From: Macrostomum lignano
Taxonomy: Eukaryota
DNA: 64,000 bases
NCBI GenBank assembly: GCA_002269645.1
Contig: NIVC01000843.1
Span: forward strand, 186,001-250,000
Direction: 5' to 3'
Below are positions 1 to 64,000 of this stretch, in pieces. Both the position numbers and the translations under genes were made by a program. Positions within the stretch are counted from its first letter, which is position 1, and the number at the start of each line of letters is the position of its first letter. The notes beneath the pieces were generated by a model that searched no databases, was not told the DNA's origin, and worked only from the letters and a program-made list of their open reading frames with translations.

Positions 1-530
1 ACCTGAAAATTGGAAATTTTAAATTATTAAATCATAAAATTTCGATAAAAAAAACAATTCACTTCTAATGCGATTTTACTGCCAACCCTAGCCATAACCT
101 AACCTTAATTGTCAGCAATTTTAATTTGTGAAAAATAACTAACATAAAAGGTAATTCCATAAATGCTAACTGTTATAATATAACCTATTACTTGTAGTGT
201 GTTAGTACAATAGATACGTTTTAAAAGCTACAATTGAAATTTTTATTGAATTGTTTTTATTGAAAAGCAGTGCACAGTGGCTATTAAATGGCACATGACT
301 TGACAGCTTTCTGTGGGACCATGACAATGTCAGTCCACATACCAATGACTGGACACCAGACCAAAATGCATAACACAGCACTGTATCCAGCTGCTGCTAC
401 ATCCTTATTTGCCCACACCAGAAGTGCTGTGCAACATCTTGTCTAAAAACCTATAGTGATCCTTGTATACTGTCAGATTGAAACTTTAACCTATCATTAT
501 AGACAATTTTTATTGAACTGAATTAACTTT

Positions 531-1320
531 AAGTACCTGGGTCACTGCATCGACATCAATGGAGTGAGATCACTAGCAAAGGCGATTAAGATGGAGAAGT
601 TGACAGACCTGGACTTCACCCTATTAACAGTTGTACCTACCTGATTGTGGATGCCTTTAGTAAGTGGTTGGAGATTTAGCAAGGTGCACAGCAGTGTTGC
701 ATTTGAGACGTGTGTAGTAGCTGTTTAATAACTTGTTGAATAGGCTGGCATCTATTGCATTTATTGCAGATAATACTCTTAGCAAGTGAGGCAGGGTTGT
801 ATGAACTATCTTCTATATTACTAACAGTAGCTAAACCCGAACATTTTATTGCAACCAATCAGGTAATTTCTCTCCATTTGTTTAAATCCCACAATAAGTC
901 CATTTTTTGTTATAACTCTATTAATTGTTTAAATGCGGCCCCCTCCCTCAAAAATTTGATGTCCTCATGTCCTCTTAGTAGCTCATGAAAGCATATTTAA
1001 GTCTGCACCCCTCCTTTCCCAGCCAGACTCTCATTTTTGACCACTGTCCCAACCATTGTTAGGACTCTAGCAGACTTTTTTGCAGCCGCATCCCAGACTC
1101 CAAGATACAAAGGGACCCTATGTATAAGCCTAGTCTCCCATCATGACCAGCTCCTTTCTTGACTGACCATCCAATCTATTTTAACTAATAACAATAACAA
1201 CTAATATTCAGTTCTCTGGCCAATTACTAATCCTAGTGAGACAGGTCCCATTTCAAATATTTCTTGTCCTCGCCGGCCAGTGGATGCAAACGGACGCAGC
1301 CCACCCTACCTGCTGGCCGA
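531..1320 (+). pseudogene. Heavily deleted Ty3/Gypsy (Mag/K02A2.6-like) pol remnant
   Basis: KYLGHCIDING (RT C-terminal motif) at 531; TYLIVDAFSKWLEI (integrase core start) at ~636-678; TGPIS..GQW (integrase C-terminal motif, frameshifted) at ~1243-1285; PPT and LTR start follow downstream. Confidence 0.6.
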
Positions 1321-2349
1321 ACCTGAGTCATCCCAGCACCAGCGCAAGACCTGGCACGCAGGCGCCGAAGCCGTTAGGACGAGCATCCGCGTCAAGAACC
1401 TCGGATGGAGGTGCGCCGGTTGGCGCCGCTACAGCCATCTCATCGCGGCGATCCTCTTGCGGTCGCCAGGGAGCGAGCCGCCGCCATCCAGCTCTGGCTA
1501 GATCCGCTGCGAGCAGTCCAGGCTGACTCTCGGCCGCCAGCAGTTGACAAGCTGATTTCGCCAGCCCGACCTGATTCTCCACCGGTGCAGCCACTAGCCG
1601 AGCCTCAGGCGCAGGGCTTGCCCGTTCACCAGCGCCAAGCTGAGGATGTGCTCCAACTGTTCGGGAGTATGTCAAGCTCCTTGCAAGAAGAGCCGGGGGA
1701 AGACCAGCTCCCGGCACTGCAGGACCTGCTGGCTGCCAACACCCCAACTTCGCCAATTGTAGCAGGCTCTCCTGAATTGCTGGACGCAAGAAATGAGGTG
1801 CTGCACACGCCACCTCAGCCACTCTCGCCGCCGCCAGGACATTATTTGGGCATATTAACACCACCGCCTCAGCCTGATGTCATCAATTTGGATGACATCC
1901 TGACACCGCCCACGCCGCCGACTCCTCAATTCTGCCGACCATCACCAGTGCTGTCGCCGCCCCGCTTGTTCAGCAAAACAGAACTAGCAGAGGCGATCAG
2001 CGCTGCTACCCAGGCTCAACTGCAACTAGTGGACGCAGGAACCCAGAGCGACTGCCTGAGCTCAATATCTGAGAAAGCCATTGTCCTGCTTACTGAGCTC
2101 CTGCTATCAGCCGGACTGAAGGGGCAACTCTGCTAAAAGTGGCCTGAGGGGATCAGATCCAAATTCCATGCCGCCGCTCCAGAAGAAAGGTGCTGGGCCA
2201 TAGAAGACATCGCTCATCGAATGGCTACTGCTCTCCCGCTTCATCTGCCGCATGCTACGTCATTAGAATTAGCTATAATTAAACTGCTATTCTTTTTGGG
2301 CCTCGCCACTGATGTGCTGGCTGAATTCAATAAATTTGTACATTTTTAA
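1280..2349 (+). pseudogene. Disrupted Pro-rich accessory ORF downstream of the integrase remnant
   Basis: ORFs 1280-1501 and 1405-2136 lie in different frames. The 1405 frame continues past one TAA (2134-2136) as KWPEGIRSKFH... to 2349. The segment is GC-rich and sits between integrase and PPT. Confidence 0.45.
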
Positions 2350-2731
2350 TTCTATCTAATTTTAGGCCAATAAGGTCATAAACAATCCTTAATCATAAAT
2401 AATAATAAAAATCTAACTCATATTTCATTTCAATTTTATCAAAAAAAGTTTAGTAATACTCAAAATTAATTAATCTCTCAATCTCAAATATTTTACTCTA
2501 ATTAATCTATAATACTTTTACTTATTATTCTGCAATCAATACTGTATGCAATTCGCGTTGCCTTTTTAAATCTTACGCCATAGTACACCATCTTTTTGAC
2601 TGGCATGCAATTTTCTTGTTTTGTTCTGTAGCCAAATTAGCAATAAACATCCTTTACTCAGTGGCCTTGTCAGAGCCGATTTTGTTTTTCAAATAAAATT
2701 GAATCATTGTTCCGCTGCTGCAATTTATTTT

Positions 2732-2743
2732 GGATGGGGAGAG
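2732..2743 (+). promoter_or_regulatory. Polypurine tract (PPT)
   Basis: GGATGGGGAGAG immediately followed by TGTAGTG, a canonical LTR start. Confidence 0.7.
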
Positions 2744-5189
2744 TGTAGTGGGGCGCTTTCATTAGGCCAAAATTTAACTTTGCCGAAAAGCAGCCTCTTT
2801 CACTAGGCCAAAACTTCACTAGGCCGAAACTTCACTAGGCCGAAACTTCACTTTGCCGAAATGACTAGCACGCTCTTTCATAAGGCCAAAACTTCACAAG
2901 GCTGAGAAATCATTTTAGCAGCCTCTTTCACTAGGCCGAAACTTCACTTTGCCGAAAAATCATCTTAGCAGCCTCTTTCACTAGGCCGAAACTTCACTTT
3001 GCCAAAATGACTAGCATGCTCTTTCATAAGGCCAAAACTTCACTAGGCCGAAACTTTACTAGGCCAAAAAATCATTTTAGCAGCCTTTTTCATTAGGCCA
3101 AAATTTCACATTGCCAAAAATCATTTTAGCAGCCTCTTTTACTAGGCCAAAACTTCACATTGCCGAAAAATCATTTAGCAGCATCCTTACTATGTTTGAA
3201 AGGGGATGTGAACTTAAGCATCCAAAATGGAACCACAAGCAAGCAGTGACGATTTCTCTGCATCAGTTTCTTTATTTTGACCTAAGTGTTACTGCTACTA
3301 AAGTGGGAGCACGATATGGTCACTCAGTTTTTTTTATAGAATATTTTTAACATTCCTTACTTCATTTGGGGTTAACTCTGATTGCTTATTATTTTCATTG
3401 CATTTTCTGTCTCAGTCGGATGGACTTTTAAGTTGTAGAGTGCTTGTATGTTGTTTTAAGGCTCCTTTGAAAGTATACAGATTTGCCTAGATTCCAATTC
3501 ATAGAATATACATGGCTTTTAGTCTCTAATTCTTTGGCTTCTGTGAAATTCAACCTGTATGTTTTTAGTATCAAAAAGACAATGTACAATAGTATATGAT
3601 TTTTTATATGCCCTTTATTCTCTCTTCTCTCTTCCCCATTTTTTTCTTAAATTGCTCACTCATACCTTTCAGTCTAGCTGCTAGCGGGAACGAGCCCTAT
3701 GCAGGCCTGGTCTCTTGTCTGTTATTGGTCTATGCAAGGACTTGTAGATCTAGCAGGTTCTAGTTCTAGATCTCTAAGGTCTGTTTAATGATTAATAATA
3801 GTGATTAATTATTAATCAATAATAAGAATAATAATAAAAAAATTAATATTATGATAATAATTATTAACAATTAAAGATTCAGTTTAATGTTACCATGTTA
3901 GTTTTGGCCTAGTGAAAAAGTTTTTTTTTCCGTAAAGTGAAGTTTTGGCCTAGTGAAAGAGGCTGCTAAAATGATTTCTCAGCCTTGTGAAGTTTTGGCC
4001 TTATAAAAGAGCATGCTAGTCATTTCGGCAAGGTGAAGTTTCGGCCAAGTGAAAGAGGCTGCTAAAATGATTTTTTGGCAATGTGAAGTTTCGGCCTTAT
4101 GAAAGAGCATGCTAGTCATTTCGGCAAAGTGAAGTTTCGGCCTAGAGAAAAACTATGCTACATGATTTTTCGGCAAAGTGAAGTTTTGGCCTAATGAAGT
4201 TTTGGCCTTGTGAAGGAAGATGCTTTTGGCAAAGTGAAATTTCAGCCTAGTGAAACCCCCCCCCCCAGTGTAGTGACTGGCTACTAACCGGCTTTTCAAC
4301 AGCATTCACTAGCTTTCCCTAAGAGTGCTGTGGTCTGCTGCACAGTGACTCAGTCCACCTGAGCTAGAGAAAGAGTTACCCTGTGCTGGGCCTAAGTGTT
4401 TACTGCCCGATGACTCATCGCCTGAGCAGGCATGGGCAGCCACACTCAATGTCGTCTTGCACTGAGAGGCATAGCAAGATGACTCATCACTTGCGCAGAG
4501 TGTAACGGCTGCCTAGAGGGAATAAACAGGATGACTCATCTGCCCAAGTTCTATTTTAGCATAGAAAAACAAGTGACTGTGCACGCACACCATGCGTGGC
4601 CACTGACCTTGAGTCACGCCACTGCTATGTGACAGTGTTGCCTTATTTGAAAGTTGGCCTTGAATCACGCGTCGCTTGCATGATTTTTGTGACCAAAAAG
4701 GGAAGTTTCACACGCTCACCGCATAAAACTCATGACTTTTGGGGGTCTGCTTGGCTATAAATATGGAGCATTTGCAAGCCATTTTTCTCCAGATCGTGGA
4801 GCAACCCGGAGCCAACTGCGACGCCTTGCAGAGCATCGTGGCTGACTAGTGAAGCCTCCTCCAAGCTCTCCTCTCTCATTTCAGGTTTTACAGGTTTTCA
4901 GGTTCGAGCAGCATTCTACTAAGACAATCAACTATTGAGACATTTTCAGATTTGCCTTTGCTCTGAGCGACTTTGTTATTTTTCTTTCAAGTGACGGATA
5001 GACAACTCTGCCGACACATTGAGTCCGCACACCAAGGTGTCAGCAACCCTACCAAGTCACGGCTAACGTTTTAGGTTCATTTTCAGGCAAATTGATAGGT
5101 AGTACTGCGATGCTATCTAGCTTCTTCAGGAGCAGCGGGTTCTATTTTCTAGGAACATCTTCAAGAACCCGAGAAGGAGAAGTGTAACA
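2744..5189 (+). mobile_element. 3' LTR of the Mag-like element, interrupted after 7 bp by a foldback element (3' end approximate)
   Basis: TG start right after the PPT; sequence resumes at 4276; five AP-1 sites and TATAAATA at 4756-4763; candidate end GTAACA at 5189, where gag homology of another element begins. Confidence 0.55.
2751..4266. mobile_element. Non-autonomous Mutator/Foldback-type element
   Basis: Perfect 9-bp TSD AGTGTAGTG (2742-2750, 4267-4275); long TIRs (~2751-3170, ~3900-4266) built of sub-repeats CACTAGGCCGAAACTT and TCATTTTAGCAGCCTCTTT; AT-rich core with no ORF. Confidence 0.85.
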
Positions 5190-8100
5190 ATGTTTGCATT
5201 TTACCCTAGTTCAGAAGGAGGCTGAACTGGTAGATCAATTCACTGTGGGAATGCGAATTGCTCAGTTGATGAGAGAACAGCTAATCCTGGTGCGATTGCA
5301 GAATCTGACTACAGCAAGGAGGGCTGTGCTACGCTTGTAGACAGCAGCTAGCCTGGGTCAGCGAGCAGCACTGTTGCCGACAGTGAGACATGTCTAGGTT
5401 CTCAAGGATGATAACAGTCAGACGCCAACTGCAATGCAACACGATGGCAAGTCATCTTGGCCCAAGGAGAACTGGTTGCGTGAAGTGATAGAGCAACAAG
5501 CCAAGACTCTACAAGAGCAACAATGTCTACTGGAGACTTTGAGTAACAAAATTTGAGAATTCTACTCATGGGGATTGCGCAATAATAATACCCCGGAGCC
5601 ATGGGAACCTCTGCTCGCCACCGTGCTGCTTGCTACCAGCTGCGTGACAGCGCAACCGATGTCTGGTGCCCACAACTCCTCAATGCCATATGCTACAGGT
5701 GCAACCGCGAGCATTGCACTGATGAGTGCCTACATTGATGGTTGGCCAGCACTATGTCCCAGTGCAACAGCAGCTTGGGAAATGGGATGGCTGGACGCGC
5801 CATTGGGGGCAGCGCTATCTAGTAGCCAAGCTAGCACCCAAGTCCCCGCCGTGGACTTTAGTCACTCAGCAAGCCACTGCTAAGACTACCTCCGCCACAC
5901 CTGTACAGCACCCTGCACCCAAGCAACCTTGAAGGGATCCATTTTTAACCAGTGAGATTCATGGCTGTTATTTTGCTTTTCTGCTTGACACTGGCTCCAA
6001 GTGTGAAGTCCTAGAGTTTAGCACCTGGCACCAACTATGATAGACAACCCGACCTTATATGGCCAAATCGAGCCCTGTCTGCAGGGTATTGTGACCTATA
6101 ATAGAGAACCTATTCAAATGGCAGGCCAGGTAATCACAAGCCTACAGTCAAGTTTCTACTAGCAAAAGGATCACATGACAACATCCTGGGCTTTGAGTTC
6201 CTGGAGAAGTACAGCACCTCACTAGACCTTGCCGCCAGGATGCTGTTCTTCAAGGATCGCACTGCTGCACCACTTTGCTACACGCAAACTAAAGCCACCA
6301 CATGCAGAATCTACACGGCCAAGAGCACAACCATGCTGCCACTATCATCAGCCTAAATTAAGATCAAACTAGCTAAGGGACAAGAAAATAATCAAGGGAT
6401 GCCTGCTGTGATTGAGCTGCTAAAACCGGCTTGGCGCAGACAATGTACAACACCTAGACACCCCGTCTGCCTTAATATCTATGGTTAATAGAGAAGGCAC
6501 AATCGAGATGATCAACAGAGGCACTACATCCAACAAAGTGCAAGCAAATGCCCTAGTTGGGATAGTGAGACCAATCAGACTGCCCAAGCTACGCCTACAG
6601 TTCTTCCTGCTGCTGAAGTCAGAAGCTTCTGTCAATCAAGTCCAAGACAAAGAACCTGACACTTGGATCAAAGAGATTGACATCAGTGAAGATCTGTCCA
6701 ATGACCAGCACACTCAAGTCATGGAGCTATTAAAGAAGTACAAGAACATCTTCTCCAAAGGGTCACACGATCTTGGCCGAACTCACTTGGTCACCTATAG
6801 TATTGTGCTAAAAGACAAGAATCCAGTACATCTGCCAACACAAAGGATTCTGCCAGATCTGTTGCCCAAGGTAGATCAGCTGCTTGACAATCTACTTGCC
6901 AAAGGTGTGATTTGACCAAGCTTCTCCAGCTACAACACCCTACTGGTGATCATCCCAAAGAAGGATGGCAGTCTGAGAATTGTACAAGATTTGAAACAGA
7001 AGTGTGAGTACTTTCCGTACCTGATACCAAACATCCAAAAAGTATTCGCCAGCCTTGAAGGGAGCCAGCTATTCAGTACATTTGATCTAAATAGCAGCTA
7101 CTAAAAAATCCCACTGCATATAGAAGATCAAGATCCGGCTGCCTTCATGACGCTGCACTGCGGACAATTTGCCTACAATGTTATGCCAATGGGACTAAGT
7201 TTGGCACTAGCCAGCTTCATGCGCCTAATGAACGTTGTGCTCAATGGGATTGCCTATAAAAGTGAAATTGTCTATTGGGATGACATAATCATTTATTCTA
7301 AGAAATTCAATGACTATCTATGACATATGGAGGAAGTTTTCAAGCAAGTCTAAGATGCTAATCTAAAGTTCAAAGGCAAGAAGTTCCATCTATTTTGGGC
7401 AAGTCTAAACTATCTGGGACATGTAGTAATGAAAGATGGAATCAAGATTGACCCGGCAAAGATTGAAGCAATTCAGACCTAGCCAAGACCAAGAACAGCT
7501 TGGCAACTAAAAAGCTTTGTTTGCATGTGCGCTTACTATGCAAAATTCATACCTGGCTATGCAGAACTTGCAGCTCTATTCAATGATCTAATTAAAGAGA
7601 AGAAAATTTGAAAATTCAATTGTTTATAGGGAAAAGCCTAGCAAGATAAGTTCAACTAGCTCAAGTCAGCTTTGACTTTGACATCAATGCTTGCGTATCT
7701 GCAACTCAAACTGGCTGAAGCCTGATATCCAATTACTAAACAGGAACTCTTGGCAGTCATAGATGGCATGCGACATTTCTATTTCTACCTACTGGCCAAG
7801 AAGTTTATCTGCCAAACGGATCATGCAGTGCTGACCTAGAACCTAAGGCAAACTCAGCAAGTAGGCATCTTTGGACAATGGCTACAATGCCTAAGCAAAT
7901 TCGAGTTTGAGATTCAGTATCAAAAATCAAGTCAGCACCAGAATGCCAACAGTCTTTCAAGATGGCCTGAGGACGACACTAAATGCATGGAGGCTTAGTG
8001 TGAGGCAGCTGATGAGGACCAAAGTAAGCAGCCAGCCGCAATAAGGGATGCAGCAGCGCCTAAGGTCGTCAGCAGCCACCCTAGTCCTCCACCGAGCAAG

Positions 8101-11070
8101 AGGCAACCAACCAGCCAGAATTGATAAAGGCTGCTGACGAAACTGAAGGAGTCTAATGGGGAGACTACGCTGCCAGCAACACTGGCAGCCAATAGCAAGC
8201 TGCTAACAGAGCTATATCCACCGACAACAAAGCAGAGGCTATCTGCCTGCCATTATCAGGACTCACAGAGGTTGCCTACCAGCTTTAGTAGCACCACATG
8301 TTGCCTCTCAAGGAGCCACTGTCTACTAGGTAAAGGTGACAAGGACTGCAACCATAGCGCAATCAGTGATGACCGCTGCCAACCTGCTTGCCATTTAGTT
8401 TTCAAGAAAAGAGTGTGATTTCGCAGCAACTATGATAGCTTTGCTGACTTATTGTCAACTGCTAATGAATCTAATTCCAACGACAGTGAGGCTGAGGCCA
8501 CCGACAAGGATTGGCCTTTAAATTCATCAACAGCCCGGCAACCAGTCAGAGTAGCAATCATGCGGGGGAGCTCCAGTCCCCTCGCCATGCCGCCACAGCC
8601 AAAGCTGCGCTGACAAATTCTACCAACCAATGCCAAACATTGAACTTAACTGATCCCAAGGCCAGTCACTCGCGAGGAGCTCCAGACCCATTAGCATGTT
8701 GACTCTGCCATTGCTATGGTGATCAATCTAATCAAAATTCAACAACCGAAGCCGCTATTAAATCAGTGATTAAGTTTGACAAGAGACAAGTGAAACCTGC
8801 TAGTGTTTTACAAACAATTAGAAGTCCAAGATGATGGGCTATTAGTGATACATCTTGACAATATCAGCAAGGAGGATACAGTGCAAATCATCTTGCCAAA
8901 GAGCCTCAATGCTACCATGTTTGCCAACCTGCATGGTTTGCCCTACTGTGAACATATGGATAGAGATCTCACCATTGCTAAAGTGCATGAGAGATTCTGG
9001 CAACCTGCTCTGGCCAAGGCAATGTATGACTATATCACTTTTTGCCAGACCTGCACTTTAAGCAAGGGACAGCAACAAATTCTGGTGCATATACAATTAT
9101 TCCCAGTTTGCAAAATCTATAAGCAATGCACAATCAACATCTTGGGCCCCACTGGAGATCCAACAGACCAAAGCAACAAATACATCCTAACTGTGTTGAT
9201 ACTATGTTGAAATATCCTTTTGCCTTCACCATGAAGACTCAGCATGCCAAGATGATCATAACTCTCTTGTAAGAGCAAGTCTTTCCAATCACTGGAATCC
9301 CCGCGTGGATACATTTGGATCAAGGCAAGCAGTTCACAGGGCACAAGTTTTGACATTTCTACGAAGTCTATGGCATCCAGCAAATAACAACGCCACCAGT
9401 CACCTTAGGCCAATGGACAAGCCAAATTGTGCAACAAAAACATCAAGAAAGTGCTCACTTGTTTCCTAGAAGACTATCAGCAATGGGACAAGATATTGCC
9501 AGCCTTTTTGACAACCTTAAGATCAGCTATCAACTATACGACGGGTTTCTTGCCGCACTACGTTGTCTACGGAGTGCCCTATTGGTATCCAATCAATAAC
9601 ACCCTAGACCACCTGGACATATTGCCTGACCTCCCCGAGTACATGGCAAAGCATCAGCGCAGACTAGCCAAGACTGAGAGGATTGTACGACAGCTACTGC
9701 AAGCTGAAATCTAGTGCCAAAAAGAGTACTACAAGAACCGGCCAAAGCCTGTGGAGCTGTAGCCCTGAGACCTGGTCTTCCTGGCCAACCCGAAGCTTGA
9801 GTTGGAAGAGCTGCCCAAGTTCCATTGGCTATACAAAAGCATGTATAAAGTTGACCACAAAGTTGGAAAAGTTGTGTACTAGATCAAGCCTGCAATAGCC
9901 CACCAAGGATGCCTAGCTGAAATGTTGGTTCATTGCAACAATATCATTAAGGTGCTGCAGGTGATAGCAGATTGACCACAGGAGTCATTGCACCAAACTG
10001 AATGACCTAGATGCTGCCCTACAAGTCAAGCCATGAAAGCGAAGCTGACCCTGCCAATCCACCCGCTCCAGACTAGCCAGCCACAGCTCAGCTTGACCTG
10101 CGAGGCAGCCAGCTGTTCAAGCCTGGCAGGAAGTGCTGCTTGAAGGTGACCCAGATCTGTATAACATTGGCATGGAAATTGAGGTCTAAAAGGTATTTAC
10201 CAACAAATTTTATGTAGTGCCTAGTTGCTAACTATCAATGTGCATTACTGTTAGTCAATTTTGCAAATGCATTCTAAATTTTATCTTGCTATAAGCTTTT
10301 TCTGCACCTGTTATGTGCTAAAAGAAGATTTTTTATTTTCTAAGTTTCTACTTTTCCTTATGATTTTGGGATAAAAGCAGGCATTAATTTTAATTTTCTG
10401 TCATTGCCTTATGCTTGAGGGCAAAAGCAACTAATTTCCTGTCATTTCCTTATGCTTGAGGGCAAAAACAACTAATTTTCTGTCATTTTATTATGATTCA
10501 AGATAAAAGCAACTTTTTTTATTTTCTACCATTTCCTTATGCTTTTTGGCTAAAAGCAGCATTTTTTAAACTGTTCAATTATTATGTACAGTGCACAATT
10601 TGATATTTATCCAACGCAAAACATTTAAACCAGCAATTTGCACTCTGTATTTATCCCTGTGTTTTCTGACCAAAGCTTGTACCAATGCAACCATATTTAT
10701 CCAATGGATCAATATTTAATTAATGCCGTATAGTAAAATCATTGCTTAATTATGTTTCATTTGATTTTTGTGTATCTCTCTTTCATTGTGAACTTTTTTG
10801 CACACAATCAAAGTGCAAAAGTATCATCTTTTCTTACACTTTTGGAAGAAAAGCAACCAACTTTATAAACATTTTAGTTCTATTAAAACTAAAGGTGTTT
10901 TTTTCAATTTTGCGAGCCCACTCTTTAAGGGCCAAACTGTCTTCTGCCCTGCTCAAGTCAATCAGGCCTTGGATCTAGGCCTTGTCCTCCGCAGAGAGCT
11001 TTTGAGGTGACTCGACCCCTGTTATTTGTTCTGTATATAGCTTTAGCATTGTACATATTGGCATACAAGG
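5190..11070 (+). mobile_element. Decayed Ty3/Gypsy copy, 5'-truncated in gag, same family as the element at 19949-30181
   Basis: Collinear with the minus copy: gag ELVDQFTVG (~5225), zinc knuckle (~5690), protease LDTGS (~5985), RT YWDD (~7275), RNase H (~7700-7950), spacer, integrase (8770-9900), degenerate 41-bp repeats (~10350-10560). Many stops and frameshifts. Confidence 0.92.
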
Positions 11071-12348
11071 AGGAAAAACAACTTTCTGGCATATTCATTA
11101 GCTTACAATTTTTAACATACATTGAATTATGTTAAAAATTAATTTAATGCGGCGTATAAAAGCATTGAAGTATGTATCATAATTATGTAAATTACACTAA
11201 GCAATCCTTTGTCGCAGTAGAAGTTAATTTCAGTTTTAAGACAATGGATTAATTTTTTAAATAATAAATCTAGTTTTTCTACAATAACTAGGCTAATAAA
11301 AACAATATCTAAAACAAAAGTATACATCACTATTTTGTTTTACTTATTATTTCCCTTTTTTAAATTAATATATACTTAGATTTTTTGTAGCCATTAATTA
11401 CTATGCAAGTATGCGTATGTGTACTATTGGTTGTGGTATTAGTTATGTCCTTTTTCATCACACAATTTTTAGTGGTATAAAATTTACTAGACCACTTAAT
11501 TGATGTCATTTACTGGCATATACTTTACTAGATAGCAAATACTTTCTGGCATACAGATCCATAATATGGAGGAATGGAGCCTAATGAGCTAAATTTAAAT
11601 TTTTTAAAAATACATTATTAATTGTTAAAATAGGCCTACCTTATAAGTCAATTTATTCACTTGCAAAAACTAATTAATTCACTCACTGATGTTCTTTGTC
11701 CACTTACTGATGTCCACTGATTAATGCCATCGCCCATTGGCCATCAGTAAGTGGACATTTTGTGCTATTTTATTTATAATATAGTGCCTCTCAACAACAC
11801 AATTTCAATCAATCTCCTACAGTAAAACCTGGTAAAAACCACTTGAATTAAATAGGAATAGTGGAATAGTCAGTAAGTGGACACCTTGTGGAAGTTGTGC
11901 TACTAAATTTAAAGTATTGCTCAAAAATAATTTTGCACTGTACAGAAACAAATAACTTCATTGGTGTCTAATAAATTGCAAGACAATATTAATGCACAAG
12001 AAATTTTAAAATATTTAATAATATAGATACAGCCAACTTACTAAAATTAAATTCCAGGTGTCGATAAGTGGACATCTAAATAAATGGACGGACACACGTT
12101 GTTGCTTTCGAAAATCAAAATGGCTGACACGTGGGTCTCCCTAAAACACGCCCCGCACCGCGCCCTGCAGCGCTACACATTAAAACAAATTGGACTATAA
12201 CTGAAGAAACTTCAAAATGCGTTTTCTGTTAAGCTTCAAAGTTTTTATTAAATTTAGTTTTTTTACTATGAAATTTAAAATTCGGTGAATAATAAGTGAT
12301 AATAATAATAATATTAATAAAATAATAAGAATCACCCGTGTTGACAGA

Positions 12349-12608
12349 GGGCCTTTTCATATTGCTTGCTCTGGTTCCAGAACCAGAACCAATTTGTGAA
12401 GTATAACTTTTTGTCTCCATAACTAGAGGGAGATACGTGCTATAAAGTTTTTATTATTGAATGAAAATCACCAAGAAGAAAGTGAAAAATTGTGCTAAGT
12501 TAGGTTGTTAAGGCAGTCAAATGTTAACAGAGTTTAATAGTTATACTGCTGTTTTTCTTGGAATTCCGAACCGATTCTGGTTCTGGAATTGGTAATATGA
12601 AAAGGCCC
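12349..12608. mobile_element. PIF/Harbinger-like MITE
   Basis: TIR GGGCCTTTTCATATT / AATATGAAAAGGCCC plus inner IR CCAGAACCAGAA; 3-bp TSD AGA. Confidence 0.75.
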
Positions 12609-13273
12609 AGATACGCCGCTTTATAAAGCCAAATTGAACATGATCGCTGACCGCCTTTAAGGCTGTTGCGAACAAGTTCTGTGTTCAAAGATCATGTTCG
12701 CAAGGCCTACTAAAGCCAACTAATATTCAATTGGCTGGTAAAATTGCCGTCGATTTAAAATGAGCTAGGGGCCTGGACTATAGTTTTAGGATAGGGTAAG
12801 GTTAAGTACACGAGTCGTTACAGTTTAATACAAAGCCATTTCATTATTGTTAACCACTAACAAGCAAGTTAGTTAATCTTTACTAGGCCTAAATACAACT
12901 GGACTAATTGACTAATAGGCCTAGTTCAAAAAGCTACTTTTGATATCAATCAACTAGGCCTATTTTATTGTTGGAATTGAATTGCACTGTAGTATATTGG
13001 CCAATTGACCTTTTCTGGTCTACTTTAGAATGACAGGGATATATTATCTTATCTTTATTTAAAAGGCTAGGATAGGCCATTATAGGTTATTAATGACTAG
13101 ATAAGTTGATAAGTTCTTTCTAATCTATATCTGGGCTTCTTGCTATCTTGGTTGAAATTTATAGAGCCTAGGCCTATATATAGCATATGCTAGGCCTATG
13201 GCTAGTCTTAAGTTTTTAGGTTTTTATTGTAGCAATGTAAAGGCAGGACTAGGCCTAGGTCTAATTAAGTATT

Positions 13274-13867
13274 GGCAGTGCTTATCCCCACGGTACCGTA
13301 GGAATAATTTCTGTCTTATTCCAACGGTACCGTGGGGATAATTTTCTGCTTATCCGCATGGCACACTGACGAGATAGTTGCCCCATCTTCTACATATGCC
13401 GTGGGTTCATATTTTAGTTTAGTACTTACGGTTTGAGTGCAGTATAACAACATAACTTTGCTTGGCCATTATTTTTATAGAAGTAAAGATTTATTAGCCT
13501 TTTTATGCAAAAAAACACTTTTTTTGTAGTTATGACGTATGATTTAAGATGAATTGCTCTAGTAATTGTTTACAATTTAAGAACTTTTAGCAACTAGTCT
13601 AATCCCAACAGCCCCGAAAAGTCCATTGCCGCTGCTTCTATAGACTTCTTACTAGACATGTAAATTCTCAATTTGTTTATATAGATTATTGCATTGCTTC
13701 AACAATTCACCTATGCGGATAAGCAGAAAATTATTCCCATGGCATATGTAGAAGATGGGGCAGCTATCTCGTCAGTGTGCCATGCGGATAAGCAGAAAAT
13801 TATCCCCACGGTACCGTTAGAATAAGACAGAAATTATTCCTACGGTACCGTGGGGATAAGCACTGCC
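13274..13867. mobile_element. Mutator-type MITE
   Basis: ~130-bp near-perfect TIRs starting GGCAGTGCTTATCCCC; perfect 9-bp TSD TTAAGTATT (13265-13273, 13868-13876). Confidence 0.9.
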
Positions 13868-14074
13868 TTAAGTATTATATATTATATGGACATATAGCTC
13901 ATATAGCTAAGTAGAGCTCTATTTAAGGCTATAAAAAGTTTTTGTTATTTATATTAGTGCTACTGCTAGTGCTAGGCCTAGTAAAATACTTGTAGGGCTT
14001 ATTTTAAACATTTCTAGTTCTAATTCTAGTATACCATATTATGAGCATTTAAAAAATATATTTTTGGTATAGGC

Positions 14075-15660
14075 CTTCCCAGGTAGCCCTCCCAGTCTAC
14101 CTTTCCTGGCCTACCTCTCCCAGCCTATCCTTCCCAGGCAGCCCTCCCAGGCTACCATTCTTAGGCAGCCCTCCCAGGCTATCCCTCCCAGGCAGCCCTC
14201 CTAGGCTACCCCTCCTAGGCTACCCTTCCCAGGCAGAGGCAGCCCTCCCAGGCTACCCCTCCCAGGCTACCCCTCCCAGGCTACCTCTCCCAAGCAGCCC
14301 TCCCAGGCTACCCCTCCCAGGCAGCCCTCCCAGGCAACCCCTCCCAGGCTACCCTTCCAGGCAGCCCTCCCAGGCTACCCCTCCCAGGCAGCCCTCCCAG
14401 GCTACCCCTCCCAGCCTACCCTTCTAGGCAGCCTTCCCAGGCTACCCCTCCTAGGCAGTCCTCCCAGGCTACCCTTCCTAGGCAGCCCTCTCATCCTACC
14501 CCTCCCAGGCAACGCTCCCAGCCTACCCCTCCCAGCCTACCCTTCCTAGGCTGCCCTCCCAGCCTACCTTTCCCAGCCTACCTCTCCCAGGCAGCCCTCC
14601 CAGGCTATCCTTCCCAGGCAGCCCTCCCAGCCTACCCCTCCCAGGCAGCACTCCCAGGCTACCCCTCCCAGGCCACCTCTCCCAGGCAGCCCTCCTAGGC
14701 TACCCTTCCCAGGCAGAGGCAGCCATCCCAGGCTATCCCTCCCAGGCTACCCCTCCCAGGCTACCTCTCCCAACATACATGCGCAACCTCCAAAATTCGG
14801 TCGGCCGTGCGACTTAGTTTTACCAAAAATGCGACGTAGTTTTTGGCCAAAAATGCGACTTACATGTAAAAAACCCAAAAGCAAAATTAACGCAACTTTT
14901 GGTAAACGGCAGGAGTAACTATAACTGTCTTATAAAGCCAAAATGCTTCATCAGTTACTTAGTACTACTACTTGGTGTTTTTTCGGGTGGGCATTTTTGC
15001 GACTTCCTTGGTTGGCCGCCAAATCGGTCGGCCGGATCGGCCGACTCGGCCGACTGTTGCGCATGTATGTCTCCCAAGCAGCCCTCCCAGGCTACCCCTC
15101 CCAGGCAGCCCTCCCAGGCAACCCCTCCCAGGCTACCCTTCCAGGCAGCCCTCCCAGGCTACCCCTCCCAGGCAGCCCTCCCAGGCTACCCCTCCCAGCC
15201 TACCCTTCTAGGCAGCCTTCCCAGGCTACCCCTCCTAGGCAGTCCTCCCAGGCTACCCTTCCTAGGCAGCCCTCTCATCCTACCCCTCCCAGGCAACGCT
15301 CCCAGCCTACCCCTCCCAGCCTACCCTTCCTAGGCTGCCCTCCCAGCCTACCTTTCCCAGCCTACCTCTCCCAGGCAGCCCTCCCAGGCTATCCTTCCCA
15401 GGCAGCCCTCCCAGCCTACCCCTCCCAGGCAGCGCTCCCAGGCTACCCCTCCCAGGCCACCTCTCCCAGGCAGCCCTCCTAGGCTACCCTTCCCAGGCAG
15501 AGGCAGCCCTCCCAGGCTATCCCTCCCAGCCTACCCTTCTAGGCAGCCTTTCCAGGCTACCCCTCCTAGGCAGTCCTCCCAGGCTACCCTTTCTAGGCAG
15601 CCCTCTCATCCTACCCCTCCCAGGCAACACTCCCAGCCTACCCCTCCCAGCCTACACTTC
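14075..15660. repeat. C-rich minisatellite of 13/14-bp subunits (CCCAGGCAGCCCT / CCCAGGCTACCCCT)
   Basis: Tandem array visible directly; split by a MITE; accounts for ORFs 14899-15482. Confidence 0.95.
14774..15069. mobile_element. hAT-type MITE
   Basis: 14-bp TIR CATACATGCGCAAC / GTTGCGCATGTATG; 8-bp TSD TCTCCCAA (14766-14773, 15070-15077). Confidence 0.88.
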
Positions 15661-15829
15661 CTGTTCAGAGGTCTGTGTATATTTTAAACAAAACATTGAG
15701 TAAAAATATATTCAGGGAATGTAGGCGAAGATAGGCGGAGAGAGGAATTCCTCTAAATCAGAGGGCATAGAAGATGCGGAAATAGCAGGGTAAAATATAG
15801 CAAGTATACCAAGCAGAAGCGAAAATTTT

Positions 15830-17530
15830 ACAGTGAAACAGGCAGGACAAGACGCTTTAGTACCCCACCGAATAGATTGTAAAACTCGGCGGAAAGCGCG
15901 GAAAGCACCTGATGTATTCAGAGCCCTGAACATGTCAATCTGAAATTTTAAAAAAAGATAGCTAAAAGTACTTAAATGTTATCTAATGTATAATGTAATA
16001 TATACTAGTGTAAGCTAAAATGTTACTAAAATGCCTAAAATGCACCATATACCTATATTGATACAGCACAGACAGTTCCGACAAAGAGGAGACAGAACAA
16101 TTAAAATTAAGGGAATGAAATTTATGGAGAGAGTGAAACAAGGGGTCACAAGCTCCATGTGACTTGGTACGAGTGCTCAGTTAACTAGGACACCAAAAAC
16201 GAAATTGACCTTTTTCGTTGGGGTAGGGCTGAGCCAGACGGAACGTCTAGAGCATCCCCAGGCATTGCATAGTGATGAAAGTGACGCGGTGCACTTAGAA
16301 GAAACGCTGTCCAGCTTCAAGAGTAAGTTGACATGGATAGCGACAACGCCGCGCACTGAATCCATGAGTGGCTGCGTTGGCCAAAATCCATGCGACAGTA
16401 GTACACTACTACTATTAATATTAAAATACGGAGATTTATTTGCACTCATATCTTTTCTACATGCCAATTTAGACATAAGAAAAGCAGAATAGTCATGTAT
16501 TACTTTTAAAACCTAATAATAGTAGGCCAACATTTTTGAAACATACTCAATGAAGACACGGAATGTGTCTCCTTATACAGCTTTACACTCGAATGAATGA
16601 GGGTAAGCACAAATTATAGATTTGCGACAAAAAACAAGAACATGAACCTTTACCATCTTCAGAGAAGGCAGCTACACTTTGTGAGCTGACTCCTACACAA
16701 GTGCACAGCGTTCTCCTAGCCAGGTGAACAAAAGTAGGAATGGTCTCAAAGCACAAACCCTAAAATATTGTAATAGTTTAGGGTTGCTCAATAGAACATA
16801 CTAAGTTAATAACACTACAATATTCTTTCCATATATACTGTTCATTAAGATAAAAATTTGGCTTACAACAAATGGTTATTGTGTAAAACACAAAAATCAT
16901 GGATCTGGAGCTATTTATCAGTATCAATATCATATTAATACCCCCTCTGCCTACATGTCTCCTACTCTATGCCCTTTTGTCTAGATGCGAGTTGCAAGTA
17001 AAGAAAAGAAAACTCACAATCCACTTTTGCATAACATGAGGTGGGTTGTGCTTGTGTGCAGATTGAAGACACGTGTCACATACTTGAAGTAGGTTACACA
17101 TTTCACAGCGAAAAATGTCTGGAAATATTTGCTGGCATTTTGAGCATGTGCCACCATTAGTTATACCAAAGTAGGTTGCCAAGCCAGCTTCCATCTGAGC
17201 AGAGATTTCATTCCACTTTTCCTCCTCCCTGTTTCGGCGTATATTATACCGACTGGAAATGGGGTCTACATCATTGTCAATTGGCTCCTCCTCAACTTCA
17301 TCTGGTTCTGGAGCTGGGTCCTTGTGTTTTGTGGTTGATCCACTAGCATTAGAACTATCAAAGAAAAAAGTTTCAGGGCTAGTTAGCTTGATATTTGATA
17401 TTGCAAATGTATGACCAAATTATATAACCACTTACAAACTAGTTGGAGTTGGATCAAGTACTGCTTTTATAGTTCGACACTTGCGTTTGTGAAACTCAAT
17501 TTTTTGAAAAACTTGGTTGCGCTTTGGCAT
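15830..17530 (-). CDS. Spliced CxC cysteine-cluster gene, N-terminal part of a KDZ-type transposase; catalytic domain not found
   Basis: Phase-consistent GT-AG exons 17530-17436, 17354-17018, 16759-16654; further likely exons ~16570, ~16456-16210 and ~15940-15830. Motifs CSKC..RCEMC..CDTC...H..NPPH..QKW, CTC, LLSHGFWPTQP and CPAC. Confidence 0.7.
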
Positions 17531-17600
17531 CTGCAAAGCAAAAATGTAAGAGTGCTAGATATATATATATATATATATATAATATATATAGCATTTGAAT

Positions 17601-18136
17601 CAAGGGAAGATTTAGGGGGAGGGCAAAAGGGGCAGCCATCCCCTAGAACAGCTTGATAATAAGCTTGATAATAGTTCTTTTTTCTAATTTAGACCTTAAT
17701 TAGCAGCTTATAAAGGTACCTATACTGTAAATAAAGGCACCCCCTTGCCCTGTGCTTAGTGCCCCCCTCTAAAATAATAGGCTCTACCACCCCTGTATTG
17801 TGCCCCAAAAACCTAAGTTTATGCCTTTTAAACTTGATTTTTTATCTCTTATGTGTATTTTTAGTGCCTCTAGCTTACAAATTGGCATCCCTTATACTCA
17901 TGTTAATAGGCACAGATCCAGAACATTTTTTAGGAAGGGGCCAAGCTTTACTAAGCACTATAACCTATATTGGAAAATAGACCTAGCATAGTTGCAGATC
18001 AAAAAAGAATGACCAATTTTTTTTGGTCACAACTAGGGGGCCATAGCTCTCTTGGCCTCTCTTTAGATCTACTCCTTTATATTGGTGCCTCAAACTTGAA
18101 TTCTCCCCCTTAAATGAAATTCTAGATCTGCCACTG
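17601..18136. mobile_element. hAT-type MITE
   Basis: Imperfect TIR CAAGGGAAGATTTAG / CTAGATCTGCCACTG; perfect 8-bp TSD ATTTGAAT (17593-17600, 18137-18144). Confidence 0.8.
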
Positions 18137-19948
18137 ATTTGAATATATTATACAAAAAGTCTATTATAAATAAAGAACATTATACTATAAGCAGAATATA
18201 TTTCAATTTAGTTATTCCAATCTGTATTTAGATTATGGCACTTTAAAGACCACTTTCCAATGGGAAATAATTCCTTTGATTATGTCAAATGATACATGAA
18301 AAAACAGTGAAAACACTTATAAATATATATATTGGTATAGTTGTGGCATAATAAGTAGAATTCTAAGACTAAATTTTGGTAAAAAAATAATTTTGTTACG
18401 TTTAAAGGCAAAAGTAAAGCTTGGCCTTTTTATTCTAAGCTACAACTTAAAAAAACTTTTTATAATGATTGCAATTACTTAAGGCATTCACTTTGATATA
18501 TTATCTAATGTTATGCCATTAAATAACTAAATTAAACATTAAACAATTAAACATTGAAGAAAATAAACCCTTTAATGGCTTTATGGCTATAAATTTCAAG
18601 CCTAAATAGGCCCTAGGCCTATAAAAAGAACTTTAATAAAGCTAAAGCTATATGTCCTATTAAGAGCACTAGGTTATATCAATATATAATTATAAGTATA
18701 ATTGTATTATTATCTTTTTAGGCTAATCTAATTAACATTTCTCATTTATGATATAGATAAGCCAATATGGATATTGATTATTATTTAATTATCTATAGTA
18801 TAGGCCTAGTCCTTATAACATTATCTTAGTCAACTACCCTTACCCTAGCCCTAGGCTAGGCCTGCCGCCTAGCCTAGGGCCTAGTCTTTTTCAAGCTAGC
18901 ACTAGACCTAGCCTAGAGTAGAGCTTTTTTAACTAAAATAAAGTCAAAGATTATATTTAGCTATGCCTATTAGTATATTTTAAATTTAAAGGCATAAAGC
19001 AAACCAGACAGTGTTGATTTGGTTAGGCCTAGGGCCTACTGGCCTAGCCTATTCTAGGCCTATAGAATGTCACATATTGCTTGATAATGTTAATGATTTC
19101 ATTTAAGCCAAAGTAGAGGCAAAGCAAAGGTGTTTTTGAACTTTTAGCTAGTGATTAGTTGGGCCAGCAAACCTAGCCCTGGCCTAGTCCTTGAATTACA
19201 CTAGATATACTATTCCTCGTCATTCCATAAGATAATATGCACTAAGTCTAGCAAAGATTACTTGCTAGTGACGAGTAGTAACAGTAACAGTAACAGTAAT
19301 GAAACAACTAGACCTATTCAACTCACATCACACATGACAAAATATACCTAATTCTCAGTATCTGAAGTCTCCATCTGACCTAACAAACAACTAAATAATT
19401 GCCAGCCAGCCCTAGCTCATTTTAAATTGGCGGCAATTTTAACAGCCGATTCGAATGTATTAGTTGGCCTTAGTAGGCCTTGCAAACATGATCTTTGAAC
19501 ACAGAACTTGTTCGCAACAGCCTTAAAGGCGGTCAACGATCATGTTCAATTTGGCTTTATTCGTGTTAACAGGGCTGTAAGAATATAATTTAATAATGAA
19601 AAAAATAATATAAAAAATAATAATAATATTTATAATAATAATTAAAGACATTTATTCCATTACTCTTACAACAAATAGTTTTCTTTACAATCAAATACTG
19701 CATTGACAAAAAATGTTATAATGTGTAGCGGTTCGGGGCGTTGCGGTGCGTGTTTTACGGAGACCCTGACACGTTTTTAAATAATAGGTAGTAAAACAAT
19801 ATAACTAAAAAAATGACATCAGGATAGAGTGTCTTCGTTAAATACAAGTAAAATTACAGTTATTTAAAACAAAGGAGCTTTAAAAAGACATTTAGTTTGT
19901 TGAATTTTTTAAAACTTTTTTACGCAATAAAAACTTTGCGTTTCTATA

Positions 19949-20971
19949 TGAGGTGGGGGTGGAGAAGAACTTTCTTAGAATGGTTGTTTTTTGAATTTGC
20001 TGACACCAGTGAGGTGGGGCAGATTCCTCGTTTGAATTGCCGCCGGCATTGAGTTCGCACGAATAAAAACCGGAAAAACGCGCAGACGAATCACAACAAA
20101 ATTTCTTCTCCTGTTTTACTCTGACAGCCGGGTTCTCAAGTCCGGGGGGAGGGTAGTTGTAATCGTAGCGGAGTGGTCGTATAGCGGCCCGGTCGTTCAG
20201 ATCCATAGACTCAATTGGTCTTGACACCGTAAATCTGCTTTTGAATTGTCATACTGATTACTGTCAGTAGAGTAGCGCTGCCACCACCGTAATTTGATCC
20301 ATATTACGGAACGTTGGGATCTCAGAGCTCGCTTAGAGTTGAGATCGATTCGGTTGTTTAACGCCCCACGGGCAAATGACTCAAGATAACTATTATGGGC
20401 TTCGTTAATGAGATAGACTTAATTATTAGTTAATTAATATTATTTATTGATGTTGTACTAGCAGGCGTAAATTGGCAAAATAAAGTTAAATTCAGACGAT
20501 TGATCCTCGGCCGGTGCCGGGTGGGACGACTAACTGCACAAACTAGTAGATCGAGACTAAATAAGTACTAATTTAACTTTGTGCACAACAGGAAATTAAA
20601 CACTAAACAGACAAGTACACGAGGGTTTGCGAAGCGGAACAGAACAGAAAACGAACAAGTAGGAGGCAGGGGAAAGGAAAGATGAAAACTTGCGGCCTGA
20701 AATGGCCTTAATAAATAGTGGGGCGATGTCATCCGGACGGGGATGGAGCAGCAGATGGGGCAGGAAGGCGAAGGATGGGGCAGGAGATGGGGCGAAGGAT
20801 GGGGCATCGGACGACAACAAAGCCGGGAATGAGAATAACAAAAAATTACGCGCAACGGCAAAAGATGGGGCAATTGGGATGGGACATAGGACGGCGCAAC
20901 GGGTGACACAGAACGCAAGAGTCATTGCGGTGAGGTCACCTGTTCCAAACGTGGTAGTGCACCCTACCACA
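19949..20971 (-). repeat. 3' LTR (1023 bp)
   Basis: Direct repeat of 29156-30181; minus strand TGTGGTAGGG...CACCTCA. Confidence 0.97.
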
Positions 20972-21019
20972 GGCGCTGGGGCACCGTGCGCTAAAAGAAA
21001 ACTAGCAGTCTCCCGGCTG

Positions 21020-21628
21020 CTACTGTTGACATTCTCTGCCGGAGCCGCGGCCTCGACGAGTGGCTGGCGGTCGGGCAGTCGCAGCGTCAGTCTGGGCGGT
21101 GGCGGCGTCGGCCTGGGCAGCGGCGGCAGCTTCTCGTACGGCGGCGCGAGGGGCTTCCAGGAGGCAGACTTGGCCGTCCACGAGATCCAGCCTCTCTGGG
21201 CACTTGCTGACGACCAAATCGTGGAACAGGCGGAGTCGTGGCGGCCAGCCGTGCTGCAGGTGGCCCGCCTCCCAGAAAGCCATAGTCACTAGGATCGCCA
21301 GCGCAGGTCGAGGCTGGTAGCCGGCTTGACGATAGGCCTCCTCTGTGGCTTGGAGCGTATCTTCCAAGATGTCCCGGGTGGTCTTGGGGGGCATCCAGCC
21401 GCAGAGTGTGCGCCACTTGCCATCCACGCGAATTCGGCCTCGACGGGCTGCATAACCGAGTGCCCCGCGTAGAGCATCGCGCAGCCGGGCTCGCGCCACC
21501 TCGGTTCTTGTAGCGGTTGCCACATAGGCCCTTATTAGTGCCTCGGCCTCGCCCGGGCGCAGGCCAGCTCCTGGAGTTGACGGGGCGGACGCCTGGGGTG
21601 CGGGTTCTCCCATGTTGCTGTTCTGCAT
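21020..21628 (-). CDS. ORF3: 202-aa unknown accessory protein in the env position, not env-like
   Basis: Open from ATG 21628 to TAG 21020 on the element sense strand; no signal peptide or TM helix; candidate 3' splice acceptor TGCCTTTGTCAG at 21670. Confidence 0.65.
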   Translation of the reverse strand: MQNSNMGEPAPQASAPSTPGAGLRPGEAEALIRAYVATATRTEVARARLRDALRGALGYAARRGRIRVDGKWRTLCGWMPPKTTRDILEDTLQATEEAYRQAGYQPRPALAILVTMAFWEAGHLQHGWPPRLRLFHDLVVSKCPERLDLVDGQVCLLEAPRAAVREAAAAAQADAATAQTDAATARPPATRRGRGSGRECQQ

Positions 21629-22676
21629 AATTCCGTAGCCGGAGTTGTCAATAGACTTACTTAAAATTGCTGACAAAGGCACAGAGTCGCAAAACCAAAA
21701 TTGGAAAAACAGAGCAGGAGAGTTGGGGCTTCAGATATATATTGCTAACCATGCATCCGATGGACAGGGTTTGTCCTTCCGATGGTGGGATTCCGTCACC
21801 CCCCATGCACTCTAACAAGGCACACAACGGAGGTGAGGTGGGTGAGTGAAAAGAGAGCAATAAAATTTGGCCGCGAGGAGGGGTCCAAAACCTCCTACCT
21901 TAACTGAAGGCGGCAGTGCCTTATTGATTAAAAGGGGCGCCTTAAACGGCTTACATTGGAAAGGGGTAAGCATTTGAAAAAAAAAAGGGAGCCTCGCAAA
22001 CATTAGTTAAAATGATAAAACTGATAAAATAGTGAGAGGCTAGCCAGCTCCTTCTGACTAAAATTATAATAGTAATTATAACCGTAATGAATAGCGTAGT
22101 GACCACTGAACAGGTTATCGTACGGGGATCTCCATATGGAGTTACAACAAAAGAGCAAAAGAAACCGAGCCGAAATGAGGGGCTCTAACAAAATTTCCCA
22201 GGCCTAGCTGGCACGAACAATGCAAAGAATAAACATATGGGGGAGAGATTCTCCTCAGGTGCCTTCCGCTGAAGACAAGACCTCGAGTTAGGGGTGCTTG
22301 TCCCGAACGGGGCAAAATTTCCGAATAAAAAATGGCAGAAGTGCACACTTGCCGTCCATGTTTGAGACTGACAGGCTCACAATTCAGGCATGCTTTTCTC
22401 CTGAAAGCATAAGGCAAGAAAGAGAGACTTTCCGCACTTTGGCCGGGTGCTAGGAAAGTTTACAATTGATTGGGGGTTTCGCAGACTATTAAGACGCAGG
22501 GGAGCGATGATGCGGGTGAATAATATCGCGTTGGTGCAAGGCTTTTACCATTAAGCCTAAGGCTAAATATCAGACGCAGAGGTGCAGGTCGCATTGGATA
22601 AATATGCGCTCGAAATTGAGCATGAGCACCAAGTTTACAAATGCTTTTGACCAGAAAGCGTAAGGAGCAGAGATTG

Positions 22677-23014
22677 AAAAATTAGTTGCTTTTGCCCTCA
22701 AGCATAAGGAAAGTACAGAAAATTAGTTGCTTTTGCCCTCAAGCATAAGGAAAGTACAGAAAATTAGTTGCTTTTGCCCTCAAGCATAAGGAAAGTACAG
22801 AAAATTAGTTGCTTTTGCCCTCAAGCATAAGGAAAGTACAGAAAATTAGTTGCTTTTGCCCTCAAGCATAAGGAAAGTACAGAAAATTAGTTGCTTTTGC
22901 CCTCAAGCATAAGGAAAGTACAGAGAATTAGTTGCTTTTGCCCTCAAGCATAAGGAAAGTACAGAAAATTAGTTGCTTTTGCCCTCAAGCATAAGGAAAG
23001 TACAGAAAATTAGT
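22677..23014. repeat. 8 x 41-bp tandem array between pol and ORF3
   Basis: Unit GAAAATTAGTTGCTTTTGCCCTCAAGCATAAGGAAAGTACA, one substitution across 8 copies, no spacers. Confidence 0.97.
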
Positions 23015-23170
23015 AACGAAAATTGAAATCTGCTTTCAGCACAGAACGGGTGCAGAGAAAGCTTACAGCGAAATTTAATTCAGAACGCATTCGCAAACGG
23101 GACTACTCATAGTAATGCGCAACGTTAATTTATCTATTAGGCGCAACAGAAAAATTCGCTGGTAATTACC

Positions 23171-26100
23171 TTAGAGTTCCACTTCCATGCCGACATCCGG
23201 CAGGTCCGGGTCGCCTTCAGCGAGCACTTCCGGATGACGCAAACTTGGCTCGAACAGCTGGCTACCCCGCAGGTCGGGCTGAGCTGTGGCTGGCTGTACT
23301 TGCGCGTGCTGATTGGCGGAGTCGGCTTCGCTGTCGTCACTCGACTCATAGGGCAGCATTGGCCTCTCAGTCTGGCGCGGCGGCTCCTGTGGTCGGTCGG
23401 CCATCATCTGCGGCACCTTGATGATGTTGTTGCGATGTACCAACATTTCAGCCAGGCGTCCTCGGCGGGCTGTCGCCAGTCTGATCCAGTACGCCACTTC
23501 TCCGACTTTCCTAACGACCTTGTACATGCTTTTGTAGGGCCAGTGGAATTTAGGCAGCTCTCCCAGTTCAAGCTTCGGGTTGGCCAGGCAGACAAGGTTG
23601 CCGGGCTGCAATTCCACGGGCTTAGGTCGATTTTCATAATATTCTTCATGGCGTTGGATCTCAGCTCGCAGACGTTGTTGTACAATGCGCTCAGTCTCGG
23701 CCAGTCGGCGCTGGTGCTTCGCGATGTATTCTGGGAGGTCAGCTGATACATCCAAGCGGTCTAGGGTGTTGTCGATAGGGTATCGATAAGGCATTCCGTA
23801 GACGACATAGTGCGGCGAGAAACCAGTAGTACGATTGACAGCTGATTGTAGTGCAGTTAAAGTGGCTGGCAGCATCTTGTCCCATTGCTGGTGGTCTTCT
23901 AGGAGACAAGTGAGCACCTTCTTGATATTCTTGTTACACGACTCGGCTTGTCCATTAGCCCAGGGCGAATATGGCGGTGTCGTAGTCTGTCGTATGCCAT
24001 AGACTTCGCAGAAATGTCGGAAATCATGCCCTGTGAACTGCTTGCCTTGATCGGAGTGAATCCACGCCGGGATTCCAGTGATCGGGAAGACCTGTTCCTG
24101 CAGGAGAGTTATGATCGTCTTGGCCCGCTGATTTTTCATGGCGAAGGCGAAGGGATATTTCGACGTTGTGTCAACGTAGGTCAAGATGTACTTGTTTCCT
24201 CGGTCAGTAGGATCTCCAGTGGGGCCTAAGATGTCAATCGCACATCGCCCATAGATTTCACATACCGGAAACGATTGTACATGCGCCGGAATTCGTCGTC
24301 GCCCTTTGCTCTGCGTGCAAGTCTGGCAGGAAGCGACGTAGTCGGACACTGCTTTAGCTAGGGCAGGTCGCCAGAATCTTTCGCGCACTTTTGCAATGGT
24401 GAGGTCTCGGCCCATGTGTCCGCAGTACGGCGAGCCATGCAGGTCGGCAAACACCATGGCGTCGAGACTTTTCGGCACGACAATTCGCGCTATCTCCTCC
24501 TCGCCAACATCGTCGAGATGAATCACTAGTAGTCCGTCGTCTCGAACTTCGAGCTGCTCGTAAAATGCTAGCAAACTTCGCTCATCTCTTGTCATATTCA
24601 ATCACTGATTCAGCGGCGGCTTGGGTTGTCGACTTTCGATAAGGTTGATCACCATAGAGATGGCAGAGTCAGCACGCTGATGGGTCTGGAGCTCTTCGCG
24701 GGTGACTGGCCTCGGAATGTGATCAGTTAGATTCAAGGTTTGGCGTCGATCAGTAGGATTAGACGGTGCGGCTTTGGCTGTGGTGGCATGGTTCGGGGTC
24801 TGGAGCTCCCTACGCATGATGGCTACTTGGGCCGGTCGCCGTGTTGTCGGTGTGTCCGAAGGTCGATTCTTGTCAGTGGCTTCGGCGTCACTGTCGCTCA
24901 ATCCTGATTCGTCAGCAGATAAGAATGATGAGGCAGCACTATCAGCATCAAGGCTAAACCTCACCTTCTTGAACCTTGGGTTGCGAGCGGGTTGGCAGCG
25001 GTCAACTCGGGCTGCACTGTGGTCGCTGTCCTCGCCCTCTCCAGCTCGTAGTCGGCGGCTCCTCGCGGGGCAACGTGCCGTGCTAACGAGACTAGTGGGC
25101 GATCGCTGCGAGTCCTTGTAACAACTGGCCGTTGGCCTCGGCTTCGTCGCCGGCGGGTGCAGCTCTGTCAGCGGCCTGCTGTCGGCTGTTGGTGTTGCTG
25201 GCGGCGTAGCCTCGCCGTTGGACTTCTTCGGCTTTGTCGGCGGTCGTCGTCGATTCCGGCGGGTCGATGGCTTCTTGCTCGGTGGAGGGCTAGGGTGGCT
25301 GCTGTCAAAGACCTTCGGCGCCGCTGCGCCAGTTATCGCGGCTGGCTGCTTACTTTGGTCCTCGTCTGCTGCCTCTCGCTGAGCCTCCTCCATGCATTCA
25401 GCGTCGTCCTCTGGCTGTCTTGATAGGCCGTCGGCATTCTGGTGCTGACTCGATTTGCGATGCTGGATCTTGAACTCGAATTCGCTTAGGCGCTGTAGCC
25501 ATCGTCCAAAGATGCCTACTTGTTGAGTTCGCCGGAGAATCCAGGTCAACGCTGCATGATCAGTTCGACAAATAAACTTCTTGGCCAGCAGGTAGAATCG
25601 GAAATGTTGCATGCCGTCTACAACTGCCAAGAGTTCCTGCTTTGTTATCGGATATTGCGCTTCAGCTGGTTTGAGTCGCTGGAAGAAATAGCCAATTGGT
25701 CGTTCGATTCCATCAGCTTGGCGCTGGCTCAGACATGCTCCGATTCTAATCGCAGAAGCATCCATGTCCAGGACAAACATGACGTTGGGGTCTTCGCTGA
25801 ACTGCGGATACGCGAGCACTGAGGTCGAAGTCATGGCCGCTTTAAGCTGGTCAAACGCGTCTTGTTGGGCTTTCCCCCATAGACAATTAAAGTTGCGAAT
25901 CTTCTTCTCTTTAATTACATCGTGGAGTGGAGCTGCCAACTCTGCGTAGCCAGGTACAAATTTTGCATAGTAAGCACACGTGCAGACAAAACTTTTCAGT
26001 TGCCGGGCAGTTCTTGGTCTCGGCCAGGTTTGGATTGCTTCAATTTTTGCCGGATCGGTCTTGATGCCGTCTTTCGTAACTAGATGTCCCAAATAATTGA

Positions 26101-27744
26101 GGCTTTCCCGAAATAAATGACACTCCTTGCCTTTGAACTTTAAGTTAGCGTCTTGGACTTGTTTGAAGACTTCCTCCATATGTCAAAGATGGTCGTCGAA
26201 TTTCTTGGAATACACGATGACGTCATCCAAATAGGCTATGGCACTTTTGTAGGCTATCCCTTGAAGTACAGCGTTCATGAGGTGCATGAAGCTGGCTGGT
26301 GCTGAACTTAATCCCATTGGCATAACATTGTAGGCAAATTGCCCTCTGTGCAGCGTAGCGAAGGCTGTCAGATCTTGGTCTTCTGGGCGCAGAGGTATCT
26401 GATAATAACTGCAAAGGTGCTAAATAGTTGACTTCCTTCAAGGCTGGCGAATGCTTCTTGGATATTCACTATCGGGTACGGAAAGTACTCACACTTCTGG
26501 TTCAGACTCCAGAAATCTTGTACAATTCTCAGGCTTCCGTCCTTCTTTGGGATGATCACAAGCGGGGTGTTGTAATTCGAGAAGCTTGGTCGGATCACGC
26601 CTTTGACAAGCAGATCATCTAGCAGCTGGTCCACTTTGGGCAACAGGTGCGGCGGGATCCGTCGGGTCGGCAGGTGTACAAGATCCTTATCCTTCAGTAC
26701 AATGTTGTGGGTGACCAGGTGAGTTCAACCTAGATCTTGCGGTCCTTGAGAGAAGATGTTCTTGTACTTCTTCAGCAGCTTGATGACTTGAGCGCGCTGG
26801 TCACTGGACAAGTCCTCGCCGATATCGATCTCTTTAATCCAAGCATCCGGATCTTCGTCCTGAATCTGCTTGACAGAGACTTCTGGCCGTGGAAGCGGGT
26901 AGAATTGAAGTTCTGGCAGTCTAAGTGGTCTCGCAATCCCGATAAGTGCATTCGCTCGCACTTTAATAGATGTTGTACTGCGATTAATCATTTCGATTGC
27001 ACCTTCACCATTGGCCATAAATATTAGCGCAGGCGCAGCGTCCAGGTGCTGCACCTCGTCTTCCCGTCTGGCTGGTTTCAGCGGCTCGATAACTGCTGGT
27101 GTTCCTTGATTGTCTTCACGCCCTTTAGCTAGCTTAATTCTAATTCGGGCCGATGATAATGGTGGCACTGTGGTGCTTTCGGCCGTGTAGATTCTGCACG
27201 TAGTAGCTTCGGCTCGTGTGTAGCAAAGTGGGGCGGCTGTGCCATTCTTGAAAAATAGCATCCCGGCTGCGAGGTCGAGGGAGTTGCTGTGCTTCTCCAG
27301 GAACTCGAAACCCAGGATGTTATCATGAGATCCTTGTGCTAGCAGAAAATTGACTGTCGACTCGAAGTTGCCGATCTTCATCTGGATTGCAAGCTGTCCT
27401 GCCATCTTGAATGGTTCGCCATTGTAGGTCACGATTCGCTCTAAACAGGGCTTGATTTGTCCACGCAGAGAGGGGTCGTCGATGCAAAGTCGGTGCCAAG
27501 TGCTGAATCCGAGGACCTCGCACTTAGAGCCAGTATCAAGCAAGAAAGCAAAATAACGCCAATTAATCTCACCAGTTATAAACGGGTCTCTCCGAGGGCG
27601 CTTGGGTGCAGAGTTCTGTACAGGTGCGGAGGCGGTCTCAGCAGTAGCCTGCTGAGCGACTAAAGTCTGCGACGGGGACTTTAGTGCTGGCTCGGCCGCT
27701 GGATGGCGCTGCCCCCGATGGCGCGTCTAGCCGTCGCGTTTCCC
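23171..27744 (-). pseudogene. pol: pol polyprotein (protease, RT, RNase H, long spacer, integrase)
   Basis: LLDTGS protease; RT YLDD (~26225); RNase H DAS..IGACL and TDHAAL; integrase HxxxH..C..C and D..D(HSDQG)..E; GPY/F-like tail. In-frame stops at 27727, 26725, ~26183 and 24602; ~10-nt deletion at ~26410 relative to the plus copy. Confidence 0.96.
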
Positions 27745-29087
27745 GAGCTGCTGCTGCGCTGGGGCGCATTGCTGGCCAACCGTCGATGCAGGCACTCCTC
27801 AGCGCGATGCTCCCGGTTGCACCTGTAGCACATTGCACTCTGGCGTCTTAGCTGATAAGGCGGCAGTCTCGAACTCGGCTGCGGCGGCTGTTGCAGCTGC
27901 GGCTGCTGCTGCTGCTGCTGTCGCCATCCTCCTGCCGGCGGCGTCCTTGGTGGCGGAATGCTGCCGTCATGCGGTTGCTGAAGCTGATGGAACTGTTGAT
28001 GCTGCACATTGCGTGTGCCGTTTGTCGCAAATTGAGCGCTTCCTTCAGCGCTGCGGCGAGGAGTCATGGGTACCAGACATCGGTTGCGCTGGCCCCAGGA
28101 GTCCCGCGGCTAGTGGCGAGCAGGTTTATATGGCTCCGGGGTGTCGTTATCTCGCGATCCCCGTGAGTAGAACTCCTGCATCTCATTGCTCAGGGCTTCT
28201 AGTAGACGTTGCTGCTCCTGCAGTGTCTCTGACTATTGCTCCATCACTTCTCGCAACCAATTTTCCTCGGGCCGAGGTGACTTGTCGTGTTGCACTCCAG
28301 TTGGTGGCTGACAGTCGTCATCCTCGAGAACCCGTACATGTCTCGCGGCCGGCGGTGGTGCTACTCGCTGAGCCAGGCTCGCTGCTGTCTCTAGGCGTAG
28401 CACTGCCCTTCTCGCTGCGGTTAGATTCTGCGGCCGTACCAGGATTAGCTGCTCTCTGGCTAACTGGGCGATTCGCACTCCGACCGTGAACTGGTCCACC
28501 AGTTCGGCCTGCTTCTGAACTGGGGTGAAGTGCGGGAATGCTCTATCAGCCAGAGCAATTAATCGGTCACCGTAGTCGTCGACACTCTCGTTTTTGCCTT
28601 GCTGGCAGCAACGGAACTGCTCCCGGTACTCCAGCGTGTCGGCCACGTGCGTGAAGCGCTCAGACAACCTCTGCTTGAACTCGCCAAACGTCAGATTGTC
28701 CGGCAGTTCCATCCTGACGACTGCGGGATATGTGGTGGCGATGTCCAGATTTACTAGGACTTCCGCCTTCTTTTGTCTGTCGTCCATGATCCCGTTGAGC
28801 TCACAACGCTCCTCGAGAGCCTGGATCCAGACGTCGAAATCCTGGTTTGGAGTGTACCGTTGAATCTTAACCGGTTTCGGCACTGGAGCTCAGTCCGGCT
28901 GTTGGGGCGGCTGGTACACGTGGTGATGGTGTTGTGGCTGTCCCAAATTAGCCTGCTCCAGTCGTTGTCGCACCTCTTCGGTCACCGCGCGGATCATCTC
29001 GTCGTAGGTAGGTCTTGTAGATGAATTGTCGGGGCCCGCGGCGTCGGTTGTCGCGTCCGCGGCCGTTGAGTTAGTAGTCGAAGCCAT
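27681..29087 (-). pseudogene. gag: gag
   Basis: One frame from ATG 29087 (MASTTN) to TAA 27681 with internal stops at 28890, 28233 and ~28112; retrotransposon gag core; C-terminal CYRCNREHRAEEC knuckle (CX2CX3HX4C). Confidence 0.9.
27738..27744 (-). promoter_or_regulatory. -1 ribosomal frameshift slippery heptamer G GGA AAC
   Basis: In gag frame (TCG GGA AAC); pol is in the -1 frame; the plus copy has G GGA AAT at 5777-5783. Confidence 0.8.
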
Positions 29088-29133
29088 AATGTAGATTCTG
29101 AACGACTCGTCGAATGGGTTTTGGCGTTTCGTT

Positions 29134-29154
29134 ATCCCACTTAGCTGACCACCA
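29134..29154 (-). promoter_or_regulatory. Primer-binding site
   Basis: TGGTGGTCAGCTAAGTGGGAT begins 1 nt after the 5' LTR; its complement ...ATCCCAC...CCA resembles a tRNA 3' end (Leu-like; identity not established). Confidence 0.65.
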
Positions 29155-29155
29155 G

Positions 29156-30181
29156 TGAGGTGGGGGTGGAGAAGAACTTTCTTAGAACGGTTGTTTTTTT
29201 GAATTTGCTGACACCAGTGAGGTGGGGCAGATTCCTCGTTTGAATTGCCGCTGGCATTGAGTTCGCACGAATAAAAACCGGAAAAACGCGCAGACGAATC
29301 ACAACGAAATTTCTTCTCCTGTTTTACTCCGACAGCTGGGTTCTCAAGTCCGGGGGGAGGGTAGTTGTAATCGTAGCGGAGCGGTCGTATAGTGGCCCGG
29401 TCGTTCAGATCCGTAGACTCAATTGGTCTTGACACCGTAAATCTGCTTTTGAATTGTCGTACTGATTACTGTCAATAGAGTAGTGCTGCCACCACCGTAA
29501 TTTGATCCGTATTACGGAACGTTGGGATCTCAGAGCTTGCTCAGAGTTGAGATTGATTCAGTTGTTTAACGCCCCACGGGCAAATGACTCAAGATAACTA
29601 TTATGGGCTTCGTTAACGAGATAGACTTAATTATTAGTTAATTAATATTATTTATTGATGTTGTACTAGCAGGCGTAAATTGGCAAAATAAAGTTAAATT
29701 CAGACGATTGATCCTCGGCCGGTGCCGGGTGGGACGACTAACTGCACAAACTAGTAGATCGAGACTAAATAAGTACTAATTTAACTTCGTGCACAACAGG
29801 AAATTAAACACTAAACAGACAAGTACACGAGGGTTCGCGAAGTGGAACGGAACGGAAAACGAACAAGTAGGAGGCAGGGGAAAGGAAAGATGAAAACTTG
29901 CGGCCCAAAATGGCCTTAATAAATAAATAGTGGGGCGATGTCATCCGGACGGGGATGGAGCAGCAGATGGGGCAGGAAGGCGAAGGATGGGGCAGGAGAT
30001 GAGGCGAAGGATGGGGCATCAGACGACAACAAAGCCGGGAATGAGAATAACAAAAAATTACGCGCGACGGCAAAAGATGGGGCGAGGGATGGGACATGGG
30101 ACGGCGCAACGGGTGACACAGAACGCGAGAGTCATTGCGGTGAGGTCACCTGTTCCAAACGTGGTAGTGCGCCCTACCACA
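29156..30181 (-). repeat. 5' LTR (1026 bp)
   Basis: Direct repeat of 19949-20971 with ~30 substitutions and 3 small indels. Confidence 0.97.
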
Positions 30182-31349
30182 AATATACCAATCTTTTAAA
30201 TGATGTTTTGAATAATAGAAATTAGTTGTCTAGTCAACTTTTTATTGCTATGGTGCTGCAAAAATTCTCTGTTTGCTGTAAATTTTAGGAAGACACAAAA
30301 AAATTTCTGTATTAATTTTTGTATTCACCCATAGCCATATGCCTTGAACTCTGGGGATATTAATATTATATTTATAATTATTACTTTAGTTATTATTATT
30401 ACTCAGTGTTTATTTAAAGTTTTGAATATAATAATTATTAATTAGGTTCTAAAAAAGCATATTGAAATTGCTTTTCTTAAACTTTTAAATGATAGTTTCA
30501 CGTTTTCATATAACAGGCCACGCCCACTCCAACGAGTCAACAACCAACTATAAATGTCGTAATTAGATTAGATAATATAATTATAAACAACCAGTAATGA
30601 TTTGAAAGAAAAATAATGTGCTTGACAATTTTATATGTTTTAAGTATTTTTTCAATATTTTACATTCAACCACTTTTAGTTAAATTAGTGCCATTTAATT
30701 TGGTCTATAGCTTTATTTGAAACTATTGAGAAGAGCAAGATCAGCTCTTTAATTTTGGACCATATGCTAGGCTGTCAAACTTGAAGTTGAACAAGTGCCA
30801 TTATTGGCTTGTGATGGAAGCAATCAACAAAGGTCAGCACCCAAAGTACATGGCAAGGTTACTAAATGTAAAATAAAATATGGTTTATAGCATTTACTGG
30901 CATATTGAAATTGCCTTCAAAGGGGTAACAATTGCTAAGGAAAGTTGCTAGAGCTTCAGGTTGAACCAATACTCAATTGGATTAAGACAAACCCTTTGTT
31001 AATTGTGAAAAAAATAGCAGAAATTAAATGAGCAGTTCCAGTTGGTTATCAAGTTTTGACTATTAGCAGAGCTCTGTAAGGCAACTGAAAATTGTTGGTA
31101 AAGATGCTAACATTCCAGAGGTTAACAACTATAGACTGTTGCAAGAAGGAAGAAATTTGCCAAATGGTACAAGGGTTATCCCAGAAATAGCAGGAAAAAC
31201 TGGTATAGAGGCAGAGGAGAGGCAGAGGAACAGCCGCTGGTCCAGAATTCGGGGCTTGTACATGTACCACTGCAGCATCTGCAGCTTGAGACACTGCTAA
31301 GTTACCTGCAGGAGCCCGTCTATTGCATTAATTGCAAAGCCAGAAAAAC

Positions 31350-31500
31350 TCACAGACATTTCTAATTGCAGAATACTGATCGATTGTGACGTGACTATCA
31401 CATGCATGGTGCTCCCAATTCAAGCATTGAGAACACTCAATTGCTTCTTGTCCATCGCAAACTGGCTGCAGACAGACCACATATGGATATGCACCTGCCA
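31350..31500 (-). pseudogene. PHD-finger-like exon fragment, probably from a transposon
   Basis: YPYVVCLQPVCDGQEAIECSQCLNWEHHACDSHV, followed by a GTGAGT donor; the first PHD cysteine appears mutated. Confidence 0.45.
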
Positions 31501-32791
31501 TTTTGTATCTAAGTGCTTAGACTGCTTCAGTGAATGAGACAGATGAATTTTGAACAGGGCATGAAATTTACCCAGTTTTTATCCCTTTAAACAAGTAAAT
31601 TAGTCTCGACCAATAAGAGAAATGGAAAAAAGCTATACCAGATTTTATATGAAGAAGAGATTTGTTTAATGCAAAATATGTTTACATTTACACCTCTTAG
31701 GGCCCTACTATAAGTAGGAAATTAAGACTCGTAAACATTTTTGTCTTTAGCCCTGAAATATGCTAATAAAATTTTGACTGCCTGTCTAAACCCCCCCATT
31801 GCAACCCCACATCTCCCCACCCGAAGCTATCCAATAGTAAACCAGCTGTCATTTTCCGTGACCCCCACCCCAGCTGTGGCCATCTTGGACTTACACTGAC
31901 TTTGATATTCTAATTTAATGCAACTTGTGTCATAAGTAGAAAAAATCTAACAGTTGTTTAGCTTTTTAATTGGGATAAAAATGTCAATTCATTCAAAAGT
32001 TATGCCTATAATTAGAACAAGGGATAGGGGGATAAGAGTTACACTAAGTCAAGCCTACTATGCTGTCCATAGACTAAACTTTTGATATTTAGTCAAAACC
32101 ATCAATTCAAGAAACCAAAAGCAAAGGAAGAAGCCAAAAAAAACAAAAGAACATATAAGCCCTCGAAAAAAGTAGAAGCTAATCTGAAGCAGAAGTAAAA
32201 CATTTCTGGGACAACCCTCGTACATGAGCATTTGAACCAATTTGATGCTTGTTGGACCAAATTTAATGGCGCTTTGCCAGCCTTGCTTTGCTACCATAGA
32301 CAAAAGCTCCATTGCATTGACAAACATCTTAGATTAAATTTAATGCACATAAGCCCAAATGGGTTGCAAAAAGCTATATTAAGATGCTGTTAATTAATGA
32401 GTTTATTGGTAATCTACCTAGCCTACATGCAAAGCTGGCAGCAAGATGGGTACTTAGCAGTGTTCACAGATCTGCCAGAATAGATGCCAAGCCAGTTTTT
32501 AAAGCACTTTCTTGCCAACTACCAGGGGCTACCAGCTATAACTACCAGCTGAAGTACATAGTTTTTATAGATCTTGTTTGCAATAGGCAAGTGTGAGCAT
32601 ATAGGAGCATACACAAAATGGCTCTAATATACAGTGCATCCCTCTCTCTTACCATCCACCCCTTCTGTGTTGATTTTTTTATACATTTTGTCACTTGTAA
32701 ACAAATCTCACTGTTTTGCACTTTGCAAGTGGTTTGATTTTTGTGATTATTGACACCATCATGAGTGTGCAATCAAAAGAAGGCTAAAGGC

Positions 32792-35700
32792 ATGGAATGC
32801 TTAAGCAGCGGGAAGTGTGTTGCTACAGGTAGAGACTATGTTGAGAAGGCAGCCTTGGAGGTTGATAATGATGAATGACTACAATTCATTTCTTTGAGGA
32901 CTAAAACATCACTTTTTAAATAAAAAATTCTGCCATAAATTTCAGGCAGAAAAGATTTCTCAAGCAGTTGAAGGCGAGGCTAATCTAACAGCTGCAGCCA
33001 GCCAATCAAAGCAGGCCAGTCATATTAAGCAGTCAAATCTGCATCGTCAAGATGCGCTTGATTATTCTGGGGCGGAATCTGTCACTGGTGCAACCAATTG
33101 GCAGCAGAGTTTGTTAGCTAAAGCTCGCGATGCTTGGTATGCTGCACTGGGCGTTTCTAATGAAGCAACTGCTGATAGGTTTGTAGCTTATGCTGGAATA
33201 CTAATATTATTTAGTATTGCTGGCTGTGCCTACTTCCCTATACTCTGCATATCATTCACTCCCATCTCATCCCTACCCTCTCATACCATCCCTACCCTTC
33301 CATTCCCTCTCATCTCATCCCATCCCTACCCTCTCAATTCCCTCTCATCCCACCTTACCCTCTCATTCCCTCTCATTCCCTCTCATACCATCCCTACCCT
33401 TCCATTCCCTCTCATCTCATCCCACCCTACCCTCTCATTCCCTCTCATACCATCCCTACCCTTCCATTCCCTCTCATCTCATCCCATCCCTACCCTCTCA
33501 ATTCCCTCTCATCCCACCTTACCCTCTCATTCCCTCTCATTCCCTCTCATACCATCCCTACCCTTCCATTCCCTCTCATCTCATCCCACCCTACCCTCTC
33601 ATTCCCTCTCATTCCCTCTCATCGCATCCCTACCCTTCCATTCCCTCTCATCCCATCCCTACCCTTCCATTCCCTCTCATCCCATCCCTACCCTCTCATT
33701 CCCTCTCATCCCATCCCTACCCTTCCATTCCCTCTCATTCCATCCCTACCCTCTCATTCCCTCTCATCCCACCTTACCCTCTCATTCCCTCTCATCCCAT
33801 CCCTACCCTCTCATTCCCTCTCATCCCATCCCTACCCTTCCATTCCCTCTCATTCCATCCCTACCCTCTCATTCCCTCTCATCCCATCCCTACCCTTCCA
33901 TTCCCTCTCATTCCATCCCTACCCTCTCATTCCCTCTCATCCCACCCTACCCTCTCATTCCCTCTCATCCCATCCCTACCCTCTCATTCCCTCTCATCCC
34001 ATCCCTACCCTCTCATTCCCTCTCATCCCATCCCTACCCTCTCATTCCCTCTCATCCCATCCCTACCCTCTCATTCCCTCCCATCCCAACCCTATCCTCG
34101 CATTCCCTCTCATCCCATCCCTACCCTCTCATTCCCTCCCATCCCAACCCTATCCTCTCATTCCCTCCCATTCCATCCCTACCCTCTCATTCCCTCTCAT
34201 CCCATCCCTACCCTCTCATTCCCTTCCATTCCATCCCTACCCTCTTATTCCCTCTCATCCCATCCCTACCCTCTCATTCCCTCCCATCCCATCCCTACCT
34301 TCTCATTGCCTCCCATCCCATCTCTACCCTCTCATTCCCTCCCATCCCCTCTCATCGAATACCTACCCTCTTATTCCCTCTTATCGCACCTCTACCCTCT
34401 CAATCCCCCTCTCATCGCTTACCTACCCAATATTTTTAGTTACTGAGATCAAGTGCTACTAAGCAGTAATAATCAAGCCTTATTTCATATCGGCAATTTA
34501 ATTTCAGATGGAACGAACGCCGCTTAAATCTAGTAGCTCGCTACGCCAATGCTGTTACCGATTTGCCCGAAGAAGATCAACCGCAGCAGCAGCAGCAGCA
34601 TCAGAGATATCCTCTCTCTCGCCAGCTGTCTCAACAACGCGGCAGCCGTCGTGCTGGCAGTCGGTCTCGCGGCAACGCCTTATCCAGCGCCTACAACGGC
34701 GGACGAAGCTTATTGGTTCGCTTAGCCAGCAGCTCTCGGTCGATGCGGTCCAGACAGAAACAGAGGCATGGATCTGGTCCAGCGGCATCTACTGCTGCTG
34801 ACGCTATTCAGCTGCAAACTATTACCAATGCGGAGCCTAGTGCGTCTAGGCAGACCGATGCCACCTCTCCTGATCGCCTATCCCCGGTTGGCTGGGTGCA
34901 ACGAATGCCTACAGTGAGAATTGCGACGCCGCCATCGACTCCAATTGAGTCGGCTAATAATATGGCTTCAAGTGTCTACATGTCTGTTGAGACAGAGCAG
35001 GAGGTTTGTCGTTTGAATTTCTTTATTTAAATTGTGTTTGTAGCTCGTCAGGATTCACACAGGGTCGTGTGCATAATCCAAGATTATCAGCTTCCTTGAT
35101 AATCCTACCAAATGCTCAGATTCACCGATAATCCTCCCCGAACCTCAGATTCACCGATAATCCTCCCCGAACCTCAGATTCATTGATTATCCTCCTAGAT
35201 CCTCAGAGTGATCAACAATCCTCCAAATCCCCGCAGATTCATTGCTAATCCTTCTAAATTCCCTCAGATTCATCAATAATCCTTTCAAATCTCCTCAGAT
35301 CCATTGATAATCCTTCTAAACTCCCTCAGATTCATTGATATAATCCTTCTAAATTCCCTCAGATTCATCAATAATCCTTTCAAATCTCCTCAAATCCATT
35401 GATAATCCTTCTAAACTCCCTCAGATTCATTGATATAATCCTTCTAAATTCCCTCAGATTCATCAATAATCCTTTCAAATCTCCTCAAATCCATTGATAA
35501 TCCTTCTAAACTCCGTCAGATTCATTGATATAATCCTTCTAAATTCCCTCAAATTCATCAATAATCCTTTCAAATCCCTTCAGACTCATTGTTAATCCCT
35601 TCAAATCCCCTCAGACTCATCGATAATCCTTTCAAATTCTCTCAGACTCATCGATAATCCTTCCAGATCCTCAGACTCATCGATAATCCTTCCAGATCCT

Positions 35701-36685
35701 CAGACTCATCGATAATCTTTCCAGATCCTCAGATTCACCGATAATCCTTCCAGATCCTCAGATTCTCCGATAATCCTTCCAGATCCTCAGATTCAGCGAT
35801 AATCCTCCCAGATCCTCAGATTCAGCGATAATCCTTCCAGATCCTCAGACTCATCGATAATCCTTCCAGATCCTCAGATTTACCGATAATCCTTCCGGAT
35901 CCTCAGATTCACCGATAATCCTTCCAGATCCTCAGATTCAGCGATAATCCTTCCAGATCCTCAGACTCATCGATAATCCTTCCAGATCCTCAGATTTACC
36001 GATAATCCTTCCGGATCCTCAGATTCACCGATAATCCTTCCAGATCCTCAGATTCACAGATAATCCTTCCAAATCCTCAGATTCACTGAGACCCAGATCG
36101 TCAATAATAAAATTTCAGCGCCCAGAGGCGTCGCTAGCTGCCGCAGGTGATCAAGAATCTACTACTAATACTACTACTGCTCAAGTAGTGGATCCGCCAC
36201 TGACAGCCCAATACCGAGCCTATTTCACCTGGTGGATTAGCACAGTCCAGTGCTTAATCATGCTAGTACTGCTATTCAGCACTGAGCTAGCACATCCGGG
36301 ACTTAGCGTGCAAGCCACTCGCAGTGCCAGCCTACCAAACCGGTACACCCTCATGTCTACTGTGTGCGCCATCGACTATCAGAATCTGTTTATTGGTCCC
36401 CGACTGCCGGATCTGATTCGCTGCGGAGCCAAGTACGCCCCCTGTATGCGCTGGATGCCGGAGCTGTACAATCGGGTGCTCGGCCCCCAGTTAGTAGCCG
36501 AGAATAGCAGCGGCTGCTGCGTACTAAACGACGGTTCGGCATGTTTTCAAAGTACTAAACGGTTGTGTCCGGCCGGCTCGGCCACCTGGCTTAGATGGAC
36601 TGCTGATTCGCCCGGCCCGGGTAATAGAACTAGCGGGCCAGTGTGCGGCCAGGTGAGTGGGGTGTTTGGATACAGACAGACAGAT

Positions 36686-36745
<60 letters not shown>

Positions 36746-36746
36746 C

Positions 36747-36812
<66 letters not shown>

Positions 36813-36818
36813 GAGACC

Positions 36819-36860
<42 letters not shown>

Positions 36861-36871
36861 TAAACAGTTAA

Positions 36872-36940
<69 letters not shown>

Positions 36941-36963
36941 GAAACCGACAGACAGACAGATAA

Positions 36964-37036
<73 letters not shown>

Positions 37037-37045
37037 TAAACAGTC

Positions 37046-37080
<35 letters not shown>

Positions 37081-37333
37081 TAGACAGACAGACAGACAGA
37101 CAGATAAACAGTCAGACAGACAGATAGACAGACAGACAGACAGACACAGATAGACAGACAGATAAACGGACAGACAGACAGATAAACAGTCAGACAGACA
37201 GATAGACAGACAGACAGACAGACACAGATAGACAGACAGATAAACGGACAGACAGACAGATAAACAGAAAGACAGACAGACAGACAGACAGACAGACCGA
37301 CAGACAGACAGACAGATAAACAGTCAGACAGAC

Positions 37334-37432
<99 letters not shown>

Positions 37433-40393
37433 TAGATAGACAGACAGACAGACACACAGACAGACACCATGACAGACAAAAAACTGAGACAAACAATAAC
37501 ACAGACGGACAGACAGACACAAGGATAGACAGACACCATGACAGACACAGACGGACAGACGAACGGCTCGTTTCAATCCTTTGCAGCATATCATTATCAG
37601 TGAGGAAGTGAGAATTTGCCTGTCAGACCGAATTCCAGACCAACTTACCTGTCTACCTGTCTGTCCTCCTTAGGACTACCTATACTTATCTACACTGTCT
37701 ACCTATCTTAGTGAGACGTTTCATGTCGAATCAATAGTCTTTATAAAAGGCCATATTAATAGACTAAACATCGTTGAGCTTTAAAAAGTATTCTGCACTT
37801 TTATAGGTTCTTAATATTGGCCACTTAATACGTGTTCGACCTGTCTTTCCAATCCAGGATCCTAGAACCTGTCTGGACCCGCCGTCCTTAGAGCCCAGCC
37901 AGTGGCCAGACGACATCACTCGTTGGCCGCCTTGTCGCCGCTCTTTGCCGGCTTCGTCGCTAACATCTACTAGTAAAATTAGTACTAGTAGTAGTATCAA
38001 CGCCGAAGTGAAGCATCTCACTTGTCCTGTTAGCGCCGCTCCCTGCTGCGTTGGAATTAAAGGTGATTATTAGGTATATCTGTGTAATTTTGTCCTGGGA
38101 CAAGGGGTCGCCATCATAAACCCGAAAAATCACAACTCCGAAAGCAGTTTCCATCATAAACCCAAAATATCATAACTCCGAAAACCAAAATAGTGTTGGA
38201 CATGCTAAAACTTTCGCAGTTCTGATATTTCGGGTTTGTGATTGTGATATTTCGGGTTTATGATGGAAAGCGCTTTTCGGAGTTGTGATTTTTCGGGTTT
38301 GTGATGCCCCCTCCCCCTGAAAGACACTGTGACAGACGCAAGAACAGACACTAGAACAGACTAAGACAGACGCAAGGACAGACACCAGGACAGACACCAA
38401 GAAACACACTGGGACAGACACCAGAATAGACACTAGGGCAGACTAAGACACACTGAGACAGACACCAAGAAAGACACTGGGACAGACACCAGGACAGGCA
38501 CTGGGACAGACACCAGGACAGGCACTGGGTCAGACTAAGACAGACACCAGGACAGACACTGGGTCAGACTAAGACAGACACCAGGACAGAAACTGGGTCA
38601 GACTAAGACAGACACCAGGACGGACACTGAGAAAGATACTAGGACAGACACCAGGACATACTAAGACAGACACTGGGACAGATACTAGGACAGACTAAGA
38701 CAGACACCAGGACGGACACTGAGAAAGATACTAGGACAGACACCAGGACATACTAAGACAGACACTGGGACAGATACTAGGACAGACTAAGACAGACACT
38801 AGGACAGATACTGAGACAAATACTAGGACAGACTAAGACAGACATCAGGACAGACGCTAAAAATGAGACACAAAGCTGGACCCCAGAACAGACAAACTAA
38901 TTAGACACTAATTGCACCTTTAGGCGAATGCGTCCTAACCACTACTGAGCGTTGCAAATTCTTACGCGGCCGATTTCATCCCGAAGTGCGACTGTGCTCG
39001 CAGGTCAATTGTCTCGACGAGTCCTGCGGCTTATTTGGTGGTATATCAACAGATTCAAAGCCGAATCAATGGTATCGAATATTCACTAGTCTGTTTATTC
39101 ATTCGGGTTTGCTATCGTTGTTGCTTAGTCTGTTCGTTCAACTGCGTCTGCTTGTACAGGTGAGTTGGCCTAATTGGATTGTTCTATTAATAAACACCTC
39201 TTATTAGTAGGCCCTTGGCTTGTGTTCCTTGAGTCCTTCCAGATGTCTCCCTTTGTAGTCATAGGCGATTATTATCACTAGCCTTCCAGTCCAGATTCCT
39301 CCTTTAGTAGTCCTTGCCGTGATCCTTAATCATTTAGGCCTTGTGACTTTTTAACGACTCAAACGCATCAAATTCGACGGAGAGTCGACTGTTGTGTCAC
39401 GAGTGCGTCGCGTGAGCTGTTGAATCGTAAAGAGTCGCGAAAGAGCCATCCAAGAATCGTTGTGTTAGCGCTTAACTTAGCGCAAATGCGCTTCAAGCAC
39501 AACTCAGTGACTCTACAGCGAATCTGGCACGCCTCAAATACGACTCTACGACCCCAGAATCACTTGCGTCACCCAAAAGTCGTTTAAGAGTTGCAGGCGG
39601 TAAAACGCGTCAAAGTGATCTTGAGCGACTGTTTGACGAATTTTTGCGGCTTTTACGTACCGCGTGACATCTCGTCCTTTTAAAGTCGTTTAGAGTCACT
39701 TCTTTCCCATTTTACCTGTGTCATCTGGGACGCTTAATCTTATTCCAAATTTGCACCTGTCACCACGCCGCAGGTAGAGCATCTGGCTGGCTGGCACAGA
39801 ACCGCCGCAATTTACCTCGGCTCCGGCCTGTACGGCAATTTAGTATCGCTGAATCTGCTACCAAATCTAGTAGACGCCGGGCCGGCCCCTGCTCAACTCG
39901 GAGCGCTCTGTCCTCTGGGCTTAGAACTGCTCATGTCTGCTAAACAGTTGAGCTCGCCTCGATTCGGCCCGTTTATAGCTTTGACCTTTTGCGTTATCGC
40001 CGTGTTGTTAGCTAGCCTGTTGCCGTGGTTCGATCTGGCCGCTAATGCTGGCGGATTAATTAGTGGCTGTCTGCTGACACCTGTACTGTTGCCGCATGTT
40101 AAATTAGGCAAACGGCTTTGTAGTAGAGCGGCTGTACTATGCTTGTGCGCATTAGTGTGGCTAGTTACCATTGTTGGCCTGGCGTTAGTGTTTTTGTTTA
40201 CGACGGTTCAGAGTTGCCGTTGCGCTGCAATTGGTGCGCTTTGGCTAGCTGCGCTCCAAGACTGCTGGCTGGCGGCAATGGAGGCGGAGATGCCGCTGTG
40301 GACCGGTTTGCTGATCTGTGCGGCGATGCGGACCTGCGTAGCATGCAGCCAACCCAGTGTATTGGACGACTGGCTGCGGGCTTTGAGCAGTGA
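32792..40393 (+). CDS. RHBDF: Inactive rhomboid protein (iRhom)
   Basis: Exons 32792-32860 (tentative), 32946-33178, 34508-35003, 36119-36652, 37858-38062, 38924-39159, 39774-40393, with compatible phases. Motifs [22 protein letters not shown]|[35 protein letters not shown] (GPx in place of the catalytic GxSG). The natural C-terminus LRCNWC needs a 1-nt frameshift at ~40197. Confidence 0.93.
33250..34430. repeat. G-free C/T/A low-complexity satellite (CCCTCTCAT / CCATCCCTA) in an iRhom intron
   Basis: Direct inspection; accounts for ORFs 33111-34439 and 33217-34446. Confidence 0.95.
35100..36090. repeat. ~29-bp minisatellite in an iRhom intron
   Basis: Unit GATAATCCTTCCAGATCCTCAGATTCACC, more degenerate toward its 5' end. 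Confidence 0.93.
36670..37560. repeat. (GACA)n microsatellite
   Basis: Direct inspection; intronic. Confidence 0.97.
38104..38316. mobile_element. Small foldback MITE
   Basis: IRs ATCATAAACCCGAAAAATCACAACTCCGAAA / TTTCGGAGTTGTGATTTTTCGGGTTTGTGAT; no clear TSD. Confidence 0.6.
38330..38870. repeat. GACAGACAC(C/T)(A/G)G-type ~12-bp minisatellite
   Basis: Direct inspection. Confidence 0.9.
39340..39700 (+). repeat. Dispersed repeat (copy 1), unclassified
   Basis: TGTGACTTTTTAACGACTCAAACG...GAATCGTAAAGAGTCGCGAAA...CACGCCTCAAATA recurs at ~61820-62460. Confidence 0.75.
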
Positions 40394-40458
40394 TTTTACA
40401 AAGGCTTTACAAGCGCTGGCGCACCCTCAAACAGGAGTGTACAGCGGCCTTAACTTTA

Positions 40459-40645
40459 TTTATCGTTAAGCATGTACACTTTACTGTGCCTTTGGGTTTG
40501 TTGGTTCTCAAGGGCGTTAATTGCACGAGCAGAGCCAAGCTGAGATTCCAATTTAGCCCCAGATTAATTAATGACTGCACTTGGAATCGAGCCTGGGCCG
40601 CTGGCACATCAGAGCGTCGCGATAGACCATTACGCTACGTTGCTG
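40459..40645 (-). mobile_element. tRNA-derived SINE family A (3'-truncated)
   Basis: Reverse complement matches 61926-62110; pol III A/B box-like head. Confidence 0.85.
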
Positions 40646-40874
40646 ATGAATAAATGTTGATTTAATAGATTGGCTCATTAATTGATTGGTTTTACCTATT
40701 AATTATTTTTCAATAACTGATTGAGTGATTACTAATTGAGTAGTTTTTATTATTATTATGTTTGCTGTTATTAACCATCATCATATTGATTTATTGACTG
40801 CAAAAAGTGACTCTTCATTTTGGCACAACAGTAAACTTAGAATGAGTTGTAAAATATAAAATGGTAAATGGTAA

Positions 40875-41168
40875 TAAATAAATTGATTACACCTGCCCTG
40901 ATAGACAGATGTGCAGTCGACAGCGCAGCCGCAGCTATTGCGCAGCGCATCTGAAGGCTGCGTACGGCTGTTCAGTCCAAGTACTGGGGGGTCGCCACAC
41001 ACACCCTCAATTACCCCAGCTAATGCTGGCACCCATTTTACAGGTGGGTGAACTGAAGCAATGCAAGTGTCTTTGCTCAAGGACACAGCTTGTTTCAGTG
41101 GGATCGGGAATCGAAACCCCGACTTTTCATTTGCAAGTTCAACGGTCAAACAACTAGGCTACAACCCC
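40875..41168 (-). mobile_element. tRNA-derived SINE family B with V/Meta-like central domain
   Basis: Head with TAGCCTAGTTG and GTTTCGATTCC boxes; GTGTCCTTGAGCAA(A)GACACT core; matches 62481-62722. Confidence 0.85.
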
Positions 41169-42112
41169 TATAAAAACAAATGAGAAATCAATATTTAAGC
41201 ACAAAGCGCTGTCGCTCCAGTGGTCTCTTAATGGATTTTTATCATAGTTTCAGAATTTTTATATAGTTATTTTCAATAATTGATCTATTCACAACTTATT
41301 TGTCGAAGAATTTGCTCACTTGTCTACTGTCAGTAAGAAATCAGTGTGCTATATTTAAAATGATTAATAGTCTCAATAATATCTGCGTGTTGTAATCTTT
41401 TTACACTATTGGTGTCATTTTTTATTAAAAATTTACACAGCTATTTTATGTTGCATTTTAAAACGGTAGCAATAAATTTTTACACTATCACGAGAGTATG
41501 ATATTATATTGGTGCTATGTGAGCTCAGTATATTGATATTTTATTTTTATACTATTTCAACATTATTTTATTCTCGGTGCCCATGTTTTTTGTAAACGTA
41601 AAACGTAGCATCTGAAGCGTGTTGTTATTGATTTTCAAGCAGTACACCGTGTACTTGATTTTCTTGCACTTATACATAAAATTTTTGTTAATTAAAAGAA
41701 TTACTACGTAGCAATAAATTTATTCAAGTTTGTAGTTTTTTCTCAGGCTTAATTATTTTCGTTTAACAATCGTTTTAGGCTTACGTGAAGTTTTTACGTA
41801 AAAAGTAAGGTGTCTACTCACTCTTCCAGTAGTTTTTCTGCGCAGTGTTCACATAAATTAAATGTGGCAATTAAACCCTTGCTTTCCTTCCTCGGGACTC
41901 AGGGCATATGGGGTTGAAGGAGGAAGCATAAGAAGTATTTAACTCTATGTACACAACTGGACGCGAGGCGAGGCGAGGCCTAGGGGGGGGGGGTAGGCCA
42001 AATCTAGCTCAGCCAATGAGAGAGCAGTAAGGAGAGAGGTCAAAGTCAGACGGACTATAAAACTCAACCTAGGGGGAAGGCCCAAATCCAGCTCAGCCAA
42101 TGAGAGAGCATT

Positions 42113-42966
42113 TGGTTTTGTCTCGCATAGAGACGCCTAACCGCAGTCACTTCTGTGAAACTTGTCTCTGCCTGGCTGAAAGCTTGTAATGAGTGAGTAG
42201 GCTGGGTTGGAGGGTAATAGTGGATCGGGAGGGGCTGTGGGTAGCTGTATAGGAAGGCAGGCCTATACCTGTACCAAGGTGCTCTGACGGTATCCCTCAG
42301 GCGCCCTCTGAGCGTACAGCCAGCGACCCCATTAAAGCTGGAGTGTGCCAGAACCAGGACTGAGTCTGAGCAGGACGAGACCGTTGGCACGGTCACAATA
42401 GAAATGGCGGGTTGGCGAAGCAAAGGGTGAAACAGTCCCGGCGATTAGCCCTCCTGCCGCTTCAAAGATAAGAGACTGTCTGTTGGCAAGAGTACCCGGG
42501 GTTTAGTTGGGGGGGAGGCTCCTTCGGGTTGCCACGGCCGTGGGGAGCGGTCAAATGACCGGCATTGGCTTAACTAACCCAGGAGTAGGCACGGGCTTCC
42601 CTGAATGGTTCACTCAACCCCCTCTGGCCCCGGGGAGGTTTTTGATTTGTACCCGGGGGTGGTGGGCGGTCGGCCCCAGCATGGTTGCCACGGCTCTAGG
42701 CCTTCGGGCCATCTCTAATAGGCTTTGGGGGCCTTCTAACCTGGTTTTTTGGGCACGGGCTTCCTGACTGGTTCGTCGAACCGCTGTCACTGTCCCCGGG
42801 GAGGTTTGGTTTTTCTGATACTGCCCTGTACAGTCCTCTATAGTCTAATTTGGCTTTTAGTGTACATGAGTACACTCCCAATCTGGAATCTAAATTATCT
42901 CTAGTGGCGTAAGAGCCTTTTTACTTAGGCTGAGGCGCCGGAAGTACTTATCATAGTCATAGTCAT
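42113..42966 (+). mobile_element. Unclassified GC-rich insertion with a long target duplication and (TCATAG)n tail
   Basis: 35-bp flanking direct repeat (42078-42112, 42967-43001); internal direct repeats; UUCG hairpins. Confidence 0.6.
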
Positions 42967-43355
42967 AGGCCCAAATCCAGCTCAGCCAATGAGAGAGCAT
43001 TAAGGATAGAGGTCAACGTCAGACACAAGAGGAGGCAAGAGGAAAGCCAAACTGTTTGTCAGCCTGGCTCACAGATACTAGAATAACTAGATAGGCAACT
43101 CGGCACATTTGCGTGCTAGCTACTTTCAGTTCAGTAGTAAGTTAAACAGAAGCATTTTAATGTATTTTTAAAGACAAAGCTTATTTATTGGCTCTTACCC
43201 CCCCCCAAGCTATTAAACCCTCAAACTCCTCATAAAACCTCTTACCCCCGGCCCGCGACCTAATTTTATTACCTTCTTCGGTTGTTCCAGCCTAAATCTG
43301 CCCTGTACATTTCAGTGGCTAATGTACATTTTGGCTGAACTAATTAGCAAGTTGT

Positions 43356-43571
43356 TTACTTCTGCAAGCTTGGGCTTCTAAACTTATCAGTCATCTCAGC
43401 TGCCCTATTCTTATAAAATAGATTTATGTATTCTTCTTTGCTACTGAACTGAAAGTAAAAAGCTGTTTTGCCAAGCATATATGCCAGAGTGGACCATCTA
43501 GTTATTCTAGTATCTGTGGCCTGGCTTGGGGGCTGGGGCGCCACCCGTTTTCTCTTTTGCTCGCTATACAC
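43356..43571 (-). pseudogene. Possible hAT transposase fragment
   Basis: DTRITRWSTLAYML resembles the hAT TRWNSTxxML motif; no other support. Confidence 0.3.
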
Positions 43572-44056
43572 ACGCTGGATTTAGGTTTTTCAAGTTTTCC
43601 TGCAATCTTCAGTCTTGAATTTTTTTTCTTACATTAACTTCCAGTTTGAAACAGATCTGAGTCAGTAAAAGAGGATGAACATGCTAATTTAATTTATCTG
43701 CTTGTAGAAAGCCTGTTTCATTTTGAGAAATTTTAAATATCTTTAAAAATTTTACAAAATATGTCGCTGCTATGATGGCATAAACGCTAATTATGCTACT
43801 GAAAAAGAGTAGATGAGCGGATTTTTTGCAAGTGGCATTTATAGTTATTATGGCAGCTGTTGGTTAGTCGATCTGATGTCATCTGTCATGCACATATCGC
43901 TGACCCTCAGAACTCACACTATGCATACATGTGTATGCAGATACATTTCAGACAATAGGCACTGAGCTTCTGTATGAATTCAACCCAGCTTCTCTGGCTT
44001 TTAATTACACCAAGGTTTTATCAATTTCATGCTAATTAATCAAATAAATAATCATC

Positions 44057-44731
44057 ATGGCAACCAGCTCGGATCCAGACGAAAAACGCGTCCTTGACTA
44101 CATGCGCGACGCTAACAGACCCTATAGCGTTAATGACGTATTTAGTAATTTGCACAAAGCCGTAGGTAAAACTGCCATCCAACGCGCCTTGGACAGCCTT
44201 GTCTCTGCCGGCCTAATTAACGAGAAAACCTACGGCAAGCAGAAAGTTTACGTTGTTAAACAGCCTACTGCCAGTAGTAGTAATAGCGACGGTAGTGCGC
44301 CTACCAATGCTCTGCCGGACGAAGCTGAAAAACGCGATTTAGAGACTCGAGCTCAAACAGCCGAACGGGAACTAGTCGTTGAGCAGGCTGAGGTGAAAAA
44401 ATTACAACGCGAACTCGCGACTTTGCGTCAGCGACCAACTTGCGAACAATTGCGAGCTCGACTTGCCGAGCTACAAGCCGAATTGGCGCCTAAAACTGAA
44501 CGCCTGGCGGCCATAGACAGCGGCGAGGGTCGCAAGGTCACGCCGGAGTTGATGTCCGACGCGAGGAAGATACGCGCTAATCTTGTCTCGGAATGGCGCA
44601 AACGGAAACGGGCTTGCGTTGACCTGATCGACTGCGTATTGGAAGGCTATCCAGCTAGTAAGAAGGCCTTCTTTGAAGAGGTCGGATTGGAGACTGATGA
44701 AGAGCATAATGCGGTTGTTCCGAAAGTGTGA
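44057..44731 (+). CDS. PSMC3IP: Homologous-pairing protein 2 (HOP2/TBPIP), 224 aa, intronless
   Basis: Winged-helix N-terminus VLDYMRDANRPYSVNDVFSNL...KTYGKQKVY, coiled coil, and C-terminal EWRKRKRAC..L.D.VLEGYP.SKK.FFEEVGLETDE. Confidence 0.96.
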   Translation: MATSSDPDEKRVLDYMRDANRPYSVNDVFSNLHKAVGKTAIQRALDSLVSAGLINEKTYGKQKVYVVKQPTASSSNSDGSAPTNALPDEAEKRDLETRAQTAERELVVEQAEVKKLQRELATLRQRPTCEQLRARLAELQAELAPKTERLAAIDSGEGRKVTPELMSDARKIRANLVSEWRKRKRACVDLIDCVLEGYPASKKAFFEEVGLETDEEHNAVVPKV

Positions 44732-44919
44732 GCCGCTGTTAATATGGCTGGAAGACTTGCTTTTGACTATTAACTCTTAAACATGCTAACTAAGCTAGTT
44801 ATTTACAATAATTTTTTGCTTGATGGGAAAAGTTTGTCTACTCTCTCTTACGACCGATAGATTGCGCCATGAATATTGGAAGCAAGTGTCTCGATGTTAA
44901 GCGCTGTGTCTTCTATTTG

Positions 44920-45230
44920 AAGGCTTGTGTCTATTTGAAGGCTTGTGTCTATTTGAAGGCTTGTGTCTATTTGAAGGCTTGTCTCTTTGAAGGCTTGTGT
45001 CTATTTGAAGGCTTGTCTATTTGAAGGCTTGTGTCTATTTGAAGGCTTGTCTATTTGAAGGCTTGTGTCTATTTGAAGGCTTGTGTCTTGTTTGAAGGGT
45101 TGTGTCTATTTGAAGGGTTGTGTCTTATTTTTGAAGGGTTTTGGCAACTCTTGAAGGGTTGTGGCAATTCCATTTAATGGGTTGTGTATATTCAAACTCA
45201 AAGGGTTGTGTCTTCTTTTTAAAGGGTTGT
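44920..45230. repeat. 18-bp tandem repeat CTATTTGAAGGCTTGTGT
   Basis: Direct inspection; degrades toward GAAGGGTTGTG at its 3' end. Confidence 0.9.
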
Positions 45231-45849
45231 CCTTATATATATTAGGTATTTACACATATACTGCGTCGGTTTTTGATGCAATCTAATAAAGTTAGATTGA
45301 TTGTGTTACCCTATAAATGGCTGCTGCTGCTGCACCTAAGCAGTCGATTCTAAAGGTTTTCACATTTATTCGCTGGTGGTGCAAAATTTTGAATCAGTCC
45401 ATATTTCTTCTTTGAGTTTGTGCTTTCCTTCCTATTTTCTTGTTTTTAGTTATCGTTTATAAAATAGTTTTGCTTGTGTTTGTTATTTTCATAAATATTT
45501 ATTATTTTCGTTTAATGTCTAAGCATTTTGGCATTAAATAGTAAAAAATGTGTTGGTGCTACTTAAGCAGCTACTTATAAGCATTTTTTCGTTTTCTTTA
45601 TTTCTTTTCAATAAAATAGCTTAAAAAAGTCAACTCAAAACTATTGCTTCCGTCTCTGTTCTGCGATTAATCACAATTTTGCATTGTTTAATAAATTCGC
45701 ACAGCCTTGTTCGTTTGTTACTACTTTATAATGAGCAAATCACTTTGTTGAAAGACTAGAAATTTCTTATGTTTGCGGCCTTGTGCACTTTTGCTTAAGC
45801 TGTAGTTTTTGGATCATAGAAGGCAATCCTCGGCCCTTGGGCTAGTGCC

Positions 45850-46200
45850 ATTTGACTGCTTGCTCAATTTGACTGCAAGTGACATTTGACTGTCAGTGAC
45901 ATTTGACTGCTAGTGACTTTTGACTGTCAGTGACATTTGAATGACAGTGACATTTGACCGTCAATGACATTTGACCGTCAGTGACATTTGACTGTCAGTG
46001 ACATTTGACTGTCAGTGACATTTGACTGTCAGTGACATTTGACCGTCAGTGAAATTTGAATGACAGTGACATTTGACCGTCAATGACATTTGACCGTCAG
46101 TGATATTTGACCGTCAGTGACATTTGACTGACGGTGACATTTGACTGTCAGTGAAATTTGTCCGTCAGTGACTTTGGTCAGTAGCATTCGAGTGACAGTG
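45850..46200. repeat. 17-bp quasi-palindromic tandem repeat GTGACATTTGACTGTCA
   Basis: About 19 copies, ~170 bp upstream of the RPAP1 ATG. Confidence 0.93.
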
Positions 46201-46368
46201 ACTCTCGTACATGCATGCAAGGAAGGGATATGCTCAAGAATATGCTGGATTTTCGAACGAATACCATACGAAACAATGACAACATGTTGTCTCTACTATT
46301 TGTAATAGGTGCGCCGCAAATCCGTATTATATTTCAGCCTTTGCTTAAAAAATAACACCAATAAAATA

Positions 46369-48777
46369 ATGGATAGAATTGACGATTCTGGGGCATTCTG
46401 TAAGCGGCCATCGACTAAGGACGACTTTCTTGATCTGGTTAATCAAAGGTATAGAATAGATTTCTTAAACTACTTATTTAGTAGCATATGTTTAAAAAGT
46501 TCGAAATTGCCGATATGTATCGTAATACGAATTTTTAATTAAAATCAGTTGTCTAATTCTTTTTGTAGCGAATCTTTGGCTAATCAACGGAAAAGATCAA
46601 AGAAAGCCGCAGCCGATGAGGCGGCTGGCGCAGCAGCAACCACAACTGGCAATTCGGAATCTATGGATGCCGATGCATTGTTAGATAGTGGGTTTAATTT
46701 ATATATATATTAATATTAACGATAAAAATAGATAGAAAATCTTAATTAGACTACTTTTAAATGAAACAGCCGTAGAAATGTTATCGTTTTTTATGTTATA
46801 ATTTCAGAACACGACCGGCACATTACTGCCGTACTGTCAGGGATTCGAGTGAGTGGATGCCTTTTTAATTAATATAATTTCAACTGTATTTATTTACTCG
46901 ACGTTTGTTTTTTAATTTCTTAGTCGGCCCAGTCTAAAATTCCAACTTCCTTATCTTATCTAATCTCCCTCTGGCATCTAATTGACTTTTTATTTTTATC
47001 TAACTCTCCCTTATCTCAGCCGACTCCTTATCTCTCTTTACCAGTCAGCAAAAGAAATAGCTCGGCCATAAAGCTGTTAAATTCCACACTGTATTTTATA
47101 TCTTGTTTTATACCTTGGCACTAAATTCTTCCTTGCGTTAGGAGTGCAGCTTCACTGATCGAGATGCAGCCAACGTCAGCATCACGCCTTGTCCTATGGG
47201 CTTTCCCAGAGCATTCCATCGAGACGATGAGTCCTCAGTGCAGAGCTTGCCATCAAAGCCAAGCTTCTCTGCTACTTCAGCGACTGGCCCTGCTAGTGCT
47301 GTTGGTGGTGGCTGCAGGAAGCCCAGCCTCTTTGCTATGCGGATGCAGCAGAAGCAGCAGAATGCTCACGAGTGTGCTGCGAATCAAACTGCAACACCCC
47401 CTGCCTCCTCAGCAGGTAGGATTTCTTTTCTACTAATTATCCAACCCTTCAACTCAGTTGCTGAGCCAGCCTCCCAAAGTGTCAGTTGCTGTGCCAGCCT
47501 CCCAGATCTTCAGTTGCTGGGCCAGCATCCCAGAGTGTCAGTTGCTGGGCCAGCCTCCCAGATCCTCAGTTGCTGAGCCAGCCTCCCAGATCCTTAGTTG
47601 CTGGGCCAGCCTCCCAGATCCTCATTGCTAGGCCAGCCTCCCAGATCCTCATTGCTGGGCCAGCCTCCCAGATCCTTAGTTGCTGGGCCAGCCTCCCAGA
47701 GTGTCAGTTGCTGGGCCAGCCTCCCAGATCCTCAGTTGCTGGGCCAGCCTCCCAGATCCTTAGTTGCTGGGCCAGCCTCCCAGATCCTCATTGCTAGGCC
47801 AGCCTCCCAGATCCTCATTGCTGGGCCAGCCTCCCAGATCCTCATTGCTGGGCCAGCCTCCCAAATCCATCATTGCTGAGCCAGCCTCCCAGATCCTCAT
47901 TGCTGAGCCAGCCTCCCAGATCCTCATTGCTGGGCCAGCCTCCCAAATCCTTAGTTGCTGGGCCAGCCTCCCAGAGTGTCAGTTGCTGGGCCAGCCTCCC
48001 AGAGTGTCAGTTGCTGTGCCAGCCTCCCAGATCCTTAGTTGCTGGGCCAGCCTCCCAGATCCTCAGTTGCTGGGCCAGCCTCCCAGAGTGTCAGTTGCTC
48101 GGCCAGCCTCCCAGATCCCCTGTCGCTGGGCCAGCTTTCCAGATTCTCAGTTGCTGGGCCAGCCTTCCAGATCCTCTGTCGCTGGGCCAGCCTCCCAGAT
48201 CCTTAGTTGCTGGGCCAGCCTCCCAGAGTGTCAGTTGCTGGGCCAGCCTCCCAGAGTGTCAGTTGCTGTGCCAGCCTCCCAGATCCTTAGTTGCTGGGCC
48301 AGCCTCCCAGATCCTCAGTTGCTGGGCCAGCCTCCCAGAGTGTCATTTGCTCGGCCAGCCTCCCAGATCCCCTGTCGCTGGGCCAGCTTTCCAGATTCTC
48401 AGTTGCTGGGCCAGCCTTCCAGATCCTCTGTCGCTGGGCCAGCCTCCCAGAGTGTCAGTTGCTGGGCCAGCCTCCCAGATCCTCAGTTGCTAAGCCACCC
48501 CCAGACTCCCTATCACTATCTAATCCTCATTTCATCATCAGCGCGCATTCGTATTCCAGTAAGCGTATCAGCGAGCCGACCGAAATCCCGGATCCTGATT
48601 GGCAGCGGGGTGTCTCCCTTCGCACCGGAAGCGGTCGTGCGGGACATCTCCGAGGAGAACTGGCGTCGGTTGGACAGCCTGCCCAGGGAGGAAATTCTCA
48701 AGGAGAAGCAGCGACTGGAGGACAGCATTGGTGAGAGTTAATTGTCTTTCTTTGTCTATCAGGCTGTACTGCCCTAG

Positions 48778-48812
<35 letters not shown>

Positions 48813-48813
48813 A

Positions 48814-48890
<77 letters not shown>

Positions 48891-51800
48891 TTCTGTCTAT
48901 CAGGCTGTACTGTCCTAGTGTCTGTCTGTCTATCTGTCTGTCTGTCTGTCTTTTTGTCTGTCCGTCTGTCTCAGTGTCTGTCTGTCTCTCTGTCTCAGTG
49001 TCTGTCTTTCTGTCTGTCCTTCTGTCTGTCTGTCTGTCTGTCTGTGTGTCTGTGTGCTGTCTGTCTGTGTGGCTGTCTGTCTTTCTGTCTGTCTGTCTGT
49101 CTGTGTGGCTGTCTGTCTTTCTGTCTCTCACCTGTATTTGACACTCCAATTCCCAGACCCCAGACTGCTCGCCTTCTTCAAGCAAGCCAAGAAAGACGCG
49201 GCCACTGGGCGTCAATCGCAGCGGCAGCAAGGACCAAAGCAGCAGCAGAAGCAGCAACACGTCAGCAAGCCGAAAGCAGACCCGAGCCAATCGGTGCCGT
49301 CAGAATCGGCCGCCACAACGCCCAGACTCGAGTCTGAGAAGCTCGCCTGGACTCGCGATCCCCAGCTGCCTGTGCCGAACTCCTCATCAGCTAGTGAGGC
49401 GCGATTCGATCTGTCTGGCAAGCTTATAGCTCCGGATGCTGACCTGCCGACTCACCTGGGCCTGCATCATCACGGCGACGAGCCGCACAGGGCCGGCTAC
49501 TCCGTGCCAGAGCTGTTCACGCTGGCCCGGTCCACCGTGCTGCAGCAGCGGGTGCTCGCGTTCACCATTTTGGCCAGGTTTGCGCGCCAAATAATGGTCG
49601 TTAAAGATTGGGTTTGTAGTCTATTGATTCGTCGGACTCACGACTTAAAGGTCGGTAGTTCGATTCCCGATCCCATGCACTGGAACAATTTGGGGCTCTT
49701 CCGCTAATAATTATATTTGTTAGAGTTCGATTTTTGATAAAGAAGAATCCTAAAGTAATACTAAGAATTTTCTAAGAATCCCACAAAACCTTGACTAACC
49801 TATTCGCAGCTATTTCCGCAGCTTGAAACTACTATCAGTAGTGTAATAGTAAATTGCTATGTGTTACAAAACTATTCCGCCAGAGCGCTAGACCGTTGGC
49901 ACCGAGGCGAGCTAGCAGCCGAACTTCAAGGCTGCCTGCCCGACCAGCTGCAGGACTCCGGTCTGCTGTTCCTGTGCCGCGTCGCCCTAGACGATGCCAA
50001 CGCTCCTCTAGCTGGCATCGAAGCCGCTCTGGACTGCCTTCGAGCCGCTCTATCGCCATGCGCCGATGTCGAAGAGTGCCGTTTAGGCCGGCTTCAAGTC
50101 TGGACTGGCTTCACCGCCGTTCAAGGACTTCGACCGGATTTGAAAGACGCCAATTTAGACGAATTGTCGTTAAACAACTTCGATCAAGACGAAGACAGCG
50201 TCGAAACTGACGACGATTTGATGCGACGCGATCCGTGTCAGGGCCTGCTGCGGACTCGACTGTTGGCCAGGCTGGCTCGTCTGCTGCCGCGGCTGGGCGC
50301 CCTCGGCTTGGGGGCCTGCGGCGCCGTGCTGACTAGGCTGACGCGGCACAGTCGGCGGGTGGCCAGATTGGTGCTGGATGCGCCTGGCTGCCTGGTGAAG
50401 AAATTTATTGACAGGTGAGTTACGTCGTACGTTTTATTTCACCTCTTAGTTTGTTATCTGACACTCCAGTGTGCTGTCTGACATTTCAGTGTTTTATCTG
50501 ACACCCCAGTGTGCTATCTGACACCCCAGTGTGCTATCTGACACCGTAAGTGTGTTTCTGACACCCCAGTGTGCTATCTGACATCCCAGTGTGCTATCTG
50601 ACACCCAGTGTGCTATCTGACAGTCCAGTGTGTTATCTAATATCCCAGTATGTTATCTGACACCCCGGTGTGTTTTACGACATCCTTTTCTTTCCAGCTG
50701 ACAACATAATGGTTTTCCCTGCTGGTTTTCCTTGACACCCTGCTGGTTTCCCTGACACCCTGCTGCTTTTCCTGACACTTTGATAGTTTCCTTGACAACC
50801 TGCTGGTTTCCCTGACACCCTCATGGTTTCCCTGACACCCTGATGGTTTCCCTGACACCCTGATGGTTTCCCTAACACCCTGATGGTTTCCCTGACACCC
50901 TGCTAGTTTCCCTGACACCCTGCTAGTTTCCCTGACACCCTGCTAGTTTCCCTGACACCCTGATGGTTTCCCTGACACCCTGCTAGTTTCCCTGACACCC
51001 TGATGGTTTCCCTGACACCCTGATGGTTTCCCTAACACCCTGCTAGTTTCCCTGACACCCTGCTAGTTTCCCTGACACCCTGCTAGTTTCCCTGACACCC
51101 TGATGGTTTCCCTAACACCCTGCTAGTTTCCCTGACACCCTGCTAGTTTCCCTGACACCCTGCTAGTTTCCCTGACACCCTGCTAGTTTCCCTGACACCC
51201 TGCTAGTTTCCCTGACACCCTGATGGTTTCCCTGACACCCTGCTAGTTTCCCTGACACCCTGCTGGTTTTCCTGACACCCTGCTGGTTTCCCTGACACCC
51301 TGCTGGTTTTCCTGACACCCTGCTAGTTTCCCTGGCACCCTGATTTTTTTCCTTACACCCTGATGGTTTTCCTGACACCCTGATGGTTTCCCTGACACCC
51401 TGATGGTTTCCCTAACACCCTGATGGTTTTCCTGACACCCTGCTGGTTTCCCTGACACCCTGCTAGTTTCCCTGACACCCTGCTGGTTTTCCTGACACCC
51501 TGCTGGTTTCCCTGACACCCTGCTAGTTTCCCTGGCACCCTGATTTTTTTCCTTACACCCTGATGGTTTCACTGACACCCTGCTGGTTTCCCTGACACCC
51601 TGCTAGTTTCCCTGACACCCTGATGGTTTTCCTGACACCCTGATGGTTTCCCTGACACCCTGCTGGTTTCCCTGACACCCTGCTGGTTTCCCTGACACCC
51701 TGCTAGTTTCCCTGTTACCCTGCTGGTTTTCCTGACACCCTGCTGGTTTCCCTGACACCCTGCTAGTTTCCCTGGCACCCTGATGGTTTTCCTGACACCC

Positions 51801-52776
51801 TGATGGTTTCACTGACACTCTGCTGGTTTCCCTGACACCCTGCTAGTTTCCATGACACTGTGATAGTTTCCTTGACACCCTGATGATTTCCCTGACACCC
51901 TGCTAGTTTCCATGACACTGTGATAGTTTCCTTGACACCCTGATGATTTCCCTGACACCCTGCTAGTTTCCCTGACAACCTGATGGCTTTCCTGACACCC
52001 CGATGGTTTTCCTGACACCCTGATGGTTTCCCTGACACCCTGATGGTTTCCCTGACACCCAGCTAGTTTCCATGACACTGATAGTTTCTTTGATACCCTG
52101 ATGGTTTCCCTGACACCCTGCTAGTTTCCCCGACACCCTGATGGCTTCCCTGACACCCTGATAACTGTTAAAGCAGCATACCTTGCACAACAGCAATCCT
52201 GAGAGCACTATTCTCCCCCACTCTACCAGGTGCCTCTCCTACTCAAGCGAGTCTAACAACCTCGCCGTCGCCGTGTGGGCCTTTCGTCTGGCCCGCGCCC
52301 TCCGCCTGGCTCTGCCGGCACCGCTGGACCTGCCCTGCCTGTCCTCGGCAGGCTGCCGGACCGCCTTGGCCCTGGTCTGGCCGGGCGTCTCCGCTGCCGA
52401 GCCGCTGTGGCTCAGAGCGGCCCTGCTACCTGGCCTGGAGCTCGGCAACATCGCCGACTATCTGGCTGCTCAGCCCGAGCTAGCGGCCGAACAGTTGGCT
52501 CCGTTAATTCGTCGATGCATTCGCGACAGCGATCTGGTGACGGCGGAGGCTGTTGGCGGAGTTCTGGACTCGCTAATCTCTGTAGTTAACAATAGCCATA
52601 ATGCCGGTACGTCTGCGGCTGAACTGCTGGAAACTGTGGATGCCACCTCAGGCTTCGTGTGGGAGGTGAGACGGTCGCAGATCATTTGATTCCTTTCCCG
52701 TTTTATGGGCTTGCTTGCCTCCGTTCTTAGGTACCTTTAAAAGTTTTACCATTACAGTCACTATCTATCTGTCTAT

Positions 52777-52818
<42 letters not shown>

Positions 52819-52819
52819 G

Positions 52820-52898
<79 letters not shown>

Positions 52899-52923
52899 GT
52901 CTATCTATCTATCTATCTATCTG

Positions 52924-52962
<39 letters not shown>

Positions 52963-53395
52963 GTCTATCTATCTATCTATCCATTTATCTATCTATCTAT
53001 CTATCTATCTATCCATTTATCTATCTATCTATCTATCTATCTCGCTCTTTCTCGCTATCTACTATCTATTGCCAGGACCTGCACCGGAGCGGTTACGAAA
53101 ATTATATTTCTCGGTAGTTGCACGTACTCTTTTGCACTACTTGAGTAGTCTGATTTTCGTTCGGCATGGCTGGTTCCAGCAGGTAGTTCCTCTGGATAAA
53201 AGCGCTTACCGCGCCCATTGGCTTTCCAGCTGCCTTAATCGTTTCCGGTGATCTTGTGTGCGTGCTTTCAGCTTGATTGGCTGCGGCAAGCAAGCTCGAA
53301 AGAGCTCGCTTCGCTCGCTCTTTCTCGCTATCTACTATCTATCTATCTATCTATCTATTTATCTATCTATCCATCTATCTATCTATCCACCTACA

Positions 53396-53464
<69 letters not shown>

Positions 53465-53515
53465 GTCTATCTATCTGTCTATCTATCTATCCATCTATCT
53501 ATCTATCCACCTACA

Positions 53516-53576
<61 letters not shown>

Positions 53577-53617
53577 GTCTATCTATCTATCTATCTATCG
53601 ATCTATCTATCTATCTG

Positions 53618-53680
<63 letters not shown>

Positions 53681-53681
53681 G

Positions 53682-53731
<50 letters not shown>

Positions 53732-56229
53732 CATCTATCTATCTGCCTATCTATCTATCTATCTATCTATCTATCTGTCTATCTATATCTATCTATCATA
53801 CAGGTAGCGGCACCCTGGGCGACCAGTCAAGCCGCACCGCAGACCGCCAGCTGGCACTCCATCGGCACGGCGGCCCTCCTGCTTCGCGTTCGCCTGTCTG
53901 CTCTGATCGCTCGACACGCCGGCAGCAATCCGACTCGACTTCAACGCGAAGCCGCGGCTGCAGCAGGCGGCGGCAGTCTGGTCAGCGGCCTGCTGCACCA
54001 GCTGGCCTCCCTGTCGAGCCAGTACCGCAGCCAGGCGAGCATTCTGCTGGCCTCGAGGCGCTGCAGGCGATCTGCCAGACTAACCAGCCTGGCATCGCGT
54101 CGGCTGCCTCAGCTGTGTTCCTCCGCGGCCTTCTGCCAGCAGCCAGCCAAGATCGATAACGATTCTGCAGTGGACAGCGGCTCAACCACGCAATCAATCG
54201 TCTGCTCTCTATTTGATGATGTTCAACTGCAAGAGGCTGATAATACTACTAGTAGTAGTATTAGTAATAGCTCGTGCGGTGTGCTGCTTCAATTAGTTTT
54301 GCTAAGCCGCTTGGTTGTTGAACGACTGCCGGACCTGCTGACTAAAGAGGATGCTCAGCTGGTAGGATGCTGATCGGGGAAAATTTAGGGGATGGAGAGT
54401 TTTAAAGTCTGCATGCTGTAAGAAAAATATTTTACCTGACTAAAGTATGAGCTGCTGCTCTAAGTCACCTTATCGTGGCTTTGTAAGCTTCAAATCCCAT
54501 TCTGTAGCTTTAAATCCCATTGCGTTGCTTCAAATCCCATTCTGTAGCTTTAAATCCCATTGCATAGCTTCAAATCCCATTGCATAGCTTCAAATCCCAT
54601 AGCATAGCTTAAAATCCCATTCCTTTGCTTAAAATCCTATTCCTTTGCTTAAAATCCCATTGCATAGCTTCAAATCCCATTGCATAGCTTCAAATCCCAT
54701 TGCATAGCTTCAAATCCCATAGCATAGCTTAAAATCCTATTCCTTTGCTTAAAATCCCATTGCATAGCTTCAAATCCCATTGCATAGCTTAAAATTCCAT
54801 TCTTTAGCTTCAAATCCCATTGCATAGCTTAAAATCCCATTCCTTTGCTTAAAATCCTATTCTTTAGCTTCAAATCCCATTGTATAGCTTCAACTCCCAC
54901 TTTATACCTTCGAATCCCATTGCATAGCTTCAAATCCCATTCTTTAGCTTCAAATCCCATTCTTTAGCGTCAAATCCCATTCTTTAGCGTCAAATCCCAT
55001 TCTTTAGCGTCAGATCCCATTCTTTAGCGTCAGATCCCATTCTTTAGCGTCAAATCCCATTCTTTAGCGTCAAATCCCATTCTTTAGCGTCAGATCCCAT
55101 TCTTTAGCGTCAAATCCCATTGCATAGCTTCAAATCCCATTCTTTAGCTTCAAATCCCATTCTTTAGCGTCAAATCCCATTCTTTAGCGTCAGATCCCAT
55201 TATTTAGCGTCAAATCCCATTCTTTAGCGTCAAATCCCATTCTTTAGCGTCAAATCCCATTCTTTAGCGTCAAATCCCATTCTTTAGCGTTAAATCCCGT
55301 TCTTTAGCTTCAAATCCCATTGTATAGCTTCCAATCCCATTATTGTATAGCTTTAAATCTCATTGTAAGCTAAGATTCTGAAAGTTTATGGTCACGCACT
55401 TCATTTCATTCCCAATCATTCACCCGCAGCTCTCCACCGGCTTAGCCGACCTATTAACCAGCGGCTTTGAACTTGCCGCCCATCCAGTAGGCTCGCTGTG
55501 CTCCGGTTTCATTCAACTGGAACTGCGGCTGCTCTGCGAAGCGGCCCATCTATTTCAACGTCTGTCGCTGTTGTCAACACCTGTCAGGTCGTCTTGGTCC
55601 TCATTTGCCGGGCTTGTAGCCTTCCTAGCTGGAGCTCTGCCCTCCGGAATGGAGGCCCAGCTTCGGCAACTGTTCGATCGGCTACTGTTCACGCCTGACT
55701 TTGTCGACTCTTTAAGTAGCGACTCGACCGGCGTAGACTTAGAATTAAAACGTCGAGCTAGAGACTGCTTAGCAACTGCTCGGGATGTCTATTCGGCTAT
55801 GATTGGACCGGAGATCGGGCAGGCTCGGATAGCCGGGCCGCTGCTGCCGCAGGACTGGGTCTGGCTGCCGCTGCTGACCACTCGCGCTGATGATGAAGAA
55901 GAAGACACTGATGAAGCTGCTAGGGAAGCTGCGGCCAGGTGGGCGGCTCTGCTAGATAGCTTCGGCTTGGCTCCATCGCCTTGTCCGGCAGCGAGGCTTG
56001 CTCGCCTTCTCGCCGTCCTGTCGGCGTCTTCGTCGCCTACACCGGCTGCCCTGCAGCCGCTGGTGGCCGCCTGCTGTCGGCCGCGGTTCCTGCGCAGCCT
56101 GGACACCGAGGCGCCCGTGCCCGGGGTGGCCAACTTCTACGATGCCTGGACTGATGCGCTGAGGCACTATCAGGTAGGGGCTGGCCGGTTGCGGCGGACT
56201 AACTCACGGACTGACAGATGAACAGATAA

Positions 56230-56315
<86 letters not shown>

Positions 56316-59300
56316 TGACTGACTGACTGACTGACTGACTGACTGACTGACTGACTGACTGACTGACTGACTGACTGACTGACTGACTGACTGACTGACT
56401 GACTGACTGACTGACTGACTGACTGACTGACTGACTGACTGACTGACTGACTGACTGACTGACTGACTGACTGACTGACTGACTGACTGACTGACTGACT
56501 GACTGACTGACTGACTGACTGACTGACTGACTGACTGACTGACTGACTGACTGACTGACTGACTGACTGACTGACTGACTGACTGACTGACTGACTGACT
56601 GACTGACTGACTGACTGACTGACTGACTGACTGACTGACTGACTGACTGACTGACTGACTGACTGACTGACTGACTGACTGACTGACTGACTGACTGACT
56701 GACTGACTGACTGACTGACTGACTGACTGACTGACTGCAAATTCAGTCAGTTACTGACTGCAATACTACTTGTGAGTATTTGCAACTTTGGGCTTATGAA
56801 ATAAAGTGAAAACAATATGAAAATGAAAACTTCACTACATAGCTATATGAAAATATAATAGAGTAACATGTTGTGCATGTTAAGTTAAAAGAATGGTAGT
56901 CTTCATTGCCCCAGATCAAATACAATCACTGATTTTGTGACGAAAAACAGATTTTTTCCTATCTTCGCAGTGTATTTTTTCCAGGAAATCGTGGCCTAAA
57001 AAAAATTGCACGATTTTTGAGTTTTACGTCCTGTTAGTCTAGAAGTCCTTGATTCACAGATTGAGATTGCCAATAACGGGGTCCCCATTACTCGTCATTC
57101 TCTAGACTCTGAAAACGACAGGCAAAGATGGACCCATTCAGTCTGTTGGTTACTTATACCAGCGGCTCTGCTGCTTTCAAGAGTGTCAATAAGCTTCAAA
57201 CTTGGCGTCCTCTGTCATTAACGTTGCAAAATATCCTTGAGGTGCTGGCCTACCTACAATTTTCGTGCACAAGCCCCAGACTGAATTTGGCTAGATAAAC
57301 AGCTAGGCACCCGGCCTTCCCGCCACAATCCCACAGGGCGCAGGCTACGGTGATGCGCACTTCGCCAACGCCCTGCTGATTCCCTGCGGTCTGAGGCATC
57401 ACGTGAAATATCGGCGCGCAATCTGGGGCGAAATGTCCGCCTGTCTGCGCGTCTTGCCGCTGCGCTTTGATCAGCTGCTGCTGCCGCTGGAGCACCTGCT
57501 TGGCGATGGAGAACGGAGTCTTGAGATGCTGCGACTCTACGCACAGGAACTGCTTAGTAGTCGAGTTGCCTGCGAACGGTGAGAATCTAACAAAGCAGTA
57601 GTAGCACTGATAGAGTCGCTCATATAAAGATAAAAACGAGAGCGGGATGCATTGCGAGTTGCGCTAGAATTTGATATTTTGATGGATTTTTTTCAAGTCT
57701 GTCTTACTAAGTTAATAAATAGAGATTTATTTAGTACGAGATATATGAGAGTTTATCAGGGGCGTCGCCATGGATTTATGGTAGGGGGGACAAAGCCAAG
57801 AATTCAACACTGATAGAGGCACATGACTAAATTGCTACATCTCCATTTTTTGAAAATCGTGTTTTTAGCGCCGCAGGCACTCATTTTGGCGCCGCGGGCA
57901 TTCATTTTGGCGCCGCGGGCACTCATTTTGGCGCCGCAGGCACTCATTTTGGCGCCGCAGGCAATCATTTTGGCGCCGCGGGCACTCATTTTGGCGCCGC
58001 AGGCACTCATTTTGGCGCCGCAGGCACTCATTTTGGCGCCGCAGGCACTCCTTTTAGCGCAGCAGGCACTCATTTTGGCGCCGCGGGCACTCATTTTAGC
58101 GCCGCAGGAACTCATTTTGGCGCCGCAGGCACTATATTAAGGCGCCCTGAATAAACATTATTGATTACCACAACGGGTCACAAAGTGGGGTGGGGGGGGG
58201 ACAAAGCATTGACATGCGCCCCAAAGCTTTTACTGGGGGGGGGTCCCCCTGTCCCCCCGTCCCCCCGTCCCCCCGGTGGTGGCGACGCGCCTGGAGTTTG
58301 TATAAGCTTTGGCCATAGACCAGGTCTCGTACACGTGTTCGTTTCCCGATTGACATTCGGATTCACATTCAGGTTTTAGCAAAGCCGCTGTAACTTTTCT
58401 TTACTTGAACGAAACGCTTTAGAATTTTACAAAAACTTTGACGCAATCAAGAAAAAAAACTACGTAAAATATCTCGGCATTTAAAAATAGACTGTACAAA
58501 TTATTCACTTATAAAGTTTGTTCCTATCTCCTTAGTGTATTATTATGCAACTCAACAAAACGGCTTAAAATACACGCAGAGCTACGAAACTTTATATTTC
58601 TCTTGACGCACGCGAGATGCATTGGCAAATAAAAAATCAGCACCCTAGCTTAAAGCCTGTACGAGTTTAATGAAGTTTCGTAGCTCTGCGTTGAGTAGAA
58701 GTGTCTGTCAGCGAATGTCAAGCTGGATCCCCAAAATACACTACGGAGATAGGAACACAGTTTGCAGGTGAATAACTCGTACAGGCTTTAAGCAGCTCTG
58801 TTAAAATTTGAATGTGAATCTGAATGTCAATCGGGAAATGAATACGTGTCTCGTACTAGGTCTCGTAGACTAGGTCTCGTAGACTAGGTCTCGTTTACAC
58901 GAGACTCGTACTTTGTTTCCAGTCCTGTGTGATTAAAAAGTCCTTGGGCTCGTAGTAAAAACAATATTACTGTTGGCTACATTGGTCTCTTTCTTCACTT
59001 ATGAGGTTGGCATGAGTTTGTCCACTGTGACTTTTCAGTGCAAATCGCCCCCACTCCCTGGCTGCTCTACCGATTAACAACCGTGTGTTACTATACTGTC
59101 TCTCTTGACCATAGACTACTACTAGCGTATAGGGAAAGACTAGTCGATTTCTACAGTCGGGATGCAGAAGCTGCCGTGTAGTCAGCAGAGTTGGATCCTT
59201 GACTATAGCTTATATTGAGACACCTTTAAGCAAATATTTAGACAATCTTCCTGCCAATGCCTAGGTCGCCGGTTCCCTACGCCTTGGCTGTGCACCACCT

Positions 59301-59607
59301 GTCAGTATTTCTCTACCAGCGCCTACCGGATGACACGCCAGTTGCTGCCGAGTTCCGCACTGTGCTCTGGTCGCATCTGCTCAGCTTGCACAAGACCGAG
59401 TCTTCGTCAAAACTGTCTCAGAAGGATCGTCAGCAGCGACTGCTGCTGGCTCACCTGGTGCTGTGCGATCGATGTGAATCGCCGTTGCTTCGCTTGCACA
59501 CTTGTGGCCTGCCAGCTGGGAGGCTACGGGTGATTGTCAGCTACTTGGATGGCAGTGCCGCCGAGGCTGACAGACTTGTGTCCGCCTGTGTCGCTGCTTT
59601 GGAGTAG
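46369..59607 (+). CDS. RPAP1: RNA polymerase II-associated protein 1
   Basis: Phase-consistent exons 46369-46448, 46569-46687, 46808-46848, 47142-47415, 48542-48730, 49157-49577, 49884-50414, 52230-52665, 53804-54361, 55430-56173, 57337-57578, 59265-59607. Motifs [41 protein letters not shown]...[53 protein letters not shown]. Confidence 0.95.
47455..48495. repeat. ~28-bp minisatellite GTTGCTGGGCCAGCCTCCCAGATCCTCA (intronic)
   Basis: Direct inspection; accounts for ORFs 47486-48493. Confidence 0.95.
48770..49130. repeat. (TCTG)n microsatellite (intronic)
   Basis: Direct inspection. Confidence 0.96.
50450..52165. repeat. Two adjacent related 20-bp minisatellites (GACACCCCAGTGTGCTATCT; CCCTGACACCCTGCTAGTTT)
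   Basis: Direct inspection; intronic. Confidence 0.95.
52760..53797. repeat. (TATC)n microsatellite split by a ~250-bp unique insert
   Basis: Arrays at 52760-53040 and 53335-53797; 27-bp direct repeat flanks the insert. Confidence 0.95.
54480..55345. repeat. 20-bp minisatellite CAAATCCCATT(C/G)(T/C)(T/A)TAGC(G/T)T (intronic)
   Basis: Direct inspection. Confidence 0.95.
56228..56740. repeat. Compound (GACA)n-(GACT)n microsatellite (intronic)
   Basis: Direct inspection; the GACT tract of ~420 bp is perfect. Confidence 0.98.
57757..58293. mobile_element. hAT-type MITE carrying a 21-bp minisatellite
   Basis: TIR CAGGGGCGTCGCCA / TGGCGACGCGCCTG; 8-bp TSD GAGTTTAT / GAGTTTGT (7 of 8 match); internal GCACTCATTTTGGCGCCGCAG array at ~57865-58135. 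Confidence 0.8.
58320..58860. mobile_element. Foldback-like non-autonomous element
   Basis: IRs ACACGTGTTCGTTTCCCGATTGACATTCGGATTCACATTCA / TGAATGTGAATCTGAATGTCAATCGGGAAATGAATACGTGT, plus internal IRs. Confidence 0.6.
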
Positions 59608-59779
59608 CTGACTCGCTGACCAAGTTTTTGTTCACTCCTTTTAGTTGTTAAATTGCCAACCAATTGTTCCATTTTTCCTGAATAAGTCTTCTGAACAAAG
59701 ACTGCTTTAATTTTTTTCTGGAAACAGTAAAAACTACTCCTTTGAATCCGTAGAATCGTCATCAACGACTCCTTGGAAT

Positions 59780-61022
59780 CGCCATAAACCACTCGCTGGA
59801 ATCGCCATCAACCACCCCCTGGAATCGCCATCAACCACTCCCTGAAATCGCCATCAACCACTCCCTAAAATCGCCATCAACCACTCCCTAAAATCGCCAT
59901 CAACCACTCCCAGAAATCGCCATCAGCCACTCCCTGGAATCCCCAGAAACCACTCCCTGGAATCCCCAGAAACCACTCCCTGGAATCGCCATAAACCACT
60001 CCCTGGAATCCCCAGAAACCACTCCCTGGAATCGCCATCAGCCACTCCCTGGAATCCCCAGAAACCACTCCCTGGAATCGCCATAAACCACTCCCTGGAA
60101 TCCCCAGAAACCACTCCCTGGAATCGCCATCAGCCACTCCCTGGAATCCCCAGAAACCACTCCCTGGAATCGCCATCAGCCACTCCCTGGAATCCCCAGA
60201 AACCACTCCCTGGAATCGCCATAAACCACTCCCTGGAATCCCCAGAAACCACTCCCTGGAATCGCCATCAGCCACTCCCTGGAATCCCCAGAAACCACTC
60301 CCTGGAATCCCCAGAAACCACTCCCTGAAATCGCCATCAACCACTCCCTGGAATCGCCATCAACCACTCCCTAAAATCGCCATCAACCACTCCCTGAAAT
60401 CGCCATCAACCACTCCCTAAAATCGCCATCAACCACTCCCTAAAATCGCCATCAACCACTCCCAGAAATCGCCATCAGCCACTCCCTGGAATCCCCAGAA
60501 ACCACTCCCTGGAATCCCCAGAAACCACTCCCTGGAATCGCCATAAACCACTCCCTGGAATCCCCAGAAACCACTCCCTGGAATCCCCAGAAACCACTCC
60601 CTGGAATCGCCATCAACCACTCCCTGGAATCCCCAGAAACCACTCCCTGGAATCGCCATCAGCCACTCCCTGGAATCGCCATCAGCCACTCCCTGGAATC
60701 CCCAGAAACCACTCCCTGGAATCGCCATAAACCACTCCCTGGAATCCCCAGAAACCACTCCCTGGAATCGCCATCAGCCACTCCCTGGAATCCCCAGAAA
60801 CCACTCCCTGGAATCCCCAGAAACCACTCACTAAAATCGCCATCAACCACTCCCTAAAATCGCCATCAACCACTCCCTAAAATCGCCATCAACCACTCCC
60901 TGAAATCGCCATCAACCACTCCCTGAAATCGCCATCAACCACTCCCTGAAATCGCCATCAACCACTCCCTAAAATCGCCATCAACCACTCCCTGAAATCG
61001 CCATCAACCACTCCTTAAAATC
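59780..61022. repeat. 23-bp two-variant minisatellite AACCACTCCCTGGAATC(GCCATC/CCCAGA)
   Basis: Direct inspection; accounts for the minus-strand ORFs 59877-60873. Confidence 0.96.
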
Positions 61023-61819
61023 GCATTTTCACAGTCTATTCTTGTCTGTAAACTCTAGTGTTATTCGAGGCAGAAATTGTTACGCAACTTAAAACAACAT
61101 TTTCAGGAAATACATGCGCGTTTGTGTTGGTTTTTTACGGCAACACAGCTTAGCTATTTTTGTAAAATAAATTTCTTTAATGGTAGTGCTCGTTTATTTT
61201 TCTTTCATTTAACAAGGGAGTCAAAGGTAGAATAGGAAAAACTGCTTGAATAGACTATTATGTTTCACCTGGTAGTAATGCTGGTAGTACTGATAGTAGT
61301 AAGTAGCAGTTTCGACAGTAGTACTCTGTCCAATTAGCTGTCTAATAGGCATTAAAATTTTTACGAGTTATATAATTAGTAAAGCAAGACAAAAAATGGA
61401 TGCTTTTATTGACAAAGGAGCTGAATAATAGTTGAAAGTGAATGAATACAAGATCGCGAAATCATTTTTTCTGGCTACAATGTGACTTGCAAGCTACCTA
61501 CCCTATCATCACAGCAGAATGATTTTCTCTTCTCTACTCGCCAGAAAGTGACACGCAAGCCTATTCAGCTGCGTGCTAACCACGACCAAATCTGCTTAAC
61601 TTGCAGTGAATAGATAGCAGATCTTCACTTCTTAAGACTTAAACAGATTATCACTTAGGTAATACTTTTATTCTCTTTTTATCAGCTTTTTACTTCGTTT
61701 CTACGCTCGTACACTCGGAGAAGAATCCTGTTGAAAATGTTACCGTGACAAGAATGGCTAAAAAAGTCATTACAAGTACGAAGTAACTTTCCAGTGACTC
61801 TCGCGACTAATGAGCAACT

Positions 61820-62460
61820 CCTGTGACTTTTTAACGACTCAAACGAGTCTCTATATGCGACGAAAAGACGAATTTTGCGTCGCAAGCGCGTCACTTTATG
61901 TTGAAGAATCGTAAGAGTCGCGAAAGGGGGCCGTAGCCCAGCGGTCTAGCGCAGGCTCTGGTGTGCCAGCGGCCCAGGCTCGATTCCAAGTGCAGTCACA
62001 TAAATTTGGGGCTGAATTGGAATCTCGGCTTGGCTCTGCTCGTGCAATTAACGGCCTTGAAAGCCAACCCCCCAAGGCGCAGTGAAGTGTACATGCCTAA
62101 CGATAAAATAAAGTGACAGTGTGAGTGTGTGCCTGCGTACGTATCCGCGCGCTTGTATGCCTGCTCAGGGGAGTCGGCGGAAAGGGCAGTAATGCCTCTC
62201 GCCGGTTGTGTGCCTGTGTCGCTTAAAGTGCGCCAGGGTGCACACAACCCCCTGCCTTTAATAAAAATAAGAGTCGCGAAAAAGAATCGTCCAAGAATCG
62301 TGATGGCACTTAAGATGTGACTAATTAATTTATCAAGTGACCCAGATGCGCTTTAAACGCTACTCAGTTCCTCTACAGCGACTCTATCACGCCTCAAATA
62401 AAACTACGGCCCCAGAGTCGTTATAGCGTATATACGAGTATATCGCAGACAACAAAACGC
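61820..62460 (+). repeat. Dispersed repeat (copy 2), interrupted by a SINE
   Basis: Homologous to 39340-39700. Confidence 0.75.
61926..62267 (+). mobile_element. tRNA-derived SINE family A, full length
   Basis: A box TAGCCCAGCGG, B box GGCTCGATTCC, A-rich tail, 14-bp TSD TAAGAGTCGCGAAA (61912-61925, 62268-62281). Confidence 0.9.
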
Positions 62461-62480
62461 TTCAAAGTGACTCAAACAAA

Positions 62481-62722
62481 CCCACTGGAACAGTTTGTGT
62501 CCTTGAGCAAGACACTTAACTCTGCATTGCTTCAGTTCACCCAGCTGTAAAATGGGTGCCAGCATTAGCTGGGGTAATTGAGGGTGTGTGTGGCGACCCC
62601 CCAGTCCTTGGACTGAACAGCCGTACGCAGCCTTCAGATGCGCCGCGCAATAGCTGCGGCTGAGCTGTCGGTTGCACATCTGGCCCAATTGGGACAGGTG
62701 TAATCAATTATTATTATTATTT
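62481..62722 (+). mobile_element. SINE family B, 5'-truncated
   Basis: Matches the reverse complement of 40875-41100; (ATT)n tail. Confidence 0.85.
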
Positions 62723-62967
62723 GGCGGCTTGTACCGAGGCATCCCGTCGTTTTAGAGTCGTCCTAAGTCACTTTCCTACTTTACGAGTACCTGTGTTACC
62801 TGCAACGGCTCTGGGGCGACGCAACTGACTCTAACGGGACGCTTCTTGGCCTAGGTACCGTTTGCTTCGGGCATACATACTCTAATTTTGCTACTTTTGA
62901 CTGTGCAAAGTACATCTACTTCAAATTGTCTAATAATATCCTCGAAGCAGTGCTTGATAAGTGCACG

Positions 62968-64000
62968 TCAGAGTCCATCGTTGACAATTTCTAAATATTC
63001 TGTTGCGTCGCTTTGAGGCCGATTGACCTCCGTCTGATCATGGGACGACGTTGGAAGCAGCACGGAATACGTGACGGTCTTTGATTCCTGTATAAAGTTT
63101 GGGTATTGCACTGCTGTTATGTATCATGCGCTAATTATTCCAGAGTAGAACTTACATCTGCAAAATATGTTGTAGTCGCTGCTCTTGCTAGCTTCGGTTC
63201 TTGCTGCGGTTGTAACATTTCGTGGTTCACAGTTGCTGAATTCTCTTCAGAGGTTGGACTGGTACCAGTAGTCACGAGCAGTTGTACTGGCAAATCCTGC
63301 TGCAAATCATGTTTTCAAGTTGACACGTTTAGCATCAATGATTGAAAGTTAAATGTGGCGCTTTCTTTAAGAAGATGTATACCTTTTTTAATCGCCAAAT
63401 GATATTTACGACAAAGCCGCCCAAAACAGTCAATATAACGACGCCCAGCACGATTGCAACAATGAACACCAACTTATGTCGTTCTGTCTCATTGCAAATC
63501 TTCATACTTTTATTCCGATGGACGCTCCACAAAACTTTCGATTCGTTGTACTGAATTGCTTCACAATTTACCGTCAATACATTGCTAACGCTGCAATTCG
63601 GGCACAGCCAAACTGATTTAAATGTGTACGCTTTTGTTTTACTAACGTTAGCGATTAAGACCAGTGAAATACTGTTATTTAGCGAGTCGGAAGCTGCGCA
63701 GCTGTGCTCAGGAGCCGGCTCAGAATGCCAGGACTCGAATAAAAATTGTTAAGTCAGCGAGCCGGATGTGAGGCATTGACCATCGCTAGTGTTTGCAGAG
63801 ATTTTCAAATTTTCAGGCGGATCTGATATTTAAAAGACAAGTTGCTATTCATCCGAAATAGGTTATTTACCAACACACGTCAGTAGATTTATCATTTATG
63901 AACTTACAAAATACTTGGAGATGTCTGCTCTTGATGTCAAGCGGTTGTCCACTAAAACTGCTGCTGCAAGTGTAATTCCCAGCATCTTCTGGTCGAGCTT
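62968..64000 (-). CDS. 3' part of a type I Ig-superfamily membrane receptor with ITIM and ITSM (5' end outside the window; one in-frame TAA)
   Basis: Phase-consistent exons >64000-63908, 63822-63383, 63299-63156, 63087-62968. Ig motif EDAGNYTC then LQVF|YPP; several NxS/T sequons; TM LVFIVAIVLGVVILTVLGGFVVNII followed by WRLKK; tail VTYSVL...TEYLEI; TAA at 63749-63751. Confidence 0.85.

What the first reader, a model, noticed from the sequence alone, without database searches (positions are those of the whole stretch)
21020..21682. Unknown non-env ORF3 in a Gypsy element, with a splice acceptor like env
This 202-aa ORF is intact while gag and pol carry 7 stops and a frameshift, although at this length that is only weak evidence. 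It has a helical, basic N-half, a W/C-containing core (IRVDGKWRTLCGW, GWPPRLRLFH) and an Ala-rich tail, with no TM or signal peptide. A polypyrimidine-CAG acceptor at 21670 sits 42 nt upstream of the ATG, as for subgenomic env mRNAs. It may be an anti-silencing, RNA-binding or targeting factor. A possible homolog lies at 1280-2349.
Basis: partly seen in the sequence, partly recalled or inferred. Interest (0 to 1): 0.75.

Follow-up and report, generated by a model that had tools for sequence, protein, structure and literature searches.

The report
Swappable two-partner retrotransposon accessory gene
A flatworm retrotransposon carries a conserved extra gene with no relative found outside this worm, behind what is likely its own promoter, while near-identical sister elements carry a different partner gene in the same slot; the pair is predicted to regulate the element's own expression rather than act as a viral envelope.

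Summary
ORF3 (21628-21020, minus strand) is a real gene of a Macrostomum lignano Ty3/Gypsy clade, but it is not env-like. It has 104 genomic matches, mostly 31-55% identical, sits between pol and the 3' LTR, and is under purifying selection (dN/dS 0.08-0.14). The proposed splice acceptor is not conserved (4 of 21 copies; 9.5 expected by chance). A conserved CCCACC-TAGAGTRCA-TATA module precedes the ATG instead, likely an internal promoter. The block promoter-ORF3-U3 comes in many old types that are swapped on a shared gag-pol backbone: integrases 98% identical carry ORF3s only 46-63% identical and unalignable U3s. Unexpectedly, the same slot holds a second protein, B, in sister elements. Eight types have both an ORF3-carrying and a B-carrying element, the two co-diverge (Mantel r 0.64, p 0.005), and one lineage fuses them. 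Neither protein has a Pfam, database or convincing fold match outside this worm. Best guess (0.45): a nuclear, type-specific activator or anti-silencer of the element's LTR, working with B in trans. Function is untested.

The parts
21020..21628 (-). ORF3, cargo 'A' (202 aa): helical core res. ~23-158, Ala/Pro linker, Arg/Gly-rich tail
21023..21073 (-). Arg/Gly-rich C-terminal tail (RRGRG / RRGGR), shared by A and B proteins of the same type; NLS or nucleic-acid contact inferred
21735..21741 (-). TATA-like box of the inferred internal promoter, 113 nt before the ATG
   Evidence: 20 of 22 promoter clusters have it 60-100 nt after the upstream motif; 1.7% in shuffles
21800..21885 (-). Conserved upstream module (CCCACC box 21842, TAGAGTRCA 21814-21806); promoter element inferred, weak hairpin possible
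21670..21682 (-).
22632..23014 (-). 41-bp tandem array shared by all types in varying copy number; near the 5' border of the swapped block
23161..23171 (-). AG|GTAATTACC directly after the pol stop: donor-like and palindromic
   Evidence: 24 of 28 copies that retain the pol end
23171..27726 (-). pol (PR-RT-RH-IN), broken in this copy
27681..29087 (-). gag, broken in this copy
19949..20971 (-). 3' LTR; first ~580 nt (to ~20390) type-specific (U3, inferred), last ~440 nt shared between types at 70-83%
29156..30181 (-). 5' LTR, followed by a TGGTG-type primer binding site

Best explanation
ORF3 is a conserved accessory gene of a flatworm Gmr1/Osvaldo-like LTR retrotransposon clade, likely transcribed from its own internal promoter, and it is predicted to be a nuclear regulator that, together with partner protein B made by sister elements, switches on or de-silences the LTR of its own type. 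Shown: conservation, purifying selection, fixed position, exchange of the promoter-ORF3-U3 block between gag-pol backbones, A/B alternation in one slot, A/B co-divergence, one A-B fusion. Inferred: promoter activity, nuclear localisation through the basic tail, action on U3, cooperation of A and B in trans. Model: gag-pol is a shared pool homogenised by template switching. Each regulatory type keeps a private U3 and its matching protein pair, and each RNA carries only one of the two genes behind the internal promoter.
For: 104 matches. 36 of 39 fetched copies have same-strand pol upstream; 33 of 39 have an LTR start just downstream. Within-type dN/dS 0.14, 0.13, 0.08 (3 unsaturated pairs). Synonymous sites near saturation between types (median pS 0.71 vs 0.42 in integrase). 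Integrase 98%-identical pairs carry ORF3 at 46-63% and U3 at shuffle baseline. All four AU tests reject congruence (p 0.009, 0.002, 0.008, 2e-14). Promoter motif: 79 genomic hits, 0 in control; of 30 motif-selected loci 18 carry A, 9 B, 3 neither. B: 64 matches, same promoter and tail, dN/dS 0.08-0.19 in 6 of 7 unsaturated pairs, acidic N-terminal segment. A and B distances co-vary over 8 types (r 0.64, p 0.005). An A gene and the A-B fusion are named M. lignano gene models; that annotation was transcript-based (PMC5730564 passages; link inferred from the id format).
Against: No motif is shared between the internal promoter and the U3 of the same type (cognate score 19.6 vs 18.9 +/- 2.4), which a Tas-like feedback would predict. 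No DNA-binding fold was recognised. ORF3 and U3 are adjacent, so linkage alone explains their co-inheritance. The Mantel signal rests on 8 types, two with partial A sequences, and partly on one sister pair; ORF3 and U3 similarity do not correlate across all pairs (rho 0.14, p 0.17). No transcript start was mapped. Two full-length copies (L034, L038) lack the promoter yet keep an open ORF3. pI ranges from 5.2 to 11.2 across types.
Confidence: 0.45

Rival explanations
1. Rev/CERV-like RNA chaperone: ORF3 binds the element's unspliced genomic RNA through its Arg-rich tail and promotes nuclear export, stability or packaging.
For: Arg/Gly tail in most types. Donor-like site after the pol stop in 24 of 28 copies, and L034 is joined exactly at it, 9 nt before the ORF3 ATG. 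The upstream module folds as a weak hairpin (mean z -1.3 over 19). CERV precedent (PMC10309623, abstract and one discussion section).
Against: No second donor-joined copy was found (1 hit), and the L034 junction also fits a deletion at 1-nt microhomology. No covariation-supported structure. ORF3 has its own promoter-like module, whereas CERV comes from a spliced RNA. The role of B is unexplained.
Confidence: 0.2
2. General suppressors of host silencing (piRNA/RNAi or chromatin): A and B each bind a host factor, and the types persist because divergent cassette RNA escapes small RNAs made against other types.
For: Old, co-existing alleles with saturated synonymous sites. The best fold match of B is AfC3PO (Z 9.9, rmsd 2.5, 103 aligned), with human C3PO and Translin lower in the list. 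Both are compact helical bundles suited to protein binding.
Against: No positive selection within types. Z 9.9 is below the noise ceiling for helical bundles. A non-specific suppressor would not need A and B to co-diverge by type.
Confidence: 0.2
3. Virion or integration cofactor (targeting, nuclear import of the pre-integration complex) that acts with Gag or integrase.
For: Basic tail; confined to one retrotransposon clade.
Against: ORF3s about 50% identical are exchanged freely on near-identical gag-pol, so there is no sign of co-evolution with Gag or IN.
Confidence: 0.1
4. Env-like or fusogenic protein from a spliced subgenomic RNA.
For: Position after pol; one CAG here.
Against: No TM or signal segment (max hydropathy above 1.6 in 1 of 17); acceptor not conserved; no viral fold match.
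Confidence: 0.03

Closest known systems
Foamy virus Tas/Bet from the internal promoter (PMC13220597, abstract only)
   Same: Accessory genes between the replication genes and the 3' LTR, own internal promoter, two alternative products, nuclear regulation of the LTR (here inferred).
   Different: No sequence or fold link found. Tas and Bet come from one genome by splicing; A and B sit in different sister elements. No env here.
Maize Grande gene23 and other plant aORFs (PMC7264820, passages)
   Same: Family-wide accessory ORF between pol and 3' LTR with its own promoter; nuclear protein.
   Different: gene23 is antisense and plant; this one is sense and animal, swapped as a cassette, with a two-gene alternation.
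Oikopleura Tor3b/4b internal promoter Penv (PMC4402516, passages)
   Same: Animal Ty3/Gypsy ORF3 transcribed from an internal promoter after pol.
   Different: Tor ORF3 is a transmembrane Env; this protein is soluble.
Cer1 CERV (PMC10309623, abstract and section 15)
   Same: Novel non-env regulatory protein of an invertebrate LTR element.
   Different: CERV is large, made from spliced RNA and has a Cys loop; there is no invariant Cys in ORF3.
VANDAL VANC anti-silencing proteins (PMC10398659, abstract only)
   Same: TE-encoded factor whose variants diversify with the element's non-coding DNA; tandem repeats present.
   Different: DNA transposon in plants. Here the 41-bp repeats are shared across types, not type-specific.
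Bdelloid rotifer LTR ORF3s: GDSL, DEDDy, TM, coiled-coil (PMC5408684, passages)
   Same: Non-env ORF3 in invertebrate Ty3/Gypsy elements, modular acquisition.
   Different: Those are recognisable enzyme families, described as typically spliced; no Pfam match here.

Membership tests
Ty3/Gypsy LTR retrotransposon | LTRs, PBS, gag then PR-RT-RH-IN | tested here: met
Gmr1/Osvaldo cluster of M. lignano | RT-RH groups with a published Gmr1/Osvaldo family rather than Mag or CsRN1 | tested here: met
   43% vs 29.5% and 32.7% identity; branch 92/95. One reference family per cluster only, so provisional.
Env / errantivirus ORF3 | Signal peptide and transmembrane anchor | tested here: not met
   hydropathy max 0.85 here; polar N-terminus
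Env / errantivirus ORF3 | Conserved splice acceptor before the ORF | tested here: not met
   4 of 21 vs 9.5 expected
Env / errantivirus ORF3 | Fold or sequence likeness to a viral fusogen | tested here: inconclusive
   no E<=0.001 match in BFVD or PDB; absence from a list does not exclude
Tas-like transactivator | Own internal promoter | tested here: inconclusive
   motif conservation strong; no TSS or reporter data
Tas-like transactivator | Response element shared by internal promoter and LTR | tested here: not met
   local-alignment test on 13 copies; short or degenerate sites could be missed
Tas-like transactivator | Binds DNA and activates the LTR | not testable with these tools
   needs reporter or ChIP
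Rev/CERV-like export factor | Arg-rich RNA-binding segment | tested here: inconclusive
   R/G tail present in most types; binding untested
Rev/CERV-like export factor | Structured response element and spliced mRNA | tested here: inconclusive
   weak hairpin, no covariation support; one donor-joined copy
VANC-like anti-silencing | Type-specific tandem-repeat targets in non-coding DNA | tested here: not met
   the 41-bp array cross-matches between types; U3 itself is type-specific
VANC-like anti-silencing | Removes silent chromatin marks from cognate copies | not testable with these tools
   needs transgenics and chromatin assays
Rotifer-type enzymatic ORF3 (GDSL, DEDDy) | Pfam-recognisable catalytic domain | tested here: not met

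The most novel reading that the evidence does not exclude
A two-component accessory system split between sibling retrotransposons: each regulatory type persists as an A-carrier and a B-carrier that share gag-pol, promoter and LTR and need each other's protein in trans (a bipartite retrotransposon), with phage-immunity-like specificity between types and one lineage that fused the two genes.
Probability: 0.3. Interest if true: 0.88.

Novelty: new variant of a known kind. Interest (0 to 1): 0.72.

Why it matters
Most non-env extra ORFs of LTR retrotransposons have no known role. This clade offers many natural matched and mismatched protein/LTR pairs on one backbone, in an animal with working LTR reporter transgenics (PMC12801592, passages), so specificity can be tested directly. 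If A and B complement in trans, it shows cooperating, multipartite behaviour in an animal retrotransposon and an invertebrate parallel to complex-retrovirus regulation. It also adds two protein families with no match in the databases searched.

Tried and rejected
Homolog searches: none for A or B among length-matched proteins. The profile search of 1.84 billion representatives with A gave only two M. lignano proteins; it was not run for B. Atlas blank for both. Fold: no Foldseek match; VIA best Z 8.3 (A) and 9.9 (B), both within helical-bundle noise. A vs B homology: full-length hhalign 88% was driven by the shared tail; cores alone scored 16.4 vs shuffle maximum 16.15. Helix order is alike and 9 of 50 VIA entries are shared, so remote paralogy is possible but not shown. 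Expression: no RNA holder listed on record; four runs laid were contigs only and showed no splice joint among the rows displayed, which is uninformative. Complex prediction of A with B was not available, so there is no verdict. Domestication of Mlig017912 was considered and dropped: an LTR of the clade lies about 2 kb downstream. No heat-shock element in the LTRs scanned. The window's plus-strand sister element (about 5200-11050) has no A or B. Literature: nine counted searches; 'Macrostomum + retrotransposon + ORF3' and the two gene ids gave 0 papers. The M. lignano LTR survey has no occurrence of 'ORF', 'splic' or 'intron' in its main text. Its predecessor survey was not read and could mention these ORFs. 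Earlier scan notes: none.

Full report
1. Observation. The ORF is at 21628-21020 on the minus strand, in an LTR element spanning 30181-19949 with LTRs 96% identical. Pfam finds gag, RNase H and integrase upstream and nothing significant for ORF3. Two family members are identical to named Macrostomum lignano proteins, which gives the host. RT-RH places the element with a published Gmr1/Osvaldo family rather than Mag or CsRN1 (one reference family each).

2. ORF3 is a selected gene. It has 104 matches among 128 candidates, a lower bound that includes itself. Some are duplicated loci rather than separate insertions: L036 and L056 share flanks. I fetched 40 matches with about 10 kb of context; one (L058) matched only the tail. 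Of the other 39, 36 have same-strand pol upstream and 33 an LTR start just downstream. Sixteen columns are invariant in 17 open copies. dN/dS is 0.14, 0.13 and 0.08 in the three unsaturated within-type pairs, and 0.53 in the very close pair window/L031 (12 changes). AlphaFold gives a confident bundle of helices over about residues 40-140 and disordered ends, with no significant fold match.

3. Expression model. An acceptor-like site within 60 nt of the ATG occurs in 4 of 21 copies against 9.5 in shuffles, so the env-like reading fails. What is conserved is a CCCACC box, TAGAGTRCA, often one or two CCAnnGGTTGG-like palindromes, and a TATA box. The module was found in 21 of 27 copies examined; one group of types has the TATA without it and L038 has lost it. 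TATA follows at 60-100 nt in 20 of 22 promoter clusters, against 1.7% in shuffles. Genome-wide the motif has 79 hits and 0 in the reversed control. The LTR of the related family Mlig-id38 shows the same order of CACCCC, TAGAGTGC and TATTTAA (PMC12801592 supplement 5 passages; compared by eye). I infer an LTR-like internal promoter. Against this: no start site is mapped, and a donor-like palindrome follows the pol stop in 24 of 28 copies, with L034 joined exactly there. No second such copy was found.

4. Cassette exchange. Gag and pol are mostly 80-97% identical in protein while ORF3 is 34-54%. The 40 ORF3 sequences fall into 18 nucleotide clusters, a few of which may be frameshift artefacts. 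Synonymous sites are near saturation in ORF3 (median pS 0.71 vs 0.42 and 0.40 in pol; 28 pairs, one copy frameshifted). L033/L034, L034/L048 and L035/L063 have 98% identical integrase DNA but ORF3 at 53, 63 and 46% and U3 at shuffle baseline; L036/L042 show the reverse. Trees of 15 copies (frameshifted and near-duplicate rows dropped) conflict, and four AU tests, named after seeing the trees, reject congruence. So promoter-ORF3-U3 is an old block, bounded by the shared 41-bp array and the shared distal LTR, that moves between backbones.

5. A second cargo. Three loci with the window's promoter lack the ORF3 core. In L058 and L103 a different 253-aa frame, B, fills the slot, while the backbone stays 93-100% identical to the window and the Arg-rich tail is kept; in the third (L102) an insertion interrupts it. 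B has 64 matches (some tail-only), the same promoter spacing, an acidic N-terminal segment, a helical core and purifying selection. Of 30 loci chosen by the promoter motif alone, 18 carry A, 9 B and 3 neither. Eight types have both an A and a B element: matched by U3, by promoter cluster, or for one type by an identical motif string. Other types showed only A among the loci held. A and B distances correlate across the eight (r 0.64, p 0.005). One lineage (three loci, Mlig013834) fuses A and B. No separate A and B genes were seen in one element. Whether A and B are remote paralogs is unresolved.

6. Mechanism. A gene with its own promoter, a basic tail, no membrane segment, indifference to which gag-pol it travels with, and inheritance with a private U3 fits best a regulator of the LTR, as with foamy Tas (PMC13220597 abstract) or VANC (PMC10398659 abstract). 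Retention of both A and B in eight deep lineages, plus the fusion, suggests joint action in trans. These steps are inference. The test for a shared promoter/U3 element was negative, linkage alone explains co-inheritance, and binding was not modelled. I give this 0.45, RNA export 0.2, general silencing suppression 0.2, virion cofactor 0.1, env-like 0.03.

7. The 'possible homolog' at 1280-2349 belongs to a sister LTR family (RT 43-53%, IN 48%) with a 372-377-aa ORF directly after pol (33 matches). It is a positional counterpart, with no homology to A or B above shuffles.

8. Novelty. Extra ORFs and internal promoters in LTR elements are known (PMC7264820, PMC4402516, PMC5408684, passages; PMC10309623 abstract and one section; 10.1101/2025.03.14.642691 abstract). 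I found no description of these proteins or of an A/B alternation in the searches listed under Tried and rejected. Subscription papers, bioRxiv supplements and the earlier M. lignano survey were not seen. Verdict: new variant of a known kind, interest 0.72.

Noticed in passing
window 20951-21000 (-) and most copies: Every LTR begins with a hairpin TGTGGYAG..CTRCCAC in which the C/T and G/A sides change together, and it is preceded by a C-rich stretch rather than a polypurine tract. Plus-strand priming may be non-standard.
   Followed up: partly
window 1280-2349 (+); L174-L179: Separate family of 372-377-aa ORF3s (basic N-terminus, Pro-rich middle, helical C-terminus) starting a few bases after the pol stop in a sister LTR clade. 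By eye it resembles B (LxELL, CxxW, RAI) but not above shuffles.
   Followed up: partly
L034 (G000:C2067), L038 (G000:C1811): Two elements with paired LTRs have lost the spacer and promoter, so ORF3 follows pol directly; L034 is joined exactly at the donor-like site.
   Followed up: partly
window 22632-23014; 10391-10572: 41-bp tandem array conserved across types with variable copy number; could be an export, packaging or recombination element.
   Followed up: partly
L138 / model m9eafb6211a68: Best fold match of B is archaeal C3PO (Translin/Trax family), Z 9.9, with two more family members listed; a lead only.
   Followed up: no
L050; G000:C4905:11244-13244: Tandem duplication of the ORF3 unit (1.4 kb, 97% in L050).
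   Followed up: no
window 5196-11047 (+): Older, heavily broken sister element (about 76% to the minus-strand one) that ends in the spacer without ORF3 or a recognisable 3' LTR.
   Followed up: partly
window 19945-19948 and 30182-30185: Target-site duplications are 4 bp in L034, L036 and L038; the window copy has one mismatch.
   Followed up: yes
window 44057-44731 (+), 39933-40469 (+), 55388-56221 (+): Host-gene-like ORFs. From memory they resemble Hop2/TBPIP, a rhomboid-family membrane segment and RPAP1; names recalled, not tested.
   Followed up: no

What the first reader, a model, noticed from the sequence alone, without database searches (positions are those of the whole stretch)
62968..64000. 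Invertebrate Ig-superfamily receptor with a PD-1/Siglec/PECAM-like tandem ITIM + ITSM tail
Joining four unannotated minus-strand exons, all phase-compatible with GT-AG sites, gives Ig domain (EDAGNYTC), glycosylated stalk, TM helix and a ~90-aa tail. The last exon encodes VTYSVL (exact ITIM, V-x-Y-x-x-L; 63058-63075) and TEYLEI (exact ITSM, T-x-Y-x-x-I; 62986-63003), with the tyrosines 24 residues apart. That is the spacing range used by vertebrate inhibitory receptors to engage tandem SH2 phosphatases (SHP-1/2). Such an architecture in a probable flatworm suggests an undescribed inhibitory immune or allorecognition receptor system, comparable to cnidarian Alr proteins.
Basis: partly seen in the sequence, partly recalled or inferred. 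Interest (0 to 1): 0.82.

Follow-up and report, generated by a model that had tools for sequence, protein, structure and literature searches.

The report
Flatworm Ig receptor gene, ITIM/ITSM tail
The end of this window holds the last four exons of a Macrostomum lignano immunoglobulin-type membrane glycoprotein whose tail has two tyrosine motifs like those of vertebrate inhibitory receptors, but this copy has a stop codon before the membrane anchor, has no detectable relatives, and belongs to a kind of receptor already described in other invertebrates.

Summary
The window is Macrostomum lignano (Mlig_3_7, NIVC01000843.1:186001-250000), so "probable flatworm" is right. The four minus-strand exons, GT-AG junctions, EDAGNYTC Ig motif, 26-residue TM helix, 91-aa tail, VTYSVL (ITIM), TEYLEI (ITSM) and the 24-residue tyrosine spacing are all at the stated coordinates.

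Independent signs that this is a real gene:
- The Ig motif occurs only once in the window's six reading frames.
- N-glycosylation sequons are enriched: 8 against 2.4 expected (P=3e-4).
- A phase-1 intron sits at the Ig domain boundary.

With the only strong acceptor (63822), it lies inside exon 2, in a second, membrane-proximal Ig-like domain. GC content and codon usage there look like exon, and the splice routes that avoid the stop use weak sites. As assembled, this copy is most likely a nonsense allele or young pseudogene in a redundant neopolyploid genome.

No homologue was found for the C-terminal 234-264 aa, and there is no paralogue in the window. The upstream exons could not be fetched. 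The motif pair is unlikely by chance (0.07-0.4% of tail shuffles), but both motifs also fit YxxΦ sorting signals.

ITIM-bearing IgSF receptors are already described in oyster, Botryllus, Hydractinia and amphioxus. Verdict: a new member of a known kind, with unproven function and modest interest.

The parts
63908..64000 (-). Exon 1 (cut by the window edge; frame starts at 63998). It encodes the F-G strands of an Ig domain, ARPEDAGNYTCSSSFSGQPLDIKSRHLQVF. EDAGNYTC is at 63989-63966. The exon ends with one base of a split Tyr codon (phase 1).
   Evidence: D.G.Y.C occurs only here in all six frames of the window. Pfam ig E=0.028, below threshold because only 17 residues are available. It aligns with the end of CD22 Ig domain 6, E=0.085, not significant.
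63823..63907 (-). Intron 1, 85 nt, GTAAGT...TATCAG, phase 1, at an Ig domain boundary.
   Evidence: GC 0.31, against 0.41-0.49 in the exons. Donor score 2.2 and acceptor score 3.5.
63383..63822 (-). Exon 2: a membrane-proximal Ig-like domain (YPPENLKIS...C...W...C), the TM helix and the RLKK stop-transfer. It is interrupted by an in-frame TAA.
   Evidence: The junction LQVF-Y-PPENLKIS aligns with the CD22 d6/d7 boundary LEVL-Y-APRRLRVS. Both sides of the stop have exon-like GC (0.49 and 0.43), and the reading frame gives the best codon score. There are 8 sequons in the 147-aa ectodomain part, against 2.4 +/- 1.3 in shuffles.
63749..63751 (-). In-frame TAA stop inside exon 2, between ...CLTSGSLT and QFLFESWHSEP..., upstream of the TM helix and the tail.
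   Evidence: The only GT upstream of it within the exon is a weak donor (63780, score -0.6). All routes that avoid the stop score -0.2 or lower when donor and acceptor scores are summed, or use acceptors scoring 0.4 or lower.
63395..63472 (-). Transmembrane helix LVFIVAIVLGVVILTVLGGFVVNIIW (26 aa), followed by RLKK (63394-63383).
   Evidence: Mean Kyte-Doolittle 2.78. The AlphaFold2 single-sequence model gives a helix at residues 88-121, with 10-residue block mean pLDDT of 82-95.
63300..63382 (-). Intron 2, 83 nt, GTATAC...TTGCAG, phase 0.
   Evidence: GC 0.34.
63156..63299 (-). Exon 3: the first 48 aa of the tail after RLKK (QDLPVQLLVTTGTSPTSEENSATVNHEMLQPQQEPKLARAATTTYFAD).
63088..63155 (-). 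Intron 3, 68 nt, GTAAGT...ATACAG, phase 0.
   Evidence: GC 0.37.
62968..63087 (-). Exon 4: the last 39 aa (ESKTVTYSVLLPTSSHDQTEVNRPQSDATEYLEIVNDGL) and the TGA stop (62970-62968).
63058..63075 (-). VTYSVL. It fits the ITIM consensus [SIVL]xYxx[ILV] and also YxxΦ.
62986..63003 (-). TEYLEI. It fits the ITSM consensus TxYxx[VI] and also YxxΦ. Its Tyr is 24 residues after the ITIM Tyr.

Best explanation
This is the 3' part of a lineage-specific Macrostomum lignano IgSF gene. It encodes a type I membrane glycoprotein with at least two Ig-like domains, one TM helix and a 91-aa tail.

In an intact copy, the tail tyrosines in VTYSVL and TEYLEI would be phosphorylated by a Src-family kinase. Together they would dock the two SH2 domains of an SHP-2/Corkscrew-type phosphatase in the parallel bivalent mode: N-SH2 on the ITIM and C-SH2 on the ITSM. 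That would make the protein an inhibitory or adhesion-signalling receptor.

The copy in this assembly carries a TAA nonsense codon in the exon for the membrane-proximal Ig-like domain. Here the gene is most likely a nonsense allele or very young pseudogene among the duplicated copies of a neopolyploid genome.

Shown: the gene anatomy, the motifs, the stop codon, and that the protein is extracellular and glycosylated.
Inferred: phosphorylation, SHP-2 docking, any inhibitory function, and that the stop is a true variant rather than an assembly error.
For: Organism: the window's Hop2 gene lies on NIVC01000843.1 of GCA_002269645.1. NIVC01 is the Mlig_3_7 M. lignano assembly, which has 180 Mb of duplicated non-repetitive blocks at least 95% identical.

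Real gene:
- Canonical GT-AG junctions and short AT-rich introns.
- A single D.G.Y.C motif in the window's six frames.
- A phase-1 intron exactly at the Ig domain boundary, which aligns with the CD22 d6/d7 boundary.
- Sequon enrichment, P=3e-4.
- A TM helix followed by a basic stop-transfer.

The stop lies in an exon:
- 63822 is by far the best acceptor (3.5, against 0.4 or less for the alternatives).
- DNA on both sides of the TAA has exon-like GC, and the same frame gives the best codon score.
- A Cys...Trp...Cys pattern spans the stop.

Motifs:
- Both fit the consensus exactly. ITIM-then-ITSM 15-35 residues apart arises in 0.074% of tail shuffles.
- PD-1 and BTLA have a 25-residue spacing, and they optimally bind SHP1/SHP2 in the bivalent parallel mode (PMC8631942).
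Against: - No homologue, orthologue or paralogue was found, so motif conservation is untested.
- Both motifs are also YxxΦ sorting signals.
- Two unrelated ITIM-ITSM pairs occur by chance in the window's open frames.
- With the stop codon, the tail is not translated from the best splice model.
- The signal peptide and the number of Ig domains lie outside the window.
- Pfam ig is below threshold, and the second domain has no Pfam hit.
- The AlphaFold2 ectodomain model has pLDDT below 50.
- There is no AATAAA within 1.3 kb downstream of the stop codon on this strand.
- No expression data were available.
Confidence: 0.5

Rival explanations
1. The gene is functional. The TAA is avoided by an alternative 3' splice site: E1 joined to 63612, giving a short 45-aa glycosylated stalk. 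Alternatively it is an assembly or strain-specific substitution. Either way a TM receptor with the ITIM/ITSM tail is made. The stop-containing form could give a soluble isoform.
For: - Everything downstream of the TAA is intact: 209 open codons over three exons and all splice sites.
- Acceptor 63612 (aaatcag|) is phase-compatible and gives a stop-free four-exon model.
- Botryllus FcoR genes switch tails through variants with premature stops (PMC12582321).
Against: - Acceptor 63612 scores 0.4 against 3.5 for 63822. It would make intron 1 295 nt, where the neighbouring introns are 68-85 nt.
- The skipped 210 nt look like exon in GC and codon usage, and carry 3 sequons and the start of an Ig-like domain.
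- The frame is kept on both sides of the TAA, so this is a substitution. It is not the indel type of error that I would expect from long-read assemblies (my own knowledge).
Confidence: 0.3
2. The tyrosine motifs are not immunoreceptor signalling motifs. The protein is an adhesion or recognition IgSF molecule, and YSVL and YLEI serve as AP-2 YxxΦ endocytic or sorting signals, or have no function.
For: - Every ITIM or ITSM is by definition also YxxΦ.
- A single ITIM arises in 15% of tail shuffles and a single ITSM in 3.6%.
- Chance pairs occur elsewhere in the window.
- No conservation evidence is available.
Against: - Both motifs together, in the canonical order and with 24-residue spacing, are rare in shuffles (0.074%).
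- They sit in the last exon, in a tail with only 3 tyrosines.
Confidence: 0.35
3. This is not a gene. It is a chance arrangement of open frames and GT-AG pairs in non-coding DNA.
For: - No homologue was found in any database searched.
- Pfam hits are below threshold.
- There is an in-frame stop.
Against: - Exon/intron contrast in GC and codon score.
- Sequon enrichment.
- A TM helix with a stop-transfer.
- An Ig F-strand motif plus a domain boundary at a phase-1 intron.
Confidence: 0.04

Closest known systems
Vertebrate tandem ITIM-ITSM IgSF receptors (PD-1, BTLA, PECAM-1, CD33-related Siglecs/CD22, CEACAM1)
   Same: - Type I IgSF ectodomain, a single TM helix and a short tail with the ITIM N-terminal to the ITSM.
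- Tyrosines 24 residues apart, against 25 in PD-1 and BTLA (PMC8631942).
- The motif sequences VTYSVL and TEYLEI resemble CEACAM1 VTYSTL and PD-1 TEYATI. This is recalled from memory and is a lead only.
   Different: - No significant sequence similarity. The best PDB hit is CD22 d6-d7 at E=0.085, and it covers only generic Ig boundary residues.
- At least two Ig-like domains, so unlike PD-1 or BTLA.
- The N-terminal domain that would define a Siglec is outside the window.
- The reading frame is interrupted in this copy.
Oyster ITIM-bearing IgSF inhibitory receptors (CgNCAM1; CgIgIT/CgIgIT2)
   Same: Lophotrochozoan IgSF type I receptors. CgNCAM1 has a cytoplasmic tail with two ITIMs, interacts with the phosphatase CgSHIP2 and dampens inflammatory gene expression (PMC11841013). 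For the IgIT proteins I saw only the paper titles, which call them inhibitory (refs 93 and 94 in PMC11999971).
   Different: - No detectable homology.
- CgNCAM1 has Ig plus FN3 domains and two ITIMs, not an ITIM plus an ITSM.
- The oyster function was tested experimentally. Nothing has been tested for this gene.
Invertebrate allorecognition IgSF families (Botryllus Fester/FcoR; Hydractinia Alr)
   Same: Lineage-specific IgSF receptors. Their tails carry ITIM, hemITAM or ITAM-type tyrosine motifs, and they have no orthologues outside their lineage (PMC12582321).
   Different: - Those are clustered multigene families in polymorphic haplotypes. Here there is no paralogue within 63 kb on one side, and polymorphism is unknown.
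- No allorecognition phenomenon in Macrostomum is known to me.
Amphioxus ITIM/ITSM-bearing inhibitory LRR receptor phosphorylated by Lck
   Same: An invertebrate receptor described as a tyrosine phosphorylation-dependent inhibitory receptor associated with Lck (PMC8211107; title and abstract only).
   Different: It has an LRR ectodomain, not IgSF, and is from a deuterostome.

Membership tests
Immunoglobulin superfamily | An Ig domain recognised by a profile at the curated threshold. | tested here: inconclusive
   Pfam ig E=0.028, 15.2 bits against a 21.8-bit cut-off, on residues 2-18 only. The rest of that domain is outside the window. The second domain has no Pfam hit.
Immunoglobulin superfamily | F-strand D-x-G-x-Y-x-C motif and a Cys(B)...Trp(C)...Cys(F) pattern. 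| tested here: met
   EDAGNYTC is the only D.G.Y.C in the six frames of the window. The second domain reads GQC-x15-W...TVNCEA across the TAA. The structure model was too uncertain to confirm the fold (pLDDT below 50).
Immunoglobulin superfamily | Domain exons bounded by phase-1 introns (from my own knowledge of IgSF gene structure). | tested here: met
   The E1/E2 junction splits the Tyr codon T|AT exactly at the boundary LQVF-Y-PPENLKIS. This aligns with the CD22 d6/d7 boundary.
ITIM/ITSM inhibitory receptor (functional class) | Type I membrane topology: signal peptide, ectodomain, one TM helix, cytoplasmic tail. | tested here: inconclusive
   The TM helix, the RLKK stop-transfer and a sequon-rich ectodomain are present. 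The signal peptide lies outside the window and could not be fetched.
ITIM/ITSM inhibitory receptor (functional class) | ITIM [SIVL]xYxx[ILV] and ITSM TxYxx[VI] in the tail, about 25 residues apart, with the ITIM first. | tested here: met
   VTYSVL and TEYLEI have tyrosines 24 residues apart. This arrangement arises in 0.074% of tail shuffles. The spacing rule is from PMC8631942.
ITIM/ITSM inhibitory receptor (functional class) | An open reading frame that joins the ectodomain to the tail. | tested here: not met
   There is an in-frame TAA at 63751-63749 under the best-supported splice model. The feature is met only with the weak acceptor 63612.
ITIM/ITSM inhibitory receptor (functional class) | Tyrosine phosphorylation and recruitment of SHP-1/SHP-2/SHIP; an inhibitory effect. 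| not testable with these tools
   This needs biochemistry. The presence of an SHP-2/Csw orthologue in M. lignano is expected from general knowledge but was not checked; the literature search found nothing.
ITIM/ITSM inhibitory receptor (functional class) | Motifs conserved in orthologues or paralogues. | tested here: inconclusive
   No relatives were found to compare. The databases searched evidently lack the Mlig_3_7 proteome: the window's own RPAP1 was not returned.
Siglec / CD22 | Significant sequence similarity; an N-terminal V-set domain with the sialic-acid-binding Arg. | tested here: not met
   The only hit is CD22 d6-d7 at E=0.085, limited to generic Ig boundary residues. The N-terminal domain is not in the window.
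Allorecognition IgSF clusters (Alr, Fester/FcoR) | Tandem cluster of paralogues; high allelic polymorphism. | tested here: inconclusive
   No paralogue at protein or DNA level in window positions 1-62967. The other side of the gene and polymorphism could not be examined.

The most novel reading that the evidence does not exclude
Intact homeologous copies of this gene exist and are expressed. They belong to a Macrostomum- or flatworm-specific family of IgSF receptors that signal through a bivalent ITIM-ITSM/SHP-2 module. This would be the first such inhibitory receptor in Platyhelminthes. It would show that the tandem ITIM-ITSM design with about 25-residue spacing either predates the protostome-deuterostome split or arose again by convergence.
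Probability: 0.15. Interest if true: 0.6.

Novelty: new member of a known kind. Interest (0 to 1): 0.3.

Why it matters
If an intact, expressed copy exists and its motifs bind the flatworm SHP-2, it would extend ITIM/ITSM inhibitory signalling to Platyhelminthes. A recent review says IgSF work in that phylum has mainly been identification of molecules, with limited insight into function (PMC11999971). M. lignano can be made transgenic and is a regeneration model, which would make the pathway testable. As it stands, the finding is one lineage-specific IgSF gene copy with a premature stop, and the concept is already established in oysters, tunicates, cnidarians and amphioxus. The gain is incremental.

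Tried and rejected
1. Fetching the upstream exons beyond position 64000.
- I spent two protein searches on the neighbouring RPAP1 gene. The annotated 1329-aa product is not in that database. Only an old-assembly UniRef fragment, P0001, came back, and it is not on record as a gene.
- I tried to rebuild the RPAP1 splicing with a home-made dynamic-programming gene finder. The best biological model gives 1335 aa, not 1329.
- The last RPAP1 exon as a stand-alone ORF is not on record either.

2. Homologue searches.
- 264-aa model against 5.8 billion proteins: none.
- 122-aa stalk plus TM against 1.84 billion representatives: two hits, one internally repetitive protein and one very long repeat-rich one. 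I judged both spurious.
- JGI metagenome contigs: none.

3. Splice routes around the TAA. There is only one GT upstream of it in the exon, and all alternatives are weak.

4. AlphaFold2 on the contiguous 122 aa. Only the TM helix is confident, and the ectodomain has pLDDT below 50, so I ran no fold search.

5. Literature. There is nothing on ITIM receptors or SHP-2 in Macrostomum or other flatworms.

6. I considered and rejected readthrough or recoding of TAA. I have no evidence for it.

Full report
**Source.**
- The intronless ORF at window 44057-44731 (Hop2/TBPIP) is encoded exactly on NIVC01000843.1 of GCA_002269645.1, at a position that puts the window at record coordinates 186001-250000.
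- NIVC01000000 is the Mlig_3_7 assembly of the free-living flatworm Macrostomum lignano (PMC5730564).
- A UniRef M. lignano protein matches the window's RPAP1 exons at 84-100% identity in the shorter aligned blocks.
- The gene in question runs off the window end. Its 5' part lies at record positions above 250,000.

**The observation.** On the minus strand:

| Part | Window coordinates | Content |
|---|---|---|
| E1 | 64000(edge)-63908 | ARPEDAGNYTCSSSFSGQPLDIKSRHLQVF plus one base |
| E2 | 63822-63383 | second Ig-like domain, TM helix, RLKK |
| E3 | 63299-63156 | first 48 aa of the tail after RLKK |
| E4 | 63087-62968 | last 39 aa and the TGA stop |

- All three introns are GT-AG, are 85, 83 and 68 nt long, and are AT-rich (GC 0.31-0.37, against 0.41-0.49 in the exons).
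- The phases match: phase 1, then 0, then 0.
- The TM helix LVFIVAIVLGVVILTVLGGFVVNIIW (63472-63395, mean Kyte-Doolittle 2.78) is followed by RLKK. AlphaFold2 models it as a helix whose 10-residue block mean pLDDT is 82-95.
- The tail is 91 aa with three tyrosines. VTYSVL (63075-63058) fits the ITIM consensus and TEYLEI (63003-62986) the ITSM consensus. Their tyrosines are 24 residues apart.

- With acceptor 63822, exon 2 reads YPPENLKISANTSDGQCLTSGSLT-TAA-QFLFESWHSEP...
- I tested whether the stop could be intronic.
  - Acceptor 63822 (ttttaaatatcag|) scores 3.5 on a simple splice matrix. The phase-compatible acceptors downstream of the stop score 0.4 (63612) or below.
  - The exon holds only one GT before the stop, and it is a weak donor (63780, score -0.6).
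  - The DNA on both sides of the TAA has exon-like GC (0.49 and 0.43). It scores best in the same reading frame with a codon table trained on M. lignano genes of this window, at values like the undisputed exons and unlike the introns.
  - The junction sequence LQVF-Y-PPENLKIS aligns with LEVL-Y-APRRLRVS, the boundary between Ig domains 6 and 7 of CD22. The E-value is 0.085, which is not significant as homology, but it shows that this is the generic end of one Ig domain and A strand of the next.
  - The following sequence has a Cys, a Trp 15 residues later and a ...TVNCEA... Cys. That is an Ig-like spacing, and it spans the stop.
- I conclude that exon 2 encodes a second, membrane-proximal Ig-like domain and that the TAA is a nonsense substitution within it.
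- Everything downstream is intact: 209 codons and all splice sites. The lesion is therefore recent, or specific to this copy.
- Mlig_3_7 contains 180 Mb of duplicated non-repetitive blocks at least 95% identical, because the DV1 line is a neopolyploid (PMC10733133). A nonsense allele among redundant copies is plausible.
- An assembly substitution error, or use of the weak acceptor 63612 (a stop-free model with a 45-aa stalk), cannot be excluded.

**Is it a real gene?** Several independent signs say yes.
- Exons and introns contrast in composition.
- The only D.G.Y.C motif in the six frames of the 64-kb window sits at the end of E1.
- A phase-1 intron sits at the domain boundary.
- The 147-aa ectodomain part has eight N-x-S/T sequons, against 2.4 +/- 1.3 in shuffles (P=3e-4).
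- A textbook TM helix and stop-transfer are present.
- Pfam gives only sub-threshold ig (E=0.028) because just 17 residues of that domain are in the window.

**Are the motifs more than chance?**
- Shuffling the tail gives an ITIM in 15% of shuffles, an ITSM in 3.6%, both in 0.38%, and both in the observed order 15-35 residues apart in 0.074%.
- Against that, two unrelated ITIM-then-ITSM pairs occur in the window's 52,629 open-frame residues, one of them in a microsatellite.
- A genome with thousands of membrane proteins will contain a few such tails by chance.
- Both motifs are also YxxΦ sorting signals.
- Conservation would settle this, but no relative could be found. The 264-aa model had no hit among 5.8 billion proteins. 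The 122-aa stalk plus TM gave only two spurious repeat-protein hits among 1.84 billion representatives. Metagenome contigs gave none. There is no paralogue in the window.
- These databases evidently lack the Mlig_3_7 proteome, since the window's own 1329-aa RPAP1 was not returned. The null result therefore says nothing about homeologous copies in M. lignano or about whether the locus is annotated.

**How it would work.**
- In an intact copy, the order (ITIM first) and the spacing (24 residues) match PD-1 and BTLA (25 residues). In those receptors the two phosphotyrosines optimally engage N-SH2 and C-SH2 of SHP-1/SHP-2 in a parallel bivalent mode (PMC8631942).
- The most likely mechanism is therefore Src-family phosphorylation followed by recruitment of the SHP-2/Corkscrew orthologue. 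This step is inferred, not shown.

**Comparison and novelty.**
- ITIM-bearing IgSF receptors are already described outside vertebrates:
  - oyster CgNCAM1, with two ITIMs, which binds CgSHIP2 and inhibits inflammatory genes (PMC11841013);
  - oyster IgIT/CgIgIT2, described as inhibitory receptors in their paper titles (refs 93 and 94 in PMC11999971);
  - Botryllus FcoR and Hydractinia genes (PMC12582321).
- Amphioxus has a tyrosine phosphorylation-dependent inhibitory receptor with an LRR ectodomain (PMC8211107).
- For platyhelminths, a recent review notes only identification of IgSF molecules.
- This is thus a new, lineage-specific member of a known kind. It is possibly the first candidate in a flatworm, but it has a broken reading frame in this copy and no functional, expression or conservation evidence. 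There is nothing here to support an allorecognition system.

**Limits.** The upstream exons, the signal peptide, the number of Ig domains, expression, other genomic copies and the flatworm SHP-2 could not be examined with the tools available.

Noticed in passing
window 23171-29435 (minus strand); second fragment 6481-9210 (plus strand): An LTR-retrotransposon-type element with long open frames for gag (Retrotrans_gag, E=6.6e-5, just below the curated cut-off), RT RNase H, and integrase (rve, Integrase_H2C2). A degraded related copy elsewhere carries an Integrase_H2C2 remnant. I did not reconstruct it.
   Followed up: partly
window 44057-44731 (+): An intronless Hop2/TBPIP (PSMC3IP-like) gene of 224 aa, annotated in GCA_002269645.1 with WHD_TBPIP and LZ3wCH domains.
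   Followed up: yes
window 46339-59607 (+): An RPAP1 gene with introns full of microsatellites. My best model has a 41-nt exon (46808-46848...HDRHITAVL...) and an RPAP1_N-like exon (47142-47415). It totals 1335 aa, against 1329 aa in the annotation, so at least one junction differs. The older UniRef model A0A1I8F4X9 mixes reading frames.
   Followed up: partly
window 56233-56737; 59753-61014; 57863-58133; also 33-37 kb, 47.4-49.2 kb, 52.7-53.8 kb: Very long simple repeats: (GACT)126, a 23-bp satellite of 55 copies, a 21-bp repeat of 13 copies, and many tetranucleotide arrays that create long spurious ORFs in several frames.
   Followed up: partly
window 62481-62722 and 40866-41102: A 245-bp interspersed repeat, 88% identical and in opposite orientation. 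One copy lies about 250 bp downstream of the IgSF gene's stop codon, in its presumed 3' UTR or flank. No AATAAA occurs on the gene's strand within 1.3 kb after the stop.
   Followed up: partly
window 63383-63520 (protein residues 95-139 of the model): A weak Pfam match to DUF7583 (E=0.09, 13.3 bits against a 27-bit cut-off) in the membrane-proximal domain. It is probably noise.
   Followed up: no
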